A DNA stretch of 64,000 bases from positions 44,092 through 108,091 of the forward strand of contig JAWSUI010000003.1 in NCBI GenBank assembly GCA_033551855.1. Direction: 5' to 3'. Shown piece after piece: positions 1 to 64,000 of this stretch (the first letter of the stretch is position 1; every line of letters starts with the position of its first letter). The notes beneath the pieces are model-generated. The model was not told where the DNA came from. It was given only the letters and a program-made list of their open reading frames with translations, and did no database searches. A program made the position numbers and the translations under genes. This DNA is from Deferrisomatales bacterium. Lineage in GTDB: Bacteria > Desulfobacterota > Deferrisomatia > Deferrisomatales > JACRMM01.

Positions 1-15
1 CGATTCCCCCGTCCA

Positions 16-579
16 TCAGGTCGTGGATCCCGATGCGCACGGGCGGAAACAGCCGGGAATAGCCGCGCTGGCCAGGAGGGCGTCGGCCGCGGACCCGGAC
101 GTGAGCCGGACCTCCGTTCCACCCAGCAGGTCGGTGGCGATGACCGTGCACGGGATCGTCGCGTCTTCGAGGCGGCGCAACGGCAGGGCGCCTGCGATCA
201 GTCTGCGCAGAGAACCGGGGTCGAGCAGGGCGTCCCGGCCGAACAGGAACCGGTACAGAGCCCGCAGACGCGCCAGGGGAAACACGTCTTCGCGCCGAAC
301 CCGGGCCCACACGGCCTTGAGCCGCTGCACGCCGGCCAAGGTGGGCTCGGCCGCGAAATGGGCCGCGCTGAGGGCGCCCACGGAGGACCCGACCACCAGG
401 CCGGCTCCGACGCCGTGCTCCAGCAGCACCTGGAGCATGCCCACCTGCACGGCTCCGAGGCTGCCTCCCCCGGCCAGGACGAACGCGGTCTTCGTGGGTA
501 TGGACAAGGGCGACTCCCGTAAGACCGGTGATCTACGCGCCGGCGCGCAGGGCGCACCCGGGCGCTTCCGGCACCGCAT
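16..579 (-). CDS. patatin-like phospholipase, 3' end frame-disrupted and cut by the window edge
   Basis: ATG at 577-579. The translation has the GGGSLG oxyanion motif and a GSSVG (GxSxG) nucleophile elbow. The expected FPPV...DGG catalytic-Asp segment appears in a different frame at 1-51. Confidence 0.75.
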   Translation of the reverse strand: MRCRKRPGAPCAPARRSPVLRESPLSIPTKTAFVLAGGGSLGAVQVGMLQVLLEHGVGAGLVVGSSVGALSAAHFAAEPTLAGVQRLKAVWARVRREDVFPLARLRALYRFLFGRDALLDPGSLRRLIAGALPLRRLEDATIPCTVIATDLLGGTEVRLTSGSAADALLASAAIPGCFRPCASGSTT

Positions 580-731
580 CTGCCAAGTAGTCGCACGGCG
601 AACCCATTCGTTTCACCGAACGCCAGGCGCGCGGAAGGGAGTCGGCCGGAGACCGAGAACCGGGAGAACGAAGCCGGGGGGGGAAGCGAAGGAAAACAGG
701 GGGAGACGCCCGCGGCGCGGGGCGAAGGCTC

Positions 732-995
732 TCAGCTCCCCTCGGAGGCGAGTGTCCGCAGGAGCGCGTCCTTTTCCTCGGGGGTCAGGCCGAGAACCTC
801 TCCGGCCTCAGGATGCAGGAGCCGGCCGAGCTCCTCGCGCAGGAGCGCGCGCAGCGACAGGAGCTGCCGTCGGTACTCCGAGCAGCGGGGGCACATCCCC
901 AGGTGCAGCGCCAGAGGCAGCCGCTCCAGGATCTTCAGGGGGGCGTCCAGGCTCTTCGAGACCAATTGGGCCGCCTCGCGGCACCGGAGCATCAT
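732..995 (-). CDS. soluble zinc-binding anti-sigma factor (zf-HC2 / ZAS type), 87 aa
   Basis: Has H-x3-C-x2-C (HLGMCPRC) plus an N-terminal Cys 26 residues before the His. No hydrophobic TM stretch. ATG at 993-995 overlaps the sigma gene stop (ATGA). Confidence 0.7.
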   Translation of the reverse strand: MMLRCREAAQLVSKSLDAPLKILERLPLALHLGMCPRCSEYRRQLLSLRALLREELGRLLHPEAGEVLGLTPEEKDALLRTLASEGS

Positions 996-1609
996 GGGGT
1001 CTCCTTTCCTCCCCCGAACCCGCTCCGCTCGAGACACGCCCGCAGGGCCAGGCGCGCCCGGTGGAGCAGGACCCAGATATTCGTCGGGGTGGTCGCGAAT
1101 TCCTTGCAGAGCTCTTCCGTGGAGAGCCCTTCCAACTCCCGCAGCACGAAGAGACTGGCCCGCCGCGGAGAAAGCCGGCGCAGGCAGAGTTGCAATGCCT
1201 GCCGAAATCGTTTCCGGTCGAGTGCGTCGCCGGGGTCGAAGGGCCAGGGTCCAGGGGGCACCCGCCACCGGCCGCCGCCGTCAAAGAGGTCCTCCTCGGG
1301 GTCTGCCGCCGAGGCTTCCGGGGTCTGCGCGGCGCGCCGGAAGTGGTCGGCGATCTTGTGGCGTAGCACGCCGATCAGCCAGGTCCTCGGGCTCGAGCGC
1401 CCCTCGAAGCCGGCGCCCTTCACGAGGGCCAAGAACGTCTCCTGGACGACGTCGCGTGCGGTCTCCCGGTCCCCCACCCGCGAGAGCGCATAACGGAACA
1501 AATCATCTGCGTGCTCCGCCACCCAGCGCGCCACGTCGGTCCCGCTTGCCGGCTCCACCCTTGCAAGCGCCCCGGATTCCGGGGCGGCCGTCTCCCTTCC
1601 ATCATCCAT
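992..1609 (-). CDS. ECF-type RNA polymerase sigma-70 family factor
   Basis: Sigma region 2 (DVVQETFLAL...) and region 4 (LSPRRASLFVLRELEGLSTEELCKEF) are recognisable. ATG at 1607-1609 chosen; the ORF-track 5' extension looks non-coding. Confidence 0.8.
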   Translation of the reverse strand: MDDGRETAAPESGALARVEPASGTDVARWVAEHADDLFRYALSRVGDRETARDVVQETFLALVKGAGFEGRSSPRTWLIGVLRHKIADHFRRAAQTPEASAADPEEDLFDGGGRWRVPPGPWPFDPGDALDRKRFRQALQLCLRRLSPRRASLFVLRELEGLSTEELCKEFATTPTNIWVLLHRARLALRACLERSGFGGGKETP

Positions 1610-1821
1610 GCGTGCACCGTACAGGACGCGTACCCACGTCGGCAAGTGCCCGGCCACTCGGGAGAGTCCCAGCGCAGGCGCCTTCTCGTGGGACCCGGAA
1701 GGGGGACCGTTCGGCTCGGCGCCGCCCAGGCCGGGCGAGAGGGAACCCTGACCCGGGGGATGTCGAGGCACGGGCGGGACCTGGATTCCCCGCCTGGCCG
1801 GCAAGCGGGGTCCGGGAGCCC

Positions 1822-3918
1822 CTACGTTTCGCCCCGCAATCCGCGGCCATTCGAAGAGGTGTCCCCGCGGACCTCGATACGGCGGGCTTCACCCGTTTGC
1901 GCCGGAAGCGGCCGGTCGGTCGATACGGCACGGGGCGGGTCTTCGGGCCTCCCGGACCCCGGCCCAAGATCAAGGTGCGGGTTCTGGGGAACCCCATCGA
2001 CCCCGCCTTCCTCGAAGAACGACGCCACGTCCTCCCGGCGGCGGGTGCGGGGGAAGGGGGGGAGGCTGTCCAGGAGGAACCGGCCGTAGGACCTCTCGAG
2101 GAGCCGCCGGTCGAGGATCGCCACCACGCCCCGATCGGTGGTGCGGCGGAGGAGCCTCCCCACCCCCTGCCGGAGCGCCATGGCGGCAGCCGGGAGTTGG
2201 TAGGAGGAGAAGGGGGACTCACCCAGGGCCCTGGCCCGCTCGATCCGCGCCTCGACGAGGGGCTCGGTGGGAGTGGCGAACGGGAGCTTGTCGATGATGA
2301 CGGCGGAGAGGGCCTCCCCGGGCACGTCGACCCCTTCCCAGAAGGACTGGGCCCCCAGGAGCACCGAGTGGGTGTCGCGCCGGAAGGCCTCCAGGAGCAC
2401 CTCCCGGGGGGCCTGCCCCTGGACCAGGAGGGGGTAGGGAACCCGTGCGGCAAGGACCTCGGCCACGGCGCGCAGCACCCGGTGAGAGGTGAACAGGCAA
2501 AAGGCCCGGCCGCCCGTGGCCCGGAGCAGGGTGGCGATCTCCTCGGCCGCCGTCTCGGGGAAGGATGGGTTCCCCGGATCGGGCATCCGGGCGGGCACGT
2601 AGAGCAGCCCCTGCCGGGCGAAGTCGAAGGGGCTCGGGACCGCCACCTCCCGGGCGCCCTCCGGAATTCCCAGGCGGGCGGACAGATAGGCGAAGCTCCC
2701 CCCCGCCCGCAGCGTCGCCGAGGTGAGGACCACCGGCAACGGGCCCGAGAAGACCCTCGCCTGCAGGTGGGTGCCGATCTCCACCGGGGCGGCGTGGAGG
2801 GTGGCGGCGCGCCCCCGGGACGCGACCCAGCGCACCTCGCCCGCTTCGGGTTCCGTGGCGAAGCGGGCCAGGTCCTCTCGCAACTCCCGGCTGCGCCGGA
2901 AGAGGGCCTCCCACTCCTGACTCGCCGCCTGCCGCGGTGCCAGGCGGTCGATCCAGTGCGCCAGGGTATCGAGGAGTTCCGCCAGGGCCTCCCGGGCCTC
3001 CCCTTCCAGGGTGCCCCGCAACCGCAGGGGGACCTCGCCCCGCGGGAGGCTCGACCACAGCCTGTCGGAGGCCTCGGCTACAGCAGAGAGCGCCTGGGCC
3101 AGGGGGCCGTCGCTGCCGCCCAGGGCCCCGGCGGCGTCGCGGGTGAAGTCCGCCAAACGGTGGGAGCCCACGCGGGACCCGAAGTATTGGGTCGCAACCG
3201 GCTCCAGGTGGTGCGCCTCGTCGAAGACCACCGCCTCGTAGCGGGGCAGCACTTCCCCCGCCGAGGAGGAGCGCACGGCGAGGTCGGCGAAAAAGAGGTG
3301 GTGGTTGACCACGACCACCTGGGCCCGCTGGGCGGCGCGGCGGTGGGCACCCAGGTGGCACGGTTCCTCCCGGGGGCACTTCGCGCCCCAGCACGTCTCG
3401 GAGGTGGAGCAGATCTCCCGCCAGGGGCCGAAGTCGTCGGGAAGGTCGGCGAGCTCCGCCCGGTCCCCGGTGCGGGTCGCCCCGGCCCACGCCTCGAGGC
3501 GGGCGTACAGACGTGCCTCGGCGGCGAAGCGGAAGAGGGGCTGCGCCCGGAACCTCTCGAAGCGCCGCAGGCACAGGTAGTTCTGGCGTCCCTTGAGGAG
3601 GGCGACGGGAACCGAGCGCCCCAGGGCGGTGGCCAGGAGCGGGACGTCCTTTTGCAGGATCTGGGACTGGAGGGTCTTGGTGGCCGTGCTGACCACGACC
3701 TTCTTCCCCCCCAGGAGTGCCGGCACAAGGTAGGCCAGCGTCTTTCCGGTGCCCGTGCCGGCCTCCGCGAGAAGCACCCCGCCCTCCTGGAGGGTGCCGT
3801 ACACGGCTTGTGCCATGGCCGCCTGCCCGGGCCGGGCCTCGTAGCCCGGCAGACACCGAGCGAGGGGCCCGGCCGGACCGAAAAACCCCTGGACCCCCTC
3901 CCCGCCTCGGCTCGTCAC
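1822..3918 (-). CDS. dinG: DinG/XPD-family ATP-dependent DNA helicase with Fe-S domain
   Basis: Walker A AGTGTGKT, a DEAH box (VFDEAHHLE) and a 4-Cys cluster region (CSTSETCWGAKCPREEPC). Start set at GTG 3916-3918, just before the conserved LPGYEARPGQ. The start is uncertain because the ORF-track extension overlaps the PHP gene. Confidence 0.8.
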   Translation of the reverse strand: MTSRGGEGVQGFFGPAGPLARCLPGYEARPGQAAMAQAVYGTLQEGGVLLAEAGTGTGKTLAYLVPALLGGKKVVVSTATKTLQSQILQKDVPLLATALGRSVPVALLKGRQNYLCLRRFERFRAQPLFRFAAEARLYARLEAWAGATRTGDRAELADLPDDFGPWREICSTSETCWGAKCPREEPCHLGAHRRAAQRAQVVVVNHHLFFADLAVRSSSAGEVLPRYEAVVFDEAHHLEPVATQYFGSRVGSHRLADFTRDAAGALGGSDGPLAQALSAVAEASDRLWSSLPRGEVPLRLRGTLEGEAREALAELLDTLAHWIDRLAPRQAASQEWEALFRRSRELREDLARFATEPEAGEVRWVASRGRAATLHAAPVEIGTHLQARVFSGPLPVVLTSATLRAGGSFAYLSARLGIPEGAREVAVPSPFDFARQGLLYVPARMPDPGNPSFPETAAEEIATLLRATGGRAFCLFTSHRVLRAVAEVLAARVPYPLLVQGQAPREVLLEAFRRDTHSVLLGAQSFWEGVDVPGEALSAVIIDKLPFATPTEPLVEARIERARALGESPFSSYQLPAAAMALRQGVGRLLRRTTDRGVVAILDRRLLERSYGRFLLDSLPPFPRTRRREDVASFFEEGGVDGVPQNPHLDLGPGSGRPEDPPRAVSTDRPLPAQTGEARRIEVRGDTSSNGRGLRGET

Positions 3919-4181
3919 GGGGCCACCGGGGAGTCCCCGGTCCGTGAGGCGGGCCCCGCCGCGCGGAACCCGCCAACCCTCGGGAAAGGGTGCGAGACGC
4001 CAGGAGCACAGCCCCTTGCCGGCACGACCGAGCCGCGGGCCCCGAGGAAGAACCGCGAGGAGCGGCGCGGAAGGCCGCCGGAGCGACTGGGTCTCGAGCA
4101 GCCGCAGATTTCGGGCCGCGGCCCGGGGGCGTCGGGTTTCCCCTGTCGGCTGGGAGGGGCGATGCAGGCCACGGTGACTCC

Positions 4182-4211
4182 TTGTTGCGGCGCGTTCGCG
4201 GCGTCTAGAAT
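4182..4211 (+). promoter_or_regulatory. sigma70-like promoter (TTGTTG-18 nt-TAGAAT) placed for a leaderless PHP transcript
   Basis: The -10 TAGAAT at 4206-4211 ends 8 nt before the ATG at 4220. There is no Shine-Dalgarno in between. Confidence 0.4.
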
Positions 4212-4219
4212 GCCGTCCC

Positions 4220-4966
4220 ATGAAGATTCGAGCGGACCTGCACGTGCACACCGTGGCCAGCGGCCACGCCTTCTCCACTGTGGAAGAGATCGCCCGGGAG
4301 GCAGCCGCGCGGAAGTTGCGTGCGGTGGGGATCTCCGACCACGGCCCGGCCCTGCCCGGAGGTCCCCACATCAACTACTTCCGCGCCCTGCGCTTCCTGC
4401 CCCCCTTCCTCCGCGGGGTTCGCCTCCTCAAGGGGGTGGAGGCGAATCTCCTGGACCGCAAGGGGCGCCTCGACCTGCCCCCGGAGCTCCTGGAGCAGCT
4501 CGACTACGTGATGGTTGGATTTCACGAGGGATGCGGCCTCAAACCTTCCACCACCGCGGGGAACACGGGGGCCCTGGTGGCCGCGATGCAGCGGCCCGGG
4601 GTGCGGGTGCTGACCCACCCGGGAAACCCCGGGTTTCCGGTGGACATCTCCGCGCTGGCCCAGGCGGCCTGCGAGTTGGGGGTCGCCCTGGAGATCAACA
4701 ACTCTTCCTTTGGTCGGTCCCCGACACGCCAGGGGAGCCTGGAGCGCTGTTCCGCCCTCGCGGCGGCGGTGGCACGCGTGGGCGGCCCGATCGCTCTGTC
4801 GTCCGATGCCCACGTGGCCGGCCAGGTCGGAGAGGTGCACGACGCCTGGCGGGTGGCCTCGGCGGCCGGCATCCGCCCCGAACAGGTGGTCAACCGCACC
4901 TACAGCGGTCTCATGCGCTTCCTGGGCCTCGATGCCGAGGACGCGGCGGAGGCCCCGGTCCCCTAG
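4220..4966 (+). CDS. PHP-domain metal-dependent phosphoesterase (YcdX-like)
   Basis: N-terminal DLHVHT motif plus the later SDHG and SDAH histidine/aspartate motifs typical of the PHP fold. Confidence 0.85.
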   Translation: MKIRADLHVHTVASGHAFSTVEEIAREAAARKLRAVGISDHGPALPGGPHINYFRALRFLPPFLRGVRLLKGVEANLLDRKGRLDLPPELLEQLDYVMVGFHEGCGLKPSTTAGNTGALVAAMQRPGVRVLTHPGNPGFPVDISALAQAACELGVALEINNSSFGRSPTRQGSLERCSALAAAVARVGGPIALSSDAHVAGQVGEVHDAWRVASAAGIRPEQVVNRTYSGLMRFLGLDAEDAAEAPVP

Positions 4967-4983
4967 CCACGGGAAGGGGGGCA

Positions 4984-5166
4984 TCAGCCACCGGGGGACT
5001 CCTCCAGGTGGGTCACCCGATCCCACGGGATCTCCAGCATGCCGGTGGGAGAGCGCAGCACCAGCGCCTCCTCGCCCATCTCCACCACGATGCCTCGGTA
5101 CTCCACTCCAGAGGCCGTTACCCGCACCTGCGTACCCCGCAGCCTGCGCCACTCCGTCACGCGCAC
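4984..5166 (-). CDS. small hypothetical protein (60 aa) at the distal end of the T2SS operon
   Basis: GTG start preceded by GGGGAGGGGAG. Coding-like codon usage. No recognisable motif. Confidence 0.4.
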   Translation of the reverse strand: MRVTEWRRLRGTQVRVTASGVEYRGIVVEMGEEALVLRSPTGMLEIPWDRVTHLEESPGG

Positions 5167-5233
5167 CTCCCCTCCCCGGTCGGTTTCCCTTGGGCCCTGC
5201 CAACGGGTGACCGCGGAGCTTCCGCCCGGGCCG

Positions 5234-6157
5234 TCACTCCTCGATCCAGTCCACGAGCTCCACGGTGCGTTGGGCCCGGTCGCGCTGCAGCACCGCTCGG
5301 GCGATCCGCACCACCGGGTTCTGCGCCGCGGCCGGCACGTCCGCCGCCAGGAGGACCCGGAACCGGGCGCTCTCCACTTTCAGGTTCTGGCTCACGGCCG
5401 CGAAGTTCGCGACCCCGGAAAACGCGGCGTGGGTGCGGAGATCCCCAACCCGCTCCGCGTGCTGCTCCCCCAGCTCCTCGTAGAGCAGCTCGGCCTCGTC
5501 CCGCCGGATGGCCTCGTGGAGGCTCAGCAGGACCGGTACCGTCGCGGTGTTGACGTTGATGCCCCTGTCCGACCGGATGTCCACGTGGGGCAGGAGGCCG
5601 TGGAGCACCTCCCACGTGTACCCCTCCACCCGGCCCAAGTCCTCCAGGTGGTCCAAAGGCGCGTTGGGCACGGTGAACTCCGGGTTGATCTCGTAGGGGC
5701 CCTCCTGGTCCTCGTCCATCCAGTCCACAAGGGCGTCCACGAGGTCCGCGGGAGCGGCACCCTCCAGCTCCAGGGCGTCGAGCAGCCGCCGGTAGGCCGC
5801 GACCTGGGTCGGGACGGCCCTGCCGCGAGCATCGACGAGCGACCCCAGGGGAAACCTTCCATCCAGGTCTTCGACCGAGACGGACAGGGTTCCCTCCCCC
5901 AAGGGGACGGGGGGAATCGGCTGACTCCACAGCTCCGCCCGGTGGTCCACCGCGCTCTCTTCGGCATCCGCGAGGAGGAACGCCGAGGCCACCGTGACCC
6001 CGGAGCGCAGCAGCGCGTGGGCCTGCAAGGCATCGCGCAGGTTGACCGAGGACCGGAGCTTCAGCCGCGCCTCCCGCTGGAATTCGACCACCAGCACGGC
6101 CAGGAGGCTGATGAGGAGCACCACGAGAAGGAGCGCCGCCCCGCGCTGCCCCCTCAC
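5234..6157 (-). CDS. gspK: type II secretion minor pseudopilin GspK
   Basis: N-terminal hydrophobic helix (GAALLLVVLLISLLAVL) and a large GspK-like body. GTG start overlaps the gspJ stop (GTGA at 6154-6157). Confidence 0.8.
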   Translation of the reverse strand: MRGQRGAALLLVVLLISLLAVLVVEFQREARLKLRSSVNLRDALQAHALLRSGVTVASAFLLADAEESAVDHRAELWSQPIPPVPLGEGTLSVSVEDLDGRFPLGSLVDARGRAVPTQVAAYRRLLDALELEGAAPADLVDALVDWMDEDQEGPYEINPEFTVPNAPLDHLEDLGRVEGYTWEVLHGLLPHVDIRSDRGINVNTATVPVLLSLHEAIRRDEAELLYEELGEQHAERVGDLRTHAAFSGVANFAAVSQNLKVESARFRVLLAADVPAAAQNPVVRIARAVLQRDRAQRTVELVDWIEE

Positions 6158-6783
6158 GACGGCCCCCTCCGTGCTCGGTAGACGGGGGTCGAGGTGCGGA
6201 GGACCCGCTCCTCCTCGCCCTCCCCCCACGCGATCTCGACCGACACCGCGAGGGGCAGCAGGGGCTCCGCGTCCCGACGGCCGGTGTCCCAGCCGTCCAC
6301 CCAGTCCGTCCCGTCGTAACAGAGGACCTCGAAGCGCGAGACCCCGGGGAGGATCTCGTAGGAGACCCCGCCCTCTTCCGGGTCCCCGTCCAGGTCACGG
6401 GACTCTCGCCGGCGCAGGCGCAGCTGGCCCTCCCGGTCCCGCTCCACGAGGTAGCCCACCTCGGCCTCTCCCCCCGGCAGGGAGCCCGGCAGGGGGCTGA
6501 GCCGCGTGACGAAGGAGAGGGTGGACAGCCCGTCCGGCCCCCGATCCACATGGAAGCCGGTCGCCTGTGCACGGAAGGGGGTGGTCGTGGTGTGGAACGC
6601 CGCAGCGAGCTCGGTCGCCAAACGGTCGAGCACCATCGCGGCGGCGTGGACCTCACGGGTCTGGGCGTTCGACAGGTTCCGGGAGCGGGCGGCTCCCGAG
6701 TACGCGCCCTGGACGAGGCTGAGCACCAACGCCAGCAGCGCCAGCGCCAGGAGCACCTCCAGAAGGGTGAATCCCCGCCTCAA
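6154..6783 (-). CDS. gspJ: type II secretion minor pseudopilin GspJ
   Basis: Prepilin leader RRG|FTLLEVLLALALL. TTG start at 6781-6783 overlaps the gspI stop (TTGA). Confidence 0.75.
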   Translation of the reverse strand: MRRGFTLLEVLLALALLALVLSLVQGAYSGAARSRNLSNAQTREVHAAAMVLDRLATELAAAFHTTTTPFRAQATGFHVDRGPDGLSTLSFVTRLSPLPGSLPGGEAEVGYLVERDREGQLRLRRRESRDLDGDPEEGGVSYEILPGVSRFEVLCYDGTDWVDGWDTGRRDAEPLLPLAVSVEIAWGEGEEERVLRTSTPVYRARRGPS

Positions 6784-7193
6784 CGCTCCCCCTCCACGGC
6801 GTAGTAGACGAGCTCCGTCGAGGCCCGGTCCCCCCGCTCGGGCCAGAAAACGATCAGGCGGACCAGGCGGACACCCTCGAACTCGGTGGTCTCCACCCGC
6901 CTCTCCCAAGCGTAGTCGGGAAACGCCTCCCCGAAGTCACCGTCGTCCTGCCCCAGGTCGGGAAAGCCCTCCACCTCCGTCTCGGTGAGGAGCTCCCGGG
7001 TCAGGAGGGTCGCGGTCATGAGCCGCCGCGCCTGGGCTTCCTGGCGGGCCGCCGAGGTGTGGGCCGAGAGGAGGACCGTGAAGGCGGATCCCAGAATGGC
7101 CAGGGCGAGGAGAAGCTCCAGGAAGCTGAAGCCGCCGCGGAGAAGGCGGGCCCTCGCCCTGCGGCAAGACCTAATCCGGATCCACACGGCCAT
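6780..7193 (-). CDS. gspI: type II secretion minor pseudopilin GspI
   Basis: Prepilin-type N-terminus GG|FSFLELLLALAILG. Size and operon position fit GspI. ATG at 7193 (GTG at 7187 is an alternative). Confidence 0.75.
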   Translation of the reverse strand: MAVWIRIRSCRRARARLLRGGFSFLELLLALAILGSAFTVLLSAHTSAARQEAQARRLMTATLLTRELLTETEVEGFPDLGQDDGDFGEAFPDYAWERRVETTEFEGVRLVRLIVFWPERGDRASTELVYYAVEGER

Positions 7194-7676
7194 CGAAGAT
7201 CCCGACCTGCCCCGGCAGGGAGCGGATCACCACGGTGTAGAGGTTGCCGTCCCCGTCTTCGAGGTAGACCCAGCTGGGGGTCGCGTACCCCTGGGGGAGA
7301 AAATGGGTCAAGGCCCTTCCCCGGCTCACGACGCCCTCCACCGTGGTCTCCACTTCCCGAAAACGAAGGCCCTCGGGAAGGCGAACGAGCCCCGCCGGCA
7401 GGCCGGGGGACGGGAGGTAGTCACGCTCCTCCTCGTCCCACTGCCCCGCCCGATAGGTCTGTTCCTCGAAGTCGTAGATCAGGGCTAGGCTTTTTTTTTG
7501 AACGCGGCTTCTTCGTGGAGAGCCTGGGCTGTGGCGGCGAGACGCCGCAGGGCTTGGTTCTTTTGCCCCTCGCCCAGCCGGGGGAGGCGGGGAAGGAGCA
7601 CCGAGAGCGCCACCGCCAGGATGAGGAGGACGACCGCCAACTCCACCAGGGTGAAGCCGCGGCGCGAGGGGGTCAC
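7171..7676 (-). CDS. gspH: type II secretion pseudopilin GspH, reading frame interrupted at an A9 run (needs a -1 shift, or A10)
   Basis: The N-terminal piece (GFTLVELAVVLLILA) ends FKKKA* at 7485. The C-terminal domain continues in the -1 frame as SLALIYDFEEQTY... down to 7171. GTG start overlaps the gspG stop (GTGA at 7673-7676). Confidence 0.65.
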
Positions 7677-8119
7677 TCCAGATCCCAGTTGGCGATGTCG
7701 GCGAACCTCCCCTCGCCGCCCGGCTCGCCGTCCGCTCCGTAGGAGAGCAGGTCGAAGTCCCCGTGGTTGCCGGGGGAGAGATAGACGTAAGGGTTGCCCC
7801 AGGGGTCCCTCGGGACCACAGACTTCTCCAGATAGCCGCCCGCCCTCCACCGAGTCGGCACCCGGCCGACCGTGGGCTCGCGCACCAGGGCCTCGAGCCC
7901 CTGCTCGGTGTCCGGGTAGAACCCGTTGTCCACCTCGAATTGGCGCAGCGCGTCCTCCAACACCCGGATCTGGATCCGGGCCGCCGTAATCTTGGCATCC
8001 TCGCCTCGACCGAACAGCCGCGGCATCACCAAGCCGGCCAAGAGACCGAGGATCGTCAAGACCACCAGGAGCTCAATGAGGGTGAAGCCGGCATCGCGGC
8101 GACGTCTGTTCACGGGCAT
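7673..8119 (-). CDS. gspG: type II secretion major pseudopilin GspG
   Basis: Canonical leader and helix RRRRDAG|FTLIELLVVLTILGLL. C-terminal GspG-like domain (PWGNPYVY). Confidence 0.92.
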   Translation of the reverse strand: MPVNRRRRDAGFTLIELLVVLTILGLLAGLVMPRLFGRGEDAKITAARIQIRVLEDALRQFEVDNGFYPDTEQGLEALVREPTVGRVPTRWRAGGYLEKSVVPRDPWGNPYVYLSPGNHGDFDLLSYGADGEPGGEGRFADIANWDLE

Positions 8120-8147
8120 TCTCGGGATCGGGAGGAGGGGTGGTGGA

Positions 8148-9368
8148 TCAACCCACGAGTTGACTCATCTCGAAAATGGGCAGGAGGATGGCAAGAACGA
8201 CGAAACCGACCGCCAATCCCATGAACAGGATCATAAGGGGTTCCAACAGGGACGTCAAGGTAGCCACCGAGGCTTCCACCTGGCCCTGAAAGGCCTCGGA
8301 CACTCTGAGCAGCAGGTCGTCGAGAGCCCCGCTCTCTTCCCCCACACCCACCATCTGGCACATCACCGAGGGGAACTCCCCCGTGGCCCGCAAGGCGTCC
8401 CGGAGACTGCGCCCTTCCCGCACGTCGTCCCGCACCCGCTCCACCGCCCGCTCCAGCACCGAGTTCCCGAGCACCGCCCGGGAGATGTCCAACGCGGTGA
8501 GAAGGGGCACCCCGCCGCTCAGGAGCGTGCCCAATGTCTTGGAAAAACGGCTCACGCCGACCAGCCGGACGAATCGTCCAAAGGCCGGGGTGCGCAGCAC
8601 CAGCCCGTCGATGACGAGTCGCCCCGCCGGGGTGCGGCCGTAGCGGCGCAGTGCGAAGAAGAGGAGAAGGAGCACCGGCAGGGCGACCCACCCGTACTCC
8701 TGCAGAAAGCTGCTCGTGGCCAGGAGCATGCGGGTAGGCGCAGGCAGCGCCCTGCGCATGTCGGCAAAGATATCCGTCACCCGGGGCACCACGCTGGTCA
8801 GGAGGAACCAGAGGATCCCCGCCCCCAACAGCGTCATCAGGGCGGGATAGACCAGGGCTGCCTGCAGCCGCTGCCGAAAGGCTACCGATGCCTCGAGGAA
8901 ATCCGCCAGTCGGCTGAGGACGAGGGGCAGGGTTCCGCTTGCTTCCCCGGAGCGGACCATGTTCCGGTAGATCTCAGGAAACGAACGGGAGTGCTCCCCC
9001 AGGACGTCGTGGAAGGCCCGCCCCTCGTTCACCCCCTCGCGGACCTGGGACAGCAGGCGGCTCATGCGGGGGCTGTCGGTCTGCTCCAGCAGTGCCCCGA
9101 GGGCCGCCACCAGGGGCAAGCCGGCCCCCAGGAGGGTGGCGAGCTGCCGGGTGAGGACGGCGAGCTCCCCCACCCGAACCCCGCGAGAGAGTCTCGGCCT
9201 CACGCCCCGATCGGTCGTCGCCTCCGCCTTGGCCATCTCGGTCACGCGCGTGGCGAACACCCCCTGCCGCTTGAGCTTCGCCCGCACGGCCCGGGGGCCG
9301 TCCCCGTCCACGATCCCGCGGGCGGCGCGGCCCCGGGAGTCCAGTCCCTCATACTCGAAGACGGCCAA
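8148..9368 (-). CDS. gspF: type II secretion inner-membrane platform protein GspF
   Basis: 406 aa with a duplicated GspF domain and hydrophobic segments. TTG start preceded by GGGGGAG. Confidence 0.9.
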   Translation of the reverse strand: MAVFEYEGLDSRGRAARGIVDGDGPRAVRAKLKRQGVFATRVTEMAKAEATTDRGVRPRLSRGVRVGELAVLTRQLATLLGAGLPLVAALGALLEQTDSPRMSRLLSQVREGVNEGRAFHDVLGEHSRSFPEIYRNMVRSGEASGTLPLVLSRLADFLEASVAFRQRLQAALVYPALMTLLGAGILWFLLTSVVPRVTDIFADMRRALPAPTRMLLATSSFLQEYGWVALPVLLLLFFALRRYGRTPAGRLVIDGLVLRTPAFGRFVRLVGVSRFSKTLGTLLSGGVPLLTALDISRAVLGNSVLERAVERVRDDVREGRSLRDALRATGEFPSVMCQMVGVGEESGALDDLLLRVSEAFQGQVEASVATLTSLLEPLMILFMGLAVGFVVLAILLPIFEMSQLVG

Positions 9369-9378
9369 GGCACTCCCC

Positions 9379-11085
9379 CTAGATCGCCTCTTCCTGGGTG
9401 ACCCGGAGCACCTCCTCGGCGCTGGTGATCCCCCGCAGGAGCTTCCGGGTGCCGTCGTCCCGCAGGGTCAGCATCCCCCCTCGCCGCGCTTCCTCCTTGA
9501 TGGTCGCCGAGTCCGCCCCCTTCATGATGAGGTTGCGGATCCGCTCGTCCACCGTCAGCAGCTCGTAGATCCCGGAACGGCCTCGGTACCCGGTCTGCAT
9601 GCAGTGGGGACACCCCTTGGCGCGGTACAGGTGCCCTTCGGGGAGATCCGAAGCGTGAAGGCCGAGCTCCGCCAGTCCTTCGGGGGGGGGCAAATAGGGC
9701 TCGCGGCACGCCGGGCACAACACCCGGACGAGGCGTTGGGCGAGGATCGCCAGCACGGAAGACGACACCAGGAAGGGCTCGACCCCCATGTCCACCAGCC
9801 GGGTCACCGCCCCGGCCGCGTCGTTGGTGTGGAGGGTGGACAACACCAGGTGACCGGTGAGGCTCGCCTGGATGGCGATCTCGGCGGTCTCTCCGTCGCG
9901 GATCTCCCCCACCATGATCACGTCCGGGTCCTGCCGTAGGATCGACCGGAGGCCAGCAGCGAAGGTCAGGGCGATCTTGGGGTTGACGTGGATCTGGCCG
10001 ATCCCCCGGAGCTGGTACTCGATGGGGTCCTCGACGGTAATGATATTGATGTCCTCGGAGTTGATCCGCGAGAGGGCGGCATACAGGGTGGTGGTCTTCC
10101 CGGAACCCGTCGGCCCGGTGACCAGGAGAATCCCGTAGGGGCGGGTGATGAGCTTCTTGAACGCCTCGAGACGCTCGCCGCCGAGTCCCAACTCCTCCAG
10201 GTCCAGGAGCACCGCGGACTTGTCCAGCAGGCGCATCACCACCCGCTCGCCGTAGGCCGTCGGGAGCACCGAGACGCGGATGTCGATGTCCTTTCCCGCG
10301 ATCTTGATGCGGATCCGGCCGTCCTGGGGCAGGCGCTTCTCGGCGATGTCGAGGCCCGCCATGACCTTGATCCGGCTGGTGATCGCCGCCTGCAGGGTCT
10401 TCGGGGGAGTGAGAACCGGGTAGAGCACACCGTCGATGCGGTAGCGGATCTGGAGCTCCCGCTCGAAGGCCTCCACGTGAATGTCGCTGGCCCGGTCCTT
10501 CACCGCCTGGAACATGATCCCGTTGACCAGCCGGATGATGGGTGCCTCGTCGGAGGCGTCCAGGAGGTCCTTGGGCTCCTCGATCTCGTGGGCCAGGGCA
10601 GAAAGCCCCACGTCGCTGAGCCCCTCCATCAGGTCCCCGGCCCGGTCGGAGCCCAGCTCGTACACCCGGTTGATGGCCTGGAGAATCCGGTCCGCCGGTG
10701 CCAGGCACGGTGACACCGGCCGTCCCAGGAGCACTCGCAGATCGTGGAGGACTCGCAGGTCCTCCCCGTCGGCGACCGCGACCAGAACCCGGCCGTTCTC
10801 CTCCCCCAGCGGGAGCACCCGGTGGCGCTTGGCGAACTGGATCGGGACGAGGCGAACCACGTCCTCCGGGATCTCGGCCGGCCGGATCTCGGGGGCGACG
10901 GGTAAACCGAAAGCCTCCGCCTGTGCTTGGAGGAGGGCTTCGGAGCCCACCAGCCCCAAGGAGGAAAGGGCCTCCGACAGGCTGCCGCCCCGCTCGGCCT
11001 GCCCGGCCTGCCCGCGGGCAAGCCCCTCCTCGTCCAGCAGGCCCTTCCCCAAGAGGAGCTCGCCCAGGCCCCTTCGCGCCGTCAC
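9379..11085 (-). CDS. gspE: type II secretion ATPase GspE
   Basis: Walker A GPTGSGKTT, Asp/His boxes and a tetracysteine motif (CPAC...CPHC). GTG start overlaps the gspD stop (GTGA at 11082-11085). Confidence 0.92.
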   Translation of the reverse strand: MTARRGLGELLLGKGLLDEEGLARGQAGQAERGGSLSEALSSLGLVGSEALLQAQAEAFGLPVAPEIRPAEIPEDVVRLVPIQFAKRHRVLPLGEENGRVLVAVADGEDLRVLHDLRVLLGRPVSPCLAPADRILQAINRVYELGSDRAGDLMEGLSDVGLSALAHEIEEPKDLLDASDEAPIIRLVNGIMFQAVKDRASDIHVEAFERELQIRYRIDGVLYPVLTPPKTLQAAITSRIKVMAGLDIAEKRLPQDGRIRIKIAGKDIDIRVSVLPTAYGERVVMRLLDKSAVLLDLEELGLGGERLEAFKKLITRPYGILLVTGPTGSGKTTTLYAALSRINSEDINIITVEDPIEYQLRGIGQIHVNPKIALTFAAGLRSILRQDPDVIMVGEIRDGETAEIAIQASLTGHLVLSTLHTNDAAGAVTRLVDMGVEPFLVSSSVLAILAQRLVRVLCPACREPYLPPPEGLAELGLHASDLPEGHLYRAKGCPHCMQTGYRGRSGIYELLTVDERIRNLIMKGADSATIKEEARRGGMLTLRDDGTRKLLRGITSAEEVLRVTQEEAI

Positions 11086-13199
11086 GGCTGACCGGCCTCC
11101 CCCTTGAGACGGTCCAGATAGTGCTCCAGCTTCTGGGCGGGCTGCAGGGGAGGCGCTCCCGTGGGGGTCACCTGCTCTTCGTACAGGAAGCGCTTGTCCT
11201 CGGTCACCTCCTCGAGCTTCGCCATGCTCGTCACGATGCGCGGCGTGAGGAAGATCAGCAGGTTCTTCTTCCGGGTCTCCTGACGGGAGCTCCGGAAGAG
11301 GTACCCCAGGAGCGGAAGATCGCCCAGGCACGGCACGGAGGACGCGGTCATCTGGGTGTCGTCGCTCACCAGCCCGCCGATCACAACGGTGGTCTGGTCC
11401 TGGACCACGACCGTGGTCCTCGCCGACCGCCGCGTGGTGGACGGGGCGTTGATGCTTCCGCCGGTGGCCGTGCTCAGGATCTGGCTCGTCTCCTGGAAGA
11501 GGCGGAGCCGGACGAAGTTGTCCTCGTTGATCTGGGGGGTGAAGCGCAACGTCAACCCCACATCGCGGTACTCGAAGGTGGAGATGGGGTTCCCCTGGGA
11601 GTCGAACTTCTCGCTGGTCTTGAAGGGGATGTTGTCCGAGACGACGATCTCGGCCTCCTCGTTGTCCGTGGTGATCAGGTGGGGGGAGCTCAGCACGTTG
11701 ACGTCCGAGTCGGTCTGGAGCGCTCTGAGCAGGGCCCCGACGTTGAGGAACTCTCTCCCGGCGAAGGTCACGGTGCCCTTGATCACCCCGAGGGCCAGCC
11801 CCTGGGGGACGGCCAGGGGCCCCCCGACCGCCACGTTGCCGATCGTGCCGAAATTGGTGGAGGCGAAGCCGGTAAGGTCCCCTCCGCGGGGATCGTCGGT
11901 GGTGCGCCACTCGACACCGAGCTCCAAGGCCTTCTCGAAGCTCATCTCGACGATCAAGGCGTCGACCAGCACCTGGGGCCGGCGGATATCGAGCTTCTCG
12001 ATGACGTCGCGCAGGATCTCGTAGTCCTGGGGGCTGGCGATGATCACCAGGGAGTTGGTGGTCTTGTCGGCGGTAATCTGGACGGGCTCCTCGAACTCCA
12101 CGCTCGCCTCGGTCGCCCCGGTGGCCCGGGCCGCGGGTTGGGGCTGGCCCGGCCGCGGCCGGGTGCCCGCGGACTTGGAGATGGCGGTGAGGACGGAGGC
12201 CACGTTCTCCGCGTCGGCGTACTTCAGATAGTAGACGTTGATCTTCCCGGAACCCTTCGGGATCTCCACGTCCAACGCCTCGATCATCACCTTGATGTCC
12301 GCCATGGTCTGGGGGTCGGAGATCACGATCAGGGCATTGGTCCGCGAGTCGGGGATGATCTTCACCGCCGTCGCCTCGGCCTGCACCTGCTGGACCTGGG
12401 CCTGTCCCCTGGCCGGGGCCGCCCGGCGCACCTGTCGGGTCCGGTCCGCGACGACCTGGGCCAGGTTCTTCGCCATGATCTCTGCCGAGGCGTAGCGCAT
12501 GGGGATGATCTCGAGGACCGTGTCCACCGTCTCGACGTCCAGGGAACGGATAATCTCCAGGAGCCGCTCGATGTTGGCGTGGGAGTCGATCACGATGAGC
12601 GTGTTCGTGGCCGGATAGGCGATGACCGGGCTGCCCTTGGTCACCAGAGGGGAGATCACCTGCACGATGCCGTTTACATCGACGTACTGGAGCGGGATGA
12701 TGCGCGTCACCACGCGATCCCCCGGAGGTGCCGAGTCCCGGACCGTCTCCACCGTGGTCTGGGATGCCAGCTGGGTCTGGACGATCTTGTAGACCCTACC
12801 CGACGGGACGATCGTGAAGTTCTTGATGTTGAGCATGGTCTGGAAGATCTCGTAGGCCTCGTCCACGGTCACCTGCAGGGGGCTGATCAGGGTGACCTTG
12901 CCCCACTGGCGCTGGTCGGCGTCGAGAATGAAGCTCTTCCCCGTCACCTCCGAGATGAACTGCACGACCGCGTTGAGCTCCGCGTCCTTGAAGTTCAGAG
13001 TGATGCGCCGGTCCGCCTGCCGGGTGGCCGCGGGCCGGGGCGGGCGCGCGGGAGCCCCCGGGGAGACCGACGGTTCCGGAGGCGCAGTCACCTCCGGCGC
13101 AACGGCGGGGCCGTCCTCGACGGTCTGGGCCGACGGCGGCGTCGGCGCGAGGAGCAGGCAGGTGATGATCAGGCCGATGATCGGGCGCAGGAATCGCAC
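11082..13199 (-). CDS. gspD: type II secretion secretin GspD
   Basis: Signal peptide, N-domains and a C-terminal secretin domain. GTG at 13197-13199 is preceded by AAGGAGGA. Confidence 0.9.
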   Translation of the reverse strand: MRFLRPIIGLIITCLLLAPTPPSAQTVEDGPAVAPEVTAPPEPSVSPGAPARPPRPAATRQADRRITLNFKDAELNAVVQFISEVTGKSFILDADQRQWGKVTLISPLQVTVDEAYEIFQTMLNIKNFTIVPSGRVYKIVQTQLASQTTVETVRDSAPPGDRVVTRIIPLQYVDVNGIVQVISPLVTKGSPVIAYPATNTLIVIDSHANIERLLEIIRSLDVETVDTVLEIIPMRYASAEIMAKNLAQVVADRTRQVRRAAPARGQAQVQQVQAEATAVKIIPDSRTNALIVISDPQTMADIKVMIEALDVEIPKGSGKINVYYLKYADAENVASVLTAISKSAGTRPRPGQPQPAARATGATEASVEFEEPVQITADKTTNSLVIIASPQDYEILRDVIEKLDIRRPQVLVDALIVEMSFEKALELGVEWRTTDDPRGGDLTGFASTNFGTIGNVAVGGPLAVPQGLALGVIKGTVTFAGREFLNVGALLRALQTDSDVNVLSSPHLITTDNEEAEIVVSDNIPFKTSEKFDSQGNPISTFEYRDVGLTLRFTPQINEDNFVRLRLFQETSQILSTATGGSINAPSTTRRSARTTVVVQDQTTVVIGGLVSDDTQMTASSVPCLGDLPLLGYLFRSSRQETRKKNLLIFLTPRIVTSMAKLEEVTEDKRFLYEEQVTPTGAPPLQPAQKLEHYLDRLKGEAGQP

Positions 13200-13262
13200 C
13201 GTCGGTCCTCCTTCTGGGTATCGTGGGATTCCGCCCTGCACCGGGCGTCGACCGGCGGAAAG

Positions 13263-14195
13263 CTATCGGATCTCGTAGTTGAAGGTCCGGTTTTCGTTGC
13301 GACGCACGAGGTCGATCTGGATCGACGTCTCCTCTCTCAGGGCCTGGTAGGCCTGGAAGGCCTGCTCCGGCCCCTCGAGCTCGATCCCGTTCACGCGCTT
13401 CAGGACGTCGCCGTTTTGCAGCCCGATACGGGCAAACAGGCTTCCCGGCCGGATGGCGAAGACCTTGAAGCCGTCCGGTTGGCCGTCGGCGAAGTTGGGC
13501 ACGACCCGAATCTGGGTCATGAGCTGGTTCAGGTTGGCGCCGGCCTCCTCGATCTCTCGGCTGTCGATGAGCCAGTTGCTCTCGTCCACCTGCCTCACGG
13601 TCTCCGCTGCCGGGGCGGGCGGGGGTACCGGCTGCGCCCGGGCCGCGGCCGGCTGCCGGCCCCGGGCCGGTGCGGGCTGGGCGGTCTCCGGAGGGTACAG
13701 GAGGACCTCCTCCATCGCGCCCGCTCGGTCCACGAGAATCCGGTCCGACCGGACTTCGGCCAGGCGCGCGGCGGGGGCCACCTCCTCGTCGACACGGACG
13801 AGCTTGATCTCGTTTCCCGACTGGATCAACGCGAACGATCGGCCGCCCTCCACCACCGCCGTGCCGAACAGGGTGATGTTGAGCGGAGTCCGCGGGGCCG
13901 GAGAGGGAACCGCCTGACCCGCGGCGGCGCCGGGACCCTGAGCCTCGGAGGGCTCCGGCCTTGCCGGCTTGGGGTTGGCATTGAAGACGTTCCGATCCTG
14001 GATCACCAGGAAATCCCCCAGCCGCTCCCCTGCGGCCACCTCGGCGCGAGGCGCCTCCTGGGATGCCGTCGCGGTCTCGGCCACCCACAGACGCTTGGCG
14101 AGGAGGACGCTGGCGAGGCGCGCCGAGAGGAAGGCCGCTCCGGCCAGGAAGAGCAGAGTAAGGACCCAGAAATACTTCAGAATCTGGTCACGCAT
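13263..14195 (-). CDS. gspC: type II secretion protein GspC with C-terminal PDZ domain
   Basis: N-terminal TM helix, a Pro/Ala-rich linker and a PDZ-like end (GSLFARIGLQNGDVLKRVNG). Sits directly upstream of gspD. Confidence 0.75.
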   Translation of the reverse strand: MRDQILKYFWVLTLLFLAGAAFLSARLASVLLAKRLWVAETATASQEAPRAEVAAGERLGDFLVIQDRNVFNANPKPARPEPSEAQGPGAAAGQAVPSPAPRTPLNITLFGTAVVEGGRSFALIQSGNEIKLVRVDEEVAPAARLAEVRSDRILVDRAGAMEEVLLYPPETAQPAPARGRQPAAARAQPVPPPAPAAETVRQVDESNWLIDSREIEEAGANLNQLMTQIRVVPNFADGQPDGFKVFAIRPGSLFARIGLQNGDVLKRVNGIELEGPEQAFQAYQALREETSIQIDLVRRNENRTFNYEIR

Positions 14196-14338
14196 GCACC
14201 GTCTCGCATTCGCGCTAGGATACGCGACCGCTCAACGGGCGTGCAAGGACTGGATGGGCCACCGGGAGGAAGGCGGCGCCGAAATCCCCGGCCCGCCGCT
14301 GCCGCACGCGGACAGGGTGACGCCACGGGGAGGCGAAC

Positions 14339-14575
14339 CTAACCTCCTCTCGCCTGCTCCTTCTCCAGTGCGTGCACGGGACAGGCGGTGCGCCACCTGC
14401 AGTATCCCTTGGGATGGGCGCAGCGGGGAGGAGAGAGGGGGATGTCCCGCGCAGCCCTTTGGCAGTGGTAGAGCTTGCCGGGGTGGCGGGCCCCAGACAG
14501 ATCCACGGTCGCGTCACCCCCGCCCGGGGGGGGAGGGTTCGCTGCGGCCAGAAAGGCGCTGTCGATGACCGTCAT
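14339..14575 (-). CDS. hypothetical Cys-rich small protein (78 aa) heading the T2SS operon
   Basis: ATG start and coding-like codons. Four Cys, including a ...CPVHA ferredoxin-like ending. Only a weak RBS. Confidence 0.35.
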   Translation of the reverse strand: MTVIDSAFLAAANPPPPGGGDATVDLSGARHPGKLYHCQRAARDIPLSPPRCAHPKGYCRWRTACPVHALEKEQARGG

Positions 14576-14664
14576 GGCGGAGCCTTCGCGGAGATTTGCC
14601 GTCGCCCCCCACCGGAGCGGCGAACCGCACCTTCGATGCGGCGGCGGGCGTGCGGTTACCGCTC

Positions 14665-14720
14665 CCCGGCCGTCCCTGGGTGGGGAAACCCGTCATCCCC
14701 CGGAAGACCCCAAGAACGGC
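14665..14720. repeat. degenerate partial copy of the 3' module of the 203-nt element
   Basis: By hand alignment about 39 of 54 positions match 30898-30950. The match includes a 16/17 block, CCCGG(C/T)CGTCCCTGGG. Confidence 0.45.
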
Positions 14721-14744
14721 CGGCACCGGAACAACCCAAGTCAT

Positions 14745-14947
14745 GGTTCTTCCGCTAAACGACCGGGTGGGCCCGCCCACTCCGGCAGACGAGGCCGGAC
14801 TGCACGGTAGGTGTTCTCCCCCGCCGCGTCCGGAATCCTCGCGGCATCGCGACTCCCGAAGCGGCTGCTCACGTCGAGCGGCCGTCCGCCTACGTGGTCG
14901 GGCCCACCCGATCGTCCCTGGACACGAGGACCCGGTCATTTCCCGGA
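14745..14947. repeat. 203-nt structured non-coding element, copy A (unclassified)
   Basis: Aligns without indels to 30736-30938, with 22 substitutions. Contains a 17-nt long-range inverted repeat with one mismatch. Confidence 0.8.
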
Positions 14948-14983
14948 TGATCTCAAATTGTGGCGCTCGCCTGGGGGCACGGC

Positions 14984-16117
<1,134 letters not shown>

Positions 16118-16214
16118 CCTACCGAAGAACCTCTAGCGCCGCCGGGCGATGGGGTCGGCCCTCTCTTCCGCACCGACCGGGCGGTGAGCCCGGCTTCCGT
16201 GTTCGCGAGGGTTC

Positions 16215-17036
16215 ATGCTCGGGTTCCTCCTTCGTTATCGAGGGGTGATCATCGGCGGGGGGCTCACGCTGGTGGCCCTGGGCGTGCTCTCGTCCGGGAG
16301 GGAAGGCAACGGCGTCCTGGGGCGATCCGTGGGCCTGCTGGGGGCGCCGGTCCAGACGGCCGTGAAAGGGATCGCCGAAGGACTCGGCTCGGTGGTGGAC
16401 CGCTACGTCTTCCTGGTCTACGCCGCTCGAGATGCGGAGCTCCTGCGCCGGGAGGTGGCGGAGCTCCGCCGGGAGCTCCTGGACGTGGAAGAGGTAGCCC
16501 AGGAGAACCTTCGCCTCAAGGCACTGCTCGGCTTCAAGGAAGCGACGCCCCTGCGCCAGATCCCGGCCCGGGTCGTAGGGCGGAGCGCCACGCTCTGGTT
16601 TCAGTCCCTGGTCCTGGACAAAGGGAGCGCCGACGGGGTCGTCGTCGACTGCCCGGTGACGACTCCGGCGGGGGTGGTGGGGCGGGTCTTTGAAGTATCC
16701 GGGTCGGCGAGCCGGGTGCTGCTGCTCACCGACCCGAACTCCGCCGTGGACGCCATCGTCCAGCGCACGCGGGCCCAGGTGCTGGTCGAGGGGACCCTCG
16801 GCCCCACGTGCCGGGTGCTCCACCTCGCGCGGGGGGAAGAGGCAGCGCCGGGGGACCGTGTCGTGACCTCCGGACTCGGGGGGATCTTTCCCAAGGGGCT
16901 TCTCTTGGGGGAGATTTCCCACGTGGAGGCGCGCCCGGGGGACGTGTTCCACGCCGCGCAGCTCGCCCCCAGCGCCGACTTCAGCCGCCTCGAGGAGGTG
17001 TTCGTGATCCTCCCGGACGGCGGGGACGCCCCGTGA
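16215..17036 (+). CDS. mreC: rod-shape protein MreC
   Basis: N-terminal TM helix, a coiled coil, then beta domains (VVGRVFEVSGSASRVLLLTD). Follows mreB. Confidence 0.9.
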   Translation: MLGFLLRYRGVIIGGGLTLVALGVLSSGREGNGVLGRSVGLLGAPVQTAVKGIAEGLGSVVDRYVFLVYAARDAELLRREVAELRRELLDVEEVAQENLRLKALLGFKEATPLRQIPARVVGRSATLWFQSLVLDKGSADGVVVDCPVTTPAGVVGRVFEVSGSASRVLLLTDPNSAVDAIVQRTRAQVLVEGTLGPTCRVLHLARGEEAAPGDRVVTSGLGGIFPKGLLLGEISHVEARPGDVFHAAQLAPSADFSRLEEVFVILPDGGDAP

Positions 17037-17536
17037 GGGCCCAGGCGGCCTGGTGGGGCGCGCTGCTGGCCGGCCTTGCTTTGCAGACCACCCTCTTCCC
17101 GCTCTTCCTGACGGACCCCTGGCGGCCGGATCTCACGCGCGCCCTCGTCCTCTGGGTCGCCCTCACCGGGGCCCCTCGCGGCGGGGCTGTCCTCGCCTTC
17201 TCGGCGGGCCTGTTGCTGGATGCCGCTTCGGGAGCCCCCCTCGGGTTCGGCCCCCTGCTTCGCCTGTCCCTCTACGCGGCAGCCCGCCCCTTCCGGGGAA
17301 TCTTCTTCGACGACCGCCCCCTGCTCCTCCTTCCTTTCGCGACCCTCGGGCCCGCTCTGGAGGCCGCCGTGGCGGGGACCATGAGCTGGTTCGCTTTCCG
17401 AGCCCCCTTGGGGCTGAACACCCTGGCCTCGGGCGCGTGGGCCCAGGCCCTGGTGGACGCCCTGTGCGTCCCCCTGGTGTTCGTGGCCCTGGAGCTCGCC
17501 ACCGGCCGCCGGCCCCGGCTGGAGGTCGGGACGTGA
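17033..17536 (+). CDS. mreD: rod-shape protein MreD
   Basis: Polytopic hydrophobic protein of 167 aa. GTG start in a GTGA overlap with the mreC stop. Confidence 0.8.
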   Translation: MRAQAAWWGALLAGLALQTTLFPLFLTDPWRPDLTRALVLWVALTGAPRGGAVLAFSAGLLLDAASGAPLGFGPLLRLSLYAAARPFRGIFFDDRPLLLLPFATLGPALEAAVAGTMSWFAFRAPLGLNTLASGAWAQALVDALCVPLVFVALELATGRRPRLEVGT

Positions 17537-19392
17537 CGCCTCCCAGGCTCCCCGCCCCTGTGCACCTGCGCCGGCGGTTCCTCTGGTGCGTGGTGTTGGT
17601 CCTCGCGGCCTTCTCGGTCCTGTGCCTGCGCCTGGTCTACCTGCAGGTGCTCGAGGGTTCGCGGTACCGCCATCTGAGCGAGAACAACCGCATCCGCATC
17701 GAACGGCTGCCAGCCCCCCGCGGCATCATCTTGGACCGCACCGGCGAAGTTCTGGCCGAGGTGCGCGCGACCTTCGATGCCCTCGTCATCCCCGCCGAAA
17801 TGCCGCTGGGGGAGAGGGCGCGGGTGTATCGTGAGCTGGAAGCGACTCTGGGGCTCGATGGAGAAGCAGTGGCCCAGGCCGTGGAGGGTCCGGGCCCTCC
17901 CCGCTGGAAGCCCCGCATCCTCAAGCGTCACCTCACGCGCCCGGAGATGGCCCGGCTCGAGGCCCGCAGGCTGGAGCTCCCGGGAGTGGTCGTCCAGGCC
18001 ACCCCGGTGCGGTTCTACCCCTTCGGCGACCTCCTGGGCTCCACCCTGGGGTACGTGGGAGAGATCTCCGCGGAGGAGCTGCGGCAGCCCGCCTACGCCG
18101 ACTACGAGCCCGGGGACGCCCTCGGCAGGACGGGGCTGGAACGGGCGTGGGAAGGGGAGCTGCGGGGCGAAGCGGGCGGCCAGCAGGTGGAGGTCGACGT
18201 CCGGGGACGCAGGCTTCAGGTGCTGGCCGAACGTCACGCTCGGCCGGGTCACACGGTGACTCTCACGATCGACCGCCGCCTCCAGCAGGCGGCCCTGGAC
18301 GCCCTGGGGGAGGAGTCCGGTGCGGTTGCCGTGGTGGGGGTGCGCACAGGGGACGTCCTCGCCCTGGCGTCGAGGCCGGGTTTCGACCCCAACGCGCTCG
18401 CCAAGGGGGTCACCGCCGCCGAGTGGGCTGCGCTCTCCAGCGATCCCCTCCACCCCCTCCAGAACCGGGCCATCCAGGGCCTGTACCCCCCTGCAAGCAC
18501 CTTCAAGATCGTAACTGCCCTCGCGGGGCTCGCCGAGGGGGTGATCACGCCCCAGACGCGGGTGTTCTGCTCGGGGAGCTACACCTTCGCCGGTCGCCCC
18601 TACCGATGCTGGAAGAGGACGGGGCACGGGTCCATGGATCTTCGCGCGGCGATGATCCAATCCTGCGACGTGTACTTCTACCAGCTCGGGCTGGATCTCG
18701 GCATCGACGCCATCGAGCGCCACTCCCTCGCTCTGGGCCTCGGGCGGCCGACGGGCCTGGACATCCCCTCGGAGAAGGGCGGGCTCGTCCCGTCGAGGGA
18801 GTGGAAGCGCAGGGCCCGGCGAGAGCCCTGGTACACAGGGGAGACTCTCTCGGTAGCCATCGGGCAGGGCTACCTGCTCACCACGCCCCTCCAACTCGCT
18901 TCCATGATGGCCGGCCTCGCACACCCCGAAGGGGTTCGGATGAGGTCGCGCATCGTCACGGGCACCGAAGACGCCCAGGGGCGCCCCCTCCAGGAGGTGC
19001 CGAGCCGGGAGATCGGGCGGCTCGGGTACCGCCGTGCACACCTCGATCTCATCAGGGACAGCCTGCGGGGTGTGGTCGCGTCGGAGCGCGGCACCGGGCG
19101 CCGCGCAGAGGTGGCGGGGTTCCCGGTGGCAGGGAAGACCGGCACGGCCCAAGTGGTGAAGCTCCCGGCAGAGGCGGCGCTTCCCCAGGACAGCATCCCC
19201 CGGGAACACCGGGACCACGCGTGGTTCGTGTGCTACGCCCCTGTCGACGACCCGGAGATCGCGGTCGCCGTCCTCGTGGAACACGCGGGGCAGGGGGGCG
19301 GCGCCGTGGCGGCCCCCGTAGCACGAAAGGTCGTGGAGGCGTACCGGTCCCTACGGGGAGGGGCCGTGACCCTGGGGGAGGCCGGACGGTGA
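17533..19392 (+). CDS. mrdA: penicillin-binding protein 2 (elongasome transpeptidase)
   Basis: SxxK (ASTFK) and KTGTA motifs. N-terminal TM anchor. GTG start in a GTGA overlap with the mreD stop. Confidence 0.92.
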   Translation: MTPPRLPAPVHLRRRFLWCVVLVLAAFSVLCLRLVYLQVLEGSRYRHLSENNRIRIERLPAPRGIILDRTGEVLAEVRATFDALVIPAEMPLGERARVYRELEATLGLDGEAVAQAVEGPGPPRWKPRILKRHLTRPEMARLEARRLELPGVVVQATPVRFYPFGDLLGSTLGYVGEISAEELRQPAYADYEPGDALGRTGLERAWEGELRGEAGGQQVEVDVRGRRLQVLAERHARPGHTVTLTIDRRLQQAALDALGEESGAVAVVGVRTGDVLALASRPGFDPNALAKGVTAAEWAALSSDPLHPLQNRAIQGLYPPASTFKIVTALAGLAEGVITPQTRVFCSGSYTFAGRPYRCWKRTGHGSMDLRAAMIQSCDVYFYQLGLDLGIDAIERHSLALGLGRPTGLDIPSEKGGLVPSREWKRRARREPWYTGETLSVAIGQGYLLTTPLQLASMMAGLAHPEGVRMRSRIVTGTEDAQGRPLQEVPSREIGRLGYRRAHLDLIRDSLRGVVASERGTGRRAEVAGFPVAGKTGTAQVVKLPAEAALPQDSIPREHRDHAWFVCYAPVDDPEIAVAVLVEHAGQGGGAVAAPVARKVVEAYRSLRGGAVTLGEAGR

Positions 19393-20492
19393 GCCGACGC
19401 ACCTGGACCGCCCAAATCGACTACGGGCTCCTCGCCCTGGTGCTCCTCCTCTCCGCCATGGGCCTGGTGGTGCTCTGGAGCGCCGGGCACGGCCCCGAAG
19501 GCGAGGTGGCAGGGTACGCAGCCCGCCAAGTGGGCTGGATGGCAGTGGGGATCGCCGCGATGCTGGCAGCCCTGGCGGTCGATTACCGCCACCTGGAGCG
19601 CTGGGCCGCGCACATCTACCTGATCCATCTGGCACTCCTGGTAGCGGTACTGCTCACCGGGCAGGCCAGCATGGGGGCGCAGCGGTGGCTCCCCGTCGGC
19701 CCGCTGCGCTTTCAGCCCTCGGAATTCATGAAGGTCGCGATGGCGGTGATGGCGGCCCAGCTGCTCTCCCGGGAGGCGGGGGCGCCCCCCCACGGCCTCC
19801 GGCAGCTCTGGAAACCTGCCCTGGCCACGGCCCTGCCGACGGGTCTCATCCTGATCCAGCCGGATCTCGGCACCGCCCTGCTGGTCGGGGCCGTAGGGGC
19901 CGGCGTGATCCTGTTTCAGGGGCTTCGACGGCGCATCCTTGCGAGCCTCGGCATTGCGGTCCTGGCCCTGGCGCCGGTGGCATGGGGCCTGCTGCACGAC
20001 TACCAGCGCGCGCGGATCCTCACCTTCTTGAACCCCGAGCGCGACCCCCTGGGGGCCGGGTACCACATCATCCAATCGAAGATCGCGGTTGGCTCCGGCC
20101 AACTGCTGGGCAAGGGGTTCCTGCAGGGGACCCAGGTCCGCCTGCAGTTCCTCCCCGAGCGCCACACGGATTTCATCTTCTCGGTCCTGGCGGAGGAGTG
20201 GGGCCTGGTGGGCTGTGCGACGGTGCTCTTCGTCTACGCGCTCCTCCTCCTCTGGGGGATCGACATCGCCGCCAAGGCCCGGGACCCTTTCGGGCGCTTG
20301 CTGGCCATCGGCGTCACGAGCATCCTCTTCTTCCACGTGGCCGTGAACGTCGGGATGGTGAGCGGCATGCTCCCCGTCGTGGGGGTGCCGTTGCCCCTCT
20401 TCTCTTACGGGGGCTCCTCCGTCCTGACCACCTATGTGATCATCGGAATCCTGCTCAGCATCCGGGCCCGCCGCTTTTCCCGAGGCCTTTAG
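19389..20492 (+). CDS. rodA: SEDS-family peptidoglycan polymerase RodA
   Basis: Ten hydrophobic segments and the FQPSEFMK motif. GTG start in a GTGA overlap with the mrdA stop. Confidence 0.92.
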   Translation: MSRRTWTAQIDYGLLALVLLLSAMGLVVLWSAGHGPEGEVAGYAARQVGWMAVGIAAMLAALAVDYRHLERWAAHIYLIHLALLVAVLLTGQASMGAQRWLPVGPLRFQPSEFMKVAMAVMAAQLLSREAGAPPHGLRQLWKPALATALPTGLILIQPDLGTALLVGAVGAGVILFQGLRRRILASLGIAVLALAPVAWGLLHDYQRARILTFLNPERDPLGAGYHIIQSKIAVGSGQLLGKGFLQGTQVRLQFLPERHTDFIFSVLAEEWGLVGCATVLFVYALLLLWGIDIAAKARDPFGRLLAIGVTSILFFHVAVNVGMVSGMLPVVGVPLPLFSYGGSSVLTTYVIIGILLSIRARRFSRGL

Positions 20493-20511
20493 TTTCTTCG
20501 GGGAGAAACCG

Positions 20512-21138
20512 ATGAAGAACCCCATGATCCGACAAGACGCAGACACCTTCGTGGCCCTGGGCCAAGCCGTCTCCCTGGCCACCCTGGAGGGAGCCCTGGG
20601 GCGCGGCGATACGCGGGAACTGAACGCAGCGCTGGTGGCCGGTATCCTGAGCGGGTGCATGGAGCTCGACACCTATGCCCGGGTCCACGATGCCCTCGCC
20701 CGTCTGCTGGAGCGAACCTTTGCCGAACCCCCCGGGGCCCGCAGCGACATCCGAGCCGGGGAGGGTGCTGTCCAGGACGGCGACGACCGCCTGGGCGTCT
20801 ATCTGGAAGTGGTTGGCGACGCCTGGGAGAAGGTCTCCTGGGAAGGGGAGGCGTGCGGGCGCCTAAAGGAATTCGTGGAGCGCGCGTTCGACCTCTCCCG
20901 GGCCCGCTTCGGCGAAGGAGCCTGGTTTCGGGCGCCCCTGCGTGGCACGGTCGAGAGCGTATCCCGCGAGGCCCGCGCCGCAGGCCTTCTCGTGGTGTCG
21001 GTCCAGGGGACCCCGCCGACAGGGGAGCTCGAAGCGACCCTGGAGACGGCCGACGCCCCCGCAGGCCCGGCCCGGGTAGTCCTGGGCTGGGGCGATCGCC
21101 GCACCGCCCTCGACCTCCACTCCTGCGCCACCGCCTGA
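20512..21138 (+). CDS. hypothetical protein (208 aa), apparently the last gene of the elongasome operon
   Basis: GGGGAG lies 6 nt before the ATG, 20 nt after the rodA stop. No TM segment and no motif I recognise. Confidence 0.6.
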   Translation: MKNPMIRQDADTFVALGQAVSLATLEGALGRGDTRELNAALVAGILSGCMELDTYARVHDALARLLERTFAEPPGARSDIRAGEGAVQDGDDRLGVYLEVVGDAWEKVSWEGEACGRLKEFVERAFDLSRARFGEGAWFRAPLRGTVESVSREARAAGLLVVSVQGTPPTGELEATLETADAPAGPARVVLGWGDRRTALDLHSCATA

Positions 21139-21399
21139 GAACGGGAACCCCTCGCAGAGACTCCGCGGGTCGCGAGCAGCCTTCGGCTACGGGTGATCGC
21201 ACCCGCCCCTCCCGCACCAGACAGCCTGGTCTTCGCCGCGAACCGGCGCATGCGGGCCCTTTCGCGCCGGCGGTCGGGCTCGGGGGCGACCTCCGGAAGC
21301 GCCCCCGTCCGCAAGCTCGGGGGCTTCCGGACGGAGGAGTCCTCGGAAGCGGGGCGCGGGCGCTTCCCGGGTTCAGGCCGCGGGTGGTACAGTGCCGGC

Positions 21400-22767
21400 A
21401 TGACCAAGATCCGGCGCATGTTCGAGTGCCAGAACTGCGGCGCCCAGTCTCCCAAGTGGCTGGGCCGGTGCACGGACTGCGGGGGGTGGGGCACCCTCAC
21501 CGAAGGTCCGCCGGCACAACCCCCGGCGGGCCGGAGGCCCTTTGCCGGGCTGGCAAGCTCGGGCGGGCCGGTACCCCTGGCGGAAGTGACGGTCGAAGGT
21601 GAAGACCGCTCGCCCACCGGTGTCCCGGAATTCGATCGGGTGCTCGGGGGAGGGCTCGTTCCCGGGTCGGCGATTCTGGTAGGCGGAGACCCGGGCATCG
21701 GCAAGTCCACCCTCCTTCTTCAAGTGCTCCAAGCCCTTTCTCGGTCCCAGGGAAAGACCCTCTACATCTCGGGGGAGGAATCGGTCCGCCAGATCCGGAT
21801 GCGCGCGGACCGGCTGGGCGGCCCGGAGAGCGACCTCCTGGTCTTGGCCGAAACGGACGTCGGGAGGATTCTAGACGCCCTGGAGGCCGCCCGACCCGTC
21901 GCCGCCGTGGTGGACAGCGTCCAGACCCTGTTTTCCGCGGAGATCGGGAGTGCACCCGGAACGGTCAGCCAGGTTCGCGAAGTCTCGGGCCGGTTGGTGG
22001 TCCACGCGAAGACCCTGGGCATGCCCGTGTTCCTCGTGGGGCACGTCACGAAGGACGGCTCCCTCGCCGGTCCCCGGGTGCTCGAGCACATGGTCGACAC
22101 CGTGCTGTACTTCGAGGGAGACCGTGGTCACCCCTATCGGATCCTCCGGGCCGTGAAGAACCGCTTCGGCTCCACCAACGAAGTGGGCGTGTTCGAGATG
22201 GCCGATCGAGGGCTGTCCGGAGTGGAGAACCCTTCGGCGCTCTTCCTCTCCGAACGCCCCGTCGGGGCCCCGGGTTCCGCTGTGGTGCCCGCCCTGGAAG
22301 GGACGCGGACCCTCCTGGCGGAGGTGCAGGCCCTCGTGAGTCCGTGCGCACACGGCAGCCCCCAGCGGACGACCTGGGGGGTCGAGCGCACCCGCGTGCA
22401 GATCCTCTCCGCCCTGCTGGAACGGAGGCTCGGGGTGCCGCTCCTCAGCCACGATATCTTCGTGAAGGTATCCGGAGGGTTCGACATCTCGGAACCCGCG
22501 GCCGACCTAGCCGTAGTGGCGGCGTTGGTCTCGGCGGCGAGAGACCGCCCCCTGCCGGAGAAAGCGGTCTTCTTCGGCGAAGTGGGTCTCGCCGGCGAGG
22601 TGCGGGGCGTGTCCCGGCCCGAGGCGCGTCTGGCCGAGGCGGCACGGCTGGGCTTCCATACAGCCTTCGGTCCCCGTGGAGCGGCAACCCCCAAGCGCGC
22701 CGGGGGCAACATCGCGTTCCACCCGCTGGGGCGGCTCGCCGACCTCCTGGAGGCAATCACGCGCTGA
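21400..22767 (+). CDS. radA: DNA repair protein RadA/Sms
   Basis: C4 zinc finger (CQNCGAQSPKWLGRCTDCGGW), Walker A GDPGIGKST, the KNRFG motif and a Lon-like C-terminus. Confidence 0.95.
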   Translation: MTKIRRMFECQNCGAQSPKWLGRCTDCGGWGTLTEGPPAQPPAGRRPFAGLASSGGPVPLAEVTVEGEDRSPTGVPEFDRVLGGGLVPGSAILVGGDPGIGKSTLLLQVLQALSRSQGKTLYISGEESVRQIRMRADRLGGPESDLLVLAETDVGRILDALEAARPVAAVVDSVQTLFSAEIGSAPGTVSQVREVSGRLVVHAKTLGMPVFLVGHVTKDGSLAGPRVLEHMVDTVLYFEGDRGHPYRILRAVKNRFGSTNEVGVFEMADRGLSGVENPSALFLSERPVGAPGSAVVPALEGTRTLLAEVQALVSPCAHGSPQRTTWGVERTRVQILSALLERRLGVPLLSHDIFVKVSGGFDISEPAADLAVVAALVSAARDRPLPEKAVFFGEVGLAGEVRGVSRPEARLAEAARLGFHTAFGPRGAATPKRAGGNIAFHPLGRLADLLEAITR

Positions 22768-22817
22768 GGCAGCGCCTAGCCTTCACCCCCCCGGGCTCCC
22801 CCACCGATATCGGCGGC

Positions 22818-23228
22818 TCAGCCGCGCCCCTTCTCCTGGACGAGCTCCGTCAGCACCCCGCCGGAGGACTTGGGATGCACGAAGGCGATGGAGGTGTTGT
22901 GGGCTCCCGTGCGAGGCTTCTCGTCCACCATCCTCACCCCGGCGCCCATGAGGCGCTCGACCTCGGCGGCCGTGTCGTCGACCTCATAGGCGATGTGGTG
23001 GAACCCGGGCCCGTTCTTTTCCAGGAACTTGGCCACCGGGGACTCGGGGCTCGTGGGCTGGACGAGCTCCAGGCGAACCTCGCCGATGGGCAGGAACGCC
23101 ACCTTGACCTTCTGGTCCGCCACCTCCTCGATCCCCCCGAGGGTGAGCCCCAGGTGCTCGGTGTAGAAGCGGGCGGCCGCGTCGATGTCCGGGACAGCGA
23201 TGCCGATGTGGTTGATCTTGCTGGGCAT
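22818..23228 (-). CDS. mce: methylmalonyl-CoA epimerase (VOC/glyoxalase fold)
   Basis: 136 aa. INHIGIAV...GFHHIAYEV metal-ligand pattern. Adjacent to the mutase genes. Confidence 0.88.
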   Translation of the reverse strand: MPSKINHIGIAVPDIDAAARFYTEHLGLTLGGIEEVADQKVKVAFLPIGEVRLELVQPTSPESPVAKFLEKNGPGFHHIAYEVDDTAAEVERLMGAGVRMVDEKPRTGAHNTSIAFVHPKSSGGVLTELVQEKGRG

Positions 23229-23291
23229 GGGCAGTTCCTCCTTGCTGCTCCCTGGGCCCGCCCGGGGGGCGGACGGCGCACTGCGGGCGTT

Positions 23292-23687
23292 CTACCCGAG
23301 GCGTTCCCGGATGAAATCCACCACCGCGGTGGTATCGGTGCCGGGCAAGAAGATCTCGGCAAACCCTACGTCCTTGAGGGACGGGATGTCCTCCATCGGG
23401 ATGATCCCCCCCCCGAAGAGCAGAAGCTCTGCTTTCCCCTTGCGGCTCAGCCCTTCCGCCACCCGCGGAAACAGAACCATGTGCGCCCCGGAGAGGCACG
23501 ACAACCCCACCACATCCACGTCTTCTTGGACGGCGGCAGCCACGATCTTCTCCGGCGTCTGGCGAATCCCTGTGTAGATGACTTCCATCCCGGCATCCCG
23601 CAGGGCCCTGGCCACGACTTTGGCTCCCCGGTCGTGTCCGTCGAGACCCGGCTTGGCGATCAGGACGCGGATCTTTTTCTGAGCCAT
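23292..23687 (-). CDS. methylmalonyl-CoA mutase, small B12-binding subunit
   Basis: DxHxxG cobalamin-binding motif ([12 protein letters not shown]). 131 aa. Confidence 0.9.
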
Positions 23688-23742
23688 CGTGACTTCCTCC
23701 CTGGCCCTCAGATGGGACCTTTCGAACCCGTGACGCTGGCGC

Positions 23743-25404
<1,662 letters not shown>

Positions 25405-25437
25405 GGGTCGTCTCCTTCCGGTTGCCGGCGTCGCGGC

Positions 25438-25884
25438 TCACCCGCCGATGGTCATCAGCACTTCCCCCACCCCCACGTCCTGGCCCTTGGCGACCTTGAC
25501 CTCGGAGACGGTCCCGGCCACGTGGGCCTTGATCTCGTTCTCCATCTTCATCGCTTCCATCACCAGCACGGTGTCGCCGACCTCGACCGCGTCGCCCACC
25601 TTGACCGCCACGCTCAGAATGTGGCCCGGCATCGGGGCGGTGATCACCTCTCCCGCCCCCAAGACGGGAGCGGCGGGTGCCGCGGGCGCGGCGATGGGGG
25701 CGCGGGGCGGCGGGGCTGCCGGAGCGGGGGTCGCCGCGGGGGTCGGGGTCGGGGCCGCACCCCCTGCGGGAATCTCCACCTCGTAGGGCACGCCGTTTAC
25801 GGTGACGCTGGCGCCGGTGCCGGAGATCCGGCCGATCTCCACCCGGTACGGATTGCCGTTGATGACCAAATCGTAGCGGCTCAT
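25438..25884 (-). CDS. stand-alone biotin carboxyl carrier protein (1.3S-like)
   Basis: Ala/Pro linker followed by a biotinyl domain with EAMKMENEI. Confidence 0.88.
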   Translation of the reverse strand: MSRYDLVINGNPYRVEIGRISGTGASVTVNGVPYEVEIPAGGAAPTPTPAATPAPAAPPPRAPIAAPAAPAAPVLGAGEVITAPMPGHILSVAVKVGDAVEVGDTVLVMEAMKMENEIKAHVAGTVSEVKVAKGQDVGVGEVLMTIGG

Positions 25885-25941
25885 GCGCGTCGGCTCCTTC
25901 TGGTGTCGGCTCGCGTGGTCCCGGGCCGGAGCCCGGCTCGC

Positions 25942-27492
25942 TCACAGCGGGATGTTTCCGTGCTTTCGCGGCGGATTCGAGTCGCGCTTGTTCCGGCATG
26001 CCTCCAGGGCCTGGATCACGCGGATGCGCGTGTCCTCCGGAAGGATGACCTCGTCCACGTAGCCGAGCTCGGCCGCCTGGTAGGGGTTGGCGAACCGCTC
26101 CGTGTACTCCTCGATCTTCTGCACCCGCGCCGCCTTGGGGTCTTCGGACTTGTCGATCTCTTTGCGGAAGATGATGTCCACCGCCCCCTGGGGGCCCATC
26201 ACCGCGATCTCGGCGGTGGGGTATGCCAGGTTCACGTCGCCGCGCAGGTGTTTGGAGCTCATCACGCAGTAGGCGCCACCGTAGGCCTTCCGGGTGATCA
26301 CGGTGATCTTGGGGACCGTGGCCTCCGAGTATGCGTAGATCAGCTTGGCCCCGTGCTTGATGATACCCCGGTATTCCTGGTCGGTGCCCGGAAGGTAGCC
26401 CGGTACGTCCTCCAGGGTGACGATGGGAACGTTGAAGGCGTCGCAGAACCGGACGAACCGAGCGCCCTTCATGGACGCGTCGCAGTCGAGGCAGCCGGCC
26501 AGGTGGTTCGGCTGGTTGGCGACGATGCCGACCACCGCCCCCCCCATCCGGGCGAAACCGACCACGATATTGGGCGCGTAGTGCTGGTGCACCTCGAAGA
26601 AGTCCCCGTGGTCCGCCATGGCTCGGATGATGTCCTTGATGTCGTAGCCCTTGTTCGGATTGTCCGGGACCGTTTGGTTGATCTCCGGGAGCTTGCGGTC
26701 CACCGGGTCGTCACAGGGGACCGCCGGGGGGTCCTCCAGGTTGTTGGAGGGGAGGAAGGACAGGAGCCGCTGGATCTGGGCGAGGCAGTCCCGGTCGTCC
26801 GTCGCCATGAAGTGGGCGACGCCGGACTTCTGGTTGTGGGTGAGCGCTCCCCCCAGGGCATCCATGGTCACGTCCTCGTTCGTCACCGATTTGATCACCC
26901 GAGGCCCGGTGATGAACATGTGGCTCGTGCCGTCCACCATGAAGACGAAATCGGTGAGCGCCGGGCTGTACACCGCGCCCCCGGCACAGGTGCCCACGAT
27001 CGCCGAGATCTGTGGGACCACCCCGGAGCTCATCACGTTGCGGTGGAAGATGTTGGCGTATCCGGCGAGACTCTGGACGCCCTCCTGGATGCGGGCCCCC
27101 CCGGAGTCGTTCAGGCCGACCACGGGCGCCCCGTTCTTCAGGGCCATATCCATGATCTTGCAGATCTTGTTCGACATGGTCAGGGACAGGCTTCCGCCGA
27201 ACACGGTGAAGTCCTGGGCGTACGCGTACGTGAGCCGCCCGTCGACCTTGCCGTAGCCGGTGACGATGCCGTCGCCCGGGAACTTGGTCGCCTCCATCCC
27301 GAAGTTCGTGCACTGATGGGTCACGAGCTTGTCGACCTCGACAAAGGTGCCCGGGTCGAAGAGCGCCTCGAGGCGTTCCCTCGCCGTGAGCTTCCCCTGC
27401 TCGTGATGCTTGGCAACGCGCTCGGCGCCTCCGCCCGCTTCGGCCTCCCGGTTCTTCCCGGCGAGGAGCTCGAACTTCTTCTCCAGGCTCAT
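25942..27492 (-). CDS. methylmalonyl-CoA carboxyltransferase 12S / propionyl-CoA carboxylase beta family
   Basis: Full-length carboxyltransferase similarity. ATG at 27492 is preceded by AAGGAGGA. Confidence 0.93.
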
Positions 27493-27607
27493 CCGATTCC
27501 TCCTTAACACAGACGTTACCCGTTCGAGAGGCCGCGCTCCCTGTGGAACGACGCCTTGGGCGCGGGTCTTGCGGGGCTCCGGAAACCTCCCTGCCTGCTC
27601 CCTTCCC

Positions 27608-29572
27608 CTACCCCAAGGTCAGGAGCAGGGCGTCCTTGGTCACATTGTCGCCCTTCTGGAAGCACACCTGCTGGACCACCCCGTCCACCGGCGCCTCGAG
27701 GCCGTTCTCCATCTTCATGGCCTCCAGTACCACCACCACGTCACCGGCCTTGACGGGATCCCCCGCCTTGACCAGGATGTCCACGATCATCCCCGGCATG
27801 GGGGCGGTCACCTGCCCCTTGGCTCCCACCGCCGGTGCCGGCGGGGGCGCCGCTGCGGGCGCCTGGGCAGGGGGAGCCTCCGCCCGGGGTGCCGGGCCGG
27901 CGGGGGCGGGACGAGCGACCGGGGCAGGGGCCGCGGCGACGGGAGTCGCGGACGTCACGACCGGCTCTCCACCCAGGCCCTCCACCGCCACCTCGAAGTA
28001 CTCGCCGTCCACGAACACGTTGAAGGTCCGGGCAGCCGGGCCAACGACAGGGACCTTCTTGACGGGTTTCTCCACGAGCTCGCCGGCGAGGGCCTTGCGG
28101 CACAGGTCCTGCTCCCTCTTCCAGTCCTCCGCCGTCCGGGGCTTCCACTCCGGCGGCGGGGGCTCCTTTCCGGCTCGCACCGCCAGGAACCGCTTCCCGG
28201 TCGTGGGGAACATGTTGTAGAGGAGCAGGTCGGCCCGGGATCTCGCCAGGTCGCCGATCTCCGCCCTGGCCTTCTCGAGCTCGGGTTCGAGGACGTCTGC
28301 GGGCCGGCAGGTGATCGGCTCCTCGCCTCGAGGGTATCCCTTCAGGGCAAGCTTCTGGAGCTCACGGCTGATCGGTCGTGGGGGCTGCCCATACAACCCG
28401 TAGCAGTAATCCTTGACCTGACCGGAGATCATCTTGTACCGCTCGGCGATGGTCCCCCCCGGCTTGCCCATGAGGACGTTCATGACCGCCTGGACGCCGA
28501 CGATCTGGCTGGTGGGGGTGACGAGGGGAGGAAAACCCAGGTCCTCCCGGACCCGGGGAAGCTCGGCGAAGACCTCGTTCAGGCGGTGCTCGGCGCCGGC
28601 TTCGCGAAGCTGGTTGACCAGGTTCGAGAGCATGCCTCCCGGGGTCTGGTGCATGAGCACCCCGATGTCCGCCACGGCAAGGCGCGTCGTGTCCAGCAAG
28701 TGGCGGTACTTCGGGGCGATGGATTCCAGGTACTCCGCCACCTCGTTCAGGACCTCCAAGTCGAAGCCCGTGTCCCGGTCGGTGCCCTGGAGCATCATGA
28801 CAATGGGCTCGATGGCCGGGTGGCTCGAGCGACCGGCAAAGGGCGCCGAGCAAGTGTCGAGAATGTCCACGCCGGCTTCGATCGCCCTCTGGAAGGCGTA
28901 CTCCGCGAGCCCGGACGTCGTGTGGCAGTGGAGCTCCACCGGCAGTTTCGTGGCCTTCTTGATCGCCTTGACGAGATCGTAGGCGTCATCCGGCGCGAGC
29001 AGGCCCGCCATGTCCTTGATGCAGATCGAGTGCGCTCCCATGGAGGCGAAGGTCTTGGCCTTGCCCACCCAGTAGTCCAGGTCGAAGATCTCCCCGCCCA
29101 TCTTCCGTCCCGTCACCGTGTAGGACAGAGCCGCCTGGAAGTGCATCCCGTTCGCGACGACGCGACGCGCCACGGTATCGAAATTCCGGGCGTCGTTGAG
29201 GGCGTCGAAGATGCGAAAGATGTCGATGCCGGCCTCGCAGGCCTCGTCCACGAAGGCATTGGCCATGTCGTCGGCGTAGTTTCGATAGCCGACGAGGTTC
29301 TGCCCCCGCAGCAGCATCTGGAACTTCACGTCCTTGGGGATGTACCGGCGCAGGCGCTTCGGCCGCTCCCAGGGATCCTCCCCCAGAAAGCGGTGCATGG
29401 TGTCGAACGTGGCCCCCCCCCAGACCTCCATGGCGTGGTAGCCGACCTTCCCCACGGTATCGAGGATGGCCTCGATGTCCTCGGTGCGCATCCGGGTCGC
29501 GAACAAGCTCTGGTGGCCATCTCGGAAGGTGAGATCGGTGATCTTCAGGGGCTGCTTCGACGACTTGCTCAT
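27608..29572 (-). CDS. oxaloacetate decarboxylase alpha / transcarboxylase 5S subunit with a fused C-terminal biotinyl domain
   Basis: HMGL-like TIM barrel ([10 protein letters not shown]-type [10 protein letters not shown]). C-terminal Ala/Pro linker plus EAMKMEN. Confidence 0.93.
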
Positions 29573-29623
29573 GGCATGCTCCTTGTCCTCAAAAACCGCA
29601 GGCGGATACCGAACAGGAACCGG

Positions 29624-29830
29624 CTACCAGGATCTCGTCAGGCGCCGCTGCCACAGATCCCGCAAGGCCATGGACTCCTGCCGGCCGGCCAGGCCCCAGG
29701 ACGCAAAACCCGGAGGTGTGGTCGGGGCGGGCCGCCCAGGGGGCACCGCCGTTTCCGGCTGGGCTTCGGCGAGATACTGCAGGACGGCTGCCATCGCGGC
29801 AGCCACCTTCACGGCAGGGTGACTCCCCAT
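29624..29830 (-). CDS. putative small OadG/MmdD-like subunit (68 aa)
   Basis: GGGAGGAG RBS before the ATG at 29830. VAAAMAAVLQYL and WGLAGRQE segments recall small subunits of biotin decarboxylase/transcarboxylase operons. Confidence 0.45.
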   Translation of the reverse strand: MGSHPAVKVAAAMAAVLQYLAEAQPETAVPPGRPAPTTPPGFASWGLAGRQESMALRDLWQRRLTRSW

Positions 29831-29900
29831 GACTCCTCCCTTCCCGTCTCTGAATTCGCGCAACAGGCGCCCGGGTGAGCCGGGGCGGTGTCCGCCCCCC

Positions 29901-30599
29901 TCAGCTCCCCTTCGCCAGCACCGCAAGAACCTTTGCACCCCCCGCGGGACCGTGGGCCAGGAGGCGGTGCCGCAGCGTCGATTCGAAGTATACGCTGTCC
30001 CCTTGCCGGAGGACGATCCGCTCCCGGTCCAAGAGGAGCTCGGCCTCGCCCTCGAGGACGAGGAGAAACTCCTCTCCCTCGTGGCTGTACAGGGTCTGCT
30101 CATCCCGCATCCCTGCATCCACCGAGAGGAGGAACGGCTCCATGATCTTGTCCCTCTTCCTGTGGGTGAGGGCGTGGTAGGTGTAGCCGTGGTCGCCCCC
30201 GGTGCTCGAGATCACCCGGGTGACGGCCGGCCGCGCCTCCCGGCGGATCACCTCGTAGGCCTCTTCGGGGCCTTCGTCGCGGAAGAAGTAGCCCACCCGC
30301 ACGCCGAGGACCTTCGCGATCCTGGCCAGCGTGGCGATGGGGGGAGAGACGTTGTTGTTCTCCACCTGGGAGATGAGGGCCGGGGAAAACCCCGTCTCGT
30401 CAGCCACCTCCTGGAGGGTCTTCTTCCGGGTCTGCCGCAAGGCCTTGATCTTCGCCCCGATGTGGAACTCCTCCGGGGCGCCTTCCCGGACCCCCGCCGG
30501 CGGCCTCCTCGAGGCCCCCGGACGCTGAGCGCGCTTGCGTCCTCCTTGGGCTTTGGAATCGGACGACGAAGCTCGAGACACGCGGGGATCCTGGGCCAC
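29901..30599 (-). CDS. XRE-family HTH plus cupin-domain transcriptional regulator
   Basis: HTH_3 (LRQTRKKTLQEVADETGFSPALISQVENN) followed by a cupin beta-barrel. The start is uncertain: GTG 30599 or GTG 30581. The ORF-track start at 30674 lies inside the predicted -35. Confidence 0.8.
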   Translation of the reverse strand: MAQDPRVSRASSSDSKAQGGRKRAQRPGASRRPPAGVREGAPEEFHIGAKIKALRQTRKKTLQEVADETGFSPALISQVENNNVSPPIATLARIAKVLGVRVGYFFRDEGPEEAYEVIRREARPAVTRVISSTGGDHGYTYHALTHRKRDKIMEPFLLSVDAGMRDEQTLYSHEGEEFLLVLEGEAELLLDRERIVLRQGDSVYFESTLRHRLLAHGPAGGAKVLAVLAKGS

Positions 30600-30645
30600 G
30601 GCAGACGGCCTGGTGAAGGGTCGAAAAGATCGTGCAAGTCGCGGC

Positions 30646-30674
30646 ATTCTATGCAAAGTCACCGGGCAGGTCAA
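30646..30674 (-). promoter_or_regulatory. sigma70 promoter TTGACC-17 nt-TAGAAT for the XRE-cupin/methylmalonyl operon
   Basis: Near-consensus hexamers read on the minus strand: -35 at 30669-30674 and -10 at 30646-30651. Confidence 0.55.
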
Positions 30675-30677
30675 GAA

Positions 30678-30718
30678 GTCTTTAGCAAGAATAAAACGTC
30701 TTTAGCCCAGCTAAAAGC
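30678..30718. promoter_or_regulatory. candidate operator: GTCTTTAGC direct repeat (20-bp phasing) plus an inverted GCTAAAAGC
   Basis: Exact 9-mers at 30678-30686 and 30698-30706. A near-inverted copy at 30710-30718. Immediately upstream of the -35 in an AT-rich patch. Confidence 0.4.
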
Positions 30719-30735
30719 AACTGGCGCCGACAAGA

Positions 30736-30938
30736 GGTTCTTCCGGTAAACGACCGGGTGGGCCCGCCCCCTCCGGCGGACGATGCCGGACTGTACGGTA
30801 GGTGCGCTCCCGCGCCGCAGCCGGAATCCTCGCGGCATCGCTGCTCCCGAAACGGCTGCCCCCGTCGAGCGGCCGTCCGCCTGCGTGGCCGGGCCCACCC
30901 GGTCGTCCCTGGGCACGAGCACCCGGTCGTTTGCCGGA
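30736..30938. repeat. 203-nt structured non-coding element, copy B (unclassified)
   Basis: Indel-free alignment to 14745-14947. A perfect 17-bp long-range inverted repeat pairs 30750-30766 with 30890-30906. Confidence 0.8.
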
Positions 30939-30971
30939 AAAACCACAAGAAAGCCCCTCTGCACGAGGGGC
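30939..30971 (-). terminator. intrinsic terminator of the IclR-family gene
   Basis: Minus-strand GCCCCUC-GUGCA-GAGGGGC followed by UUUCUUGUGGUUUUU. Confidence 0.65.
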
Positions 30972-31066
30972 CTCCCATCGAGCCGAGGGGACTCGGAGTT
31001 TCACTGCGAAGACTCTTTCGGGGAATGACGGGGGTGGCGGGTACTGGACGAGCCTCTACGAAGGAC

Positions 31067-31861
31067 CTAACCCTCCTGCGACACCTCGTACCCCAGTCGG
31101 GAGGAGAGCTTGCGGCCCGCCTCCAACGCCAGGGGGGCGAGCTCGGTCTCGATCCGGTCTTCGGTGAACCGGTAGGCCGGGCCCGAGATCGACAGGCCCG
31201 CCACCACGCGGCGCGTGTAGTCCCGAACCGGAACGCCCACGCACCGGATGCCCTCGTCGTATTCCTCGTCGTCCAGGGCAAAACCCGTCTGGCGTATCCG
31301 CTCGAGCTGCTGCAACAACTGGGCTCTGTCGCTGATGGTGTGCTGGGTGTACCTCTTCATGGGGCTGTCGCTCAGAATCCGGTCCACCTCGTCGAGGGAT
31401 TCGAAGGCGATCTGGGCCTTGCCCACTGCCGAGCAGTACACGGGCAGCCCGACACCGACTCGCGAAATGACCCGGACGGGCCGAGTGGCCTCCACTACGT
31501 CCACGTATACCACCCGGTCGTCCCGAAGGACGCCCAGGTAGGACGTCTCGTTGCACCGTTCGACGATCTCCTCGAGAATGGGGCGCGCCATCTTCAACAA
31601 CCCCATGTGCTTGATGAAGACCTGCCCCAACTCCAAGACCTTCAATCCCAGCCGATAGTTGCCGGTAACCTTGTTCTGCTCCATGTAGCCGCGGCTCTCG
31701 AGGGTAGCGAGAAGCCGGAACACATTATTCTTGTGAAGCCCCAGTCGTTTGGAGAGCTCCGTCACCCCGAGCTCCGTGTCCTCGCCCCGAAATTCCTCGA
31801 GGAGATCCAGGCCGTTGGTTACCGACTGGATGATGTAGCTGGATTTCTTTCTCTTGCCCAC
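31067..31861 (-). CDS. IclR-family transcriptional regulator
   Basis: N-terminal wHTH (LGVTELSKRLGLHKNNVFRLLATLE) and a C-terminal IclR effector domain. GTG 31861 chosen; the start is uncertain. Confidence 0.85.
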   Translation of the reverse strand: MGKRKKSSYIIQSVTNGLDLLEEFRGEDTELGVTELSKRLGLHKNNVFRLLATLESRGYMEQNKVTGNYRLGLKVLELGQVFIKHMGLLKMARPILEEIVERCNETSYLGVLRDDRVVYVDVVEATRPVRVISRVGVGLPVYCSAVGKAQIAFESLDEVDRILSDSPMKRYTQHTISDRAQLLQQLERIRQTGFALDDEEYDEGIRCVGVPVRDYTRRVVAGLSISGPAYRFTEDRIETELAPLALEAGRKLSSRLGYEVSQEG

Positions 31862-32161
31862 AGCCCACCTGCCTAACTGCCGGCGCCTTCGGCGCCGGTC
31901 GTCTACAAGATCTGAAGGACCGCGGAATCTAGCAACGGCCCCTCTGCCTGTCAAGGGCCCACTCTTCCCAAGTCTCTCGGGGGCCTTGCAAACGAGGCCC
32001 GGAGGCACCTTCGCCTCACCCCACAACTTGCAACACCCCGGGGGGGGGCAGACTCCGGGCCCCCCGGGCTTCGGGCCACACCGCCTTCCCCGCCGGCGCC
32101 CGCCGGTTCGCTCGAGACCCCGCAGGGCTGTGCCCCGGTTGCGCCGTGAGCACGCGCCGCA

Positions 32162-32190
32162 ACCATAAAATGGTGTTCTATTCCTGTCAA
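32162..32190 (-). promoter_or_regulatory. sigma70 promoter TTGACA-17 nt-TATGGT, probably for the IclR-family gene
   Basis: Perfect -35 read on the minus strand, directly after the acs operon terminator. Implies a ~290-nt leader. Confidence 0.45.
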
Positions 32191-32202
32191 GGGGAAACGA
32201 AC

Positions 32203-32226
32203 GGGGGAAGGCGGCTGCCTTCCCCC
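32203..32226 (-). terminator. terminator hairpin downstream of acsE
   Basis: GGGGGAAGGC-loop-GCCUUCCCCC followed on the minus strand by GUUCGUUUCC, a weak U tail. Confidence 0.55.
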
Positions 32227-32240
32227 GCGAGGTCCCGGGC

Positions 32241-33122
32241 TCAGTCCTGGAGCCAGGAGTGGGAATAGAGGACGTCGCCGTTGAGGACCTTGAAGGTCCT
32301 GTAGAGCACCTTCTCGGCGTCCGTGGTCGGGGCGGGGTCCTGCCCGTCCATCAGCTTTGCCACGTAGTCGACCTCAGCCTGCCGTTTGCCTTGGCAAAGG
32401 TCCATCATGTCCTTGTCGTACGCGTCGACGATCGCGGACTCCTGCCCCAGGTTGTACAGCATCATGAGGTACACGCCGTTGAGGATCGGCCGGAGGTCGT
32501 TCGGCGCGCCGTTGGAGACGTTGGACAGCCCGCAGGTGTTTGTCGCCCCGGGGACGATGTCCTTCACCATCGGCAGGAACTCCATGTACGCCTTCACCTG
32601 GTTGATGTCCACCGAGACCGGCAGGACGATGGGGTCCACCCAGTACCGGGCGTGCTCGATCCCGAGGTCGTCGCCCATCGCCATGATGGTCGAAAGAGCC
32701 ACGGCGCGCTCGCTGGCATCCCGCGGGATGCCCTCCTCGCTCATGGTCAGCGCCACGAAGTCGGCGTCGTACTTCTTCACCAGCGGCAGCCGCTCCTGCA
32801 TGCTCTGGGGCTGAGCCGAGATGGAGTTGACCAGGGCCCGCTCGTTGCACACCTTCAGGCCCGCCTCCACCGCCAGGGTGTTGGTGGTGTCCAGGGCCAG
32901 GCGCACGTCCTTCTTGACCTCTTGGACGGTCTTGACGAGCCACTCCATGACCTCGTCCCCGGCCTTGCGGGCCGGCCCGAGGTTCAGGTCCAGCATGTCG
33001 GAGCCCCTCTCGAGCTCCTCCTGCGCCATCTGCTGGATCGGCCCCTTGTCCTTCTCCCGGATCGCAGGCCCGATCGTCTTGGACATGATGTTGATGCTCT
33101 CGGCGATTGTGTAGATCTTCAT
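32241..33122 (-). CDS. acsE: methyltetrahydrofolate:corrinoid/Fe-S protein methyltransferase
   Basis: Pterin-binding TIM barrel. Last gene of the acs cluster. Confidence 0.9.
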   Translation of the reverse strand: MKIYTIAESINIMSKTIGPAIREKDKGPIQQMAQEELERGSDMLDLNLGPARKAGDEVMEWLVKTVQEVKKDVRLALDTTNTLAVEAGLKVCNERALVNSISAQPQSMQERLPLVKKYDADFVALTMSEEGIPRDASERAVALSTIMAMGDDLGIEHARYWVDPIVLPVSVDINQVKAYMEFLPMVKDIVPGATNTCGLSNVSNGAPNDLRPILNGVYLMMLYNLGQESAIVDAYDKDMMDLCQGKRQAEVDYVAKLMDGQDPAPTTDAEKVLYRTFKVLNGDVLYSHSWLQD

Positions 33123-33184
33123 TCTGCGCGTCCTCCTGAGGCAAAAAGGGTCACGGGCCCTGCAACGCCATCGGCGAAGGCCGG

Positions 33185-33215
33185 GGGGGGAGAGGCCGCC
33201 GCGGCCTCTCCCCCC
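33185..33215 (-). promoter_or_regulatory. 14-bp GC-rich intercistronic hairpin between acsC and acsE
   Basis: 33185-33198 pairs perfectly with 33202-33215 around a 3-nt loop. No U tail. Confidence 0.6.
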
Positions 33216-33224
33216 TTACCCGGC

Positions 33225-34583
33225 CTATCCGGCCTTGGCAGCGTAGTCCTTGAGGAACTTCGGAAGATCCGCCGCCTCCCGGGGTCCGATGATCACGTCC
33301 CACCCCTCGCCGAGCTCCTCCTGGAACTCGCCGGAGAGCTGGGCCACGTAGCCCGGAATGATGATCTTCTTGTGCCCCACCTTCTCTGTGATGTCGGTCT
33401 TCTTCACGAAGGGGGCCATGGCGTCCGCGACGAACTTGCCCGCCGACCACGCGGTGAGCACGCTCATCCCCTCGGTGTCCATGATCAGCAGCCAGGTGGG
33501 CACCCGGCTGGCCTCGACCTCGGCGCTCACCACGAAGTACGTCAGCGCAAAGTTCGTGGTGATGATCACCGGGCTGGTCGGGCCGGGGTTGTTGATCTCG
33601 TAGATCCCCTGATCCATGGTCATGGGCCGCTGCGGGTCCGTGTAGATGTTCAGCCGGTTGACCAGGAGGGGCAGGCTGACCGCCGGGTCGAGGCTGCCGA
33701 GAACCACCACGCCGGCGTACTTGTCCATCAGGACCGTGGCGTAAGCGGCCTGGAGCTCCTTGTGGTCGGTCATGGCGCAGGGGAAGGCGATGGTCGGAAA
33801 GCCCAGGGCCCGGAACTTCTTGTCCAGGGCGGCCCGCCGGATTGCGATGTTGGCGGTGACGGTCTCCCGGAGGCCCTTCCAGCCGGTGTCGAGCAGGACC
33901 TCCTTCAGGCCCGCGGCGACGAACTTCTCTCCCACCGCAGCCAGGTCGTCAAGGGTGTCCCCCTTCGCAACCACGGCGCAGCCGAACTCCTTCGCCATCT
34001 GCACGAAGGAGTCGACGGTCTCTGCGGTGGCCGCGTGCAGCGCGAACTTCTTGCCCTTGATCGCCTCCGCCGCCGCCTTCAGGGTATCGACGCTCTCGGA
34101 GGAGAGGATCAGCCCCTTCTCCGTGGCGCCGGCCACCTTCTTCGCCAGCTCGACGAAGGAGCCCTGGTCCTTCTTCTCGTCCCACAGGAAGGCGAAATTG
34201 GGCTTCAGGGTGAGACCCACCCGCTCGAAACCGATCCCGTTGAGGAGCTTCACCTCGGCATCGACGACCGCCGGGTCGGTGCTGTTGGTGAGCGCCACGG
34301 CGAGGCCGGTGGGATTCACGAAGGTCTTCTCGTGGCGGTACTTCACGGTCTCGCCCCCCACCTTGTGGGCGTCGGCGCCCTGGCCGAGCTCCACCACCCG
34401 GATCGGGGGGGCGCTCGCCTCGGAGAGCTTCGCCTGGGCCTCCTCCGAGACGTAGGGACACTTGGAGAGCTCTGCCTTGCCCGCGGCCAGCTTCATCGCG
34501 AAGGCGAGGCACGTGGGCTCACCGCAGTCCTTGCAGTTGGTCTGCGGGAGCAGTTTGTAGATCTGAATGCCGGTCAGTCCCAT
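33225..34583 (-). CDS. acsC: corrinoid/iron-sulfur protein large subunit
   Basis: N-terminal [4Fe-4S] motif CKDCGEPTCLAFAMKLA. 452 aa. Confidence 0.93.
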   Translation of the reverse strand: MGLTGIQIYKLLPQTNCKDCGEPTCLAFAMKLAAGKAELSKCPYVSEEAQAKLSEASAPPIRVVELGQGADAHKVGGETVKYRHEKTFVNPTGLAVALTNSTDPAVVDAEVKLLNGIGFERVGLTLKPNFAFLWDEKKDQGSFVELAKKVAGATEKGLILSSESVDTLKAAAEAIKGKKFALHAATAETVDSFVQMAKEFGCAVVAKGDTLDDLAAVGEKFVAAGLKEVLLDTGWKGLRETVTANIAIRRAALDKKFRALGFPTIAFPCAMTDHKELQAAYATVLMDKYAGVVVLGSLDPAVSLPLLVNRLNIYTDPQRPMTMDQGIYEINNPGPTSPVIITTNFALTYFVVSAEVEASRVPTWLLIMDTEGMSVLTAWSAGKFVADAMAPFVKKTDITEKVGHKKIIIPGYVAQLSGEFQEELGEGWDVIIGPREAADLPKFLKDYAAKAG

Positions 34584-34648
34584 GGGCCGAATCTCCTTTC
34601 GTCAGCAAACGCGCAGTTCGCAGCGTCTCGATCGATCCCCGCAGCTGC

Positions 34649-34676
34649 CCCCGGGGAGGGAAACCCCTCCCCGGGG
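34649..34676 (-). promoter_or_regulatory. 12-bp perfect intercistronic hairpin between acsB and acsC
   Basis: CCCCGGGGAGGG-AAAC-CCCTCCCCGGGG. No U tail. Confidence 0.6.
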
Positions 34677-34682
34677 AACGGC

Positions 34683-36887
34683 CTACATCATGGGGTCCAT
34701 CTCCAGGGCCGGGTGCCCCACCTTCTGCATGAACTCCAGCACCTCTTCCTCGGTGGTGGCGTTCTCTTCCGTGGCGATCTTGTCGTAGAGATCGGCGCAC
34801 CCTTCCTCCGCACCCCGCTTCTCGAGGACCTCCTTCAGCGACTCCTTGAGCGCCTTGGGAAGCCAGGCGATGCGCTTGATCCCGCCGTCGGCGCTGATGA
34901 ACTTCTTCGAGCCGATGTAGAACTTGGACATCCCCACGAAGCCCGGCGTCTGGGCCCCGCCGCCCACCGAGCCCGCCAGCGTCGAGAAGGGCATGCCGCA
35001 GGGGGTCGCCCCCGCATAGTCCCGGTCCACGACCATGACCGCGTTGGACATGGGCAGCAGCACCGTGATGGCCTCGAAGCACCCGCAGGAGGTCATGGGG
35101 TCCACCATCAGGGAGTACGCGCTGAAGGAGGCGATCGCGTCGTGGGAGTTCTTCAGCACGAACTCGTTGACGCCTTTCCACTGCCCGAGGTTGTCGTCGA
35201 GGGTGTCGCCCTTCTTGATGGGCTGGTTCGGGCCGGTGGGGGTGATCTCGAAGGCGGCCTTGCCGTCGAGCCAGTTGTACGCGCCGCACAGGCCGGGCCG
35301 CTCGGGGCTGATCACGCACACGTGGTCCGGCGCGAAGGACTGGCAGAGCGTGCAGCTGTAGAAGGTGTCGACGCTCTCGTCGGTCATGGAGCCGAGGCGC
35401 TCCTCGCGCTCCTTGTACACCGCCCTGGCCTCCGACATGAGCTCTTTGACCTTGGCCGGGTCCGTGTAGACCGTCACCTGGACCTTGTCGAGGATCTTTC
35501 CGAACTCGTTGTGGAACTTCGCGTGCAGGATCGTTCCGAAGTGCTTCAGGCTGAAGCCGGCGGCAAAGGCCTTCTTCGAGATCCGAAGCCACACGATGTC
35601 GCGCTGGCCGATGTGGAGCACACCCTCCGCGCCGTTCAGGAGGTGGTGGATCTGACGCTCGAGGATCGGCTCGAAGTCGGGCTGCATGCTGCGGCCCGCC
35701 ACATCGACCCAGATGGCAAGGGGGTAGGTCTTGCCCTCCTCCATGTCCTTCAAGTCCGGGCCCACCACCGCGAACTTCCCGTCCTCGACCTCGTCCAGCG
35801 GCTTCATCTGGCAGAACTCGAAACCCTCGGACTTGGGTCCGGCGAGCTCCACGTGCATCTGGTCCCTCGCGATCCGCTCGCCTTCGAAGGCCGGGGAGTG
35901 GGAGACCGGGATGTCGATCTTCGAGATGTGGATCTTCAGGCCGCGCACCTCGATGGCCTTGGCCACGATCTGGTCGTGGGGGATGCTCGACACCACGTGC
36001 TCGTAGGTGCACACCCCCGTGACGAGGATCTCGGGGATGCCGGAGTCGGCGATGGTCGGGAAGCCGTAGTTGATGGCCCCCGCGGCGGCCGCGTACCACT
36101 CGTCGCTGACCTCGCCCAGGGCGAGCACGAAGGCGAAGACCCGCAGCTTGTTGTACCGCAGGATCCCCGCATAGTCGCCCGGCTGGATGCCGCCGAAGGC
36201 CATGGCGGCCCGAGTGGCGAAGCCCACGGCGTGGATCGCCGCCGAGGTGTCGCGGCCGAAGGGGACGAGCCGGGTCGGCCACCCGACCTGCACGCCCTCC
36301 TCCACGAGCTGCTCGGCGAAGGTCTTGCCGTTGTACTCGGAGGCCATGAAGACGTAGATGCCCTTCTCCTGCAGCTCCTTGGCGATCTTTGCCGCCGTGG
36401 CGCTGTCCGGGGCCGAGCCCACCACCGCGGCGAAGCCGGGCGCCGAGCCGTCCACGAACTCCACGCCGCGCTTGCGCATGATGACGTCGTCGGCAGCCCC
36501 CAGCCAGATGTTGTCGGGGCTCGGGTCCTCGCCCAGGGTGTAGGGGACCGGCTCCTGCAGGTACTTGAGGGCCTCCTCCATGTCGTAGCAGAAGAGGGTC
36601 TGCATGCCGGCGTCGAGGCCGTGGCCCAGGTAGGGCACCCACAGGTTCTCGGAAACCTGAGGGGGCAGGAGGCTCTTGCACTTGTCGAGCACCGGCAGCA
36701 TGTCGCCGAGCTTCTCGACCTTGTGGCCCAGGATGCCGTAGATGACCGGCAGGAAGTAGCCGGTGTTGGGGAGCTTGACCTCCTTGTCGGCCCCGTGCTT
36801 GGCGATGGCGTCGGTGACCTTCTTCTCCACGCGGGCGTAGATCTGGTGCGCCCCGCGGATGACTCCGGAAAGGATGATCTTGGACAT
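34683..36887 (-). CDS. acsB: acetyl-CoA synthase (A-cluster subunit)
   Basis: 734 aa with the A-cluster Cys-Gly-Cys motif (MTSCGCFEA). Confidence 0.95.
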   Translation of the reverse strand: MSKIILSGVIRGAHQIYARVEKKVTDAIAKHGADKEVKLPNTGYFLPVIYGILGHKVEKLGDMLPVLDKCKSLLPPQVSENLWVPYLGHGLDAGMQTLFCYDMEEALKYLQEPVPYTLGEDPSPDNIWLGAADDVIMRKRGVEFVDGSAPGFAAVVGSAPDSATAAKIAKELQEKGIYVFMASEYNGKTFAEQLVEEGVQVGWPTRLVPFGRDTSAAIHAVGFATRAAMAFGGIQPGDYAGILRYNKLRVFAFVLALGEVSDEWYAAAAGAINYGFPTIADSGIPEILVTGVCTYEHVVSSIPHDQIVAKAIEVRGLKIHISKIDIPVSHSPAFEGERIARDQMHVELAGPKSEGFEFCQMKPLDEVEDGKFAVVGPDLKDMEEGKTYPLAIWVDVAGRSMQPDFEPILERQIHHLLNGAEGVLHIGQRDIVWLRISKKAFAAGFSLKHFGTILHAKFHNEFGKILDKVQVTVYTDPAKVKELMSEARAVYKEREERLGSMTDESVDTFYSCTLCQSFAPDHVCVISPERPGLCGAYNWLDGKAAFEITPTGPNQPIKKGDTLDDNLGQWKGVNEFVLKNSHDAIASFSAYSLMVDPMTSCGCFEAITVLLPMSNAVMVVDRDYAGATPCGMPFSTLAGSVGGGAQTPGFVGMSKFYIGSKKFISADGGIKRIAWLPKALKESLKEVLEKRGAEEGCADLYDKIATEENATTEEEVLEFMQKVGHPALEMDPMM

Positions 36888-36905
36888 TCTCGTGCCTCCC
36901 TATCC

Positions 36906-38855
36906 TTAGACCTTGAGCTCGCGGCGGGCTTCCATGTCGAAGAGCTTGCGCTCTTGCTTCTCGTGGATTCCAAGCGCCTCGCGCTTCGCGTTGATGTGGT
37001 CGATCATCAGCTTCGCCATCTTGTAGGGGTCGGGCTCCACGGCCCACTTGCCCCCGAGGTCGTTCTCCAGCCCGCCGAAGAGGTAGTCGGCAAACTTGGT
37101 ACCCGGCACGTGGGGCAGGGTCACCCCGAAGACCGTGAAGACACCGCTCGCCACGAAGTAATGGCCGATGGCGATGGCCTTCTCGCTCATGTACTCGGGC
37201 GCGGCGCCCGCGATGGGCAGGTCGCTGATGTCGTCGCCCAGCCCGCCGGTCCTCACCATCTCCGAGACCGCGACCAGGATGCGGCTGTTATCCACGCAGG
37301 CGCCGCAGTGGAGCACCGGCGGCATGCCCACCGCCTCACACACCTCCCGGAGGCCCGGTCCGCAGTACTTGGCGGCCGCCTCGGGCTGCATGAAGCCCTG
37401 CTTGGCCATGGCGATGGCCGAGCAACCCGTCTGCACCACCAGCACGTCGTTCTTCAGCAGCTCCTTCACGAGCTCGATGTGCACCCAGTCGTGCTTGACC
37501 CGGGGGTTGTTGCACCCCACCACGCCGGCCACGCCGCGGATGCGCCCGTTGATGATGTTTTCGTTCAAGGGCGTGTAGCTCGAGCGGAAGCTGCCGCCCA
37601 GCATGTAGTTGATGGTCTCGTGGGAGAACCCGCCGACCATCGCCGTCTTGCGGTCCGGGATCTGGACCTTCTTGCGGTTCTTGAAGTTGTTGACGCCCTC
37701 CATCATGAGCTTCACGCCGGCTTCCCGCGCGCCGTGGTCGCCGTGGAACTCGATGTGCTGGGCGCCCTCGATCTTGCACCGATAGTTCGTGGTGAGGAAC
37801 TTGGTGTGGTAGCACTTGGCGAGGTCCGAAAGGCCCTGCTGGATGCACTGCACGTCCACCATCATCGCGTCCACGGCGCCGGTGATGATCGCCGAGTCGC
37901 ACTGCATGAAGTTTCCGGCGTGGGGGACGCCCCGGCGCACGAGCTGCTCGTTGCCCGAGCAGCACATCCCCACCAGGTTGATCCCCTCGGCGCCCACGGC
38001 CTTGGCCTTGGCCACGAGCTCCGGGTCGTCGGCGAGGCGCACCATCATGTCCAGGAGCTGGGGCTCGTGGCCGTGGACGATGACGTTGACCTCCTTCTCC
38101 TTGAGCACCCCGATGTCGATCTCGGCCCGCACCGGCCGCGGTGTGCCGAACATGATGTCGGAGAGCTCCGTGGAGATCATCGCCCCGCCCCAGCCGTCCG
38201 CCAGGGCGCAGCGCGCCGCGCCGAGCACGAGGTTCCGGTAGTCCTGGTCGACACCCATGTGGGTGCGGTGCATCATCTCCACGACCTCGCGATCCACACC
38301 GCGAGAGAGCACCCCGAGCTCCTTCCACTTCTCGAAGCGCTTCTTCGGCGCCCGCTCGAAGAGCTTCAAGTGCCCGTGCTGCTGGCTGAACTGCCCGAGG
38401 CATGCCTCGGCGAGCTCGATGGCCACGTCCTTCTGCTCCCGGCCCTCGGTCGGCACGCCCATGTGCTTGGCGAACTCCACCAGCTTGCCCGGCTCCTTGA
38501 TCTCGAAGTCCGGGTTCTCGCCCTTGGCCACGGTGAGGAAGAGCTCGCTCATCTCCCGGCCGTGGTCGGAGTGGGCCGCTGTGCCGGCGGCCACGGCTCG
38601 GGCGAACCCGCGGGCCTGGAAGGTGTCGATATTGGCGCCGCACACGCCGACTTTCTCATACGGTGCCTTGCTCGACAGGCGGCAGGGCCCCATGTAGCAG
38701 TGCTTGCAGCAGGCGTTCTGGGCCCCGATCGGGCAGGGGCTGATCTCGTCGGCCCGGTCGAAGGCGGTCTTCACCCCCTCCTCCCGCGCCTTGGTGAGCA
38801 TCTGCGCCGTAGACTCGCAGACGGTGATGTCCTGGATCTCGCGAAGCTTCGCCAT
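36906..38855 (-). CDS. acsA: anaerobic Ni-CO dehydrogenase catalytic subunit
   Basis: 649 aa. N-terminal B/D-cluster cysteines (CPIGAQNACCKHCYMGPC) and a C-cluster region (GMCCSGNE). Confidence 0.95.
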   Translation of the reverse strand: MAKLREIQDITVCESTAQMLTKAREEGVKTAFDRADEISPCPIGAQNACCKHCYMGPCRLSSKAPYEKVGVCGANIDTFQARGFARAVAAGTAAHSDHGREMSELFLTVAKGENPDFEIKEPGKLVEFAKHMGVPTEGREQKDVAIELAEACLGQFSQQHGHLKLFERAPKKRFEKWKELGVLSRGVDREVVEMMHRTHMGVDQDYRNLVLGAARCALADGWGGAMISTELSDIMFGTPRPVRAEIDIGVLKEKEVNVIVHGHEPQLLDMMVRLADDPELVAKAKAVGAEGINLVGMCCSGNEQLVRRGVPHAGNFMQCDSAIITGAVDAMMVDVQCIQQGLSDLAKCYHTKFLTTNYRCKIEGAQHIEFHGDHGAREAGVKLMMEGVNNFKNRKKVQIPDRKTAMVGGFSHETINYMLGGSFRSSYTPLNENIINGRIRGVAGVVGCNNPRVKHDWVHIELVKELLKNDVLVVQTGCSAIAMAKQGFMQPEAAAKYCGPGLREVCEAVGMPPVLHCGACVDNSRILVAVSEMVRTGGLGDDISDLPIAGAAPEYMSEKAIAIGHYFVASGVFTVFGVTLPHVPGTKFADYLFGGLENDLGGKWAVEPDPYKMAKLMIDHINAKREALGIHEKQERKLFDMEARRELKV

Positions 38856-38891
38856 GGTGTGTTTCCTCCCTCAGTAGTGTTCGCGACGGCC

Positions 38892-39842
38892 TCAGGCCAT
38901 CACGTCGTCGATCACCTTCTTCAGGGCCCGAACCGACTCCGGGTGGCGCAGAATCAGGATGTCCGCCCCCGCCGTGAGTAGGTCTGTCGCCGTCACCGTC
39001 TCCCAGAGGACGCCCCGGGTCTTCACGTCCCCGAAGCTCGGCTCCTCGGCCTCGGGGATGCCGGCCTCCTTGGTCTTCCAGCAGTACTTGCCGATGTCGC
39101 AGATCAGGGGGGACTGCATCTTCTCGTCCCCTTGCTTGAGGCCGGTGAGCCGATCACGCTCCATGACCGAGTAGCTGTACTCGATGCCGTACCCCAGGGC
39201 GCCGGTGGAGGGGTCCATGAGGATCTTGTCCATGGGCACGCCCAGGTTGTTGAGCAGGATGTTGAGCTGCTTGGCCATGTTGACGTCGATGGGGGTCTGA
39301 GCCACGACCGTGTGTCCGTAGCCGATGGCGGCGCCGCCGATCTTCTTGTAGTTCTCTTCCACCGCCGGGCCGATCACCAGGTTCATGCCCTCGCACACCT
39401 CGGCCACCTTGGCCAGGGTCTCCGCATCCTTCTCGCCGTTCTCGCAGCCCCACACGATCAGCGGCACCGGGATGGCCTCCGCCACTTTCTTCGCCAGGGC
39501 GGCGGCTTCCGCGGCGCTCGTGTTGAGGCCGTTGGGGTCGGTGCTGGCGAGCTGCAGGCAGATGAGATCTGCCCCATACTCGTTGAGACACTTCAGGGCC
39601 CAAGCCACGGGGTCGCCGAGGACGTCCGCGAACGGCGCCTTGGCGTTCTCGGCCCAGGTCTCGGTGACCGCGGCCTTGTCGTAAACCTCCATCGCCACGA
39701 GGGGGCGGTTGGGGAACTGACCCTCGAAGTTGCACAGGGGCATGGCGTTCTGGCCTCCGACCTTCTTGGCCTTCGCGCCCGCGCCGAGGGCAACCTCGAC
39801 GATCTTTCCGGCGTAGGAGTCTTTCGGGAACTCAAATGCCAT
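38892..39842 (-). CDS. acsD: corrinoid/iron-sulfur protein small subunit
   Basis: 316-aa TIM-barrel subunit, adjacent to CODH/ACS. Confidence 0.9.
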   Translation of the reverse strand: MAFEFPKDSYAGKIVEVALGAGAKAKKVGGQNAMPLCNFEGQFPNRPLVAMEVYDKAAVTETWAENAKAPFADVLGDPVAWALKCLNEYGADLICLQLASTDPNGLNTSAAEAAALAKKVAEAIPVPLIVWGCENGEKDAETLAKVAEVCEGMNLVIGPAVEENYKKIGGAAIGYGHTVVAQTPIDVNMAKQLNILLNNLGVPMDKILMDPSTGALGYGIEYSYSVMERDRLTGLKQGDEKMQSPLICDIGKYCWKTKEAGIPEAEEPSFGDVKTRGVLWETVTATDLLTAGADILILRHPESVRALKKVIDDVMA

Positions 39843-39901
39843 GGTTCACGCTCCTTTCGTCCCTCGGCACGCGGCCTCGGACAGGTGTGATGTGCGGGCC
39901 G

Positions 39902-40660
39902 TCAGGCCTGCTCCTCCCTCGGTACGTAACGCTCCAAAATCTCAACCACGGCCCGGTAGGCCGCGGACTCCTCGGGGAGTTGGAAGGTAGGCCTGCCCTC
40001 GAGGTCGAAGGCGGTCACGTTCGGATCGGCCGGCACCACCCCCGCCAACTCCAGGCCCAGACGCTCGATCTCCCGGCGGGTGGGCTCCTCCAGCCCGCCG
40101 CTCACCCGGTTCACGATCACGGCAAGGCGGCCGATGTCGAGTTTGAGCTCCCCTACCAGGTCTCGAATCCTCCCGGCCGCCTGGATGCCCCGCACGGAGG
40201 AGTCCGTGACGGCGAGCACGAGATCCATGTTGTGGGTGGTGCGCCGGGAGAGGTGCTCCATTCCCGCTTCGTTGTCCAGGACGACGTAGGCGTAGTTGTC
40301 CGCCATCTCGTCCACGTACTTCTTGCACAGGGTGTTCGCGTAGCAGTAGCAGCCCGGCCCCTCCGGGCGCCCCATCACGACCAGGTCGAAGCCGTCGGCC
40401 TCGATCAGACACTCCTGGGTGCGGTAGTTGATGTAGGCGTCCTTCGTCATGCCCTGGGGTACGCTGCCCAGATTCTCCCGGATCTGGCCGATCGTCTGGT
40501 GGACCGAGAGGCCCAGCACCTCGTTCAGGTTCATGTTGGCGTCGGCGTCCACGGCCAGGACCCGCCCCTGCCCCCGCGTCACGAGGTGACGGAGGATGAG
40601 TCCGGCCACGGTGGTCTTGCCCGTTCCCCCCTTGCCCGCCACGGCGATGTGGAACCCCAT
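39902..40660 (-). CDS. cooC: CooC/AcsF-type nickel-insertion ATPase
   Basis: Deviant Walker A GKGGTGKTT and a CxC metal motif (GCYCYAN). ATG at 40660, 2 nt after the upstream stop. Confidence 0.9.
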   Translation of the reverse strand: MGFHIAVAGKGGTGKTTVAGLILRHLVTRGQGRVLAVDADANMNLNEVLGLSVHQTIGQIRENLGSVPQGMTKDAYINYRTQECLIEADGFDLVVMGRPEGPGCYCYANTLCKKYVDEMADNYAYVVLDNEAGMEHLSRRTTHNMDLVLAVTDSSVRGIQAAGRIRDLVGELKLDIGRLAVIVNRVSGGLEEPTRREIERLGLELAGVVPADPNVTAFDLEGRPTFQLPEESAAYRAVVEILERYVPREEQA

Positions 40661-40662
40661 TC

Positions 40663-42681
40663 TCAGGCCTCCGCTCTGGCGGCCGCCCGCAAGAGGGCCT
40701 GGAGCCGCCGGGTCTGCTGCGGAAAATCCTCCATCCGCGTGTGGGGAAGGAACAGGGCCGCCACATACTCCTCCATGTAGATGGGGGACGCCGAGAGCTC
40801 GATGTTCGTGATCATGGTGGCGATGGACTCCGCCTCCTCGATCTTGTCCCGGTAGAGAGTGGCGAGCGTGCACCCGGCCAGGCTGGTGTTGCCCCCGTAG
40901 CGCACGATCTCCGGGTTCACCTCCGGCAGGAGGCCGATGGCCATGGCCTTCTCCACGTCGATGTACTGGCCGAACCCGCCGGCGATGATGATCTTCTGCA
41001 CGTCCGCGAACGAGAGCCCCACGCTCTTCAGCAGGACCGAGCACGCCGCGTAGATGGAGGCCTTGGTCCGGATCAGGTTGTCCATGTCCGGCTCGGAGAT
41101 GACGATGTCCTGGTCGAGCTGGCTCTCGCCCTTCCAGCACAGGACATACTCCCAGCCGGTCTCCCCCTCCCGCAGGCGCGGCGACCTCTCTGCCAGCTCC
41201 TGGTTGAACTTTCCGTTCGGGGAGATGAGCCCCACCTCCTGGAACTCGGCCAGGCAGTCGATCATGCCGGAGCCGCATACACCTTTGGGCTTCGTCTGAC
41301 CGATGGTGAGCATCATCGGCTCGAAGTTCGCGGGATTGATGCGGACCTGCTCGATCGCGCCGAAGGTCGCCCGCATCCCAAACTTCACCCCTCCCCCTTC
41401 GAACGCCGGCCCGGCCGAGGCCGAGGCCGACACCATCCAGTCCTGGTTCCCGATGACGATCTCCCCGTTCGTGCCCACGTCCAGGAAGAGCGTCAGCTCC
41501 GGGTTCAGGTGAATGCCGGTGGCCAGGATCCCGGCAGTGATGTCGCCCCCCACGTAGGAGGCGACACAGGGCATGGCGTACCCCAGCATGTGCTCCGGCA
41601 CATGGATCCCCAACTCGTGGAGGCGGAACGGCGGGAAAAAGTTCGCCGCGGGCACGTAGGGGGCCTCTCGGATGTGCTTGGGGTTCAGGGACAGGAACAG
41701 CTGCGTCATCGTCGTGTTGCCGCCGAACACCGCATGGGTGACCTCGGCGCCCTGCACTCCGGCCTTCTCCAAGGCCTCCTCCAGGACCCCGTTGATCGTC
41801 TTCACCACCCGCTTCTGGAGGGCCTCCAGCCCCCCCGGCTTGAGGGCCGCCACGATGCGGGTGATGACGTCCTCGCCCATCGACACCTGGGAGTTGTAAT
41901 CCCCCGCCCGAGCGATCTCGCTCCCCTCATTGACGTCCAGGACGGCCGCGTGGACGGTGGTCGTTCCGATATCGACGGCCAGGGCGAAGGTCCGGTCCCG
42001 GGTGTCCCCCGGTTCGACCCGCAGGAGCCGCTTCCCCCTGTGGGTGTGCAGCACCGTGGCGGTGACCTTCCACTCCCCCTGGCGCAGCGCCGAGGACAGG
42101 GACCGCAGGACGTGGATGTCGGTGCCGATCCTCTCGATCCCGTGGTCCACCTTGAGCACCTGCCCCAGCCGACCCATGTCGGAGACGTTGTTCTCCTCCG
42201 TCGGGGGCGCCAGCTCGCAGAAGTACTTCACCACGGGGGGCTCGGCCTTCTGATCCGCGAATTCTAACCCCAGGCGGGCCGCCGAGAGGACGTGCTCCAC
42301 GGTGGCCCGGGTGGCTTTCCGCGCCAGCACCGCCTTCTCGTAGCGGGACTCCACGGGGACGTCCACGACCAGATCCCCCAGGATCTCGGTCTGGCATGCC
42401 AGGCGGTAGCCTTCGTCCCACTCCGCCTTCGAGAGCTTCGAAGAGGTCTGCGTCCGGTGCTCGCCCTCCCGGATCTTGACCTTGCACTTGCCGCAGGTTC
42501 CGGCCCCCCCACAGGAGGCATTGACGTGCACACCCGCGACCATCGCGACCCGGAGGAGATTCTCCGCCTCGCGGTAGACGTCGATGGTCGCGTCGTCCGG
42601 CAGGAAACGGACCGTGTGGCGCTTCTGGGGCAAGACGTCTCCCGGCAAAAGGGACGGGTGGGGAGGGTCAACCCTCCCCAC
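40663..42681 (-). CDS. reductive activator of the corrinoid/Fe-S protein (RACo/AcsV-like)
   Basis: N-terminal plant-type 2Fe-2S ferredoxin (CGGAGTCGKCKV) and an ASKHA-type ATPase body. GTG start at 42681 is uncertain. Confidence 0.85.
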   Translation of the reverse strand: MGRVDPPHPSLLPGDVLPQKRHTVRFLPDDATIDVYREAENLLRVAMVAGVHVNASCGGAGTCGKCKVKIREGEHRTQTSSKLSKAEWDEGYRLACQTEILGDLVVDVPVESRYEKAVLARKATRATVEHVLSAARLGLEFADQKAEPPVVKYFCELAPPTEENNVSDMGRLGQVLKVDHGIERIGTDIHVLRSLSSALRQGEWKVTATVLHTHRGKRLLRVEPGDTRDRTFALAVDIGTTTVHAAVLDVNEGSEIARAGDYNSQVSMGEDVITRIVAALKPGGLEALQKRVVKTINGVLEEALEKAGVQGAEVTHAVFGGNTTMTQLFLSLNPKHIREAPYVPAANFFPPFRLHELGIHVPEHMLGYAMPCVASYVGGDITAGILATGIHLNPELTLFLDVGTNGEIVIGNQDWMVSASASAGPAFEGGGVKFGMRATFGAIEQVRINPANFEPMMLTIGQTKPKGVCGSGMIDCLAEFQEVGLISPNGKFNQELAERSPRLREGETGWEYVLCWKGESQLDQDIVISEPDMDNLIRTKASIYAACSVLLKSVGLSFADVQKIIIAGGFGQYIDVEKAMAIGLLPEVNPEIVRYGGNTSLAGCTLATLYRDKIEEAESIATMITNIELSASPIYMEEYVAALFLPHTRMEDFPQQTRRLQALLRAAARAEA

Positions 42682-42705
42682 CCAGACCGCAATGGAATGA
42701 ACGGT

Positions 42706-44439
42706 CTAGAACAGGCCCTTGATCCGGCCGGTATCCGTGTCGATGTCCACGTACCTGTACGCCGGGTCCGCGGACAGTCCCGGCATGGTGCGCATGACGC
42801 CCAACAGCGGGTACAGGAACCCCGCCCCCAGGCTGGCGCGGATGTCGCGGATCGGCACGCGGAAGCCCCGCGGGCGTCCCTTGAGGGTGAGGTCGTGGCT
42901 CAGGGACAGATGGGTCTTCGCCATGCACAGGGGCAGCTTGTCGTAGCCGAGCTTGGTGAACTGGGCGATCTTCTGCTCCGCCTCGGGCATGTAGTCCACG
43001 CCGTCGGCACCGTAGATCTCCGTGGCGATCACCTCGATCTTCTGCTTGATGGACCAGTCGTCCGGGTACAGGAACTTGAAGTCCTTGGGCTCGTCACAGG
43101 CCTTCACGACCTCCTGAGCGGCATCGGTCGCCCCGGCGCCGCCGTGCATCCACACCTCGATCGGCACCGACGCGCTGGCGCCGGCCTCCTCGGCCCGCTT
43201 CTGGATGATGGAGATCTCGTCGTCCCGGTCGAAGGCGAACCGGTTGATGGTGTTGACCACCGGCACCCCGAACTTCTTCATGTTCTCGATGTGCTTCTCG
43301 AGGTTCTCGATACCCTTCTCGAGGTAGGCGTAGTGCTCCTTCTGCAGTTCCGTGGCCAGCTGCTTCGGGGTGTACTTGGAGATCTCGGAGTAGGGCATGC
43401 CGTGCATCTTGAGGGCGCGCACCGTACAGGTGATGACCACGCAGTCCGGGCTGAACCCGCCGTAGCGGCAGGTGATGTTCATGAACTTCTCGGCGCCCAT
43501 GTCCGCCGCGAAGCCGGACTCGGTGACGGTGTAGTCGCCGAGCTTCAGCGCCACCCGGTCGGCGACGATGGAGTTGTTGCCGTGGGCGATGTTGGCGAAC
43601 GGGCCGGCGTGCACCAAGGCCGGGTTCCCTTCGAGGGACTGGATCAGGTTGGGCTTGAGGGCGTCCTTCATGAGGGCGGTCATCGCCCCGGCCACCTGGA
43701 GGTCCTCGGTGGTCACCGGCTTCCCGTCGTAGGTGTAGGCCAGCAGGATGCGCCCCATGCGCGCGCGCAGATCCGCCAGATCCGTGGCCAGGGCCAGGAT
43801 GGCCATGACCTCGGAAGCCACGGCGATATCGAACCCCCCCTGCCGCGGGATGCCGTTGAGCTTGCCGCCCAAACCGACCACGATCTCCCGGAGGCAGCGG
43901 TCGTTCAGGTCCACCACGCGGTTCCACTGGATGGTCAGGGGGTCGATGTTCAGCGGGTTGCCGTGCATCAGGCTGGTGTCGAGGGCGGCGGAACAAAGGT
44001 TGTGGGTGATGGATACGGCGTGAATGTCCCCGGTGAAGTGGAGGTTCAGGTCCTCCATGGGCACGATCTGGGAGTACCCGCCCCCGGCGGCGCCGCCCTT
44101 GATGCCGAACACCGGCCCCAGGCTGGGCTCCCGCAGGGCCAGCATGGCGCTCTTCCCGATCTTGTTCAGGCCCTCATAGAGCCCGATGGACGTGACCGTC
44201 TTGCCCTCTCCCAGCGGGGTGGGCGTGCAGGCGGTGACGTCGATCAGCTTGCCGTTGGGCTTGCTCTCCAGACGCTTGAGCAGCGCCATGAAGTCGATCT
44301 TTGCCTTATAGTTGCCGTAGTACTCCAGTTCGGACTCCAGGATGCCTGCTTTCTCGGCGATCTCCCGGATGTGCTTCATCTTGTGGCTCTGGGCGATCTC
44401 GAGATCCGAGGGGACGTTCTTGGGCGTCAGCTTGGCCAT
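42706..44439 (-). CDS. fhs: formate-tetrahydrofolate ligase
   Basis: TPTPLGEGKT nucleotide-binding motif. ATG at 44439 is preceded by GGAGGGAGGA. The ORF-track 5' extension is rejected. Confidence 0.96.
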   Translation of the reverse strand: MAKLTPKNVPSDLEIAQSHKMKHIREIAEKAGILESELEYYGNYKAKIDFMALLKRLESKPNGKLIDVTACTPTPLGEGKTVTSIGLYEGLNKIGKSAMLALREPSLGPVFGIKGGAAGGGYSQIVPMEDLNLHFTGDIHAVSITHNLCSAALDTSLMHGNPLNIDPLTIQWNRVVDLNDRCLREIVVGLGGKLNGIPRQGGFDIAVASEVMAILALATDLADLRARMGRILLAYTYDGKPVTTEDLQVAGAMTALMKDALKPNLIQSLEGNPALVHAGPFANIAHGNNSIVADRVALKLGDYTVTESGFAADMGAEKFMNITCRYGGFSPDCVVITCTVRALKMHGMPYSEISKYTPKQLATELQKEHYAYLEKGIENLEKHIENMKKFGVPVVNTINRFAFDRDDEISIIQKRAEEAGASASVPIEVWMHGGAGATDAAQEVVKACDEPKDFKFLYPDDWSIKQKIEVIATEIYGADGVDYMPEAEQKIAQFTKLGYDKLPLCMAKTHLSLSHDLTLKGRPRGFRVPIRDIRASLGAGFLYPLLGVMRTMPGLSADPAYRYVDIDTDTGRIKGLF

Positions 44440-44818
44440 GGTCCTCCCTCCATCGGGCCTTTCGGCCTCAGCAAGTTGCCCGCGCCAGGAGTGCGCGGTT
44501 TCCCTTGAAAAAAGCGGAACGAAGCAAGTCCGGGGTCCGGCCGGGGTGCACCGTAACCGACCGGCGACCTCGAGGCAACCGATCGCGGAGGCCGAGAGGA
44601 AACCCCGAATCCCGTGACCCGAGAGGGACGTGCCGAACACTCTCCGCGAGGCAGACCGGAGACCCAAGCGCCCCTTGGGTCCGGCCCGATCCAAAGGCGG
44701 ACGTAGATGGCGGCGGCGCGGCAACCCGCGGGCGGAACCCGGCTCTCGCGGTCGCGGCGCCCCCTCCGGCCTGCAAGGACCTTCGAACGGCTGTTTCCGC
44801 GCAATAGAGGGCGCGGCA

Positions 44819-44848
44819 AGGATACTGAGGCCCAATTTTTGATGTCAA
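44819..44848 (-). promoter_or_regulatory. sigma70 promoter TTGACA-18 nt-TATCCT for the fhs-acs operon
   Basis: Perfect -35 within an AT-richer patch. About 370 nt upstream of the fhs ATG. Confidence 0.5.
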
Positions 44849-44948
44849 GGGCATTTTTCCCGGTAGATCCAGAGAGAATACCGCGGAAGGCCGACTGACC
44901 GCCCGTAGCGCCTCCCGCGCGGAAGCCCGCGGGGCCTCCGCCCCGACA

Positions 44949-45623
44949 TCAGAACCGGTACCCAACGCCGAGGTAGAGACCCGTCTCATCGAACAGGTGG
45001 AGCTCCCCCGTAAAGAACACGTTGGGGTTCACGAAGTAGTCCGCTCCGCCGAACACCCCCACGTAGTCGTCCCCCTCCGTGTCCGGAACCCCCCGATTGC
45101 CGTCGTAGCGCGCATAGGAGACCCGCACGCCACCGTAGGGGAAGAAGTATCCCACGCGTCGGGCCGCCCCGACCTCCCGGACGACATAGGTGGCCGCGTG
45201 GTACGCCTGGTGGCGCACCCGCTTCCCGCCGTCGGTGCTTCGCAGGTACTCCCCCTGGAGGTCGAGCACCAGCTTGATGGCACTCTCGGGGAAGCTGAGC
45301 AGCCCGAGGCGCACACCCGCGCCAAAGGTCTCCCCCAGGGATCCGCTGAAATCGGCGCGGTCGAAATCCAGGTCCCCGAGCCCCACCGTCCCGTACACGT
45401 CCACCCCGTCGGTCACACCGACCTGACCGCGCAGGAGAACCCGCCGCGTCACCACCTCGTCCCTTCTGCCGTCCTTCACGTCCCGCTCGCCATAACCCAG
45501 AGTCACCGAGGTCGCGAACCCTCCAGGGCCGAGGGGGGACGCGAGCCCGCCGGTCTGGGCCGCCGAGGCCGCCCCGGCAAGAAACAGCACGGTACCAACA
45601 GCGAGGGGAACGAAAGCTCTCAT
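44949..45623 (-). CDS. outer-membrane beta-barrel protein (OmpW/OMP_b-brl-like)
   Basis: Signal peptide ending AASA-AQ, alternating beta-strand pattern and a C-terminal GVGYRF. Confidence 0.8.
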   Translation of the reverse strand: MRAFVPLAVGTVLFLAGAASAAQTGGLASPLGPGGFATSVTLGYGERDVKDGRRDEVVTRRVLLRGQVGVTDGVDVYGTVGLGDLDFDRADFSGSLGETFGAGVRLGLLSFPESAIKLVLDLQGEYLRSTDGGKRVRHQAYHAATYVVREVGAARRVGYFFPYGGVRVSYARYDGNRGVPDTEGDDYVGVFGGADYFVNPNVFFTGELHLFDETGLYLGVGYRF

Positions 45624-45823
45624 CGATGGCTCCTCCGCGACGGGGGCAGGACAGGGGACACAACCACTCTCCCCGGGGATAGACCCCTTCGTTTACCACA
45701 ACGCGTCCGGGTGTCCAAGCGTCTTCGGACTCCTCCGGACGCCTTGCTTTTGGGAAACCCGTAATGTTAGGTTGGGTGCCCCTCCACGCCCCAAACCCTC
45801 CACACCCTTGGGAGTAGAGCCCC

Positions 45824-47719
45824 ATGCTCGAGAAGATCCGCAGAAATGTCCGGCACCCGTACATCCAGGTGCTTCTGGGGCTGATCATTCTGGTGTTCGT
45901 CCTCTTTTTCGGTTGGGGCATGGAGTCCCAGCGGCCCAGCTACGTCGCGAAGGTCAACGGCGACGCGATCGAGTACCGGCCGTATCAGGAGGCCTACAAT
46001 GGGTTGGTTCGTCTGTACCAGGAAGCCTTCCAGGGCGACCTCTCGGGCGACCGGCTGCGGGAGCTCGAGCTGGGGCGGCGCGCCCTAGAGCAGTTGGTGG
46101 ACCAGACGCTGCTGATGCAGGAAGCGAGCCGCCGGAGGCTCCGGGTCACCGAGGCGGAACTGCAGGCCGCTATCGAGGCGGTGCCGGTGTTCCAAGAGTC
46201 GGGGGCGTTTCGAAAGGACCTTTATCTCCGCGTGCTGGATGCCAACCGGCTCTCGCCGCTGGAGTACGAACGGACGACCAGGAACGCGCTCCTCCTGCAG
46301 AAGGTCGAGGCCGCCATCCGCGCCGAGGCCACGGTCTCGGACGCCGACGTGGAGCAGGAGTTTCGCGACCGGAACACGAAGATCCGGCTCGAGCTCGTCT
46401 CGGTGGACCCGGACACCCTCGCCGCCGGCATCCGCCCCACCCCCGCCCAACTGGAGGAATTCTTCACTGTCGAAGCGGAGTCGCTCCGGGTTCCCGAGAG
46501 GCGCTCGGCCCGCTACGTGCTCTTTCGGCCGGAGGACTTTCTCGGCTCGGAGGAGGCCGCGCGGCTGGAAGCGGAAGAGGAGTACCGGTGGCGCGCGGGA
46601 GAGTTCGCCGTGCCGGAAGCGGTTCGCGCCAGGCACCTGCTCCTGCAGGTCGGCCCGGAGGTGAGCCAGGCCGAGGAAGCCCTGATCCTGGAGCGGGCGG
46701 AGAGTCTCCGCCAGGAGATCCTGGGCGGCGCCTCGTTCGCGGAGCTCGCGCAGAGGGTGTCCGAGGACCCCGGGACCAAGGACCAGGGGGGAGACCTGGG
46801 CTACTTCGAGAGAGGGCAGATGGTGCCGCAGTTCGAGGCCGCCGCCTTTTCCCTGTCGCCGGGGGAGCTGAGCGAGCCGGTGAGAACGGCCTTCGGATAC
46901 CACCTCATCCTCGTGGAGGATCGCCGGGAGCCCCGCGAGCCCTCCTTCGACGAGGTGGCCGAGGGGCTCACGTCGGAGATTCGGCGGCGCAGGGCCCTGG
47001 AGGAGGCCTACGCGGCCGCGGACAACCTCCTCATGGACCTAGAGGACGGCGACACCTCCTGGGAGGCGGTCCGTTCGTCCCACGAGGTGCGTACGACCGA
47101 TCCGGTCTCACGCGGCGAAGCCCCCGGCGGTGTGGAGAGGCCCGCCGAGTTCGGGCAGGCGCTCTTCGCCCTGGCTCCGGACCGCCCGGGGGTCCTGCTC
47201 GAGACCCGGGCCGGGACCTATCTGCTGGCGGTGGAGACCGTGGAGCCCTCGGCTGTCCCCCCCCTGGAGGCGGTTCGGAAACAGGTCTCCGCCCGCTTTC
47301 GGAACGCGGAGGGTCGGCGGCAGGCCGAAGCCCGGGCCCGCGAGGTCCTGGACATGGCCCGGGAGAAGGGCTGGGAGGCCGCCCTCGCGTCCTTCGGCCT
47401 GGAGCCCCAGCGGACCGAGCCGTTCCCCCGCAAGGGAGGGGCCGTGCCGACCCTGGGCTGGGCTCCCGCTCTCAAAGAGGCCGCTTTCGCCGTGGCCGCC
47501 GACGGCGGGGTCGCGGCGGAGCCCCACGAGGTGAACGGCGTCTTCTACGCGTTCCGCGTGTTCGAGCGGGTCGAAGCCGATCCGTCCGAGCTGGAGGCGG
47601 AGCGGGAGGCGCTGCGCGCGGAGCTCCTGCCGGGGAAGCAGGAACAGTACCTGGAGAGCTACCTGGCCGCGCTCCGAGCCGGCGCCAAGATCGTGGTCAC
47701 GGAAGAGCTGCTCCTGTAG
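45824..47719 (+). CDS. ppiD: periplasmic chaperone / parvulin-type PPIase PpiD
   Basis: N-terminal TM anchor. Internal parvulin domain (ARHLLL...GGDLGYFERGQMVPQFE...GYHLI). Confidence 0.88.
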   Translation: MLEKIRRNVRHPYIQVLLGLIILVFVLFFGWGMESQRPSYVAKVNGDAIEYRPYQEAYNGLVRLYQEAFQGDLSGDRLRELELGRRALEQLVDQTLLMQEASRRRLRVTEAELQAAIEAVPVFQESGAFRKDLYLRVLDANRLSPLEYERTTRNALLLQKVEAAIRAEATVSDADVEQEFRDRNTKIRLELVSVDPDTLAAGIRPTPAQLEEFFTVEAESLRVPERRSARYVLFRPEDFLGSEEAARLEAEEEYRWRAGEFAVPEAVRARHLLLQVGPEVSQAEEALILERAESLRQEILGGASFAELAQRVSEDPGTKDQGGDLGYFERGQMVPQFEAAAFSLSPGELSEPVRTAFGYHLILVEDRREPREPSFDEVAEGLTSEIRRRRALEEAYAAADNLLMDLEDGDTSWEAVRSSHEVRTTDPVSRGEAPGGVERPAEFGQALFALAPDRPGVLLETRAGTYLLAVETVEPSAVPPLEAVRKQVSARFRNAEGRRQAEARAREVLDMAREKGWEAALASFGLEPQRTEPFPRKGGAVPTLGWAPALKEAAFAVAADGGVAAEPHEVNGVFYAFRVFERVEADPSELEAEREALRAELLPGKQEQYLESYLAALRAGAKIVVTEELLL

Positions 47720-47800
47720 GGGGGACAAGAGCGGCTGTTCTCGTGGGCCGTTCGAGGTGCCCGTCCAGCCGGCACGCCGCAGGAAGGGACGGTGGGGGAC

Positions 47801-48616
47801 TCACCCGGGCGGCGCCAGATACTCCAGTGCCAGCAAGGGGGTGGCCCGGTAGGCACGGCGCAGCCGCTCCTGCTCCGCCGGAGTCTTCTCTTCCCACAGG
47901 GAGCTGCGCAGGGGAAGGTCGCTGATGTAGGTGAGGGCGGCACCCCGCAGCCCGTGCCGCGGCACGGCGGTGAAGAAGGCGGAGAGCTCCATCTCCAGCG
48001 CGTCGTAGCCGTGCCGGCGCAACTCCACCAGGTTCTCCCGGGACTCGGCGGTGATGCTCCCGACCGTGAAGACCCTCCCCTCCCTCGCCGGGAACCCGCG
48101 GGAGGCCAAGAAGGACACCAGATCCTCCCCAACCCCTTCGGGCTTCGGCACCCGCCGAGCTCCCCGCACGACCCCGGAGAAGGAGTCCTGGGAGTAGCGA
48201 CTGTAGCCCTCCCCGTCCGCGGCCTCGTGGGCGACGAAGAACTCCCCGATGGCGTGGTCCTCCGCCAGCCCCCCCACCGCCCCGGCGAACAGGACCCGCC
48301 GGGCGGGGGTGAGGGAGAGAAAGCCGAGGCAGTCTCCCACCCGTGAAGGACCGACGCCGGTCGCGATCACCGTGACCCGACGTCCACGGAAGGTCGCGGT
48401 GACGCCCCGGTAGAAAAAGGGGGGGGAGAGCTCCACAGCGGCTCCCGCCATGTGCTGCCGGAACCCCTTGAGCGGCAGGAACGGGGTGACGATCACGTCG
48501 TCGGCCACCACCTCCGGACGGCAGCCGAAGACAACCCCCACCACGGCCGCCGGATCACCCAGGGAGAGGGGCCCCGCCACCCCGGCCCCGGATGCCCCCG
48601 CCTCCTCGGAGGTCAC
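47801..48616 (-). CDS. nucleoside phosphorylase-family (PNP_UDP_1) protein
   Basis: Phosphorylase-fold signatures (VIATGVGPSRV, EMELSAF). GTG start in a GTGA overlap with the response-regulator stop. Confidence 0.7.
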   Translation of the reverse strand: MTSEEAGASGAGVAGPLSLGDPAAVVGVVFGCRPEVVADDVIVTPFLPLKGFRQHMAGAAVELSPPFFYRGVTATFRGRRVTVIATGVGPSRVGDCLGFLSLTPARRVLFAGAVGGLAEDHAIGEFFVAHEAADGEGYSRYSQDSFSGVVRGARRVPKPEGVGEDLVSFLASRGFPAREGRVFTVGSITAESRENLVELRRHGYDALEMELSAFFTAVPRHGLRGAALTYISDLPLRSSLWEEKTPAEQERLRRAYRATPLLALEYLAPPG

Positions 48617-50007
48617 GGCCGGGCCTCGATACCCAGCCGCCGGATCTGGTACCGCAGCGTGCCCCGGTCCATGGACAGCAGTCGGGCCGCCTGGGCCTTG
48701 TTGCCGCCGGCCAGGCGCAGGGCCTCGCGGATCAGGTGCCGGCCCAACTCGTCCACCACCTTGTCGTAGGCGATCCCCCGCAGGATCTCGGGCTCCTGCG
48801 GGAGCCAGACGCCATCCCTCGCCCCTCCTGGGCCCTTCAGGATTTCCGGCGGGAGGTGATCGGGCGCGATCCACTCGGCGTCCTCCAGGATGAGGATGCG
48901 CTCGATCGTGTTCTTGAGCTCCCGGACGTTTCCGGGCCAGGGGTAATCCAGCAGGAGCCCCTCGGCCTGCCGCGTGAACCCCTGCACTGCCTTGTGAAAC
49001 CTTCGGTTGGCCTCCTGGAGGAAATGCTGGGCCAGTGGAAGGATGTCGGCCCGGCGGTCCCGCAGGGGAGGCAGCGGGATCGTGATGATCTTCAGGCGGT
49101 AGTACAGGTCCTCTCGGAAGCTTCCCTCCCGAAGCTTCTCCTCGATGTCCTGATTCGTCGCGGCAAGAATCCGCACATCGACGGGGATCTGATCCAGCCC
49201 CCCCACCCGGCGCACGGTGCGCTCCTCCAGAACTCGGAGCAGCTTGGCCTGGAGTTGCACGTCCATGTCGCCGATTTCGTCCAGGAAGAGGGTCCCCCCC
49301 TGGGCCTTTTCGATGAGGCCGATCTTTCGGGCCTTGGCATCCGTGAAGGCTCCCTTCTCGTAACCGAAGAGCTCGCTCTCCAGCAGATTCCCCGGGATGG
49401 CCGCGCAGTTGAGCCCGACGAAGTGCCGTGCCGAACGGCCGCTCTCGGCATGGATCGCTCGGGCGATCATCTCCTTGCCGGTTCCGCTCTCCCCCTGGAT
49501 CAGCACGGTCACGTCGGGGTTCTGGGCGACCTTGCCCACCACGGTGAAGACCTTCTCCATGGACGGGTCCCGCCCCACGATCTGCTGGATCCCGAATCCG
49601 CTCAGGTTTTCCTCACGGAGCTCCTTCACCTCTCGCTTGAGGTGATCCGCATCCAGGGCGAGGCGCACGATGACCTCGATCTCCCGGGACTTGAACGGTT
49701 TGTTCACGTAATCATAGGCACCCAGCCGCATGGCCTCCACCGCCGTCCCCACGCTCCCGTACGCCGTCATCATGATGACGAGCAGGTCCGGCTGCCCCGC
49801 CTTGAACTCCTTGAGCAGGTCGATGCCCGAGGCGTCCGGGAGCCGCAGATCGAGGAGCACCAGGGGAAACTCTCCGGGCACGAAGAGCCGCCGCGCCTCC
49901 GCGGCGGTGGCGGCCAGGGTGACGTCGTACCCTTTTCGAGCCAGGAGCTGGCCGAGTGACTTCCGGATCAGCGACTCGTCGTCCACGATCAGGATGCGGT
50001 CCGGCAT
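48613..50007 (-). CDS. sigma54-dependent response regulator (NtrC family)
   Basis: Receiver domain, AAA+ domain (GESGTGKE, GAFTDA) and a C-terminal Fis-type HTH. Confidence 0.93.
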   Translation of the reverse strand: MPDRILIVDDESLIRKSLGQLLARKGYDVTLAATAAEARRLFVPGEFPLVLLDLRLPDASGIDLLKEFKAGQPDLLVIMMTAYGSVGTAVEAMRLGAYDYVNKPFKSREIEVIVRLALDADHLKREVKELREENLSGFGIQQIVGRDPSMEKVFTVVGKVAQNPDVTVLIQGESGTGKEMIARAIHAESGRSARHFVGLNCAAIPGNLLESELFGYEKGAFTDAKARKIGLIEKAQGGTLFLDEIGDMDVQLQAKLLRVLEERTVRRVGGLDQIPVDVRILAATNQDIEEKLREGSFREDLYYRLKIITIPLPPLRDRRADILPLAQHFLQEANRRFHKAVQGFTRQAEGLLLDYPWPGNVRELKNTIERILILEDAEWIAPDHLPPEILKGPGGARDGVWLPQEPEILRGIAYDKVVDELGRHLIREALRLAGGNKAQAARLLSMDRGTLRYQIRRLGIEARP

Positions 50008-52050
50008 CTAGGTGTCCTCCAGGGCCGGAAGGTCCACAATGAAACGGCTGCCCCGACCGGGGCGGGACTGCACGTCGATCCTCCCCCTGTGCTGTTCGAC
50101 GATGCTGTGGGCAATGGAGAGCCCCAGGCCCGTCCCCTCGTTCTTTGTCGTGTAGAAGGGGTTGAACACCTGGGCCAGGGTCTCCTCGTCCATCCCCGAG
50201 CCGCTGTCCTCCACGGAGACCCGGGCCCACGGGTGGGGTTTTCCGCCCACCCGGTCCGTCCACACCCGGATCTCTCCCCCGGCCGGCACCGCGTCCAGCG
50301 CGTTGATCGCGAGATTCAGGAAGAGCTGCTTGAGCTTCTCCGGGTCTCCCCGCACCTTGGGGTTCCCCCGGAGGTCGCATCGGAACCGTATGCTCCTCTT
50401 GCGACACTGCTCCTCGAACGTCCGGTGCCACTCCAGGGCCTTCGCCACTCGCATTACGCGGAATTGTGGCGGCTGGGGACGGGCGAAGTCCAGGATACCG
50501 CGGATCAGGGTCTCCAGGCGGTCGATCTCCCGGTTGATGTCGTCCAGCAAGGCACGGCCGTCGCCGCTCAACCCCGGCTCCTCCCGCAGGATATCGAGGC
50601 TGATCCCCACCCCCGTCAAGGGGTTGCGGATCTCGTGGGCAATCCCCGCGGCCAATTGCCCGAGGGACGCCAGACGCGACATGCGCTGCACCCGCTCATC
50701 CAGCCGCCGGTGCTCCGTGAAGTCCTGGAGGATCACGGTGGCCCCCCGGGGCCGGGGACCCAGCGCGAACACGCTCGCCAGCAGGCAACGGGCCTCCAGT
50801 CTCCCCTCGGGTCCGATCTCGCAGGTCTCGGACGAGTCCTCCCCGCCCAGCACGCGGTTCACCCGCTCCAGAAAAGGGGGAGACATGAGGTACCGCTCCA
50901 AGGGATTGCCCTCCGGGGCCTCCTCGATCCCCAGGAAGCTGCGGGCAGCCCCGTTCATCAGGATCACCCGGCGCTGGGAGTCGACGGCGATCACCCCGTT
51001 GGGTGTCCCGTCGAGGATCTGCTCCCGCAGGTCCCTTTCCTCTCGGATCTCCTGCAGGTAGCGACGCGCCTCGATCGCCTTCGCCGCCTGCGCGGCAAAA
51101 AGGCCTAGGAGCTCTTCGTGGTTGGGGCTGAAGGACTCCTCCCGGCTTCCCTCCACGGCCAGGACCCCCAGCACCCGCGCGTCACTCACCAGGGGAACCG
51201 CCAACTGACTGCGCCGCGAGGCGTAGGCGGTCCCTTCGCGGCCGGCCCCCCGGTCCGAGACCCGGAGAGGCCCGCCCCCCCTCGCCACCCACCCCACGAT
51301 GCCGTACCCCAGCGGCACTCGCTCCCTTCCGGGAGGCGGCGGCTCGCCGGCCCAGGCCGCGAGGGAGAGATGGCCCGGGTCAGCGCCCTCCAAGAGGTAG
51401 AGGGCTCCCCCGTCGGCTTCCGTGAGCCGCAAGGCCTCCTGCACGACCATCCGCAGGAGCCCGCCGAGCTCCGCCCCCGAGGTCATCTGGCGACTCACCC
51501 GCTGGAGGGCAAGGATCTGCTGGATCTTTCCCAGATTTCCTTCCAGGAGCTCCCGCGTGCGCAACACGAGCCCCACGTGGCCGGCCACCGTGGCGAGGAC
51601 GCCCGGAGCCGCGGCCAGCATTGTCGGCCGGGCACGCACCCAACGCCCCTCCAACACCCCCAGCACACCCGACGGTGCCCGCACCGGCACGAGGACCTGG
51701 GCGGCCCCCCGGGTCCGGGCTCTACCCGCCGAAGGATAGTCCTGCTCCCGAAACGCCTCGCCCTCCGCCACCACGACAGCCTGGGCCGTATGGGCGACCC
51801 GAGCGATCTCCGGCCCGCCGGCCGCGGGGCGGTCGCAAGCCCCGGCGTGGGCGAGCACCGCCGGGGCTTCCCCGGCCTGGGCCCGATACAGGGTGGCCGA
51901 GGCACACCCCAACCCCTCCCGAAGCCGCTCCAGGATCCGGTCCAGCACTTCCCCCCGCTCACCTTCGGCCGAGGCCAGCACCGCGATGTCCCGGAGCACG
52001 GCAAGGGTCTTCCGTCCCACGGTGCCAGCGGGGGGGGAGATGGAGGGCAT
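50008..52050 (-). CDS. GAF/PAS sensor histidine kinase
   Basis: Two GAF-like regions, a PAS domain, an H-box (HEIRNPL) and an HATPase G-box (GTGLGLSI). The stop abuts the regulator ATG. Confidence 0.9.
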   Translation of the reverse strand: MPSISPPAGTVGRKTLAVLRDIAVLASAEGERGEVLDRILERLREGLGCASATLYRAQAGEAPAVLAHAGACDRPAAGGPEIARVAHTAQAVVVAEGEAFREQDYPSAGRARTRGAAQVLVPVRAPSGVLGVLEGRWVRARPTMLAAAPGVLATVAGHVGLVLRTRELLEGNLGKIQQILALQRVSRQMTSGAELGGLLRMVVQEALRLTEADGGALYLLEGADPGHLSLAAWAGEPPPPGRERVPLGYGIVGWVARGGGPLRVSDRGAGREGTAYASRRSQLAVPLVSDARVLGVLAVEGSREESFSPNHEELLGLFAAQAAKAIEARRYLQEIREERDLREQILDGTPNGVIAVDSQRRVILMNGAARSFLGIEEAPEGNPLERYLMSPPFLERVNRVLGGEDSSETCEIGPEGRLEARCLLASVFALGPRPRGATVILQDFTEHRRLDERVQRMSRLASLGQLAAGIAHEIRNPLTGVGISLDILREEPGLSGDGRALLDDINREIDRLETLIRGILDFARPQPPQFRVMRVAKALEWHRTFEEQCRKRSIRFRCDLRGNPKVRGDPEKLKQLFLNLAINALDAVPAGGEIRVWTDRVGGKPHPWARVSVEDSGSGMDEETLAQVFNPFYTTKNEGTGLGLSIAHSIVEQHRGRIDVQSRPGRGSRFIVDLPALEDT

Positions 52051-52110
52051 GGGGACTCCGAAACGGGGAACTGGAGGCGTGGTGAATTTTCACTCTACCA
52101 CAACGCTGCG

Positions 52111-52138
52111 CAAAAAAAGAAGGGGCCCGAAGGCCCCC
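52111..52138 (-). terminator. intrinsic terminator T2 (GGGGCC-UUCG-GGCCCC + UUCUUUUUUU)
   Basis: Read on the minus strand. Canonical UUCG tetraloop and U tract. Confidence 0.75.
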
Positions 52139-52239
52139 GAGGGAGGAGCGTCTTGTGCTGTTCGTGCCGACGGCGCGGCGGTCACCCCTCTGACGAGGGT
52201 CCCTTCCGCCTCGGCCGATGGCCGTCAGGAACCGACCAT
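52111..52239 (-). ncRNA. candidate ~130-nt sRNA with an anti-Shine-Dalgarno CUCCUCCCUC motif
   Basis: Putative promoter TTGAGC-17 nt-TATCTT (52246-52274), internal hairpins, and the C/U-rich motif at 52139-52148 next to terminator T2. Confidence 0.3.
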
Positions 52240-52294
52240 GGACTGAAGATACACCTGCTTCCCTCCTCGCTCAAGAACAAAACGTCGTTCGTTC

Positions 52295-52327
52295 AAAAAA
52301 AGAACCGCGGCCCCAGACCCGTCGCGG
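52295..52327 (-). terminator. weaker terminator-like element T1
   Basis: CCGCG...CGCGG stem followed by UUCUUUUUUU on the minus strand. Confidence 0.45.
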
Positions 52328-52394
52328 ACAATCGCCTGCGGGCCAGATTCCCGAACGACATTTGGCAAACCTCGTTCGCTCCGCGAGTCCTGCG

Positions 52395-52428
52395 ACAAAA
52401 ATACCCCGAGACTTCAGCGGTCTCGGGG
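52395..52428 (-). terminator. intrinsic terminator T0, probably ending the TRAP-usp transcript
   Basis: 9-bp stem CCCCGAGAC/GUCUCGGGG with a 7-nt loop, then UAUUUUUGU. Confidence 0.75.
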
Positions 52429-52463
52429 ACGTCTCCACTCGGCGCGCCCATCGGCGGGGGGAT

Positions 52464-52517
52464 GGGACCTATAGGACCTCTAGGTCCTATGGGTCCCATG
52501 GGTCCCGGAGGACACCC
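52464..52517. repeat. six 9-bp-phased RGGWCC units forming a 34-bp imperfect palindrome
   Basis: The units are GGGACCTAT AGGACCTCT AGGTCCTAT GGGTCCCAT GGGTCCCGG AGGACACCC. The arms 52464-52478 and 52483-52497 match 14/15. Confidence 0.7.
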
Positions 52518-52587
52518 CCTTTCACCCCATGGCCCGCACCGGTGACCACGCAGCCCCGCCCCGCCGGGAAGTCTCGCGGGCGAGCCC

Positions 52588-53475
52588 TCAAGGGACCACC
52601 AGAACGTGACCGGGGCAGTGATGGAGCACGAAGTGACAGACGCTGCCGAAGAGAACCTCCTCGAGCTCCCCCGTGCCCCGCCGACCCACCAGCAGGATCT
52701 CAAACCCATCCTCCCGGTACACCCGGCAGATGGTCCTCCCGGTGGTACCCTCCTCCACACGGGTAGCGACCTCGAAACCCAGCTTCGAAAGGCGGTCGGC
52801 CGCCGGAGCCAGGTGCCCTTCGGCCTCCCGGTGCATCGAGCGCAGAGCTTCGTACCTCGCTTCGGCGGGTAGGTGCTCGAGTCCGGGACGCTCCGGGTTT
52901 ACGACCGTGAGCAGGGTCACCTGGAGGCCGTCGTGCGCCTCTACCAGTGAAGCCAGGAAGTCCAGGCACCTCTCGCTCGCAGTGGAGCCGTCCACCCCAA
53001 CCAGGACGCGCACCGGCGACCGGTCCGCAGGACGCTGCGGCCCGTCCCTCTGGACCACCAGTACCGGCACCTCGCTGTGGTGCACCACGTGACTCGAAAC
53101 CGACCCGAAGAGCAGATCCTGCAGGTCACCGTGGCCGCGGCGCCCCAGGATGACGAGGTCCATGCGCTCTCGCCGGGCGAAGTCGCAGATCGCCGGCCCG
53201 GGGACGCCCACCAGGAGGCGCGAGTCCGAGCCCATCCCCTCCCGCGCGAAGAGCCCCGCCTCCTTCTGGAGCAGCTCCTCGGCGGCCCGCTTGGCCCCCT
53301 GGCGGATCATCTCCACCTGGAAATCGGGGATCATCTTGTACTCGAGCCGCCGGAGATCGAGGGAGTGGGACAGGGTGAGCTGCAGCTTCAGGGGCCGGGC
53401 GAGGCGCGCGGCCACGAGGCAGGTCTTGCGGCTGTGCTCGGAACCGTCGGTGCACACGAGGGCGCGAAGGGACAT
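52588..53475 (-). CDS. tandem universal stress protein (2x UspA domain)
   Basis: Two USP domains, each ending in G-x2-G-x9-GS-type motifs (GRRGHGDLQDLLFGSVS and GRRGTGELEEVLFGSVC). Confidence 0.9.
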   Translation of the reverse strand: MSLRALVCTDGSEHSRKTCLVAARLARPLKLQLTLSHSLDLRRLEYKMIPDFQVEMIRQGAKRAAEELLQKEAGLFAREGMGSDSRLLVGVPGPAICDFARRERMDLVILGRRGHGDLQDLLFGSVSSHVVHHSEVPVLVVQRDGPQRPADRSPVRVLVGVDGSTASERCLDFLASLVEAHDGLQVTLLTVVNPERPGLEHLPAEARYEALRSMHREAEGHLAPAADRLSKLGFEVATRVEEGTTGRTICRVYREDGFEILLVGRRGTGELEEVLFGSVCHFVLHHCPGHVLVVP

Positions 53476-53580
53476 GGCGACTCTCTCCTCCTACGGGCAG
53501 CCTCCCACACCCGAGCCTGCGAAGTCGGGGACGGGCCGGGGACCCAAGCCCCTGCCCCCCCGAGAACCGGGTGGGCCTCC

Positions 53581-54936
53581 CTACAGTCCGCCGCTGGGGT
53601 CGAGCCCCACCTTCGCCCCCGCCTCCACCGCGTCCGGGAAGAAGATCTTCGGCAGCCACAGGGAAAAATCCGGCCAGTAGGTGAGGACCGCGAGGACCCC
53701 CATCTGAATCAGGATGAAGGGCATGACCGCCCGCAGCACGAACACGAGGTCGCGGCGGGCGATGGTCGACGCGATGTAGAGGCTCACCCCCACGGGGGGC
53801 GTCACGTACCCGATGCCCAGGTTCATCGCCATCAGGATCCCGAAGTGCAGCGAGTTGATCTCGAACTTGGCCAGCAGCGGCAGAAGGATGGGCGTGATGA
53901 TGATGGTGGCCGAGACGATGTCCATGAACATCCCGACCCCGAGAAGGAACAGGTTCACCACCAGGAGGAACACCCACTGGCTTGTGATGTTCGCGGTCAC
54001 CGCCTGGGCGATGAACTCCGGCAGGCGCTCCACGGTGAGGAACTTGCCGAAGACGCTCGACCCGGCGACGATGATGAGCAGGGTCGAAGCGGTCACCGCC
54101 GAGGAGACGATGATCTTCCTGGCCTGGGCCAGCGTCATGTCGCGGTGGATGAAGATCTCCACGATGAAGGCGTACATGCAGGCCACCACGGCCGCCTCGT
54201 TGGCCGTGAACGCGCCCGAGTAGATGCCGACGAAGATGATCACCGGCAGGAGGATCGCCCAGACGCTGCGGCGGATGGCGCCGACGAACTCCGAAAAGGT
54301 GTAGGGCTTCTGCATGGTCAGGCCGCCCCGCCGGGCCACCACATAGGAGTACAGGCAGAAGCTCGCGACGATGAGCATCCCCGGGGTGTACCCCGTCATG
54401 AACAGGGCCGCCAGGGAGTCGTTCGTCACCGCCGAGTAGAGGATCATCGCCACGCTGGGGGGGATGATGATCCCCAGGATCGGGGAGGTCGTCATCACCC
54501 CGATGGCGTAGCGCTCGTCGTAGCCCTCGTGCACGAGGGCAGGGATCATGAAGCCCCCGATGGCGACCACGGTGGCCACGGTGGACCCCGAGATGGCCCC
54601 GAACAGGGCGCAGGCGAGGATGCCGGCCATCCCCAGCCCCCCCGGGAAGAAGCCCACGAGCGCCTTCGCGAAGCCGAGCAGCTTGTCGACGATCGATCCC
54701 CCGGTCATGATGTTCCCGCACAGCACGAAGAACAGCACGGCCACCAGGGAGAAGTTGTCCATGCTCTTGTAGAACCCCTCCAAGAGCAGCATGGCCTGGA
54801 TGTCGAGGGGGATCATCGCCTGGGCGAAGAACGCCAGCCCGATGATTCCCGCGAAGAAGAGGGAGAGGTAGACCGGGACCGTCAGCCCGAGAAGGCCGAT
54901 GAAGATGGCCAGAACATATACGATATCCCCGTCCAT
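53581..54936 (-). CDS. dctM: TRAP transporter large permease
   Basis: 451 aa, polytopic, DctM-family sequence. Confidence 0.92.
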   Translation of the reverse strand: MDGDIVYVLAIFIGLLGLTVPVYLSLFFAGIIGLAFFAQAMIPLDIQAMLLLEGFYKSMDNFSLVAVLFFVLCGNIMTGGSIVDKLLGFAKALVGFFPGGLGMAGILACALFGAISGSTVATVVAIGGFMIPALVHEGYDERYAIGVMTTSPILGIIIPPSVAMILYSAVTNDSLAALFMTGYTPGMLIVASFCLYSYVVARRGGLTMQKPYTFSEFVGAIRRSVWAILLPVIIFVGIYSGAFTANEAAVVACMYAFIVEIFIHRDMTLAQARKIIVSSAVTASTLLIIVAGSSVFGKFLTVERLPEFIAQAVTANITSQWVFLLVVNLFLLGVGMFMDIVSATIIITPILLPLLAKFEINSLHFGILMAMNLGIGYVTPPVGVSLYIASTIARRDLVFVLRAVMPFILIQMGVLAVLTYWPDFSLWLPKIFFPDAVEAGAKVGLDPSGGL

Positions 54937-54977
54937 GTCGCAGTCTCCTTCCTACCGGCTCGCGCGAGGGGTTTGCG

Positions 54978-55472
54978 TTACTTGTGGATCGGCTTGCCGG
55001 TAATGTCTTCGACGACGACCTGGATCTGCCGGAGGATCATCAGGGCCCCCATGATCGGCAGCACGCTGTAGAGGATGAAGGTGGGGATCTGGAGGACGGT
55101 GGTCAACTGCCCGGTGCGGCTCTGGAGCTCCACCAGTTTGAGGCCCACGTGGATCGCGGTGGCGCCGAACACGAAGACCGCGGCATGGTTGACGAAATCC
55201 AGGGGCTTCCTGAGCCAGGGGAGGAGGTTGGGCAGGGCGTCTATGCGGATCGCGGCACGGTTGCGCACCGCGACGGCGCACCCCACGAACGTCGTGACCA
55301 TGATGACCTGCCGCACGAACTCCTCGGGCCACGTCATCGTGTACACGAACAGGTAGCGCGTGGCGACGTTGACGAAGAGCGCCAGCATGGCCGAGAGGAC
55401 CGTCAGGAAGAGGACCCAGTCCTCGAATAAGGACAGGACCCTGTCCGTGACGTTCAGGACGGCTCGAAACAT
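54978..55472 (-). CDS. dctQ: TRAP transporter small permease
   Basis: Four hydrophobic helices. ATG at 55472 is preceded by GGGAGGAG. Confidence 0.85.
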   Translation of the reverse strand: MFRAVLNVTDRVLSLFEDWVLFLTVLSAMLALFVNVATRYLFVYTMTWPEEFVRQVIMVTTFVGCAVAVRNRAAIRIDALPNLLPWLRKPLDFVNHAAVFVFGATAIHVGLKLVELQSRTGQLTTVLQIPTFILYSVLPIMGALMILRQIQVVVEDITGKPIHK

Positions 55473-55594
55473 CTCCAACTCCTCCCAGGTCGCCGCCCGC
55501 ATCCGGGCGGCAGCGCTTCCTAGCGGGCTGGTGCGGCGGGGGGGACGCAAGAGGCGGGGAGCCGGGTCCCGAACCCCGGCCCCCCGCGAGAGCG

Positions 55595-56650
55595 CTACAG
55601 GCGGTATCCGACGAGGTCCTTCACCTTCTTCAGGTAATCGGCGCCGATCCGGCCCTCCCACTCCTTGAACACGGCCTCGCCCTGGCGTTTGAGGGTCGCC
55701 GTGTCCTCATCCGGGAGCCGCACGAAGACGATGCCCTGGTCCCGGGCCTTCTGGAGCTCGGTCTGCTCCTGCACCACGGAGTTCGCGCGGGACTTCGCCG
55801 ACTCCTCCCGGACCACCTCGACGAGCGCCGTCTGGAGATCCGCCGGGAGGCTGTCGAACCAGCGCTTGTTGACCAGGTGGATGAAGAGACCCTGGGCGTA
55901 GTTGACTTCCACGAAGTGGGTAGCCACCTCGAACTTCTTCGTGAGGGAGGAGACCGTGCCGGTGTGGTCGATCGCGTCGATGACGCGGTTCTGCAGGGCC
56001 ACCTGCACCTCGGGCCAGGGCATGGGCACGATGTTGAGGCCCCAGGCCCGGTAGAGACTCTGGTTGACGTCGGCCTCGGCGATGCGGAACTTCAGCGGCC
56101 GGGCGTCGGCGAGCGTCCGGATCGGCCGGGTGGAGGCCCAGCCGTAGGTGCCGTAGGCGGTGATGTCGAGGGCGGTGATCCCGTTGGCCTCACCCGACTT
56201 CAGGAAGTGATCGAACACCTCCTTGTCGGCGATGAACTTGTCGAGCTTCTCGGGGGTGTCGATCAGGAACGGGAGGTTCACGACGCCGTAACGGGGCCCG
56301 ATGCGGGGCGCCACCACGGAGGAGCACAGCATGCCCTGGATCGCGCCCATGGCGAGCTGGTTGATCACCTCCACCTCGCCGCCGAGCATGGACAGCGGGT
56401 AGTAGTCGAAGTAGAGCTGGCCGTTGGTTCGCTCCCAGAGGGCGTCCCGGATCCGGAATCCGGCCATGACCCCGTCCAGGGCGGGGGTCGACACGTTGGA
56501 GACCCGCATCACGTACTTCGCGCCCGAGGGGTCGAAAGCGGGCCTCCACGCCTCCCGCGGATCCCGGCGTTCCTGGGAGACGCCCACGCCGACCAGCCCC
56601 GCGGCCATCGCACCCACGGTCAATACTGCCAGAAGTTTCCAGCGCTTCAT
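55595..56650 (-). CDS. dctP: TRAP transporter substrate-binding protein
   Basis: Signal peptide (MKRWKLLAVLTVGAMAAG) and a DctP-family body. AAAGGAG RBS. Confidence 0.9.
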   Translation of the reverse strand: MKRWKLLAVLTVGAMAAGLVGVGVSQERRDPREAWRPAFDPSGAKYVMRVSNVSTPALDGVMAGFRIRDALWERTNGQLYFDYYPLSMLGGEVEVINQLAMGAIQGMLCSSVVAPRIGPRYGVVNLPFLIDTPEKLDKFIADKEVFDHFLKSGEANGITALDITAYGTYGWASTRPIRTLADARPLKFRIAEADVNQSLYRAWGLNIVPMPWPEVQVALQNRVIDAIDHTGTVSSLTKKFEVATHFVEVNYAQGLFIHLVNKRWFDSLPADLQTALVEVVREESAKSRANSVVQEQTELQKARDQGIVFVRLPDEDTATLKRQGEAVFKEWEGRIGADYLKKVKDLVGYRL

Positions 56651-56845
56651 CTGTGACTCTCCTTTCCCGAGTTGTGGCGGTCCGCCGCCTGTGCCTGCCC
56701 CACAAACCGAATAGAACGACGTTCGCAACCTACCACACGTTTGATAGGTCGTCCAAGAAAAAACGGACGCGCCGCCGCGGCGGTGGCCCCGAGGCGTTGC
56801 GACGCCAAACCGCGGTCCGCCTAGGGAATCCGGCAACAGGGGGGC

Positions 56846-57424
56846 TCAGCCCCCCGCCTCCCGGCCCAACCGGAACGCCGTGCGGTTGATCTCCAGGACC
56901 TTCGGGGGCACGCTCTCCTCCACCGCCGTCTCCCACGCCTCGAGGGGAAAGTCGAGATGGCGCGAGAGGGCCCCGGCCATCACGGCGTTGGCCGCCCGGA
57001 TGTCCCCCGCCTGCCGAGCGAGCTCGCTGGCCGGGACCACGAGCTTCCGGCAGGGGAACTCCCCCATGCGGGCCTCCAGGTCCTCGGGATACTCCGCGAG
57101 GCCGGCCGCCACGGTGGACGGGTTGACCCGGTAGGTGTTGTAGAGGAGCAGCCCGGAGGGGCGCACCCAGTGGGCGTTGCGCACGGCCTCCAAGGGCTCG
57201 AAACCCAGCAGGAAATCGCACTGGCCCAGGGGCACCAGCGGGGAGTAGACCTTCTCCCCGATGCGCATGTGGGAGACCACGGCCCCGCCCCGCTGGGCCA
57301 TGCCGTGCACCTCTCCCCCCTTCACGTCGAGGCCCTGGCGCAGGGCGGCCTTGGCGAGGATGGTGCTCGCCAGGAGCACTCCCTGGCCCCCCACCCCGCA
57401 GAGCAAGAAGTTGATGGTGTTCAT
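56846..57424 (-). CDS. iorB: indolepyruvate:ferredoxin oxidoreductase beta subunit
   Basis: 192 aa, POR gamma-like domain (GVGGQGVLLAS). Confidence 0.88.
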   Translation of the reverse strand: MNTINFLLCGVGGQGVLLASTILAKAALRQGLDVKGGEVHGMAQRGGAVVSHMRIGEKVYSPLVPLGQCDFLLGFEPLEAVRNAHWVRPSGLLLYNTYRVNPSTVAAGLAEYPEDLEARMGEFPCRKLVVPASELARQAGDIRAANAVMAGALSRHLDFPLEAWETAVEESVPPKVLEINRTAFRLGREAGG

Positions 57425-57436
57425 GGAATCCTCCCT

Positions 57437-59197
57437 CTATGCCTGCTGGATGGCGTCGAACTTACAGATCTGGGAACACACCGTGCAGCCCGTGCAGAAG
57501 TTGGGGTCGATCGCCGCCTTGCGCTCGTCCCCCTGCCCCTGCATCGACAGGGCGATGCAGCTCACCTGGAGGCACTGCTTGCAGGCCGTGCACGCCTCCG
57601 GGTCCACCGTCATGGGCTTGTCCTTGACCCGGTAGTTCAAGACACAGGGGTCCTTGGTGATCACCACCGAGGGCTCGGGCTTGGCCAGCTCCTCCTTCAA
57701 CACGGTTTCGACCTGCTTGAGGTCGTAGGCGTTCACCACGCGGACGTTCTCGGGCTTGAGCCCCAGGGTCAGGACGAGCTTCTCGATGTCGATCGGGGGA
57801 GACTCGACTCCCATCAGGGTCTGCCCCATCCCGGGGTTCTGCTGCCCTCCCGTCATGGCCGTGATCCGGTTGTCCTGGATCATCACCACCGAACTGCCGC
57901 CGTTCCAGATCATGTCGATGAGGCCCGTGATCCCGGAGTGGAAGAACGTCGAGTCGCCGATCACGGCGACCGTGCGGTTGAGTGGATCGGTCGACCCCTC
58001 CATCACCTTCGAGATGCCGTGGGCCATGGGGATGGAGGCCCCCATGCACAGGCAGGCGTGCATGGCGTTGAAAGGGGGGAGCGCCCCCAGGGTGTAGCAC
58101 CCGATGTCCCCCGACACGAAGACCTTGAGTTTCTTGAGCACGTGGAAGACTCCCCGGTGGGAGCACCCCGGGCACATGACGGGGGGCCGCGTCGGGAGCC
58201 CCGCGGCCTCGGCCGGCACCTCGGTCGTGACGCCGGCGAGCCTCTCCATGACGAGCCCCGGCTCGAGCTCGCCCACGATGGGGAAGAGGTCCTTGCCGTG
58301 AGACACCTCCACGCCGAGGAGCCGCACCTGCTCTTCCAGGAAGGGGTCGAGCTCCTCCACCACGACCAACCGATCGACGTGCTGGGCGAAGTCCCGAATC
58401 AGCGCCTCCGGCAGGGGGTAGGTCAGCCCCAGCTTGAGGAAGCTCGCCCCGGGAACGGCCTCCTTGGCGTAGGCGTAGGAGATCCCCGACGTGATGATGC
58501 CCAGGGAGGTGTCCCCCATCTCGACCCGGTTCAGGGGGCTGTTCACCCCGTACTCCTTGAGCTTGGCGAGCTTCTCCTCGATCACCGGGTGCTTGGGCCG
58601 CGCGAAGCCGGGGAGCATGGTGTACTTCTTCACGTCTCGAGGCAGATCCGTCGGCTTCGGCCGCTCTTCCCGGGTCCCGAGCTCCACCACCCCCTTGGAG
58701 TGGTTGATCCGGGTGGTGGTCCGGAAGAGCACCGGCGTGTCGAACTGTTCCGAGATCTCGAAGGCGGCTCTCAGGAAGGACTTGGCCTCCTGCGAGTCCG
58801 AGGGCTCGATCATGGGGATCTTCGAGAACTTCGCGTAGTTGCGGTTATCCTGCTCGTTCTGGCTCGAGTGCAGGAACGGGTCGTCGGCGCTGACCAGCAC
58901 CAACCCCCCCCGAATACCGGTGTACACGGCGGTGAAGAGGGGATCCGCCGCCACGTTGACGCCCACGTGCTTCATGCAGGCGAGGGCCCGGGCGCCGGCG
59001 ATGGCCGCGCCGACGGCCACCTCGAGGGCGGTCTTCTCATTGGTGGACCACTGGCAGTAGATGTCCTTGCTGTAATCCGCCTTGATGTTCTGGAGGATCT
59101 CGGTGGAGGGCGTGCCCGGGTAGGCGGCGGCGAACGTCACCCCGGCCTCCCAAGCGCCCCTGGCGATGGCTTCGTTTCCCAACAGCACTTCCTTCAT
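57437..59197 (-). CDS. iorA: indolepyruvate:ferredoxin oxidoreductase alpha subunit
   Basis: TPP-binding GDSTFFHSG. C-terminal 2x[4Fe-4S] (CTACKQC...CTGCTVC). ATG at 59197 is preceded by GAGGAG. Confidence 0.92.
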   Translation of the reverse strand: MKEVLLGNEAIARGAWEAGVTFAAAYPGTPSTEILQNIKADYSKDIYCQWSTNEKTALEVAVGAAIAGARALACMKHVGVNVAADPLFTAVYTGIRGGLVLVSADDPFLHSSQNEQDNRNYAKFSKIPMIEPSDSQEAKSFLRAAFEISEQFDTPVLFRTTTRINHSKGVVELGTREERPKPTDLPRDVKKYTMLPGFARPKHPVIEEKLAKLKEYGVNSPLNRVEMGDTSLGIITSGISYAYAKEAVPGASFLKLGLTYPLPEALIRDFAQHVDRLVVVEELDPFLEEQVRLLGVEVSHGKDLFPIVGELEPGLVMERLAGVTTEVPAEAAGLPTRPPVMCPGCSHRGVFHVLKKLKVFVSGDIGCYTLGALPPFNAMHACLCMGASIPMAHGISKVMEGSTDPLNRTVAVIGDSTFFHSGITGLIDMIWNGGSSVVMIQDNRITAMTGGQQNPGMGQTLMGVESPPIDIEKLVLTLGLKPENVRVVNAYDLKQVETVLKEELAKPEPSVVITKDPCVLNYRVKDKPMTVDPEACTACKQCLQVSCIALSMQGQGDERKAAIDPNFCTGCTVCSQICKFDAIQQA

Positions 59198-59292
59198 CGT
59201 GGCTCCTCGTTCTCTCGAGTGTGGGGCGGCGGAGGGGCCGCCGAGGCCCCATGCCGCCCCGGTCGTCGCCCCTGGGCCGGGGGATGCGCGAT

Positions 59293-60483
59293 CTAACCAA
59301 CCTGCACGACCAGGGCGGCCCCCGTGTCGCCGGCGGCGCAGCCGGTGAACAGGCCGTAGCCGCCGCCCTTCTCCGCGAGCTCCTCGACGAGCTCGATGAC
59401 GCACCGGGCCGCCGTGGGCCCCTGGGGGTGTCCGAACACCAGGGGGCTGCCATAGTTGTTGGCCGCGTTGACGTCGACGCCGAGCTCTCGGGCGAAGTAC
59501 AGATCGTTGATGACGAAGGGGTTGTGGGTCTTGACCGCCTTCATGTCCCCGATCTTCAAGCCGGCTTTCTCCAGGGCCATGGCCGCCGCCGGCACCGGAG
59601 CGCGGGGCATGAAGCCCTTCTGGGTCCGCGCGTAGCCGTAGGACACCAGCCGGACCTCGACGCCGGGGTCCGCCGAGAGCTCCCGCGCCCGCTCCCGGGT
59701 GGCGACGATCACCGCGGCGTTGCCGTCGGCCGGGTGGGTCTGGGCCCCGAAGCTGTGCACCCCACCCGGAAGAACCGGGGGCAGGCCCGCCAGGGCCTCG
59801 CGGGTAGTGGGCGTGATCCCCTCGTCCTGCTCCAGGAGCACGGTCTTCTTCTTGCTGAGCCGCACCTCGGCCGGGAACATGTAGCGCTTCTGGAAGGCCC
59901 GGTCCGCCTTCAGGGCGTCGCCGTACTGCTCGTAGCGGCGGGCTGCCACGTCGTCGACCTGCTCCTTGGTGACCCCGATCTCCTTGGCCACGTTCTCGCC
60001 GGTCTGGATCATGGCGTTCTTGGCGAAGGGGTCGTGGTTGAAGTTGTCCATGAGCCAGTTTTCGTGGAGCAACTCGCCCCCCGGCCCGTTGGGGTTGGGC
60101 CACACCACGTGGGGGCCGTTGGAGGTCCGGTCCGCGGCCAGGTGCAGCACGCTGCCGAACAGCCCGTTCTCGACCCCCGCCGCGGCGTTGTAGAGGCAAG
60201 TGGTGGCCGTCGAGCAGGCCTGGCTCACGTTGCACCCCGCCAGCCCCTCGGCCCCCAGGAGTGCCGCCACCCAGGGCGCACCGTAGAAGGCCTGCCTCTG
60301 GTGGATGGTGTAGCCGAGATAGAGGTAGTCGAAGCTCTTCGGGTCGATCCCCCTCTGGCCCAGCCATCGCGAGGCGGTGGCCGCCCCCAGAACGAGGGAG
60401 TGCTCGTTGGCCAGCGTCATCTGCCACTTCGAGAAGGGGGTGGTGTAGTAGCCGCGAAAGGGAATGTAGGCCTTCGTGAACAT
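59293..60483 (-). CDS. thiolase-family acetyl-CoA acyltransferase
   Basis: 396 aa. Active-site Cys region (NVSQACSTATT) and a C-terminal thiolase His/Cys region. Confidence 0.85.
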   Translation of the reverse strand: MFTKAYIPFRGYYTTPFSKWQMTLANEHSLVLGAATASRWLGQRGIDPKSFDYLYLGYTIHQRQAFYGAPWVAALLGAEGLAGCNVSQACSTATTCLYNAAAGVENGLFGSVLHLAADRTSNGPHVVWPNPNGPGGELLHENWLMDNFNHDPFAKNAMIQTGENVAKEIGVTKEQVDDVAARRYEQYGDALKADRAFQKRYMFPAEVRLSKKKTVLLEQDEGITPTTREALAGLPPVLPGGVHSFGAQTHPADGNAAVIVATRERARELSADPGVEVRLVSYGYARTQKGFMPRAPVPAAAMALEKAGLKIGDMKAVKTHNPFVINDLYFARELGVDVNAANNYGSPLVFGHPQGPTAARCVIELVEELAEKGGGYGLFTGCAAGDTGAALVVQVG

Positions 60484-60572
60484 GGCTCCTCCTTACAAGG
60501 TCGGCCTTCGGCCGTTGGCTGTCGGCTCCCCCGCGCCCCTCCCACGAGGAGGGGATGCCGGGAACGCCGGTT

Positions 60573-62075
60573 CTACTGCGTCCTCTCCCGATCCCGCAGC
60601 TCCCGCTTCAGGATCTTTCCCGTGGCGTTCTTGGGGAGGTCGTCGAGGAACTCCACGATGCGCGGGGCCTTGTAGTCGGCCAGCCGCTTCTTGCAGTGGG
60701 CGATGATCTCCTCGGGCGAGGTCTTCCCCGGCTCCCGCAACGCCAGAACCGCCTTCACGCTCTCGCCGAACACGGGGTGGGGCACCCCGATCACGGCGCA
60801 CTCCCGGACGTTCGGGTGGGCGTAGAGTACCTCCTCCACCTCCCGAGGCCAGACCTTCAGGCCCGCCGAGTCGATCATGTCCTTGAGCCGATCGACGATG
60901 AAGACGTACCCCTCTTCGTCCATGTAGCCGATGTCGCCGGAGCGCAGCCAGCCGTTCACCACCGCCTCGGCCGTGGCCTCGGGTTTGCGGTAGTACTCCT
61001 TCATCACATTGGGCCCCTTGATCCAGATCTCCCCCAGCTCGCGCCGGGCCACCTCGTTGCCCTCCGGGTCCGCGATCCGGATCTCCACGTTCATCACCGC
61101 GGTGCCCACCGAGCCCTCCTTGTGGCGAAACTCGTGGTTGTAGGTGGAGAAGGGCGTGGTCTCCGTCAGGCCGTACCCCTCTACCACGGTGAGGCCGAAG
61201 CGCTCCTTCCACCGGCGGGCCACCTCCCCGGGCATGGAGGAGGCCGCGGAGAAGCTGTACCGGACGGACTTCATCGCCTCGTCCGACCGGGGATCGTTGA
61301 GGACCAGCATGTAGATCGCCGGCACGGCGTACCACCGCGTGACCCGATTGCGCCGCAGGCTCCCCAGCGCCTCGTCCAGGTCGAACTTCTTGTGCAGCAC
61401 CAGGGTGCAGCCCGCCTGGACCACGGAGTTGAAGATGAAGTTCTGGGCGAAGGAGTGGTAGATCGGCAGGAAACAGATGGCCCGGTCGTCCCGACGCATG
61501 TCGCACATGTACTTGGTTGCGTTGGTGTTGGAGACCACGTTGCCGTGGGTCAGCACGACCCCCTTCGGCCTTCCGGTGGTGCCCGAGGTGTAGATGATGG
61601 CCGCCGGTTCGTCGCGCTCCGTGTACACCGTGGGAAGGTCCGGTGCCGCGCCGGCCAGGAGCTCCGCCCAGGCCCTGTCGCCCCCCGCGCCGTCCACGCT
61701 CACCACCGTGCGCACGGCCGGGATGCGGTCCCGGGGAGGCACCTCGGGCAGGAGCCCCTCCTCGGTGACCAGGACCACGCCCTCACTGTCGTTGACCATG
61801 TACTCGACCTCGTCCGCCTTGCTCATGCTCGAGATCGACACGCACACCGCGCCCACCTTCTGGCACGCGTAGTAGGTCACGATGAACTCCGGGCAGTTGG
61901 TCAGGAAGACACAGACCTGGTCCCCCTGGGCCACCCCGAGGGACCGCAGGGCGTGCCCCATCCGAGAGGCCTCTTCCGAGAAACGCCGGTAGGTCCACAC
62001 CTGATCCCCGTAGACGATGGCCTCGTGGTCGGGGAAGAAGAGGTGGTTTCGGTCCAGGGCGTCGGCGATGTTCAT
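60573..62075 (-). CDS. AMP-dependent acyl-CoA synthetase/ligase
   Basis: AMP-binding motif IIYTSGTTGRPKG. 500 aa. Confidence 0.92.
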   Translation of the reverse strand: MNIADALDRNHLFFPDHEAIVYGDQVWTYRRFSEEASRMGHALRSLGVAQGDQVCVFLTNCPEFIVTYYACQKVGAVCVSISSMSKADEVEYMVNDSEGVVLVTEEGLLPEVPPRDRIPAVRTVVSVDGAGGDRAWAELLAGAAPDLPTVYTERDEPAAIIYTSGTTGRPKGVVLTHGNVVSNTNATKYMCDMRRDDRAICFLPIYHSFAQNFIFNSVVQAGCTLVLHKKFDLDEALGSLRRNRVTRWYAVPAIYMLVLNDPRSDEAMKSVRYSFSAASSMPGEVARRWKERFGLTVVEGYGLTETTPFSTYNHEFRHKEGSVGTAVMNVEIRIADPEGNEVARRELGEIWIKGPNVMKEYYRKPEATAEAVVNGWLRSGDIGYMDEEGYVFIVDRLKDMIDSAGLKVWPREVEEVLYAHPNVRECAVIGVPHPVFGESVKAVLALREPGKTSPEEIIAHCKKRLADYKAPRIVEFLDDLPKNATGKILKRELRDRERTQ

Positions 62076-62403
62076 CGGGCTGCTCCTGTGTGTGCGTGCG
62101 CCGATCGTGGGAGATCAAGTGGTCGTTTTTCACCAAACACGGTCCAATATCCACCGGCAGGGCCCGCGCAAAGGCGGGCCGGCCCCGGCGGAACGGGCAG
62201 CGGCTGCGCGCCGCCGGCCTCCTCGGGGCTGACGGCGGCACAGCTTACCAACCGCTCGGTCGTTTGTGCAAGTCCGAGGCCACGGCAGGAGACGGCGCGG
62301 CGGCTCCGCCACCCCCCCTTGGCCTCCGGACCGGAAACCCGCAGGCAGCGCCGCGACCTCTGCGGCGGGCTCGACCGGCCGTTTCCCCCGGGACACGAAG
62401 ACA

Positions 62404-62428
62404 GCCGGGGCCCCTGAGAGGGGCCCCG
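62404..62428 (-). terminator. 10-bp GC hairpin downstream of the acyl-CoA dehydrogenase gene
   Basis: CCGGGGCCCC-TGAGA-GGGGCCCCGG. Only a modest U content follows on the minus strand. Confidence 0.4.
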
Positions 62429-62459
62429 GCGGGGCAGTACGGGAAGGGCGGCGATGCCC

Positions 62460-63617
62460 TCAGCGGTTGGCCGTGTGGCCCAGGGCGATCCCGGCAATGA
62501 TCATCTTCTGCACGTTCGAGGTCCCTTCCACCACCTGGTAGGACTTGGCGTCCCGGAAATACCTCTCGATGGGGTACTCGGTCGAGAAACCCCAGGACCC
62601 GTAGACCTTCATCACCTCGTTGGTGGCGTGGACCGCCGCCTCGGCGGAGAAGTACTTGGCGATGGAGGTCTCGAGCTGGTTGGGCTTGCCCTGGTCCTTG
62701 AGATAGGCCGCCCGGTAGACGAGGAGCTGGGCGGCGTGGTGCTCGGCCACGAGCTCGGCGATCGTCGCCTGGATCATCTGGTACTTGCCGATGGGCTGGC
62801 CGAACTGGGTGCGCTCGTTGGCGTACTGGATGCCCAGATCGATGGCGCCCCCCGCGCACCCCAGGGCCCCGGCGGCGCACCCCAGGCGGGTGTTGTTGAG
62901 CTGCCACATGCAGATCTTGAACCCCTCCCCCACTCCCCCGAGGACCGCGTCCTTCGGCACGCGGGCATCGTCGAAGAGGACCTCGCCCGTCGGCGCGCCG
63001 TGCAGCCCCAGCTTGGTCTCGATGGGCCGGGTGGTGACCCCCTCGGTCTTCTTGAGATCCACGAGGAAGCAGGTCATGCCCTTGTACTTGGCCGCCCGGT
63101 CCGTGTAGGCGTACACGAGGCCCACGTCACCCACGTGGGCGTTGGAGATCCAGGTCTTCTGCCCGTTGAGGATCCAGCAGTCCCCGCCGTCGCGGGCGTT
63201 GGTCTTCATGCCGGCCACGTCCGAGCCGCTGTTGGGCTCGGTGATGGCGAAGAACCCGACGCTCTCCCCGCTCACCCACCCGGGGATGTAGGCCTCCTTC
63301 TGCGCCTCGGTGCCGAACTCCTGCACGGTCAGGGCCGGGCCGATGTTCTGCATGTTGAAGGGGAGCCGCCAGGAGGGGCTCACCTTGGCGATCTCTTCCG
63401 CCAGGAGCACGCTCTCCAGCAACCCCATCCCGTTGCCGCCGTACTTCTCGTCGATGCCGCACCCGAAAAAGCCCAGCTCCCCCATCTTCCGGACGCGCTC
63501 GAGGGGAAACAGATGCTCCGCCTCCTCCGCCTCCATGGTGGGCCGGATCTCGTTCTCGGCGAAGCGCCTGGCCTGCTCCTGCACCATCCTCTGTTCAGGG
63601 GTCAACTCGAAGTCCAT
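62460..63617 (-). CDS. acyl-CoA dehydrogenase
   Basis: 385 aa with ACAD N, middle and C domains (AITEPNSGSD, YQVVEGTSNVQ). ATG at 63617 is preceded by GAGAGGAGGA. Confidence 0.93.
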   Translation of the reverse strand: MDFELTPEQRMVQEQARRFAENEIRPTMEAEEAEHLFPLERVRKMGELGFFGCGIDEKYGGNGMGLLESVLLAEEIAKVSPSWRLPFNMQNIGPALTVQEFGTEAQKEAYIPGWVSGESVGFFAITEPNSGSDVAGMKTNARDGGDCWILNGQKTWISNAHVGDVGLVYAYTDRAAKYKGMTCFLVDLKKTEGVTTRPIETKLGLHGAPTGEVLFDDARVPKDAVLGGVGEGFKICMWQLNNTRLGCAAGALGCAGGAIDLGIQYANERTQFGQPIGKYQMIQATIAELVAEHHAAQLLVYRAAYLKDQGKPNQLETSIAKYFSAEAAVHATNEVMKVYGSWGFSTEYPIERYFRDAKSYQVVEGTSNVQKMIIAGIALGHTANR

Positions 63618-64000
63618 CGGTACGTCCTCCTCTCGTCTGCTGGGCCGGCCTTGGCACCGACCTCTGTTTTCAGGGCTTCTCGGAAAGGGTCCGCCGGGCC
63701 GGCCGGCAGGGGCCGCCCCTCTGCTCCGAGGAATCCGTCGCCATCCCAGCCCCGGCAATGCAACTTCGGGGCCCCTCCAAGAAGAGGCTTCCTGAAGCCG
63801 CGGAACCGGCGACGGGCAGTCATTCTGTAGGGCTGCCGCTACACCCCGCGGTTTCCGCTGGAACCGACGCCCCCACGCCGTCGGGAACCGCCGACATGTC
63901 CCCCGGGTCCAACGCCCATGGACGACCCCCTGCGCCTGCATTTCCCGGAGACCGAGGCTCGGGGCGGGAAATCAGGGGCTTCCGATAAATGACAGGTCCC

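What the first reader, a model, noticed from the sequence alone, without database searches (positions are those of the whole stretch)
7485..7505. gspH is split exactly at an A9/T9 homopolymer: slippage, phase variation or error
- The prepilin-type N-terminus (VTPSRRGFTLVELAV...) reads ...EEAAFKKKA* through nine consecutive A on the coding strand (T9 at 7491-7499).
- The GspH-like C-terminal domain continues in the -1 frame as ...KKSLALIYDFEEQTYRAGQW... to 7171.
- A -1 shift on A-AAA-AAA-G, or an A10 tract, yields one pseudopilin of about 168 aa (7171-7676 is 506 nt, one short of a multiple of 3).
- A 9-nt A/T run inside a gene is conspicuous in a genome this GC-rich.
- Runs of this length are known substrates for RNA-polymerase slippage, and A-AAA-AAG-type sites for -1 ribosomal frameshifting (dnaX paradigm).
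Basis: partly seen in the sequence, partly recalled or inferred. Interest (0 to 1): 0.6.

Follow-up and report, generated by a model that had tools for sequence, protein, structure and literature searches.

The report
Conserved A9 frameshift site in gspH
The secretion-system gene gspH of this Deferrisomatales bacterium is split by a run of nine A's that is kept, base for base, in at least twelve diverged relatives, so the split is a selected slippage ("recoding") site and not an error or a dead gene.

Summary
On the minus strand, gspH runs from GTG 7676 to ...FKKKA-TAG (7485) through A9 (7491-7499). The GspH globular domain continues in the -1 frame to 7171.

The decisive result is comparative. 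Eleven further lineages (13 further assemblies, several from short-read SPAdes or MEGAHIT assemblies) share only 42-76% GspH identity. All carry exactly (T/G)TC-A9-GC at the same codon with the same -1 frame break. No A8 or A10 was found.

- Flanking codons vary freely at synonymous sites.
- AAA is 2-7% of Lys codons in the window.
- The post-tract domain is under purifying selection (dN/dS about 0.3-0.45).
- Six close relatives encode one uninterrupted ORF with non-slippery codons (FRRKS, FQKKS, YQKRS), matching the product of an A10 mRNA.
- The fused protein models confidently (pLDDT 90.8) as a GspH/EpsH/XcpH fold. The shift site lies exactly at the boundary between helix alpha1 and the globular domain.
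- No conserved stimulatory RNA structure or SD-like element was found.

Best reading: programmed recoding, most likely RNA-polymerase slippage (A9 to A10), possibly helped by -1 ribosomal slippage on A_AAA_AAA. Assembly error and pseudogene are effectively excluded, and phase variation is disfavoured. This is a new member of a known kind, and I found no published case in a type II secretion pseudopilin.

The parts
7673..8119 (-). gspG, the major pseudopilin. Its TGA stop overlaps the gspH GTG start (GTGA), which indicates translational coupling into gspH.
   Evidence: Pfam T2SSG 1.6e-39 and TIGR01710 3e-51. The NTGA overlap is conserved in 10 of 11 lineages examined.
7485..7676 (-). gspH ORF1 in the 0 frame. 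It holds the prepilin leader, the G|FTLVE cleavage and methylation motif and the whole alpha1 helix, and ends ...EEAAFKKKA-TAG (63 aa).
   Evidence: Translation; N_methyl PF07963 5e-07 and TIGR02532. In the AF2 model the helices span residues 10-30 and 34-60.
7491..7499 (-). The A9 slippery tract (three AAA Lys codons in the 0 frame, in-phase heptamer A_AAA_AAA). This is the recoding site.
   Evidence: It is invariant in 12 of 12 lineages while neighbouring codons vary synonymously. AAA is 1 of 51 Lys codons in the T2SS operon and 7% in the window's coding-like ORFs.
7485..7487 (-). The 0-frame TAG stop, one codon after the tract. It is created by the rare Leu codon CTA of the -1 frame.
   Evidence: CTA occurs at this codon in 4 of 12 lineages but makes up 1.1% of Leu codons in the window.
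7171..7491 (-). gspH ORF2 in the -1 frame. It encodes the globular beta-sheet domain SLALIYDFEE...GRVDPD and is reached when one extra A is present in the mRNA or the ribosome slips by -1.
   Evidence: dN/dS is about 0.25-0.5 among A9 lineages. The strands start at residue 64 in the model, and Foldseek hits EpsH, XcpH, GspH and FimU.
6780..7193 (-). gspI, a minor pseudopilin. Its start overlaps the 3' end of gspH ORF2 by 23 nt, about 290 nt downstream of the 0-frame stop.
   Evidence: T2SSI/XpsI matches. The overlap is conserved, at -35 to +4 nt across lineages.
6154..6909 (-). gspJ, a minor pseudopilin (operon context).
   Evidence: PF11612 3.6e-09 and TIGR01711.
5234..6229 (-). gspK, a minor pseudopilin (operon context).
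   Evidence: NF037980 2.2e-50.
8148..9368 (-). gspF, the platform protein (operon context).
   Evidence: ORF. The homologous gene in L001 carries T2SSF domains.
9379..11085 (-). gspE, the ATPase (operon context). Its GTG start overlaps the gspD stop (GTGA).
   Evidence: The homologous gene in L001 carries T2SSE.
11082..13241 (-). gspD, the secretin (operon context).
   Evidence: ORF. The L001 homologue carries Secretin domains.
13266..14231 (-). gspC of the deltaproteobacterial type (operon context).
   Evidence: NF041515 GspC_delta 3.5e-72.

Best explanation
gspH of this Deferrisomatales bacterium is a recoded gene, and the genomic A9 with its frame break is the normal, selected state.

- Standard decoding yields a 63-aa 'headless' pseudopilin: the leader plus the alpha1 helix only.
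- Full-length GspH (168 aa) is made from the fraction of expression events in which one extra A is added.
- The most likely route is RNA polymerase slipping on the nine-base dT:rA hybrid, giving A10 transcripts that read F-K-K-K-S-L-A-L-I-Y.
- A smaller contribution may come from -1 ribosomal slippage on the in-phase A_AAA_AAA.

By analogy with measured A9-A11 sites, I expect roughly 20-40% full-length product.

gspH is translationally coupled to the highly expressed gspG upstream (GTGA overlap) and to gspI downstream. The site therefore probably acts as a fixed-ratio valve that keeps the minor pseudopilin GspH, and perhaps GspI, J and K, scarce relative to GspG.

Shown here: conservation of the tract and of the frame break, selection on the downstream frame, and the identity and fold of the fused product.

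Inferred: the level at which slippage occurs, its efficiency, and the stoichiometric role.
For: 1. Exactly A9 with the same -1 break occurs at the same codon in 12 lineages and 14 assemblies: the window, L001, L002, L005, L006, L075, L076, L079/80/81, L082, L083, L084 and L085. Their GspH identity is only 42-76%.
2. Flanking codons vary synonymously while all nine A's are invariant. Synonymous differences elsewhere in the gene are pS 0.35-0.6. AAA is 2% of Lys codons in the operon and 7% in the window.
3. The post-tract frame is open in every lineage, with dN/dS about 0.25-0.5. This is similar to the N-terminal part and close to the in-frame pair L003-L004 (0.22).
4. Six close relatives are single ORFs with FRRKS, FQKKS, FQKRS or YQKRS at the junction and three residues between F/Y and S. 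This is the product of +1 A or a -1 shift, written with non-slippery codons.
5. TIGR01708 GspH aligns across the junction, residues 6-81. The AF2 model has pLDDT 90.8, and its best PDB matches are EpsH, XcpH, GspH and FimU.
6. The tract length is always 9, although a heptamer would be enough for ribosomal -1 slippage. The first codon is AAA in 12 of 12 A9 lineages, while in-frame relatives tolerate R or Q there.
7. No conserved hairpin or SD-like element was found and there is no Rfam frameshift element.
8. Literature. Nine A/T is the threshold for efficient bacterial RNAP slippage, and conserved run length plus a conserved shifted-frame extension is the accepted criterion for purposeful slippage (PMC1088944). 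In E. coli reporters, 9 A's gave 40% frameshifting, 7 A's gave 10% and 11 A's gave 63% (PMC3711429). Ribosome sliding in vitro is weak at A9-A10 (PMC4363877).
9. Coupling geometry is conserved across lineages.
Against: - No RNA, read-level or protein data exist for any of these uncultured organisms, so the extra A in mRNA has not been observed.
- A_AAA_AAA is a legitimate in-phase -1 heptamer, and three rare AAA codons in a GC-rich organism could pause ribosomes. A translational contribution cannot be excluded.
- The slippage propensity of Deferrisomatales RNA polymerase is unknown.
- The stoichiometric 'valve' role is inference from gene overlaps only.
- Related lineages do without the site, so it is not essential to T2SS function.
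Confidence: 0.6

Rival explanations
1. Programmed -1 ribosomal frameshifting, or ribosome sliding, on A_AAA_AAA is the main route to full-length GspH. The mRNA stays A9. tRNA-Lys(UUU) in the P and A sites re-pairs one base back, and the next codon read is AGC.
For: - The heptamer is in phase.
- AAA is a rare codon here, so pausing is plausible.
- A 0-frame stop follows within 1-3 codons in most lineages, and in 4 of 12 it is created by the rare CTA codon.
- A_AAA_AAA is a known IS-element shift site (PMC3711429).
Against: - No conserved downstream hairpin or pseudoknot and no consistent upstream SD-like element. RNAalifold gives -11.6 kcal/mol with an unfavourable covariation term of +2.1, and per-sequence MFE z-scores are near 0. 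Rfam gives no hit.
- All 12 lineages keep nine A's although seven would be enough.
- In vitro ribosome sliding is weak at A9-A10 (PMC4363877).
- Unstimulated heptamers gave about 10% in reporters, against 40% for A9 (PMC3711429).
Confidence: 0.25
2. Phase variation at the DNA level. Replication slippage switches the tract between A9 (OFF) and A10 (ON), so only a subpopulation makes GspH and has a working T2SS.
For: Homopolymers in surface-structure genes are classic contingency loci (PMC3711429, PMC9187656), and A9 is mutable during replication.
Against: - 14 of 14 assemblies from unrelated samples show A9, with no A8 or A10. One species gives A9 in three separate samples.
- The in-frame relatives whose DNA was seen (L003, L004) carry non-slippery codons and not A10.
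- The C-terminal domain is under purifying selection (dN/dS about 0.25-0.5) even though the OFF genotype is universal.
- Consensus assemblies cannot, however, exclude a minority ON subpopulation.
Confidence: 0.07
3. Decaying pseudogene: gspH was inactivated by a 1-bp deletion and is no longer expressed as a full-length protein.
For: The ORF is formally interrupted, and annotation pipelines call two fragments or 'hypothetical protein'.
Against: - The same break sits at the same base in 12 lineages separated by near-saturated synonymous divergence.
- No second lesion is present in any of them.
- dN/dS in the downstream frame is about 0.25-0.5 in most pairs.
- gspI, gspJ and gspK are intact and overlap gspH.
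Confidence: 0.03
4. Sequencing or assembly error: the true tract is A10 and was under-called.
For: Homopolymer under-calling is common with some long-read platforms, and the platform used for the window's MAG is unknown.
Against: - The same A9 is found in independent assemblies, several with SPAdes or MEGAHIT contig names that imply short reads (L005, L006, L079-81).
- Other G9, C9, G8 and C8 runs in the window lie inside intact ORFs.
- Even if the tract were A10, a 10-A run conserved in 61-68% GC genomes would still be a selected slippery site.
Confidence: 0.02

Closest known systems
Thermus thermophilus dnaX (transcriptional slippage on an A9 run)
   Same: Both are GC-rich bacteria with a non-mobile cellular gene that carries exactly nine A's in the sense strand. 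No RNA stimulator is needed, stops lie nearby in the other frames, and one gene gives two products in a set ratio (PMC1088944, PMC5009743).
   Different: In dnaX the templated frame gives the long product and slippage gives the short one. Here the polarity is reversed: slippage is required for the full-length protein. Slippage in dnaX is shown experimentally, whereas here it is inferred.
Shigella flexneri mxiE and spa13 (type III secretion; slippage on T9/A-runs)
   Same: These are secretion-machinery genes written as two overlapping ORFs, and slippage is needed for the extended functional product (25-30% for spa13). There are marked effects on expression of the adjacent downstream, overlapping gene (PMC5009743), which parallels the gspH-gspI overlap here.
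   Different: They belong to a different secretion system and different protein families, and are plasmid-borne in one genus. Here the site is chromosomal and conserved over much deeper divergence (42-76% protein identity).
Citrobacter rodentium tssM1 (type VI secretion; A11 run)
   Same: A premature stop is preceded by a poly-A tract, and RNAP slippage restores the frame in about 20-25% of products. Both the truncated and full-length forms and their ratio are required, and most homologues lack the site (PMC4256274).
   Different: The tract is A11, not A9, and the protein is a large membrane-complex component, not a pilin. A function for the truncated form is shown there and is only hypothetical here.
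IS-element orfA-orfB fusions made by A9 slippage or by A_AAA_AAA/A_AAA_AAG -1 frameshifting
   Same: The sequence motif and the -1 relationship of the two ORFs are the same, and conservation of run length among homologues is the diagnostic (PMC1088944, PMC3711429).
   Different: Those are mobile elements that make transposase. Here the gene is a structural component of a core secretion operon with no mobile-element features.
E. coli dnaX -1 programmed ribosomal frameshifting (A_AAA_AAG with an SD-like element and a hairpin)
   Same: A lysine-codon slippery site in a cellular gene, with the two products sharing an N-terminus.
   Different: The defining stimulators (an upstream SD-like element and a downstream stem-loop) were looked for and not found. 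A_AAA_AAG is not in phase here.

Membership tests
Programmed transcriptional slippage sites (A9/T9 class) | A homopolymeric A or T run of about 9 or more bases in the coding strand at the junction of two overlapping ORFs | tested here: met
   A9 at 7491-7499 lies between the 0-frame ORF and the -1 ORF.
Programmed transcriptional slippage sites (A9/T9 class) | Run length conserved among homologues (criterion of Baranov et al. 2005, PMC1088944) | tested here: met
   12 of 12 lineages and 14 of 14 assemblies have exactly A9.
Programmed transcriptional slippage sites (A9/T9 class) | The shifted-frame extension is conserved as protein | tested here: met
   dN/dS of the post-tract frame is about 0.25-0.5. 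In-frame homologues match it, and the fusion has the GspH fold.
Programmed transcriptional slippage sites (A9/T9 class) | A heterogeneous mRNA population with inserted A's | not testable with these tools
   No transcriptome or read data are available.
-1 programmed ribosomal frameshifting (dnaX / IS3 type) | An in-phase X_XXY_YYZ slippery heptamer | tested here: met
   A_AAA_AAA is in phase with the 0 frame.
-1 programmed ribosomal frameshifting (dnaX / IS3 type) | A conserved stimulatory stem-loop or pseudoknot 5-9 nt downstream | tested here: not met
   RNAalifold finds no helix just 3' of the tract, and the covariation term is unfavourable. Downstream MFE z-scores range from -1.6 to +1.3, and Rfam gives no hit.
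-1 programmed ribosomal frameshifting (dnaX / IS3 type) | An upstream SD-like stimulator at 10-14 nt | tested here: inconclusive
   GAAGAAG, GAGGA and GAGCAAG encode the conserved E-E/D residues and are equally present in in-frame relatives. There is no consistent anti-SD match.
GspH minor pseudopilin (T2SS) | A prepilin leader with G|F cleavage site, Glu5 and a hydrophobic alpha1 helix | tested here: met
   RRG|FTLVEL; PF07963 and TIGR02532.
GspH minor pseudopilin (T2SS) | The GspH/FimU-type globular fold | tested here: met
   The AF2 model has pLDDT 90.8. Top Foldseek PDB hits are EpsH 2qv8, XcpH 9a1f_Q, GspH 2knq and FimU 4ipu, all with probability 1.00.
GspH minor pseudopilin (T2SS) | Position between gspG and gspI-J-K in a gspC-K operon | tested here: met
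GspH minor pseudopilin (T2SS) | Score above the TIGR01708 equivalog cut-off | tested here: not met
   37.7 bits against a cut-off of 80. This is a divergent GspH-like member, assigned by fold and synteny and not by the curated HMM.
Phase-variable contingency locus | Tract-length polymorphism among strains or populations | tested here: not met
   No A8 or A10 in 14 assemblies. Minority alleles within populations could not be tested.

The most novel reading that the evidence does not exclude
The site is a two-product switch and not only a throttle.

- The abundant 0-frame product is a processed, membrane-inserted 'headless' pseudopilin: the alpha1 helix without a globular domain.
- This product could itself take part in pseudopilus assembly, for example as a chain terminator, a length limiter or a competitor at the GspG/GspH interface.
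- In that case the fixed ratio of headless to full-length GspH, together with coupled delivery of ribosomes to gspI, gspJ and gspK, would set pseudopilus tip stoichiometry.

Selection for an immediate 0-frame stop (the rare CTA codon in 4 of 12 lineages) would fit a defined short product.
Probability: 0.2. Interest if true: 0.75.

Novelty: new member of a known kind. Interest (0 to 1): 0.6.

Why it matters
- Conserved recoding in non-mobile bacterial genes is rare; known cases include dnaX, prfB, mxiE/spa13 and tssM. This one adds a type II secretion pseudopilin, in a poorly studied order of anaerobes. Its comparative signal is unusually clean: an A9 tract kept in 61-68% GC genomes across near-saturated synonymous divergence, interleaved with lineages that have 'repaired' the gene.
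- Annotation pipelines currently split this gene or label its parts hypothetical. T2SS completeness calls for these MAGs are therefore wrong, and frameshift-aware annotation should rescue the gene.
- With T3SS (mxiE/spa13) and T6SS (tssM), it makes a third secretion machine in which poly-A/T slippage appears to set subunit ratios. This suggests a general, cheap way of fixing stoichiometry inside translationally coupled operons.
- The natural pairs of A9 and in-frame lineages offer a ready-made experiment on what the frameshift is for.

Tried and rejected
- **First genome scan attempt.** The search for related loci with the 9-sequence alignment A1 failed because no stretch was conserved enough. 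It was repeated with closer sequences.
- **Bias in the genome scan.** Only two close loci were recovered. The metagenome scan was therefore run with a profile of the C-terminal domain only.
- **Finding the window's own record.** Exact look-up of the window's GspG and RadA found no contig on record. The source was identified only through the RadA protein cluster: MDW7709287.1, a Deferrisomatales MAG. A sister MAG (MFU8855723.1) could not be inspected at gspH.
- **Upstream nascent-RNA hairpin.** A hairpin abutting the tract, as in the Roseiflexus IS630-type stimulator, was considered. RNAalifold drew a weak helix ending 1 nt before TTC, but pairs are broken in several sequences and z-scores are near 0. 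In-frame controls look the same. Rejected.
- **T9 as a terminator.** T9 on the + strand as an intrinsic terminator for an antisense transcript: no stem precedes it. Rejected.
- **Known RNA families.** Known frameshift elements and other RNA families: no Rfam hit at E up to 1.
- **Deletion route.** An A7 mRNA (loss of two A's) would give F-K-K-S, one residue shorter than every in-frame homologue. It is therefore not the main productive route.
- **Literature.** No paper links transcriptional slippage or frameshifting with pseudopilins, GspH or type II secretion.
- **Profile search of 1.84 billion representatives.** Only two 50%-identity clusters score below 1e-30, so the recoded clade is narrow. 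Outgroup GspH-like proteins are ordinary single ORFs, and the outgroup loci whose DNA was fetched have no A-run in or beside the matched gene.
Full report
**1. Observation**

The minus strand of the window carries a type II secretion operon.

| Gene | Coordinates |
|---|---|
| gspC | 13266-14231 |
| gspD | 11082-13241 |
| gspE | 9379-11085 |
| gspF | 8148-9368 |
| gspG | 7673-8119 |
| gspH | 7171-7676 |
| gspI | 6780-7193 |
| gspJ | 6154-6909 |
| gspK | 5234-6229 |

These assignments rest.

gspH begins at GTG 7676, which overlaps the gspG stop as GTGA. It reads VTPSRRG|FTLVELAV...EEAAFKKKA and stops at TAG 7487-7485. The three Lys codons form an A9 run at 7491-7499. The -1 frame continues as SLALIYDFEE...GRVDPD to 7171.

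The span 7171-7676 is 506 nt, and one added A gives a 168-aa protein. The run is the only A/T homopolymer of 8 or more bases in 64 kb of 68% GC DNA. Shuffles expect 0.01 such runs. The one refinement is that the in-phase heptamer is A_AAA_AAA and not the dnaX-type A_AAA_AAG.

**2. Relatives**

A protein search with the conceptually fused GspH found two kinds of hits:
- full-length single-ORF homologues (P0001, P0002, P0003);
- shorter proteins (P0004, P0005) whose N-termini look like out-of-frame translation ending in ...VQKKSLA.

Their DNA shows the same TTC-A9-GCCTGG at the same codon, with the same need for a -1 shift. L001 is an NCBI Deferrisomatales MAG and L002 is a Logan assembly.

Further searches added more lineages:
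- a genome scan;
- a metagenome scan with a C-terminal-domain profile that is unbiased with respect to the tract;
- a profile protein search followed by contig look-ups.

These gave L005, L006, L075, L076, L079/L080/L081 (one species in three samples), L082, L083, L084 and L085. The total is 12 distinct lineages in 14 assemblies. All have exactly nine A's, and none has A8 or A10. Several contigs carry SPAdes or MEGAHIT names, which implies short-read data.

Inserting one A yields an intact 167-173-aa prepilin-type GspH in every lineage with a complete gene. Six close relatives are uninterrupted. The two whose DNA I could read use non-slippery codons:
- L003: TTC CGC CGC AAG AGT = FRRKS;
- L004: TAC CAG AAG AGG AGC = YQKRS.

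The others read FQKKS, FQKRS or FRRKS. All have three residues between F/Y and S, which is what an A10 mRNA or a -1 shift would produce.

**3. Selection**

| Measure | Result |
|---|---|
| GspH identity among A9 lineages | 42-76%, median 59% |
| Synonymous differences elsewhere in the gene (pS) | 0.35-0.6 |
| Codons next to the tract | vary freely (Ala GCC/GCG/GCT; Leu CTA/CTG/CTT/TTG; Glu GAA/GAG) |
| The nine A's | invariant in 12 of 12 |
| AAA share of Lys codons, window T2SS genes | 1 of 51 |
| AAA share of Lys codons, window coding-like ORFs | 44 of 594 |
| AAA share of Lys codons, gspH outside the tract (all lineages) | 6 of 24 |
| dN/dS of the post-tract frame | 0.24-0.76, mostly 0.3-0.45 |

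The post-tract frame has no stop in any lineage. Its dN/dS is indistinguishable from that of the N-terminal part and not far from the in-frame pair (0.22). The downstream domain is therefore translated, and the tract itself is under selection. Pseudogene and assembly-error readings do not survive this. Other G9, C9, G8 and C8 runs in the window lie inside intact ORFs.

**4. The product**

- The curated GspH model TIGR01708 aligns across the junction (residues 6-81), though below its cut-off: 37.7 against 80 bits.
- An AlphaFold2 model of the fused sequence is confident (pLDDT 90.8). It has helices at 10-30 and 34-60 and beta strands from residue 64.
- K60-K62|S63 therefore sits exactly at the hinge between the alpha1 helix and the globular domain.
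- Foldseek against the PDB returns V. cholerae EpsH, P. aeruginosa XcpH, E. coli GspH and FimU as the only significant hits.

The 0-frame product is thus a complete alpha1 helix without a head domain. Its 0-frame tail is not conserved: it is 1-16 codons long, and more than 70 in L085.

**5. Mechanism**

No conserved structure follows or precedes the tract.
- The RNAalifold consensus energy is -11.6 kcal/mol with an unfavourable covariation term.
- Per-sequence MFE z-scores scatter around zero and do not differ from the in-frame controls.
- The upstream purine-rich stretch only encodes the conserved Glu-Glu/Asp residues and is shared with in-frame relatives.
- Rfam gives no hit, and there is no terminator-like feature at the T9 on the other strand.

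Ribosomal -1 slippage needs only A_AAA_AAA. Yet the first codon is AAA in 12 of 12 A9 lineages, although in-frame relatives show that R or Q is acceptable at that position.

Published data bear on this:
- Nine is the length at which bacterial RNA polymerase slips efficiently, and conserved run length plus a conserved shifted extension is the accepted signature of purposeful slippage (PMC1088944).
- In E. coli reporters, 7, 9 and 11 A's gave 10, 40 and 63% frameshifting (PMC3711429).
- Ribosome sliding in a purified system is weak at A9-A10 (PMC4363877).

I therefore favour RNA-polymerase slippage (A9 to A10) as the main route, at about 0.6. Ribosomal -1 slippage is a possible contributor or alternative, at about 0.25. 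That the site is a genuine selected recoding signal, whatever the level, I put at about 0.9.

**6. Phase variation**

Homopolymers in surface-structure genes often phase-vary. Three points argue against that here:
- every consensus (14 of 14) is A9, including one species sampled three times;
- in-frame relatives have eliminated the run instead of carrying A10;
- the 'OFF' genotype shows purifying selection on the downstream domain.

Minority ON alleles inside populations cannot be excluded without reads, so I keep this reading at about 0.07.

**7. Evolution and distribution**

RadA in the window is 100% identical to MDW7709287.1 from a Deferrisomatales MAG, and Deferrisoma palaeochoriense RadA is 71% identical.

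An exhaustive profile search of 1.84 billion cluster representatives found only two 50%-identity clusters below 1e-30. By contrast, 289 are below 1e-10, and nearly all of those listed are ordinary full-length single ORFs. The recoded clade is therefore narrow.

In bootstrapped NJ trees:
- the A9 plus in-frame group is monophyletic in 100% of replicates;
- the in-frame forms alone are monophyletic in 0.2%;
- the A9 forms alone are monophyletic in 0%.

The two states are interleaved. The simplest history is an ancestral A9 with several independent conversions to a non-slippery in-frame gene. The tree is short and noisy, so I do not claim a number of events.

**8. Likely role (inferred)**

- The gspH start overlaps the gspG stop (NTGA) in 10 of 11 lineages.
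- The gspI start overlaps, or lies within 4 nt of, the gspH stop.
- The 0-frame stop lies 281-326 nt upstream of that junction.

GspG is the bulk pseudopilin, and GspH-I-J-K form the low-copy tip. A fixed-efficiency frameshift immediately after the alpha1 helix would throttle the ribosome flux coming from gspG into gspH, and possibly into the coupled gspI, gspJ and gspK.

This parallels Shigella spa13 and mxiE. There, slippage yields 25-30% extended product (spa13) and strongly affects the overlapping downstream gene (PMC5009743). It also parallels C. rodentium tssM1, with 20-25% frameshifting and a requirement for both forms and their ratio (PMC4256274). Whether the headless product has a function of its own is open.

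**9. Comparison and novelty**

The phenomenon belongs to a known kind: programmed slippage on poly-A. It meets the sequence-level criteria for the A9 transcriptional class and fails the stimulator criteria of dnaX-type -1 PRF. Literature searches found no report of recoding in a pseudopilin, in GspH or in any T2SS gene. I classify it as a new member of a known kind.

Interest is moderate to high for recoding and secretion specialists, for three reasons:
- the clarity of the comparative evidence;
- the reversed polarity relative to dnaX;
- the natural A9 versus in-frame contrasts.

**10. Limits**

All evidence is comparative and computational, and it comes from MAGs and metagenome contigs. No read pile-ups, transcripts or peptides were available. 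The sequencing platform of the window's MAG is unknown. The efficiency estimate is borrowed from E. coli and Shigella data.

Noticed in passing
window 7485-7488 (-); same codon in L005, L082, L084: The Leu codon just after the shift site is the rare CTA in 4 of 12 A9 lineages, which places a 0-frame TAG one codon after the tract. CTA is 1.1% of Leu codons in the window's coding-like ORFs (16 of 1459). This may reflect selection for immediate termination of the unshifted product. The lineages are not fully independent.
   Followed up: partly
window 7673-7676 and 11082-11085 (-); loci L001-L084: Start and stop codons overlap as NTGA at gspG/gspH (GTGA in the window) and at gspD/gspE (GTGA). gspI overlaps the end of gspH by 23 nt. 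The whole operon looks translationally coupled.
   Followed up: partly
L003 1044-1047: In the in-frame relative L003, no ATG, GTG or TTG precedes the prepilin leader of gspH. The only candidate start is ATA, overlapping the gspG TAA stop (ATAA). Gene callers therefore start P0001, P0009 and P0010 at an internal Met and lose the leader.
   Followed up: partly
window 9682-9690, 23406-23414, 29413-29421, 32040-32048: Four G9 or C9 runs, plus several 8-mers, lie inside uninterrupted coding-like ORFs; 9682 encodes the PPP of GspE. None coincides with a frame break.
   Followed up: partly
window 34686-44844 (-): A Wood-Ljungdahl gene block: CODH/ACS alpha-beta (34686-36899), the anaerobic CO dehydrogenase catalytic subunit (36909-38870), corrinoid activation protein AcsV (40666-42705) and formate-tetrahydrofolate ligase (42709-44844).
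   Followed up: no
window 23746-29623 (-): A cluster of methylmalonyl-CoA mutase, methylmalonyl-CoA decarboxylase alpha-like carboxyltransferase, and an oxaloacetate decarboxylase/pyruvate carboxylase B-like subunit with a biotin carrier domain. This suggests a propionate or succinate pathway.
   Followed up: no
L085 356-364: The most divergent A9 lineage has GTC (Val) in place of TTC (Phe) before the tract, and its 0-frame stays open for more than 70 codons after the tract. Neither the preceding Phe codon nor an early 0-frame stop is therefore universal.
   Followed up: partly
window 62671-62759 (+): The only tRNA in the window is tRNA-Leu(GAG). No tRNA-Lys gene is present, so the Lys-tRNA complement relevant to ribosomal slippage could not be assessed.
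   Followed up: no
window 994-5553 (+) and other very long ORFs: Many long 'ORFs' in the mechanical list, such as the 1519-aa ORF at 994-5553, are stop-poor alternative frames typical of 68% GC DNA and not genes. Real genes were recognised by GC3 above 0.8 together with family matches.
   Followed up: partly

Follow-up and report, generated by a model that had tools for sequence, protein, structure and literature searches.

A MITE-like repeat at two intergenic sites, one of them a demonstrable insertion, in an uncultivated Deferrisomatales-like bacterium

Correia elements of Neisseria and the ERIC sequences of enterobacteria are repeats of 100-200 bp that occupy intergenic sites; upon co-transcription, their inverted ends form a long hairpin. 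They often lie beside promoters and terminators and reach hundreds of copies per genome, effects on mRNA processing have been documented for them, and Correia elements duplicate TA upon insertion. Tn3-family inverted repeats start with GGGG and end with TAAG, and REP units measure about 20-40 nt. Bacterial MITEs prefer AT-rich insertion targets and are themselves typically AT-rich, and one of their families, QMITE2 of Coxiella burnetii, combines terminal inverted repeats of 23-29 bp and direct repeats of 7-9 bp with a core of 113-145 bp (PMC10969869). The Tn3-derived MITEs known as TIMEs usually occur in one or two copies per genome (PMC4133298), and loss of the direct repeats through age or recombination has been documented for MITEs (PMC10969869; PMC4133298).

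We analysed a window of 64,000 nt, which is the whole stretch of DNA considered here, and characterized a repeat with one copy upstream of mreB (copy A) and one between an IclR-family and an XRE-cupin gene (copy B). With a probability of about 0.8, we regard this repeat as a MITE-like, 209-bp non-coding derivative of an insertion sequence, which retains only the transposase-binding ends. Like the prokaryotic MITEs, it is shorter than 500 bp, has no transposase or other coding capacity, carries terminal inverted repeats within the 4-30 bp range, is flanked by direct repeats in its younger copy and inserts at AT-rich intergenic sites (PMC10969869). Its predicted stem-loop energy of -106 to -121 kcal/mol stands beside about -113 kcal/mol for the QMITE2 transcript (PMC10969869). 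Unlike typical MITEs, it is GC-rich (69-73%) and thereby matches its host (68% GC in the window), and it differs from QMITE2 and the other described MITEs in its 6-bp duplication, in its two copies within the window and in sequence, for which we found no similarity to any described family. TIME, with 262 bp, is of similar size, its 5- or 6-bp AT-rich target duplications are compatible with the one seen here, and most database TIMEs, like copy A, no longer have direct repeats (PMC4133298). Discounting an internal 24-nt block, the inverted ends extend over about 35-40 nt, compared to 38 bp in the Tn3 family. However, they do not show the GGGG...TAAG pattern, and no Tn3-family transposase is encoded nearby; we do not claim membership in the TIMEs or the Tn3 family. 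With Correia and ERIC sequences the repeat shares its intergenic position and hairpin-forming inverted ends, but the ends themselves differ.

A MAFFT alignment that included 100 nt of sequence to either side placed positions 14745-14947 and 30736-30938 in a gapless block of 203 nt between unrelated flanks, with similarity ending abruptly on both sides. Within this block a script counted 22 substitutions (12 transitions and 10 transversions) and no indels. A repeat search of the window reported the pair as one family (D1) with 89% identity over 203 nt, and its BLAST E-value within the window was 2e-74. An earlier sequence-only reading, which had aligned the copies by hand and arrived at 203 nt, 22 substitutions, no indels and about 89% identity, is thus borne out. 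A recount from the substitution positions also returned its split of 4/8/10 across the codon phases, and its reservation that the copies might be parts of a larger duplicated segment is answered by the unrelated flanks. The left ends it had assigned stand, but the right end lies 6 nt further out, at 30944, as defined by the inverted repeats of copy B. Judged by these repeats, the unit comprises 209 bp, a length that is applied to copy A by analogy.

Both copies have the same orientation and form direct repeats 15,991 bp apart, at two unrelated intergenic sites within the 64 kb. BLAST and nhmmer, the latter with a profile built from both copies, detected only these two in the window. Their divergence of 11% means that neither copy was freshly derived from the other. 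A template and variable repeat pair of a DGR was also considered and was rejected, as only 8 of the 22 differences fall on adenines of copy A.

The anatomy of the repeat is best seen in copy B (Table 1). Its terminal inverted repeats, 25 nt long and located at the very ends of the unit, match at 23 positions (92%), and those of copy A at 18. Their left-hand boundary is the exact point at which the similarity between A and B stops. A 24-nt block just inside the right end is common to both copies (14905-14928 in copy A), and when it is left out of the comparison, 34 of 40 positions agree between the inverted ends of copy B. Owing to this block, the left end is able to pair with an inner partner in a perfect 17-bp stem, ACGACCGGGTGGGCCCG; alternatively, it pairs with the outer terminal repeat. 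The arms of the inner repeat recur in copy A at 14759-14775 and 14899-14915 with one mismatch, and this 17-bp repeat constitutes the long stem that is present in every predicted fold. A search of the window for more occurrences of the end sequence of the element returned none.

Table 1. Coordinates of the repeat copies, their ends and the adjoining signals in the window
Feature	Position	Strand	Remarks
Copy A, 209 bp	14745..14953	+	extends 14745-14947 by 6 degenerate nt at the terminus; flanks without a matching direct repeat
Copy A, left terminal inverted repeat	14745..14769	+	
Copy A, right terminal inverted repeat	14929..14953	-	degenerate, 18/25
mreB promoter (TTGAAC, 18-nt spacer, TAAGAT)	14984..15013	+	inferred from conservation; 30 nt from right end of copy A
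XRE-cupin promoter (TTGACC, 17-nt spacer, TAGAAT)	30646..30674	-	conserved in relatives; 61 nt from left end of copy B
ACAAGA, left copy (target-site duplication)	30730..30735	+	abuts left inverted repeat
Copy B, 209 bp, better preserved copy	30736..30944	+	alignment, BLAST, nhmmer, inverted ends
Copy B, left terminal inverted repeat GGTTCTTCCGGTAAACGACCGGGTG	30736..30760	+	pairs with 30944-30920
Inner inverted repeat ACGACCGGGTGGGCCCG, left arm	30750..30766	+	17 bp, perfect; partner 30890-30906
24-nt block, right end of copy B	30896..30919	+	repeats 11-mer core (ACGACCGGGTG on - strand)
Copy B, right terminal inverted repeat	30920..30944	-	reverse complement = GGTTTTTCCGGCAAACGACCGGGTG
ACAAGA, right copy (target-site duplication)	30945..30950	+	abuts right inverted repeat; - strand = TCTTGT of IclR terminator U-tract
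IclR gene, intrinsic terminator hairpin	30948..30976	-	element inserted in U-tract

Copy B is located between the terminator of the IclR gene and the promoter of the XRE-cupin gene, and a perfect 6-bp direct repeat, ACAAGA, directly abuts both of its inverted ends. At a fixed position, such a 6-bp repeat would arise by chance in about 1 of 4096 cases, and the target is AT-rich within a window of 68% GC. We compared this region with five loci (L115, L116, L117, L120 and L121) from four Deferrisomatales-like organisms, in all of which the synteny of the IclR/XRE-cupin gene pair is kept. The element is absent from the intergenic region of all five, which is short and holds the IclR terminator hairpin, a TTTCTTG-type tail and the conserved promoter region. 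When positions 30730-30944 (the element and one ACAAGA) are taken out, the window becomes colinear with the five loci from the terminator stem and TTTCTTG tail through the promoter region, so that the orthologous empty site equals the flanks plus one target copy. Both sides of copy B are furthermore syntenic with L115, at 80-90% nucleotide identity. Inverted ends, 6-bp target duplication and empty orthologous site together make up a transposition signature, and copy B is therefore a demonstrable transposition insertion; this is shown for copy B only. The insertion left both adjoining signals, the IclR terminator and the XRE-cupin promoter, intact, and the end of the element on the - strand, GGTTTTT, now prolongs the T-run of the terminator.

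The surroundings of copy B hold two further sequence features. Upstream of the -35 box of the XRE-cupin promoter, at about 30676-30725 and read on the - strand, the blocks CTTTAG.T..GCTAAAG, TTTTAT and TGCTAAAGA, which include a TTTAGC/GCTAAA palindrome, are conserved across all relatives and probably represent an operator for one of the two adjoining regulators. At a distance of about 570 nt from copy B, positions 31510-31524 within the coding region of the IclR gene match 15 nt of the element's CCACCCGGTCGTCCC exactly, including the 11-mer core, which is probably due to chance.

Copy A lies between a T2SS gspC-like gene (13263-14195, - strand) and mreB (starting at 15083, + strand). The sequence-only reading had placed both copies mostly correctly with respect to the named genes and signals. 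An ORF of 78 amino acids (14339-14575, - strand), for which the MAG annotation calls no gene, is situated between gspC and copy A. The first 12 residues of this ORF match the start of the YgaP-like membrane protein of relatives, and the last 45 or so match a Cys-rich protein of 55 aa that is encoded next to it in these relatives, as if a deletion had fused the ygaP-like gene to the next small gene. The hexamers flanking copy A, AGTCAT on the left and CAAATT on the right, are mismatched, without a target duplication. The window derives from a contig of the MAG GCA_047921355.1. MreB of the source organism is 91-92% identical to that of Deferrisoma, and 98% identical to that of the relatives that we compared upstream of mreB (L109-L114), in which the element is absent from this position. 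The intergenic region between the ygaP-like gene and mreB measures 194 nt in L112 versus 508 nt in the window. Homology with the relatives begins at about 14975 and is not regained before the conserved mreB promoter, which follows copy A on its right at a distance of about 30 nt; the site itself is unalignable base by base. With its decayed ends and no surviving duplication, copy A looks like an older or rearranged copy.

Relatives also have another gene order in the region that precedes copy A on its left. Over positions 5000-14195, compared with L111 and L112, the window has a T2SS cluster beside the small gene upstream of mreB, where these relatives encode tRNA_edit, an ATPase and other genes; this is a lineage-specific rearrangement or insertion beside copy A. 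Two relatives, L109 (about 700-1100) and L111 (about 9550-9950), carry a related insert of about 280 nt upstream of mreB, which includes a hairpin-like CGGGGTCCGGGA..CCCGGAGCGCAGCCCCG and has no counterpart at the same place in L112. Repeats may recurrently land in the intergenic region upstream of mreB. Moreover, positions 14578-14710, which stop 34 nt short of copy A on its left side, are about 65% similar to the right half of the element and end in CCGGAAGACC. This similarity gave a Smith-Waterman P of about 0.01 against mononucleotide shuffles, and nhmmer with the two-copy profile did not detect the segment at E <= 10. It may be a decayed partial third copy, although we do not claim it as such.

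Searches for further copies or a parent element extended to several sequence collections. Among the matches listed (at least 99) for the 17-mer stem core ACGACCGGGTGGGCCCG in a genome collection, we saw single chance matches and no real copy by BLAST, and the pattern is too short for high-GC genomes and thus uninformative on copy number. Metagenomes, queried for both 12-nt stem arms at a distance of 108-138 nt, yielded two unrelated long palindromes only, and viral contigs, in which we looked for the stem core, for the left end and for two blocks of the interior, gave chance matches or none. The plasmid collection contained no match to the whole element, and at E <= 10 the left end alone produced short matches. 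One of them, at positions 3001-3030 of an Arthrobacter sp. NicSoilB11 plasmid (L118), comprises 30 nt in an unannotated region with 90% identity to the left end, TTCCTTTAAACGACCGGGTGGGCACGCCCC, and another, on an Azospirillum plasmid, lies inside an apparent coding sequence; we judged these plasmid matches to be chance. The window, the plasmids and the viral contigs yielded neither a full-length insertion sequence nor a transposase whose ends match those of the element.

The element is neither a protein-coding gene nor a described RNA, and on both points the sequence-only reading holds. None of the six frames showed a raised GC3 signal, and several contain stops. Two frames are open in A as well as in B, and their translations had no match in large protein collections, which thus contain no such element miscalled as a gene. 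Rfam gave no match at gathering score over the whole window, and noise only at E <= 10 around both copies. The internal complementarity that had been noted earlier is likewise real, with a predicted fold of -105.9 kcal/mol (z = -3.3) for the + strand and -120.1 kcal/mol (z = -5.05) for the - strand. From length conservation and complementarity, that reading had suggested either a structured RNA or a MITE- or REP-like repeat. The MITE part of this suggestion is supported by the inverted ends, the 6-bp duplication at copy B and the five empty loci, but the structured RNA part received no support.

It is unlikely that the two copies are paralogous genes that specify a small structured RNA, or else a cis-regulatory RNA, of an undescribed family. 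Such genes could account for the strong folding and its bias towards the - strand, which is also the strand of the gene to the left of each copy. The consensus fold computed from both sequences for the - strand has 63 pairs, and all five substitutions within pairs are wobble-compatible, a count that has to be read with the fact that the consensus drops incompatible pairs by construction. None of 400 random mutants with 22 substitutions folded as well as the partner copy in the A-to-B direction. In the B-to-A direction, however, the partner was not clearly better than random mutants (P = 0.17 for the + strand and 0.05 for the - strand), single-copy folds lost 7 to 13 pairs when scored on the other copy, the interior folds differ, and compensatory double changes amounted to zero in these two sequences. 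Moreover, we found no promoter or terminator of its own within the element, both copies are situated upstream of the neighbouring promoters and outside the transcribed leaders, and the element is absent from the orthologous positions in all relatives examined. RNA genes are not characterized by terminal inverted repeats and a target duplication. What the copies keep of the predicted structure is the long stem that the inverted ends themselves form at the termini. The strong hairpin predicted for the element arises from these ends as a by-product and is not evidence for an RNA function. Quite unlikely, too, is a combination of both ideas, in which a functional structured RNA (an sRNA, a terminator or an insulator module) would travel with the mobile element and be used beside the mreB and XRE-cupin promoters. 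If this were true, the better folding of the - strand and the wobble-only substitutions would reflect selection on the RNA and not just the inverted ends.

Other kinds of mobile DNA fit the data less well. Repeats of another intergenic class, such as REP/BIME units mobilized by a RAYT transposase, palindromes derived from IS200/IS605 or non-coding remnants of the IS110 type, would also be palindromic and intergenic, and the 30-nt match on the Arthrobacter plasmid lies 580 nt upstream of an IS110-family transposase gene. This match has an E-value of 0.04, ends at 30 nt and is well outside the transposase gene, so that it is probably due to chance. To our knowledge, REP, IS200/IS605-derived and IS110-derived repeats have neither a 6-bp target duplication nor terminal inverted repeats, but the element has both, and with its 209-bp unit it is not an imperfect palindrome of REP size. 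We consider such an origin very unlikely. Even less probable, and in fact already contradicted by the flanks of copy B, is the view that A and B bound a 16-kb composite mobile element at its two ends, or border an island in the manner of attL/attR. The common orientation of the copies, their distance of 16 kb and the deviating gene order to the left of A, with a T2SS cluster in place of tRNA_edit and other genes, might suggest this, and small Tn3-derived elements are known to mobilize DNA between two copies (PMC4133298). A composite element, however, would duplicate its target at the outer ends, but copy B has a 6-bp duplication of its own, and the outer flanks, AGTCAT to the left of A and ACAAGA to the right of B, differ. 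The synteny with L115 on both sides of copy B points to a simple insertion and not to an island border, and the interior consists of housekeeping genes (mreBCD, PBP2 and rodA) in the same order as in relatives.

The MITE-like interpretation can be turned into a possible sequence of events, which we modelled on known MITE behaviour. A DDE-type transposase, supplied by a related full-length insertion sequence elsewhere in the genome, would bind the terminal inverted repeats of about 25 nt, and probably also the repeated 11-mer ACGACCGGGTG just inside the ends. Mobilized in trans in this way, the element would be excised or copied and then inserted at a staggered cut in an AT-rich target, and repair of the cut would create the 6-bp duplication. 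The transposase and its family, the current mobility of the element and its effects on neighbouring genes are all aspects that we infer.

The repeat is a genomic parasite of an ordinary kind and not a new RNA gene. It constitutes a previously undescribed MITE family, with one demonstrable insertion and one copy that appears to be older, and adds a record of such a family for an uncultivated Deferrisomatales-like lineage. Beyond annotation and local effects, the finding has no bearing on an open question. For annotation it is of practical use, since the element upstream of mreB could be misread as an RNA gene or a regulatory element. Elements of this type can shift promoters and terminators and seed rearrangements, and copy B exemplifies how an insertion into the U-tract of a terminator can keep the T-run intact.

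Follow-up and report, generated by a model that had tools for sequence, protein, structure and literature searches.

The stretch of DNA analysed here (the window, 64,000 nt) carries an intergenic sequence that folds back on itself along nearly its whole length and is present a second time elsewhere in the window. The original prediction read this sequence as an element with clearly preserved base-pairing and two mutually exclusive 3' arms laid out like a switch, and it assigned neither a functional strand nor a single fold. The question raised by the locus was whether it specifies a structured RNA or whether the pairing belongs to the DNA itself. We conclude that both copies are probably remnants of a non-autonomous, non-coding DNA transposon of the MITE type, from a family not described before, in an uncultured bacterium akin to the Deferrisomatales.

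Anatomy of the two copies

A unit of 209 bp was found in two copies in the window (copies A and B, Table 1), and no third copy was detected there. Aligned in the same orientation, the copies were 89.2% identical across 203 nt with zero indels. The differences totalled 26 positions, comprising 14 transitions and 12 transversions; the longest run common to both copies was 23 nt, and no 31-mer was shared. The homology began exactly at GGTTC, the start of the left terminal repeat (30736), and faded over the last 6 nt. The GC content was 69-73% for the element and 68% for the window.

The two halves of the element are largely reverse complements of one another, and its ends are formed by 25-bp terminal inverted repeats (GGTTCTTCCGG...CCGGAAAAACC), which matched at 23 of 25 positions in copy B versus 18 of 25 in copy A. 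Relative to the left end, a 24-nt insertion at the right end repeats an 11-nt motif, ACGACCGGGTG. This motif is present once near the left end of each unit and twice, inverted, near the right end, and, when up to one mismatch was allowed, it matched the window 11 times versus 3.2 expected. An additional exact copy at 31511-31521 (- strand) falls inside the coding sequence of the IclR-family gene, where 15 nt are identical to the 3' arm of the element, and this copy is probably due to chance.

The sequence facts on which the original prediction was built were all confirmed. The closing helix is present, as ACGACCGGGTGGGCCCG (30750-30766) and 30890-30906 are exactly reverse-complementary, and its 3' arm is duplicated, with CACCCGGTCGT occurring at 30896-30906 and again at 30920-30930. 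The element was also correctly located, but it ends at 30944 and not at 30938. The proposed alternative partner (30920-30930) forms the inner part of the 25-nt terminal inverted repeat. The duplicated arm is real, but a subterminal repeat of ACGACCGGGTG describes it better than an arm of a switch.

The hexamer ACAAGA is found exactly at both edges of copy B, and this boundary is sharp because the inverted repeat cannot be extended outward (positions 30735 and 30945 are both A). The chance frequency of such flanks was 4.4e-4 (28/63760), which is the empirical rate of 6-nt flank identity at the spacing of copy B, counted over window positions. No flanking direct repeat was found around copy A, the right terminus of which is degenerate. 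The segment at 14665-14710 aligned to element positions 162-209, with the alignment stopping at the element terminus. Its score was equalled by 12 of 1000 dinucleotide shuffles and by 3% of random window segments, and this segment is suggestive only of a degraded element right end (p ~0.01-0.03).

Table 1. Features of the element and of its surroundings in the window
Feature	Position	Strand	Evidence or remark
Copy B, better-preserved 209-bp palindromic unit	30736-30944	.	Homology boundary with copy A; both-strand hairpin, z ~ -6
Left terminal inverted repeat of copy B, GGTTCTTCCGGTAAACGACCGGGTG	30736-30760	+	23/25 match to reverse complement of 30920-30944
Right terminal inverted repeat of copy B, holding the proposed alternative partner 30920-30930	30920-30944	-	23/25
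Left ACAAGA, 6-bp direct repeat, putative target-site duplication	30730-30735	.	
Right ACAAGA, 6-bp direct repeat	30945-30950	.	
Inner inverted repeat, 5' arm, holding the 17-nt closing helix 30750-30766	30750-30782	+	29/33 with 30874-30906
Inner inverted repeat, 3' arm	30874-30906	-	
Copy A, more decayed	14745-14953	.	Homology to copy B ceases at ~14947; terminal repeats 18/25
Possible degraded right-end fragment of the element (weak)	14665-14710	+	35 nt upstream of copy A
Terminator-like hairpin of IclR-family gene	30948-30976	-	Copy B abuts its T-tract
IclR-family gene	31067-31861	-	
Promoter-like site of XRE/cupin regulator gene	30646-30674	-	61 nt beyond the left end of copy B
XRE/cupin regulator gene	29901-30581	-	Start matches the called 226-aa product
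mreB promoter, TTGAAC-N18-TAAGAT	14984-15013	+	Conserved in relatives; spacer alignment
mreB start	15083	+	
p55, small Cys-rich ORF	14342-14506	-	

Base pairing, coding capacity and RNA families

Both strands of copy B folded into a single long imperfect hairpin, with -125.9 kcal/mol (z = -6.1) for the + strand and -130.3 kcal/mol (z = -6.2) for the - strand, and none of 200 shuffles folded as well. Copy A folded more weakly (-108.7 and -118.5 kcal/mol). Conservation of the pairing was evaluated by checking the minimum-free-energy fold of copy B (75 pairs) against copy A. Base-pairing had been described as clearly preserved; however, 17 helix pairs were changed, of which 0 were compensated, 2 remained wobble pairs, and 15 were broken. 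Three other reference folds, derived from copy A or from the - strand, gave 0 compensatory changes and 9-12 broken pairs. The stems were not depleted in differences, as 18 of the 26 fell at paired positions, which make up 72% of the unit. The original prediction had named uncompensated substitutions breaking the proposed helices as the observation that would speak against an RNA, and such substitutions are what was found, as far as two diverged copies allow.

The local observations behind that prediction were reproduced. The hairpin formed by TCCGGC (30772-30777) and GCCGGA (30785-30790) differs between the copies at 30778 and 30784, both within its 7-nt loop, and the transitions listed are wobble-compatible on the strands that were named for them. 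The conflicting strand signals are also real: on the fold of copy B, 2 changes were compatible with pairing on the + strand and 6 on the - strand, while 9 further changes broke a pair on both. A transition within a Watson-Crick pair gives G.U when one strand is read but C.A when the opposite strand is read, and therefore neutral transitions in a DNA palindrome are split between the strands. The inner helix of 37 pairs was less diverged, with 4 of 74 positions differing versus 22 of 135 elsewhere (Fisher p = 0.027), and to judge from this two-copy alignment it could reflect some constraint. Overall, base-pairing is not conserved, and the comparison does not support the inference of a structured or switch-like RNA. 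The structure-like signal follows from the palindromic design of the DNA and is equal on both strands. For RNA-motif hunting in GC-rich genomes, this calls for caution, as the folding z-scores of a palindromic DNA repeat are very strong on either strand and come with apparent G.U support divided between the two.

A small protein gene was ruled out. Several reading frames carry stops in copy A, and the majority of the differences between the copies alter the amino acid. The third-position GC of the element frames (0.60-0.79) lay well below that of real genes (0.85-0.95). No protein homologue was retrieved in translated searches, aimed at other copies miscalled as ORFs, using the six concatenated frames (a query probably swamped by low-complexity candidates) or frame 1 of the - strand, and frame 2 of the + strand, searched against 1.84 billion representatives, gave only a 23-residue low-complexity match.

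The whole window had no match in Rfam at gathering scores, and around both copies only noise was observed at E values up to 10. No promoter or terminator of the element's own was found on either strand. A role as a terminator was rejected because the element has no U-tract of its own. Also rejected were RNAs linked to a reverse transcriptase, such as a retron, and a transposon-end guide RNA (no reverse transcriptase, TnpB or recombinase in the window), as well as an integron attC site (no cassette array).

Genomic setting, relatives and further copies

Copy A is located between p55 and mreB, 239 nt from p55, with its end 30 nt upstream of the mreB -35 hexamer. Copy B is located between the predicted IclR terminator and the predicted XRE/cupin promoter, and it would sit in an untranscribed gap if both of these predictions hold. 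The nearest promoters are faced by opposite ends of A and B; thus, the element has no fixed polarity. The left flank of copy B has a GC content of 46%, which is within the most AT-rich 1% of the 50-nt segments of the window. When the element and one ACAAGA were excised in silico, the IclR terminator hairpin was followed by TTTCTTGT, and, read from this reconstruction, TTTCTTGT is plausibly the original U-tract of that terminator.

No gene for a transposase, a reverse transcriptase or RAYT was found among the scanned window ORFs or the gene calls of the fetched loci; the Pfam scans covered most of the larger window ORFs. No parent insertion sequence with matching ends was present in the window or the fetched loci.

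The surroundings of copy B showed two further features. In the AT-rich stretch directly upstream of the predicted XRE/cupin -35 hexamer, a direct repeat, GTCTTTAGC, is present at 30678-30686 and 30698-30706 (spaced 20 nt), and this pair may be an operator. Two strain differences were observed in the spacer, one between the GTCTTTAGC copies and one just outside the ACAAGA flank of copy B. The IclR regulator bordering copy B adjoins a complete Wood-Ljungdahl-type gene set (32241-44844, - strand), comprising a pterin-binding methyltransferase, two corrinoid Fe-S protein subunits, acetyl-CoA synthase, CO dehydrogenase, the corrinoid activator RACo, and formate-tetrahydrofolate ligase.

The MreB protein of the window was 100% identical to that of the MAG GCA_047921355.1, which is a second strain of the species of the window, and 91% identical to that of Deferrisoma camini. 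Both copies were present in the two sampled strains, each identical to its counterpart, and no insertion polymorphism was seen. Elsewhere, the MAG and the window were ~99.5% identical up to ~23500 and then ~83-85% identical, with 78% over the biotin-carrier gene; high identity was regained around copy B. The diverged stretch (window 23500-25900, L001 18400-20900) looks like a recombined or replaced segment in the methylmalonyl-CoA gene cluster. At the beginning of the window, a patatin-like phospholipase ORF (16-612, - strand) is short (~166-187 aa) and ends abruptly. In the MAG, a second overlapping ORF was called after it, and a 100-N scaffold gap lies just upstream; this ORF is likely frameshifted or a pseudogene.

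Contigs of related species were fetched via MreB homologues (MreB 96-98% identical, DNA ~75-87% identical). In L101 (MreB 96% identical), the type II secretion cluster, gspC, p55 and mreB are arranged in the order observed in the window, and a YgaP-like gene lies between p55 and mreB. L086-L088 have the p55, YgaP-like and mreB part in common with the window and other genes upstream. The mreB promoter, CTTGAAC-N17/18-TAGAAT, was kept in L101 and L086-L088, and its alignment used the spacers of the window, L101, L086 and L085. In these four contigs (L101 and L086-L088), the spacer upstream of mreB is 193-207 nt long and the element is absent, and the corresponding spacer of the window is 507 nt long, including the 209-nt unit. 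This absence from the orthologous site concerns contigs of other species, with a DNA identity of ~75%; within the species of the window, both copies are fixed. On the spacers compared, the element is a gain in the lineage of the window rather than a conserved leader of mreB.

The YgaP-like membrane protein gene is intact in the relatives (70-73 aa, between p55 and mreB). Only its first 12 codons, MTVIDSAFLAAA, are left in the window (14540-14575, - strand), and this deletion adjoins copy A. In L083 and L085, a different element of ~200 nt occupies the same spot upstream of mreB. The presence of different small inserts in sister lineages means that this spot gained inserts repeatedly, and the spacer upstream of the mreB promoter is a possible insertion hot spot.

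A second element of ~190 nt, unrelated to the first, was found at 1786-1975 of the window, where it overlaps the 3' tail of a DinG-like ORF, and also in L083 (776-968) and, on the opposite strand, in L085 (9661-9796). In L083 and L085, it lies in the spacer between the YgaP-like gene and mreB, with 75% identity, and the L085 copy contains a 50-nt insertion. Its sequence includes a long-range inverted repeat (GGGGTCCGGGAG / CTCCCGGACCCC), its ends form an imperfect inverted pair, and no match was found in Rfam. RNAalifold on the 3 sequences showed 4 pairs changed on both sides. This second element represents another mobile repeat or, alternatively, a structured-RNA candidate.

Homologues of the 209-bp unit were searched for in several collections. 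An exact 22-mer from the best-conserved block had no match among 185,579 species genomes, plasmid BLAST gave no match, and a 17-mer and a 20-mer gave only chance matches inside phage genes among viral contigs. The nhmmer profile built from the two copies returned only self-hits over ~1.5 Mb of fetched loci, including five close-relative contigs. A gapped helix pattern had one match in JGI metagenomes, L002, which contains an unrelated palindrome, and a covariance model run on 0.87 Mb returned self-hits and L002 only. L002 (contig Ga0187893_10138850) carries at 954-1144 a near-perfect 190-nt palindrome directly downstream of a gene with a GGDEF-like C-terminus. It was rejected as a homologue, as only the 13-nt core CCGGGTGGGCCCG is in common and this core had been the query; its 33 bits with the covariance model are owed to that core alone.

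No new copy was found in the ~10 kb beyond the window on the same-species contig JBLRWG010000005.1, and the full copies directly seen thus number 2 in ~74 kb of the species. Further copies are indicated indirectly by Logan assemblies, which are built with k = 31 and keep each 31-mer once (PMC12424806). The Logan contigs of SRR32287246 were 99.98-100% identical to the MAG. One same-species contig (L098) ends exactly 30 nt (k-1) inside the left boundary of copy A, which also places the repeat boundary at 14745, and another (L096) breaks off within copy B, 62 nt from its right end. Copies A and B share no 31-mer and the strains are identical there, and therefore such branch points need further copies. 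The contig ends are best explained by copies elsewhere that would share at least 31 nt with A and with B and have other flanks; a drop in coverage over the GC-rich hairpin is the other possible cause and could contribute. When contigs of a k = 31 assembly end exactly k-1 nt within a repeat, they can reveal both hidden copies and exact repeat boundaries. The family appears to be confined to the poorly sampled lineage of the window.

Origin of the element and comparison with known systems

MITEs are shorter than 500 bp, have terminal repeats of ~4-30 bp and carry direct repeats only in younger copies; they target AT-rich intergenic DNA, and their transcripts form stable stem-loops (PMC10969869). 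The element agrees with this architecture in its size of 209 bp without a coding frame and in its 25-bp terminal inverted repeats. Its presence in the window and absence from the mreB spacer of L101 and L086-L088 are evidence of insertion. A flanking duplication is carried by one copy (B) of the two, and A and B occupy unrelated intergenic sites. On the reading as a MITE-type remnant, a transposase encoded elsewhere in the genome would bind the element ends and move the unit in trans, a process in which the 11-nt motif may have a role. Insertion would duplicate 6 bp of the target, and copy B would still carry this duplication. Copy A would be the older one, its right end and many of its stem pairs having decayed, and copy B the younger. 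A read-through transcript of either copy would form a long hairpin, and nothing indicates selection for it. So understood, the result is biologically routine, namely one more small mobile-repeat family in a poorly sampled lineage related to Deferrisoma.

A structured non-coding RNA, present either as a small RNA gene in two paralogues or as a cis-regulatory leader switching between two 3' arms, is decidedly unlikely. Copy B would be functional under this reading, and copy A perhaps a decaying paralogue. The very stable folding (z ~ -6), the better conserved inner helix of 37 pairs (Fisher p = 0.027), the variation of the hairpin 30772-30790 in its loop only, and the position of both copies upstream of a - strand gene when read on that strand (p55 and XRE/cupin) are consistent with it. 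However, no pair was compensated and 9-15 were broken in every fold tested, the fold was equally good on both strands as for palindromic DNA, and neither strand has a promoter or terminator of its own that could be found. Copy B follows a terminator hairpin and precedes the predicted promoter of the next gene, and copy A is 239 nt away from p55. The absence of the unit from the orthologous spacer of four related contigs, the negative covariance-model and nhmmer scans of the relatives' loci, and the lack of an Rfam match even at E = 10 also argue against an RNA family, and an RNA gene has no use for a sharp terminal inverted repeat with a 6-bp duplication flanking it. There is a slim chance that the palindromic insert was domesticated as a regulatory module, acting as an RNA hairpin from either strand, a cruciform or a protein-binding site; if so, the 37-pair inner helix and the triple ACGACCGGGTG would be under selection.

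An origin as a palindromic intergenic repeat of the REP/BIME or ERIC kind, spread by another enzyme (a single-strand transposase of the RAYT or IS200/IS605 type) or by recombination instead of cut-and-paste transposition, is unlikely. Such a repeat might be bound by a protein or form a cruciform close to promoters and terminators. The palindromy of the whole unit and its GC-richness resemble those of REP-type repeats, the copies adjoin a terminator and promoters, ACGACCGGGTG occurs three times per unit with its 11 matches in the window versus 3.2 expected, and copy A lacks a flanking duplication. The 25-bp terminal repeat and the exact 6-bp duplication at copy B point the other way, as do the low density of 2 copies in ~74 kb and the lack of a RAYT or Y1 transposase domain among the proteins scanned in the window and fetched loci. 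It is very improbable that the two copies are the remnant of a one-off local duplication or gene conversion, or att-like ends of a 16-kb segment, belonging to no repeat family. Only two copies are seen, in direct orientation and 16 kb apart, which speaks for it; however, the intervening genes are housekeeping genes (mreBCD, pbp2, rodA, radA and those for methylmalonyl-CoA enzymes), and the order from mreB to radA is the same in relatives without the element. This syntenic housekeeping content led us to reject both att sites and a 16-kb island bounded by the copies. Moreover, a divergence of 11% is too high for recent att sites, the boundaries of the copies coincide with inverted-repeat ends, the 6-bp duplication flanks one copy alone, and the k-1 contig break implies other copies. 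A MITE-type remnant is thus the reading that we favour.

The element was compared with known systems. As in riboswitch-type switches, one segment (30750-30760) can pair with either of two others (30896-30906 or 30920-30930). Unlike riboswitches, the element has no covariation, no Rfam family, and no expression platform in the form of a terminator or of ribosome-binding-site sequestration, and its position and polarity show no constant relation to a regulated gene. With the ERIC/IRU sequences of enterobacteria, it shares the imperfect palindromy of the whole unit and the location in intergenic or transcribed regions near gene ends, but its sequence is unrelated, its host belongs to another lineage, and it has sharp terminal repeats and a flanking duplication. 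REP units are ~20-40 nt long and occur in very high copy number, and elements of the IS200/IS605 type have no terminal inverted repeats and produce no target duplication. The present element is likewise a GC-rich extragenic palindrome near terminators, as are REP/BIME and the palindromes derived from IS200/IS605. It differs from REP in being ~5-10x longer (209 bp) and from both REP and IS200/IS605 in having terminal inverted repeats together with a target duplication, features that do not arise from single-strand transposition, and no RAYT or TnpA(Y1) gene, as would be associated with REP/BIME, was seen nearby.

The element was also compared with prokaryotic MITEs in general, of which the Correia elements are an example. 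MITEs are typically AT-rich, whereas the element is GC-rich (69-73%), and its palindromy spans nearly the whole unit and not the ends alone. It also differs from the known MITE families in showing no sequence similarity in the collections searched and in having only 2 copies directly seen. The target duplication of Correia elements is TA, and that of the element is 6 bp. The Correia element of Neisseria, as originally described, is 204 bp long (PMC10969869), and the element is similarly a non-coding unit of 209 bp with 25-bp terminal inverted repeats. A short putative target duplication is present at the younger-looking copy B and lost at the older-looking copy A. As in MITEs, the element is intergenic, lies beside promoters and terminators, and would give a transcript folding as a long hairpin.
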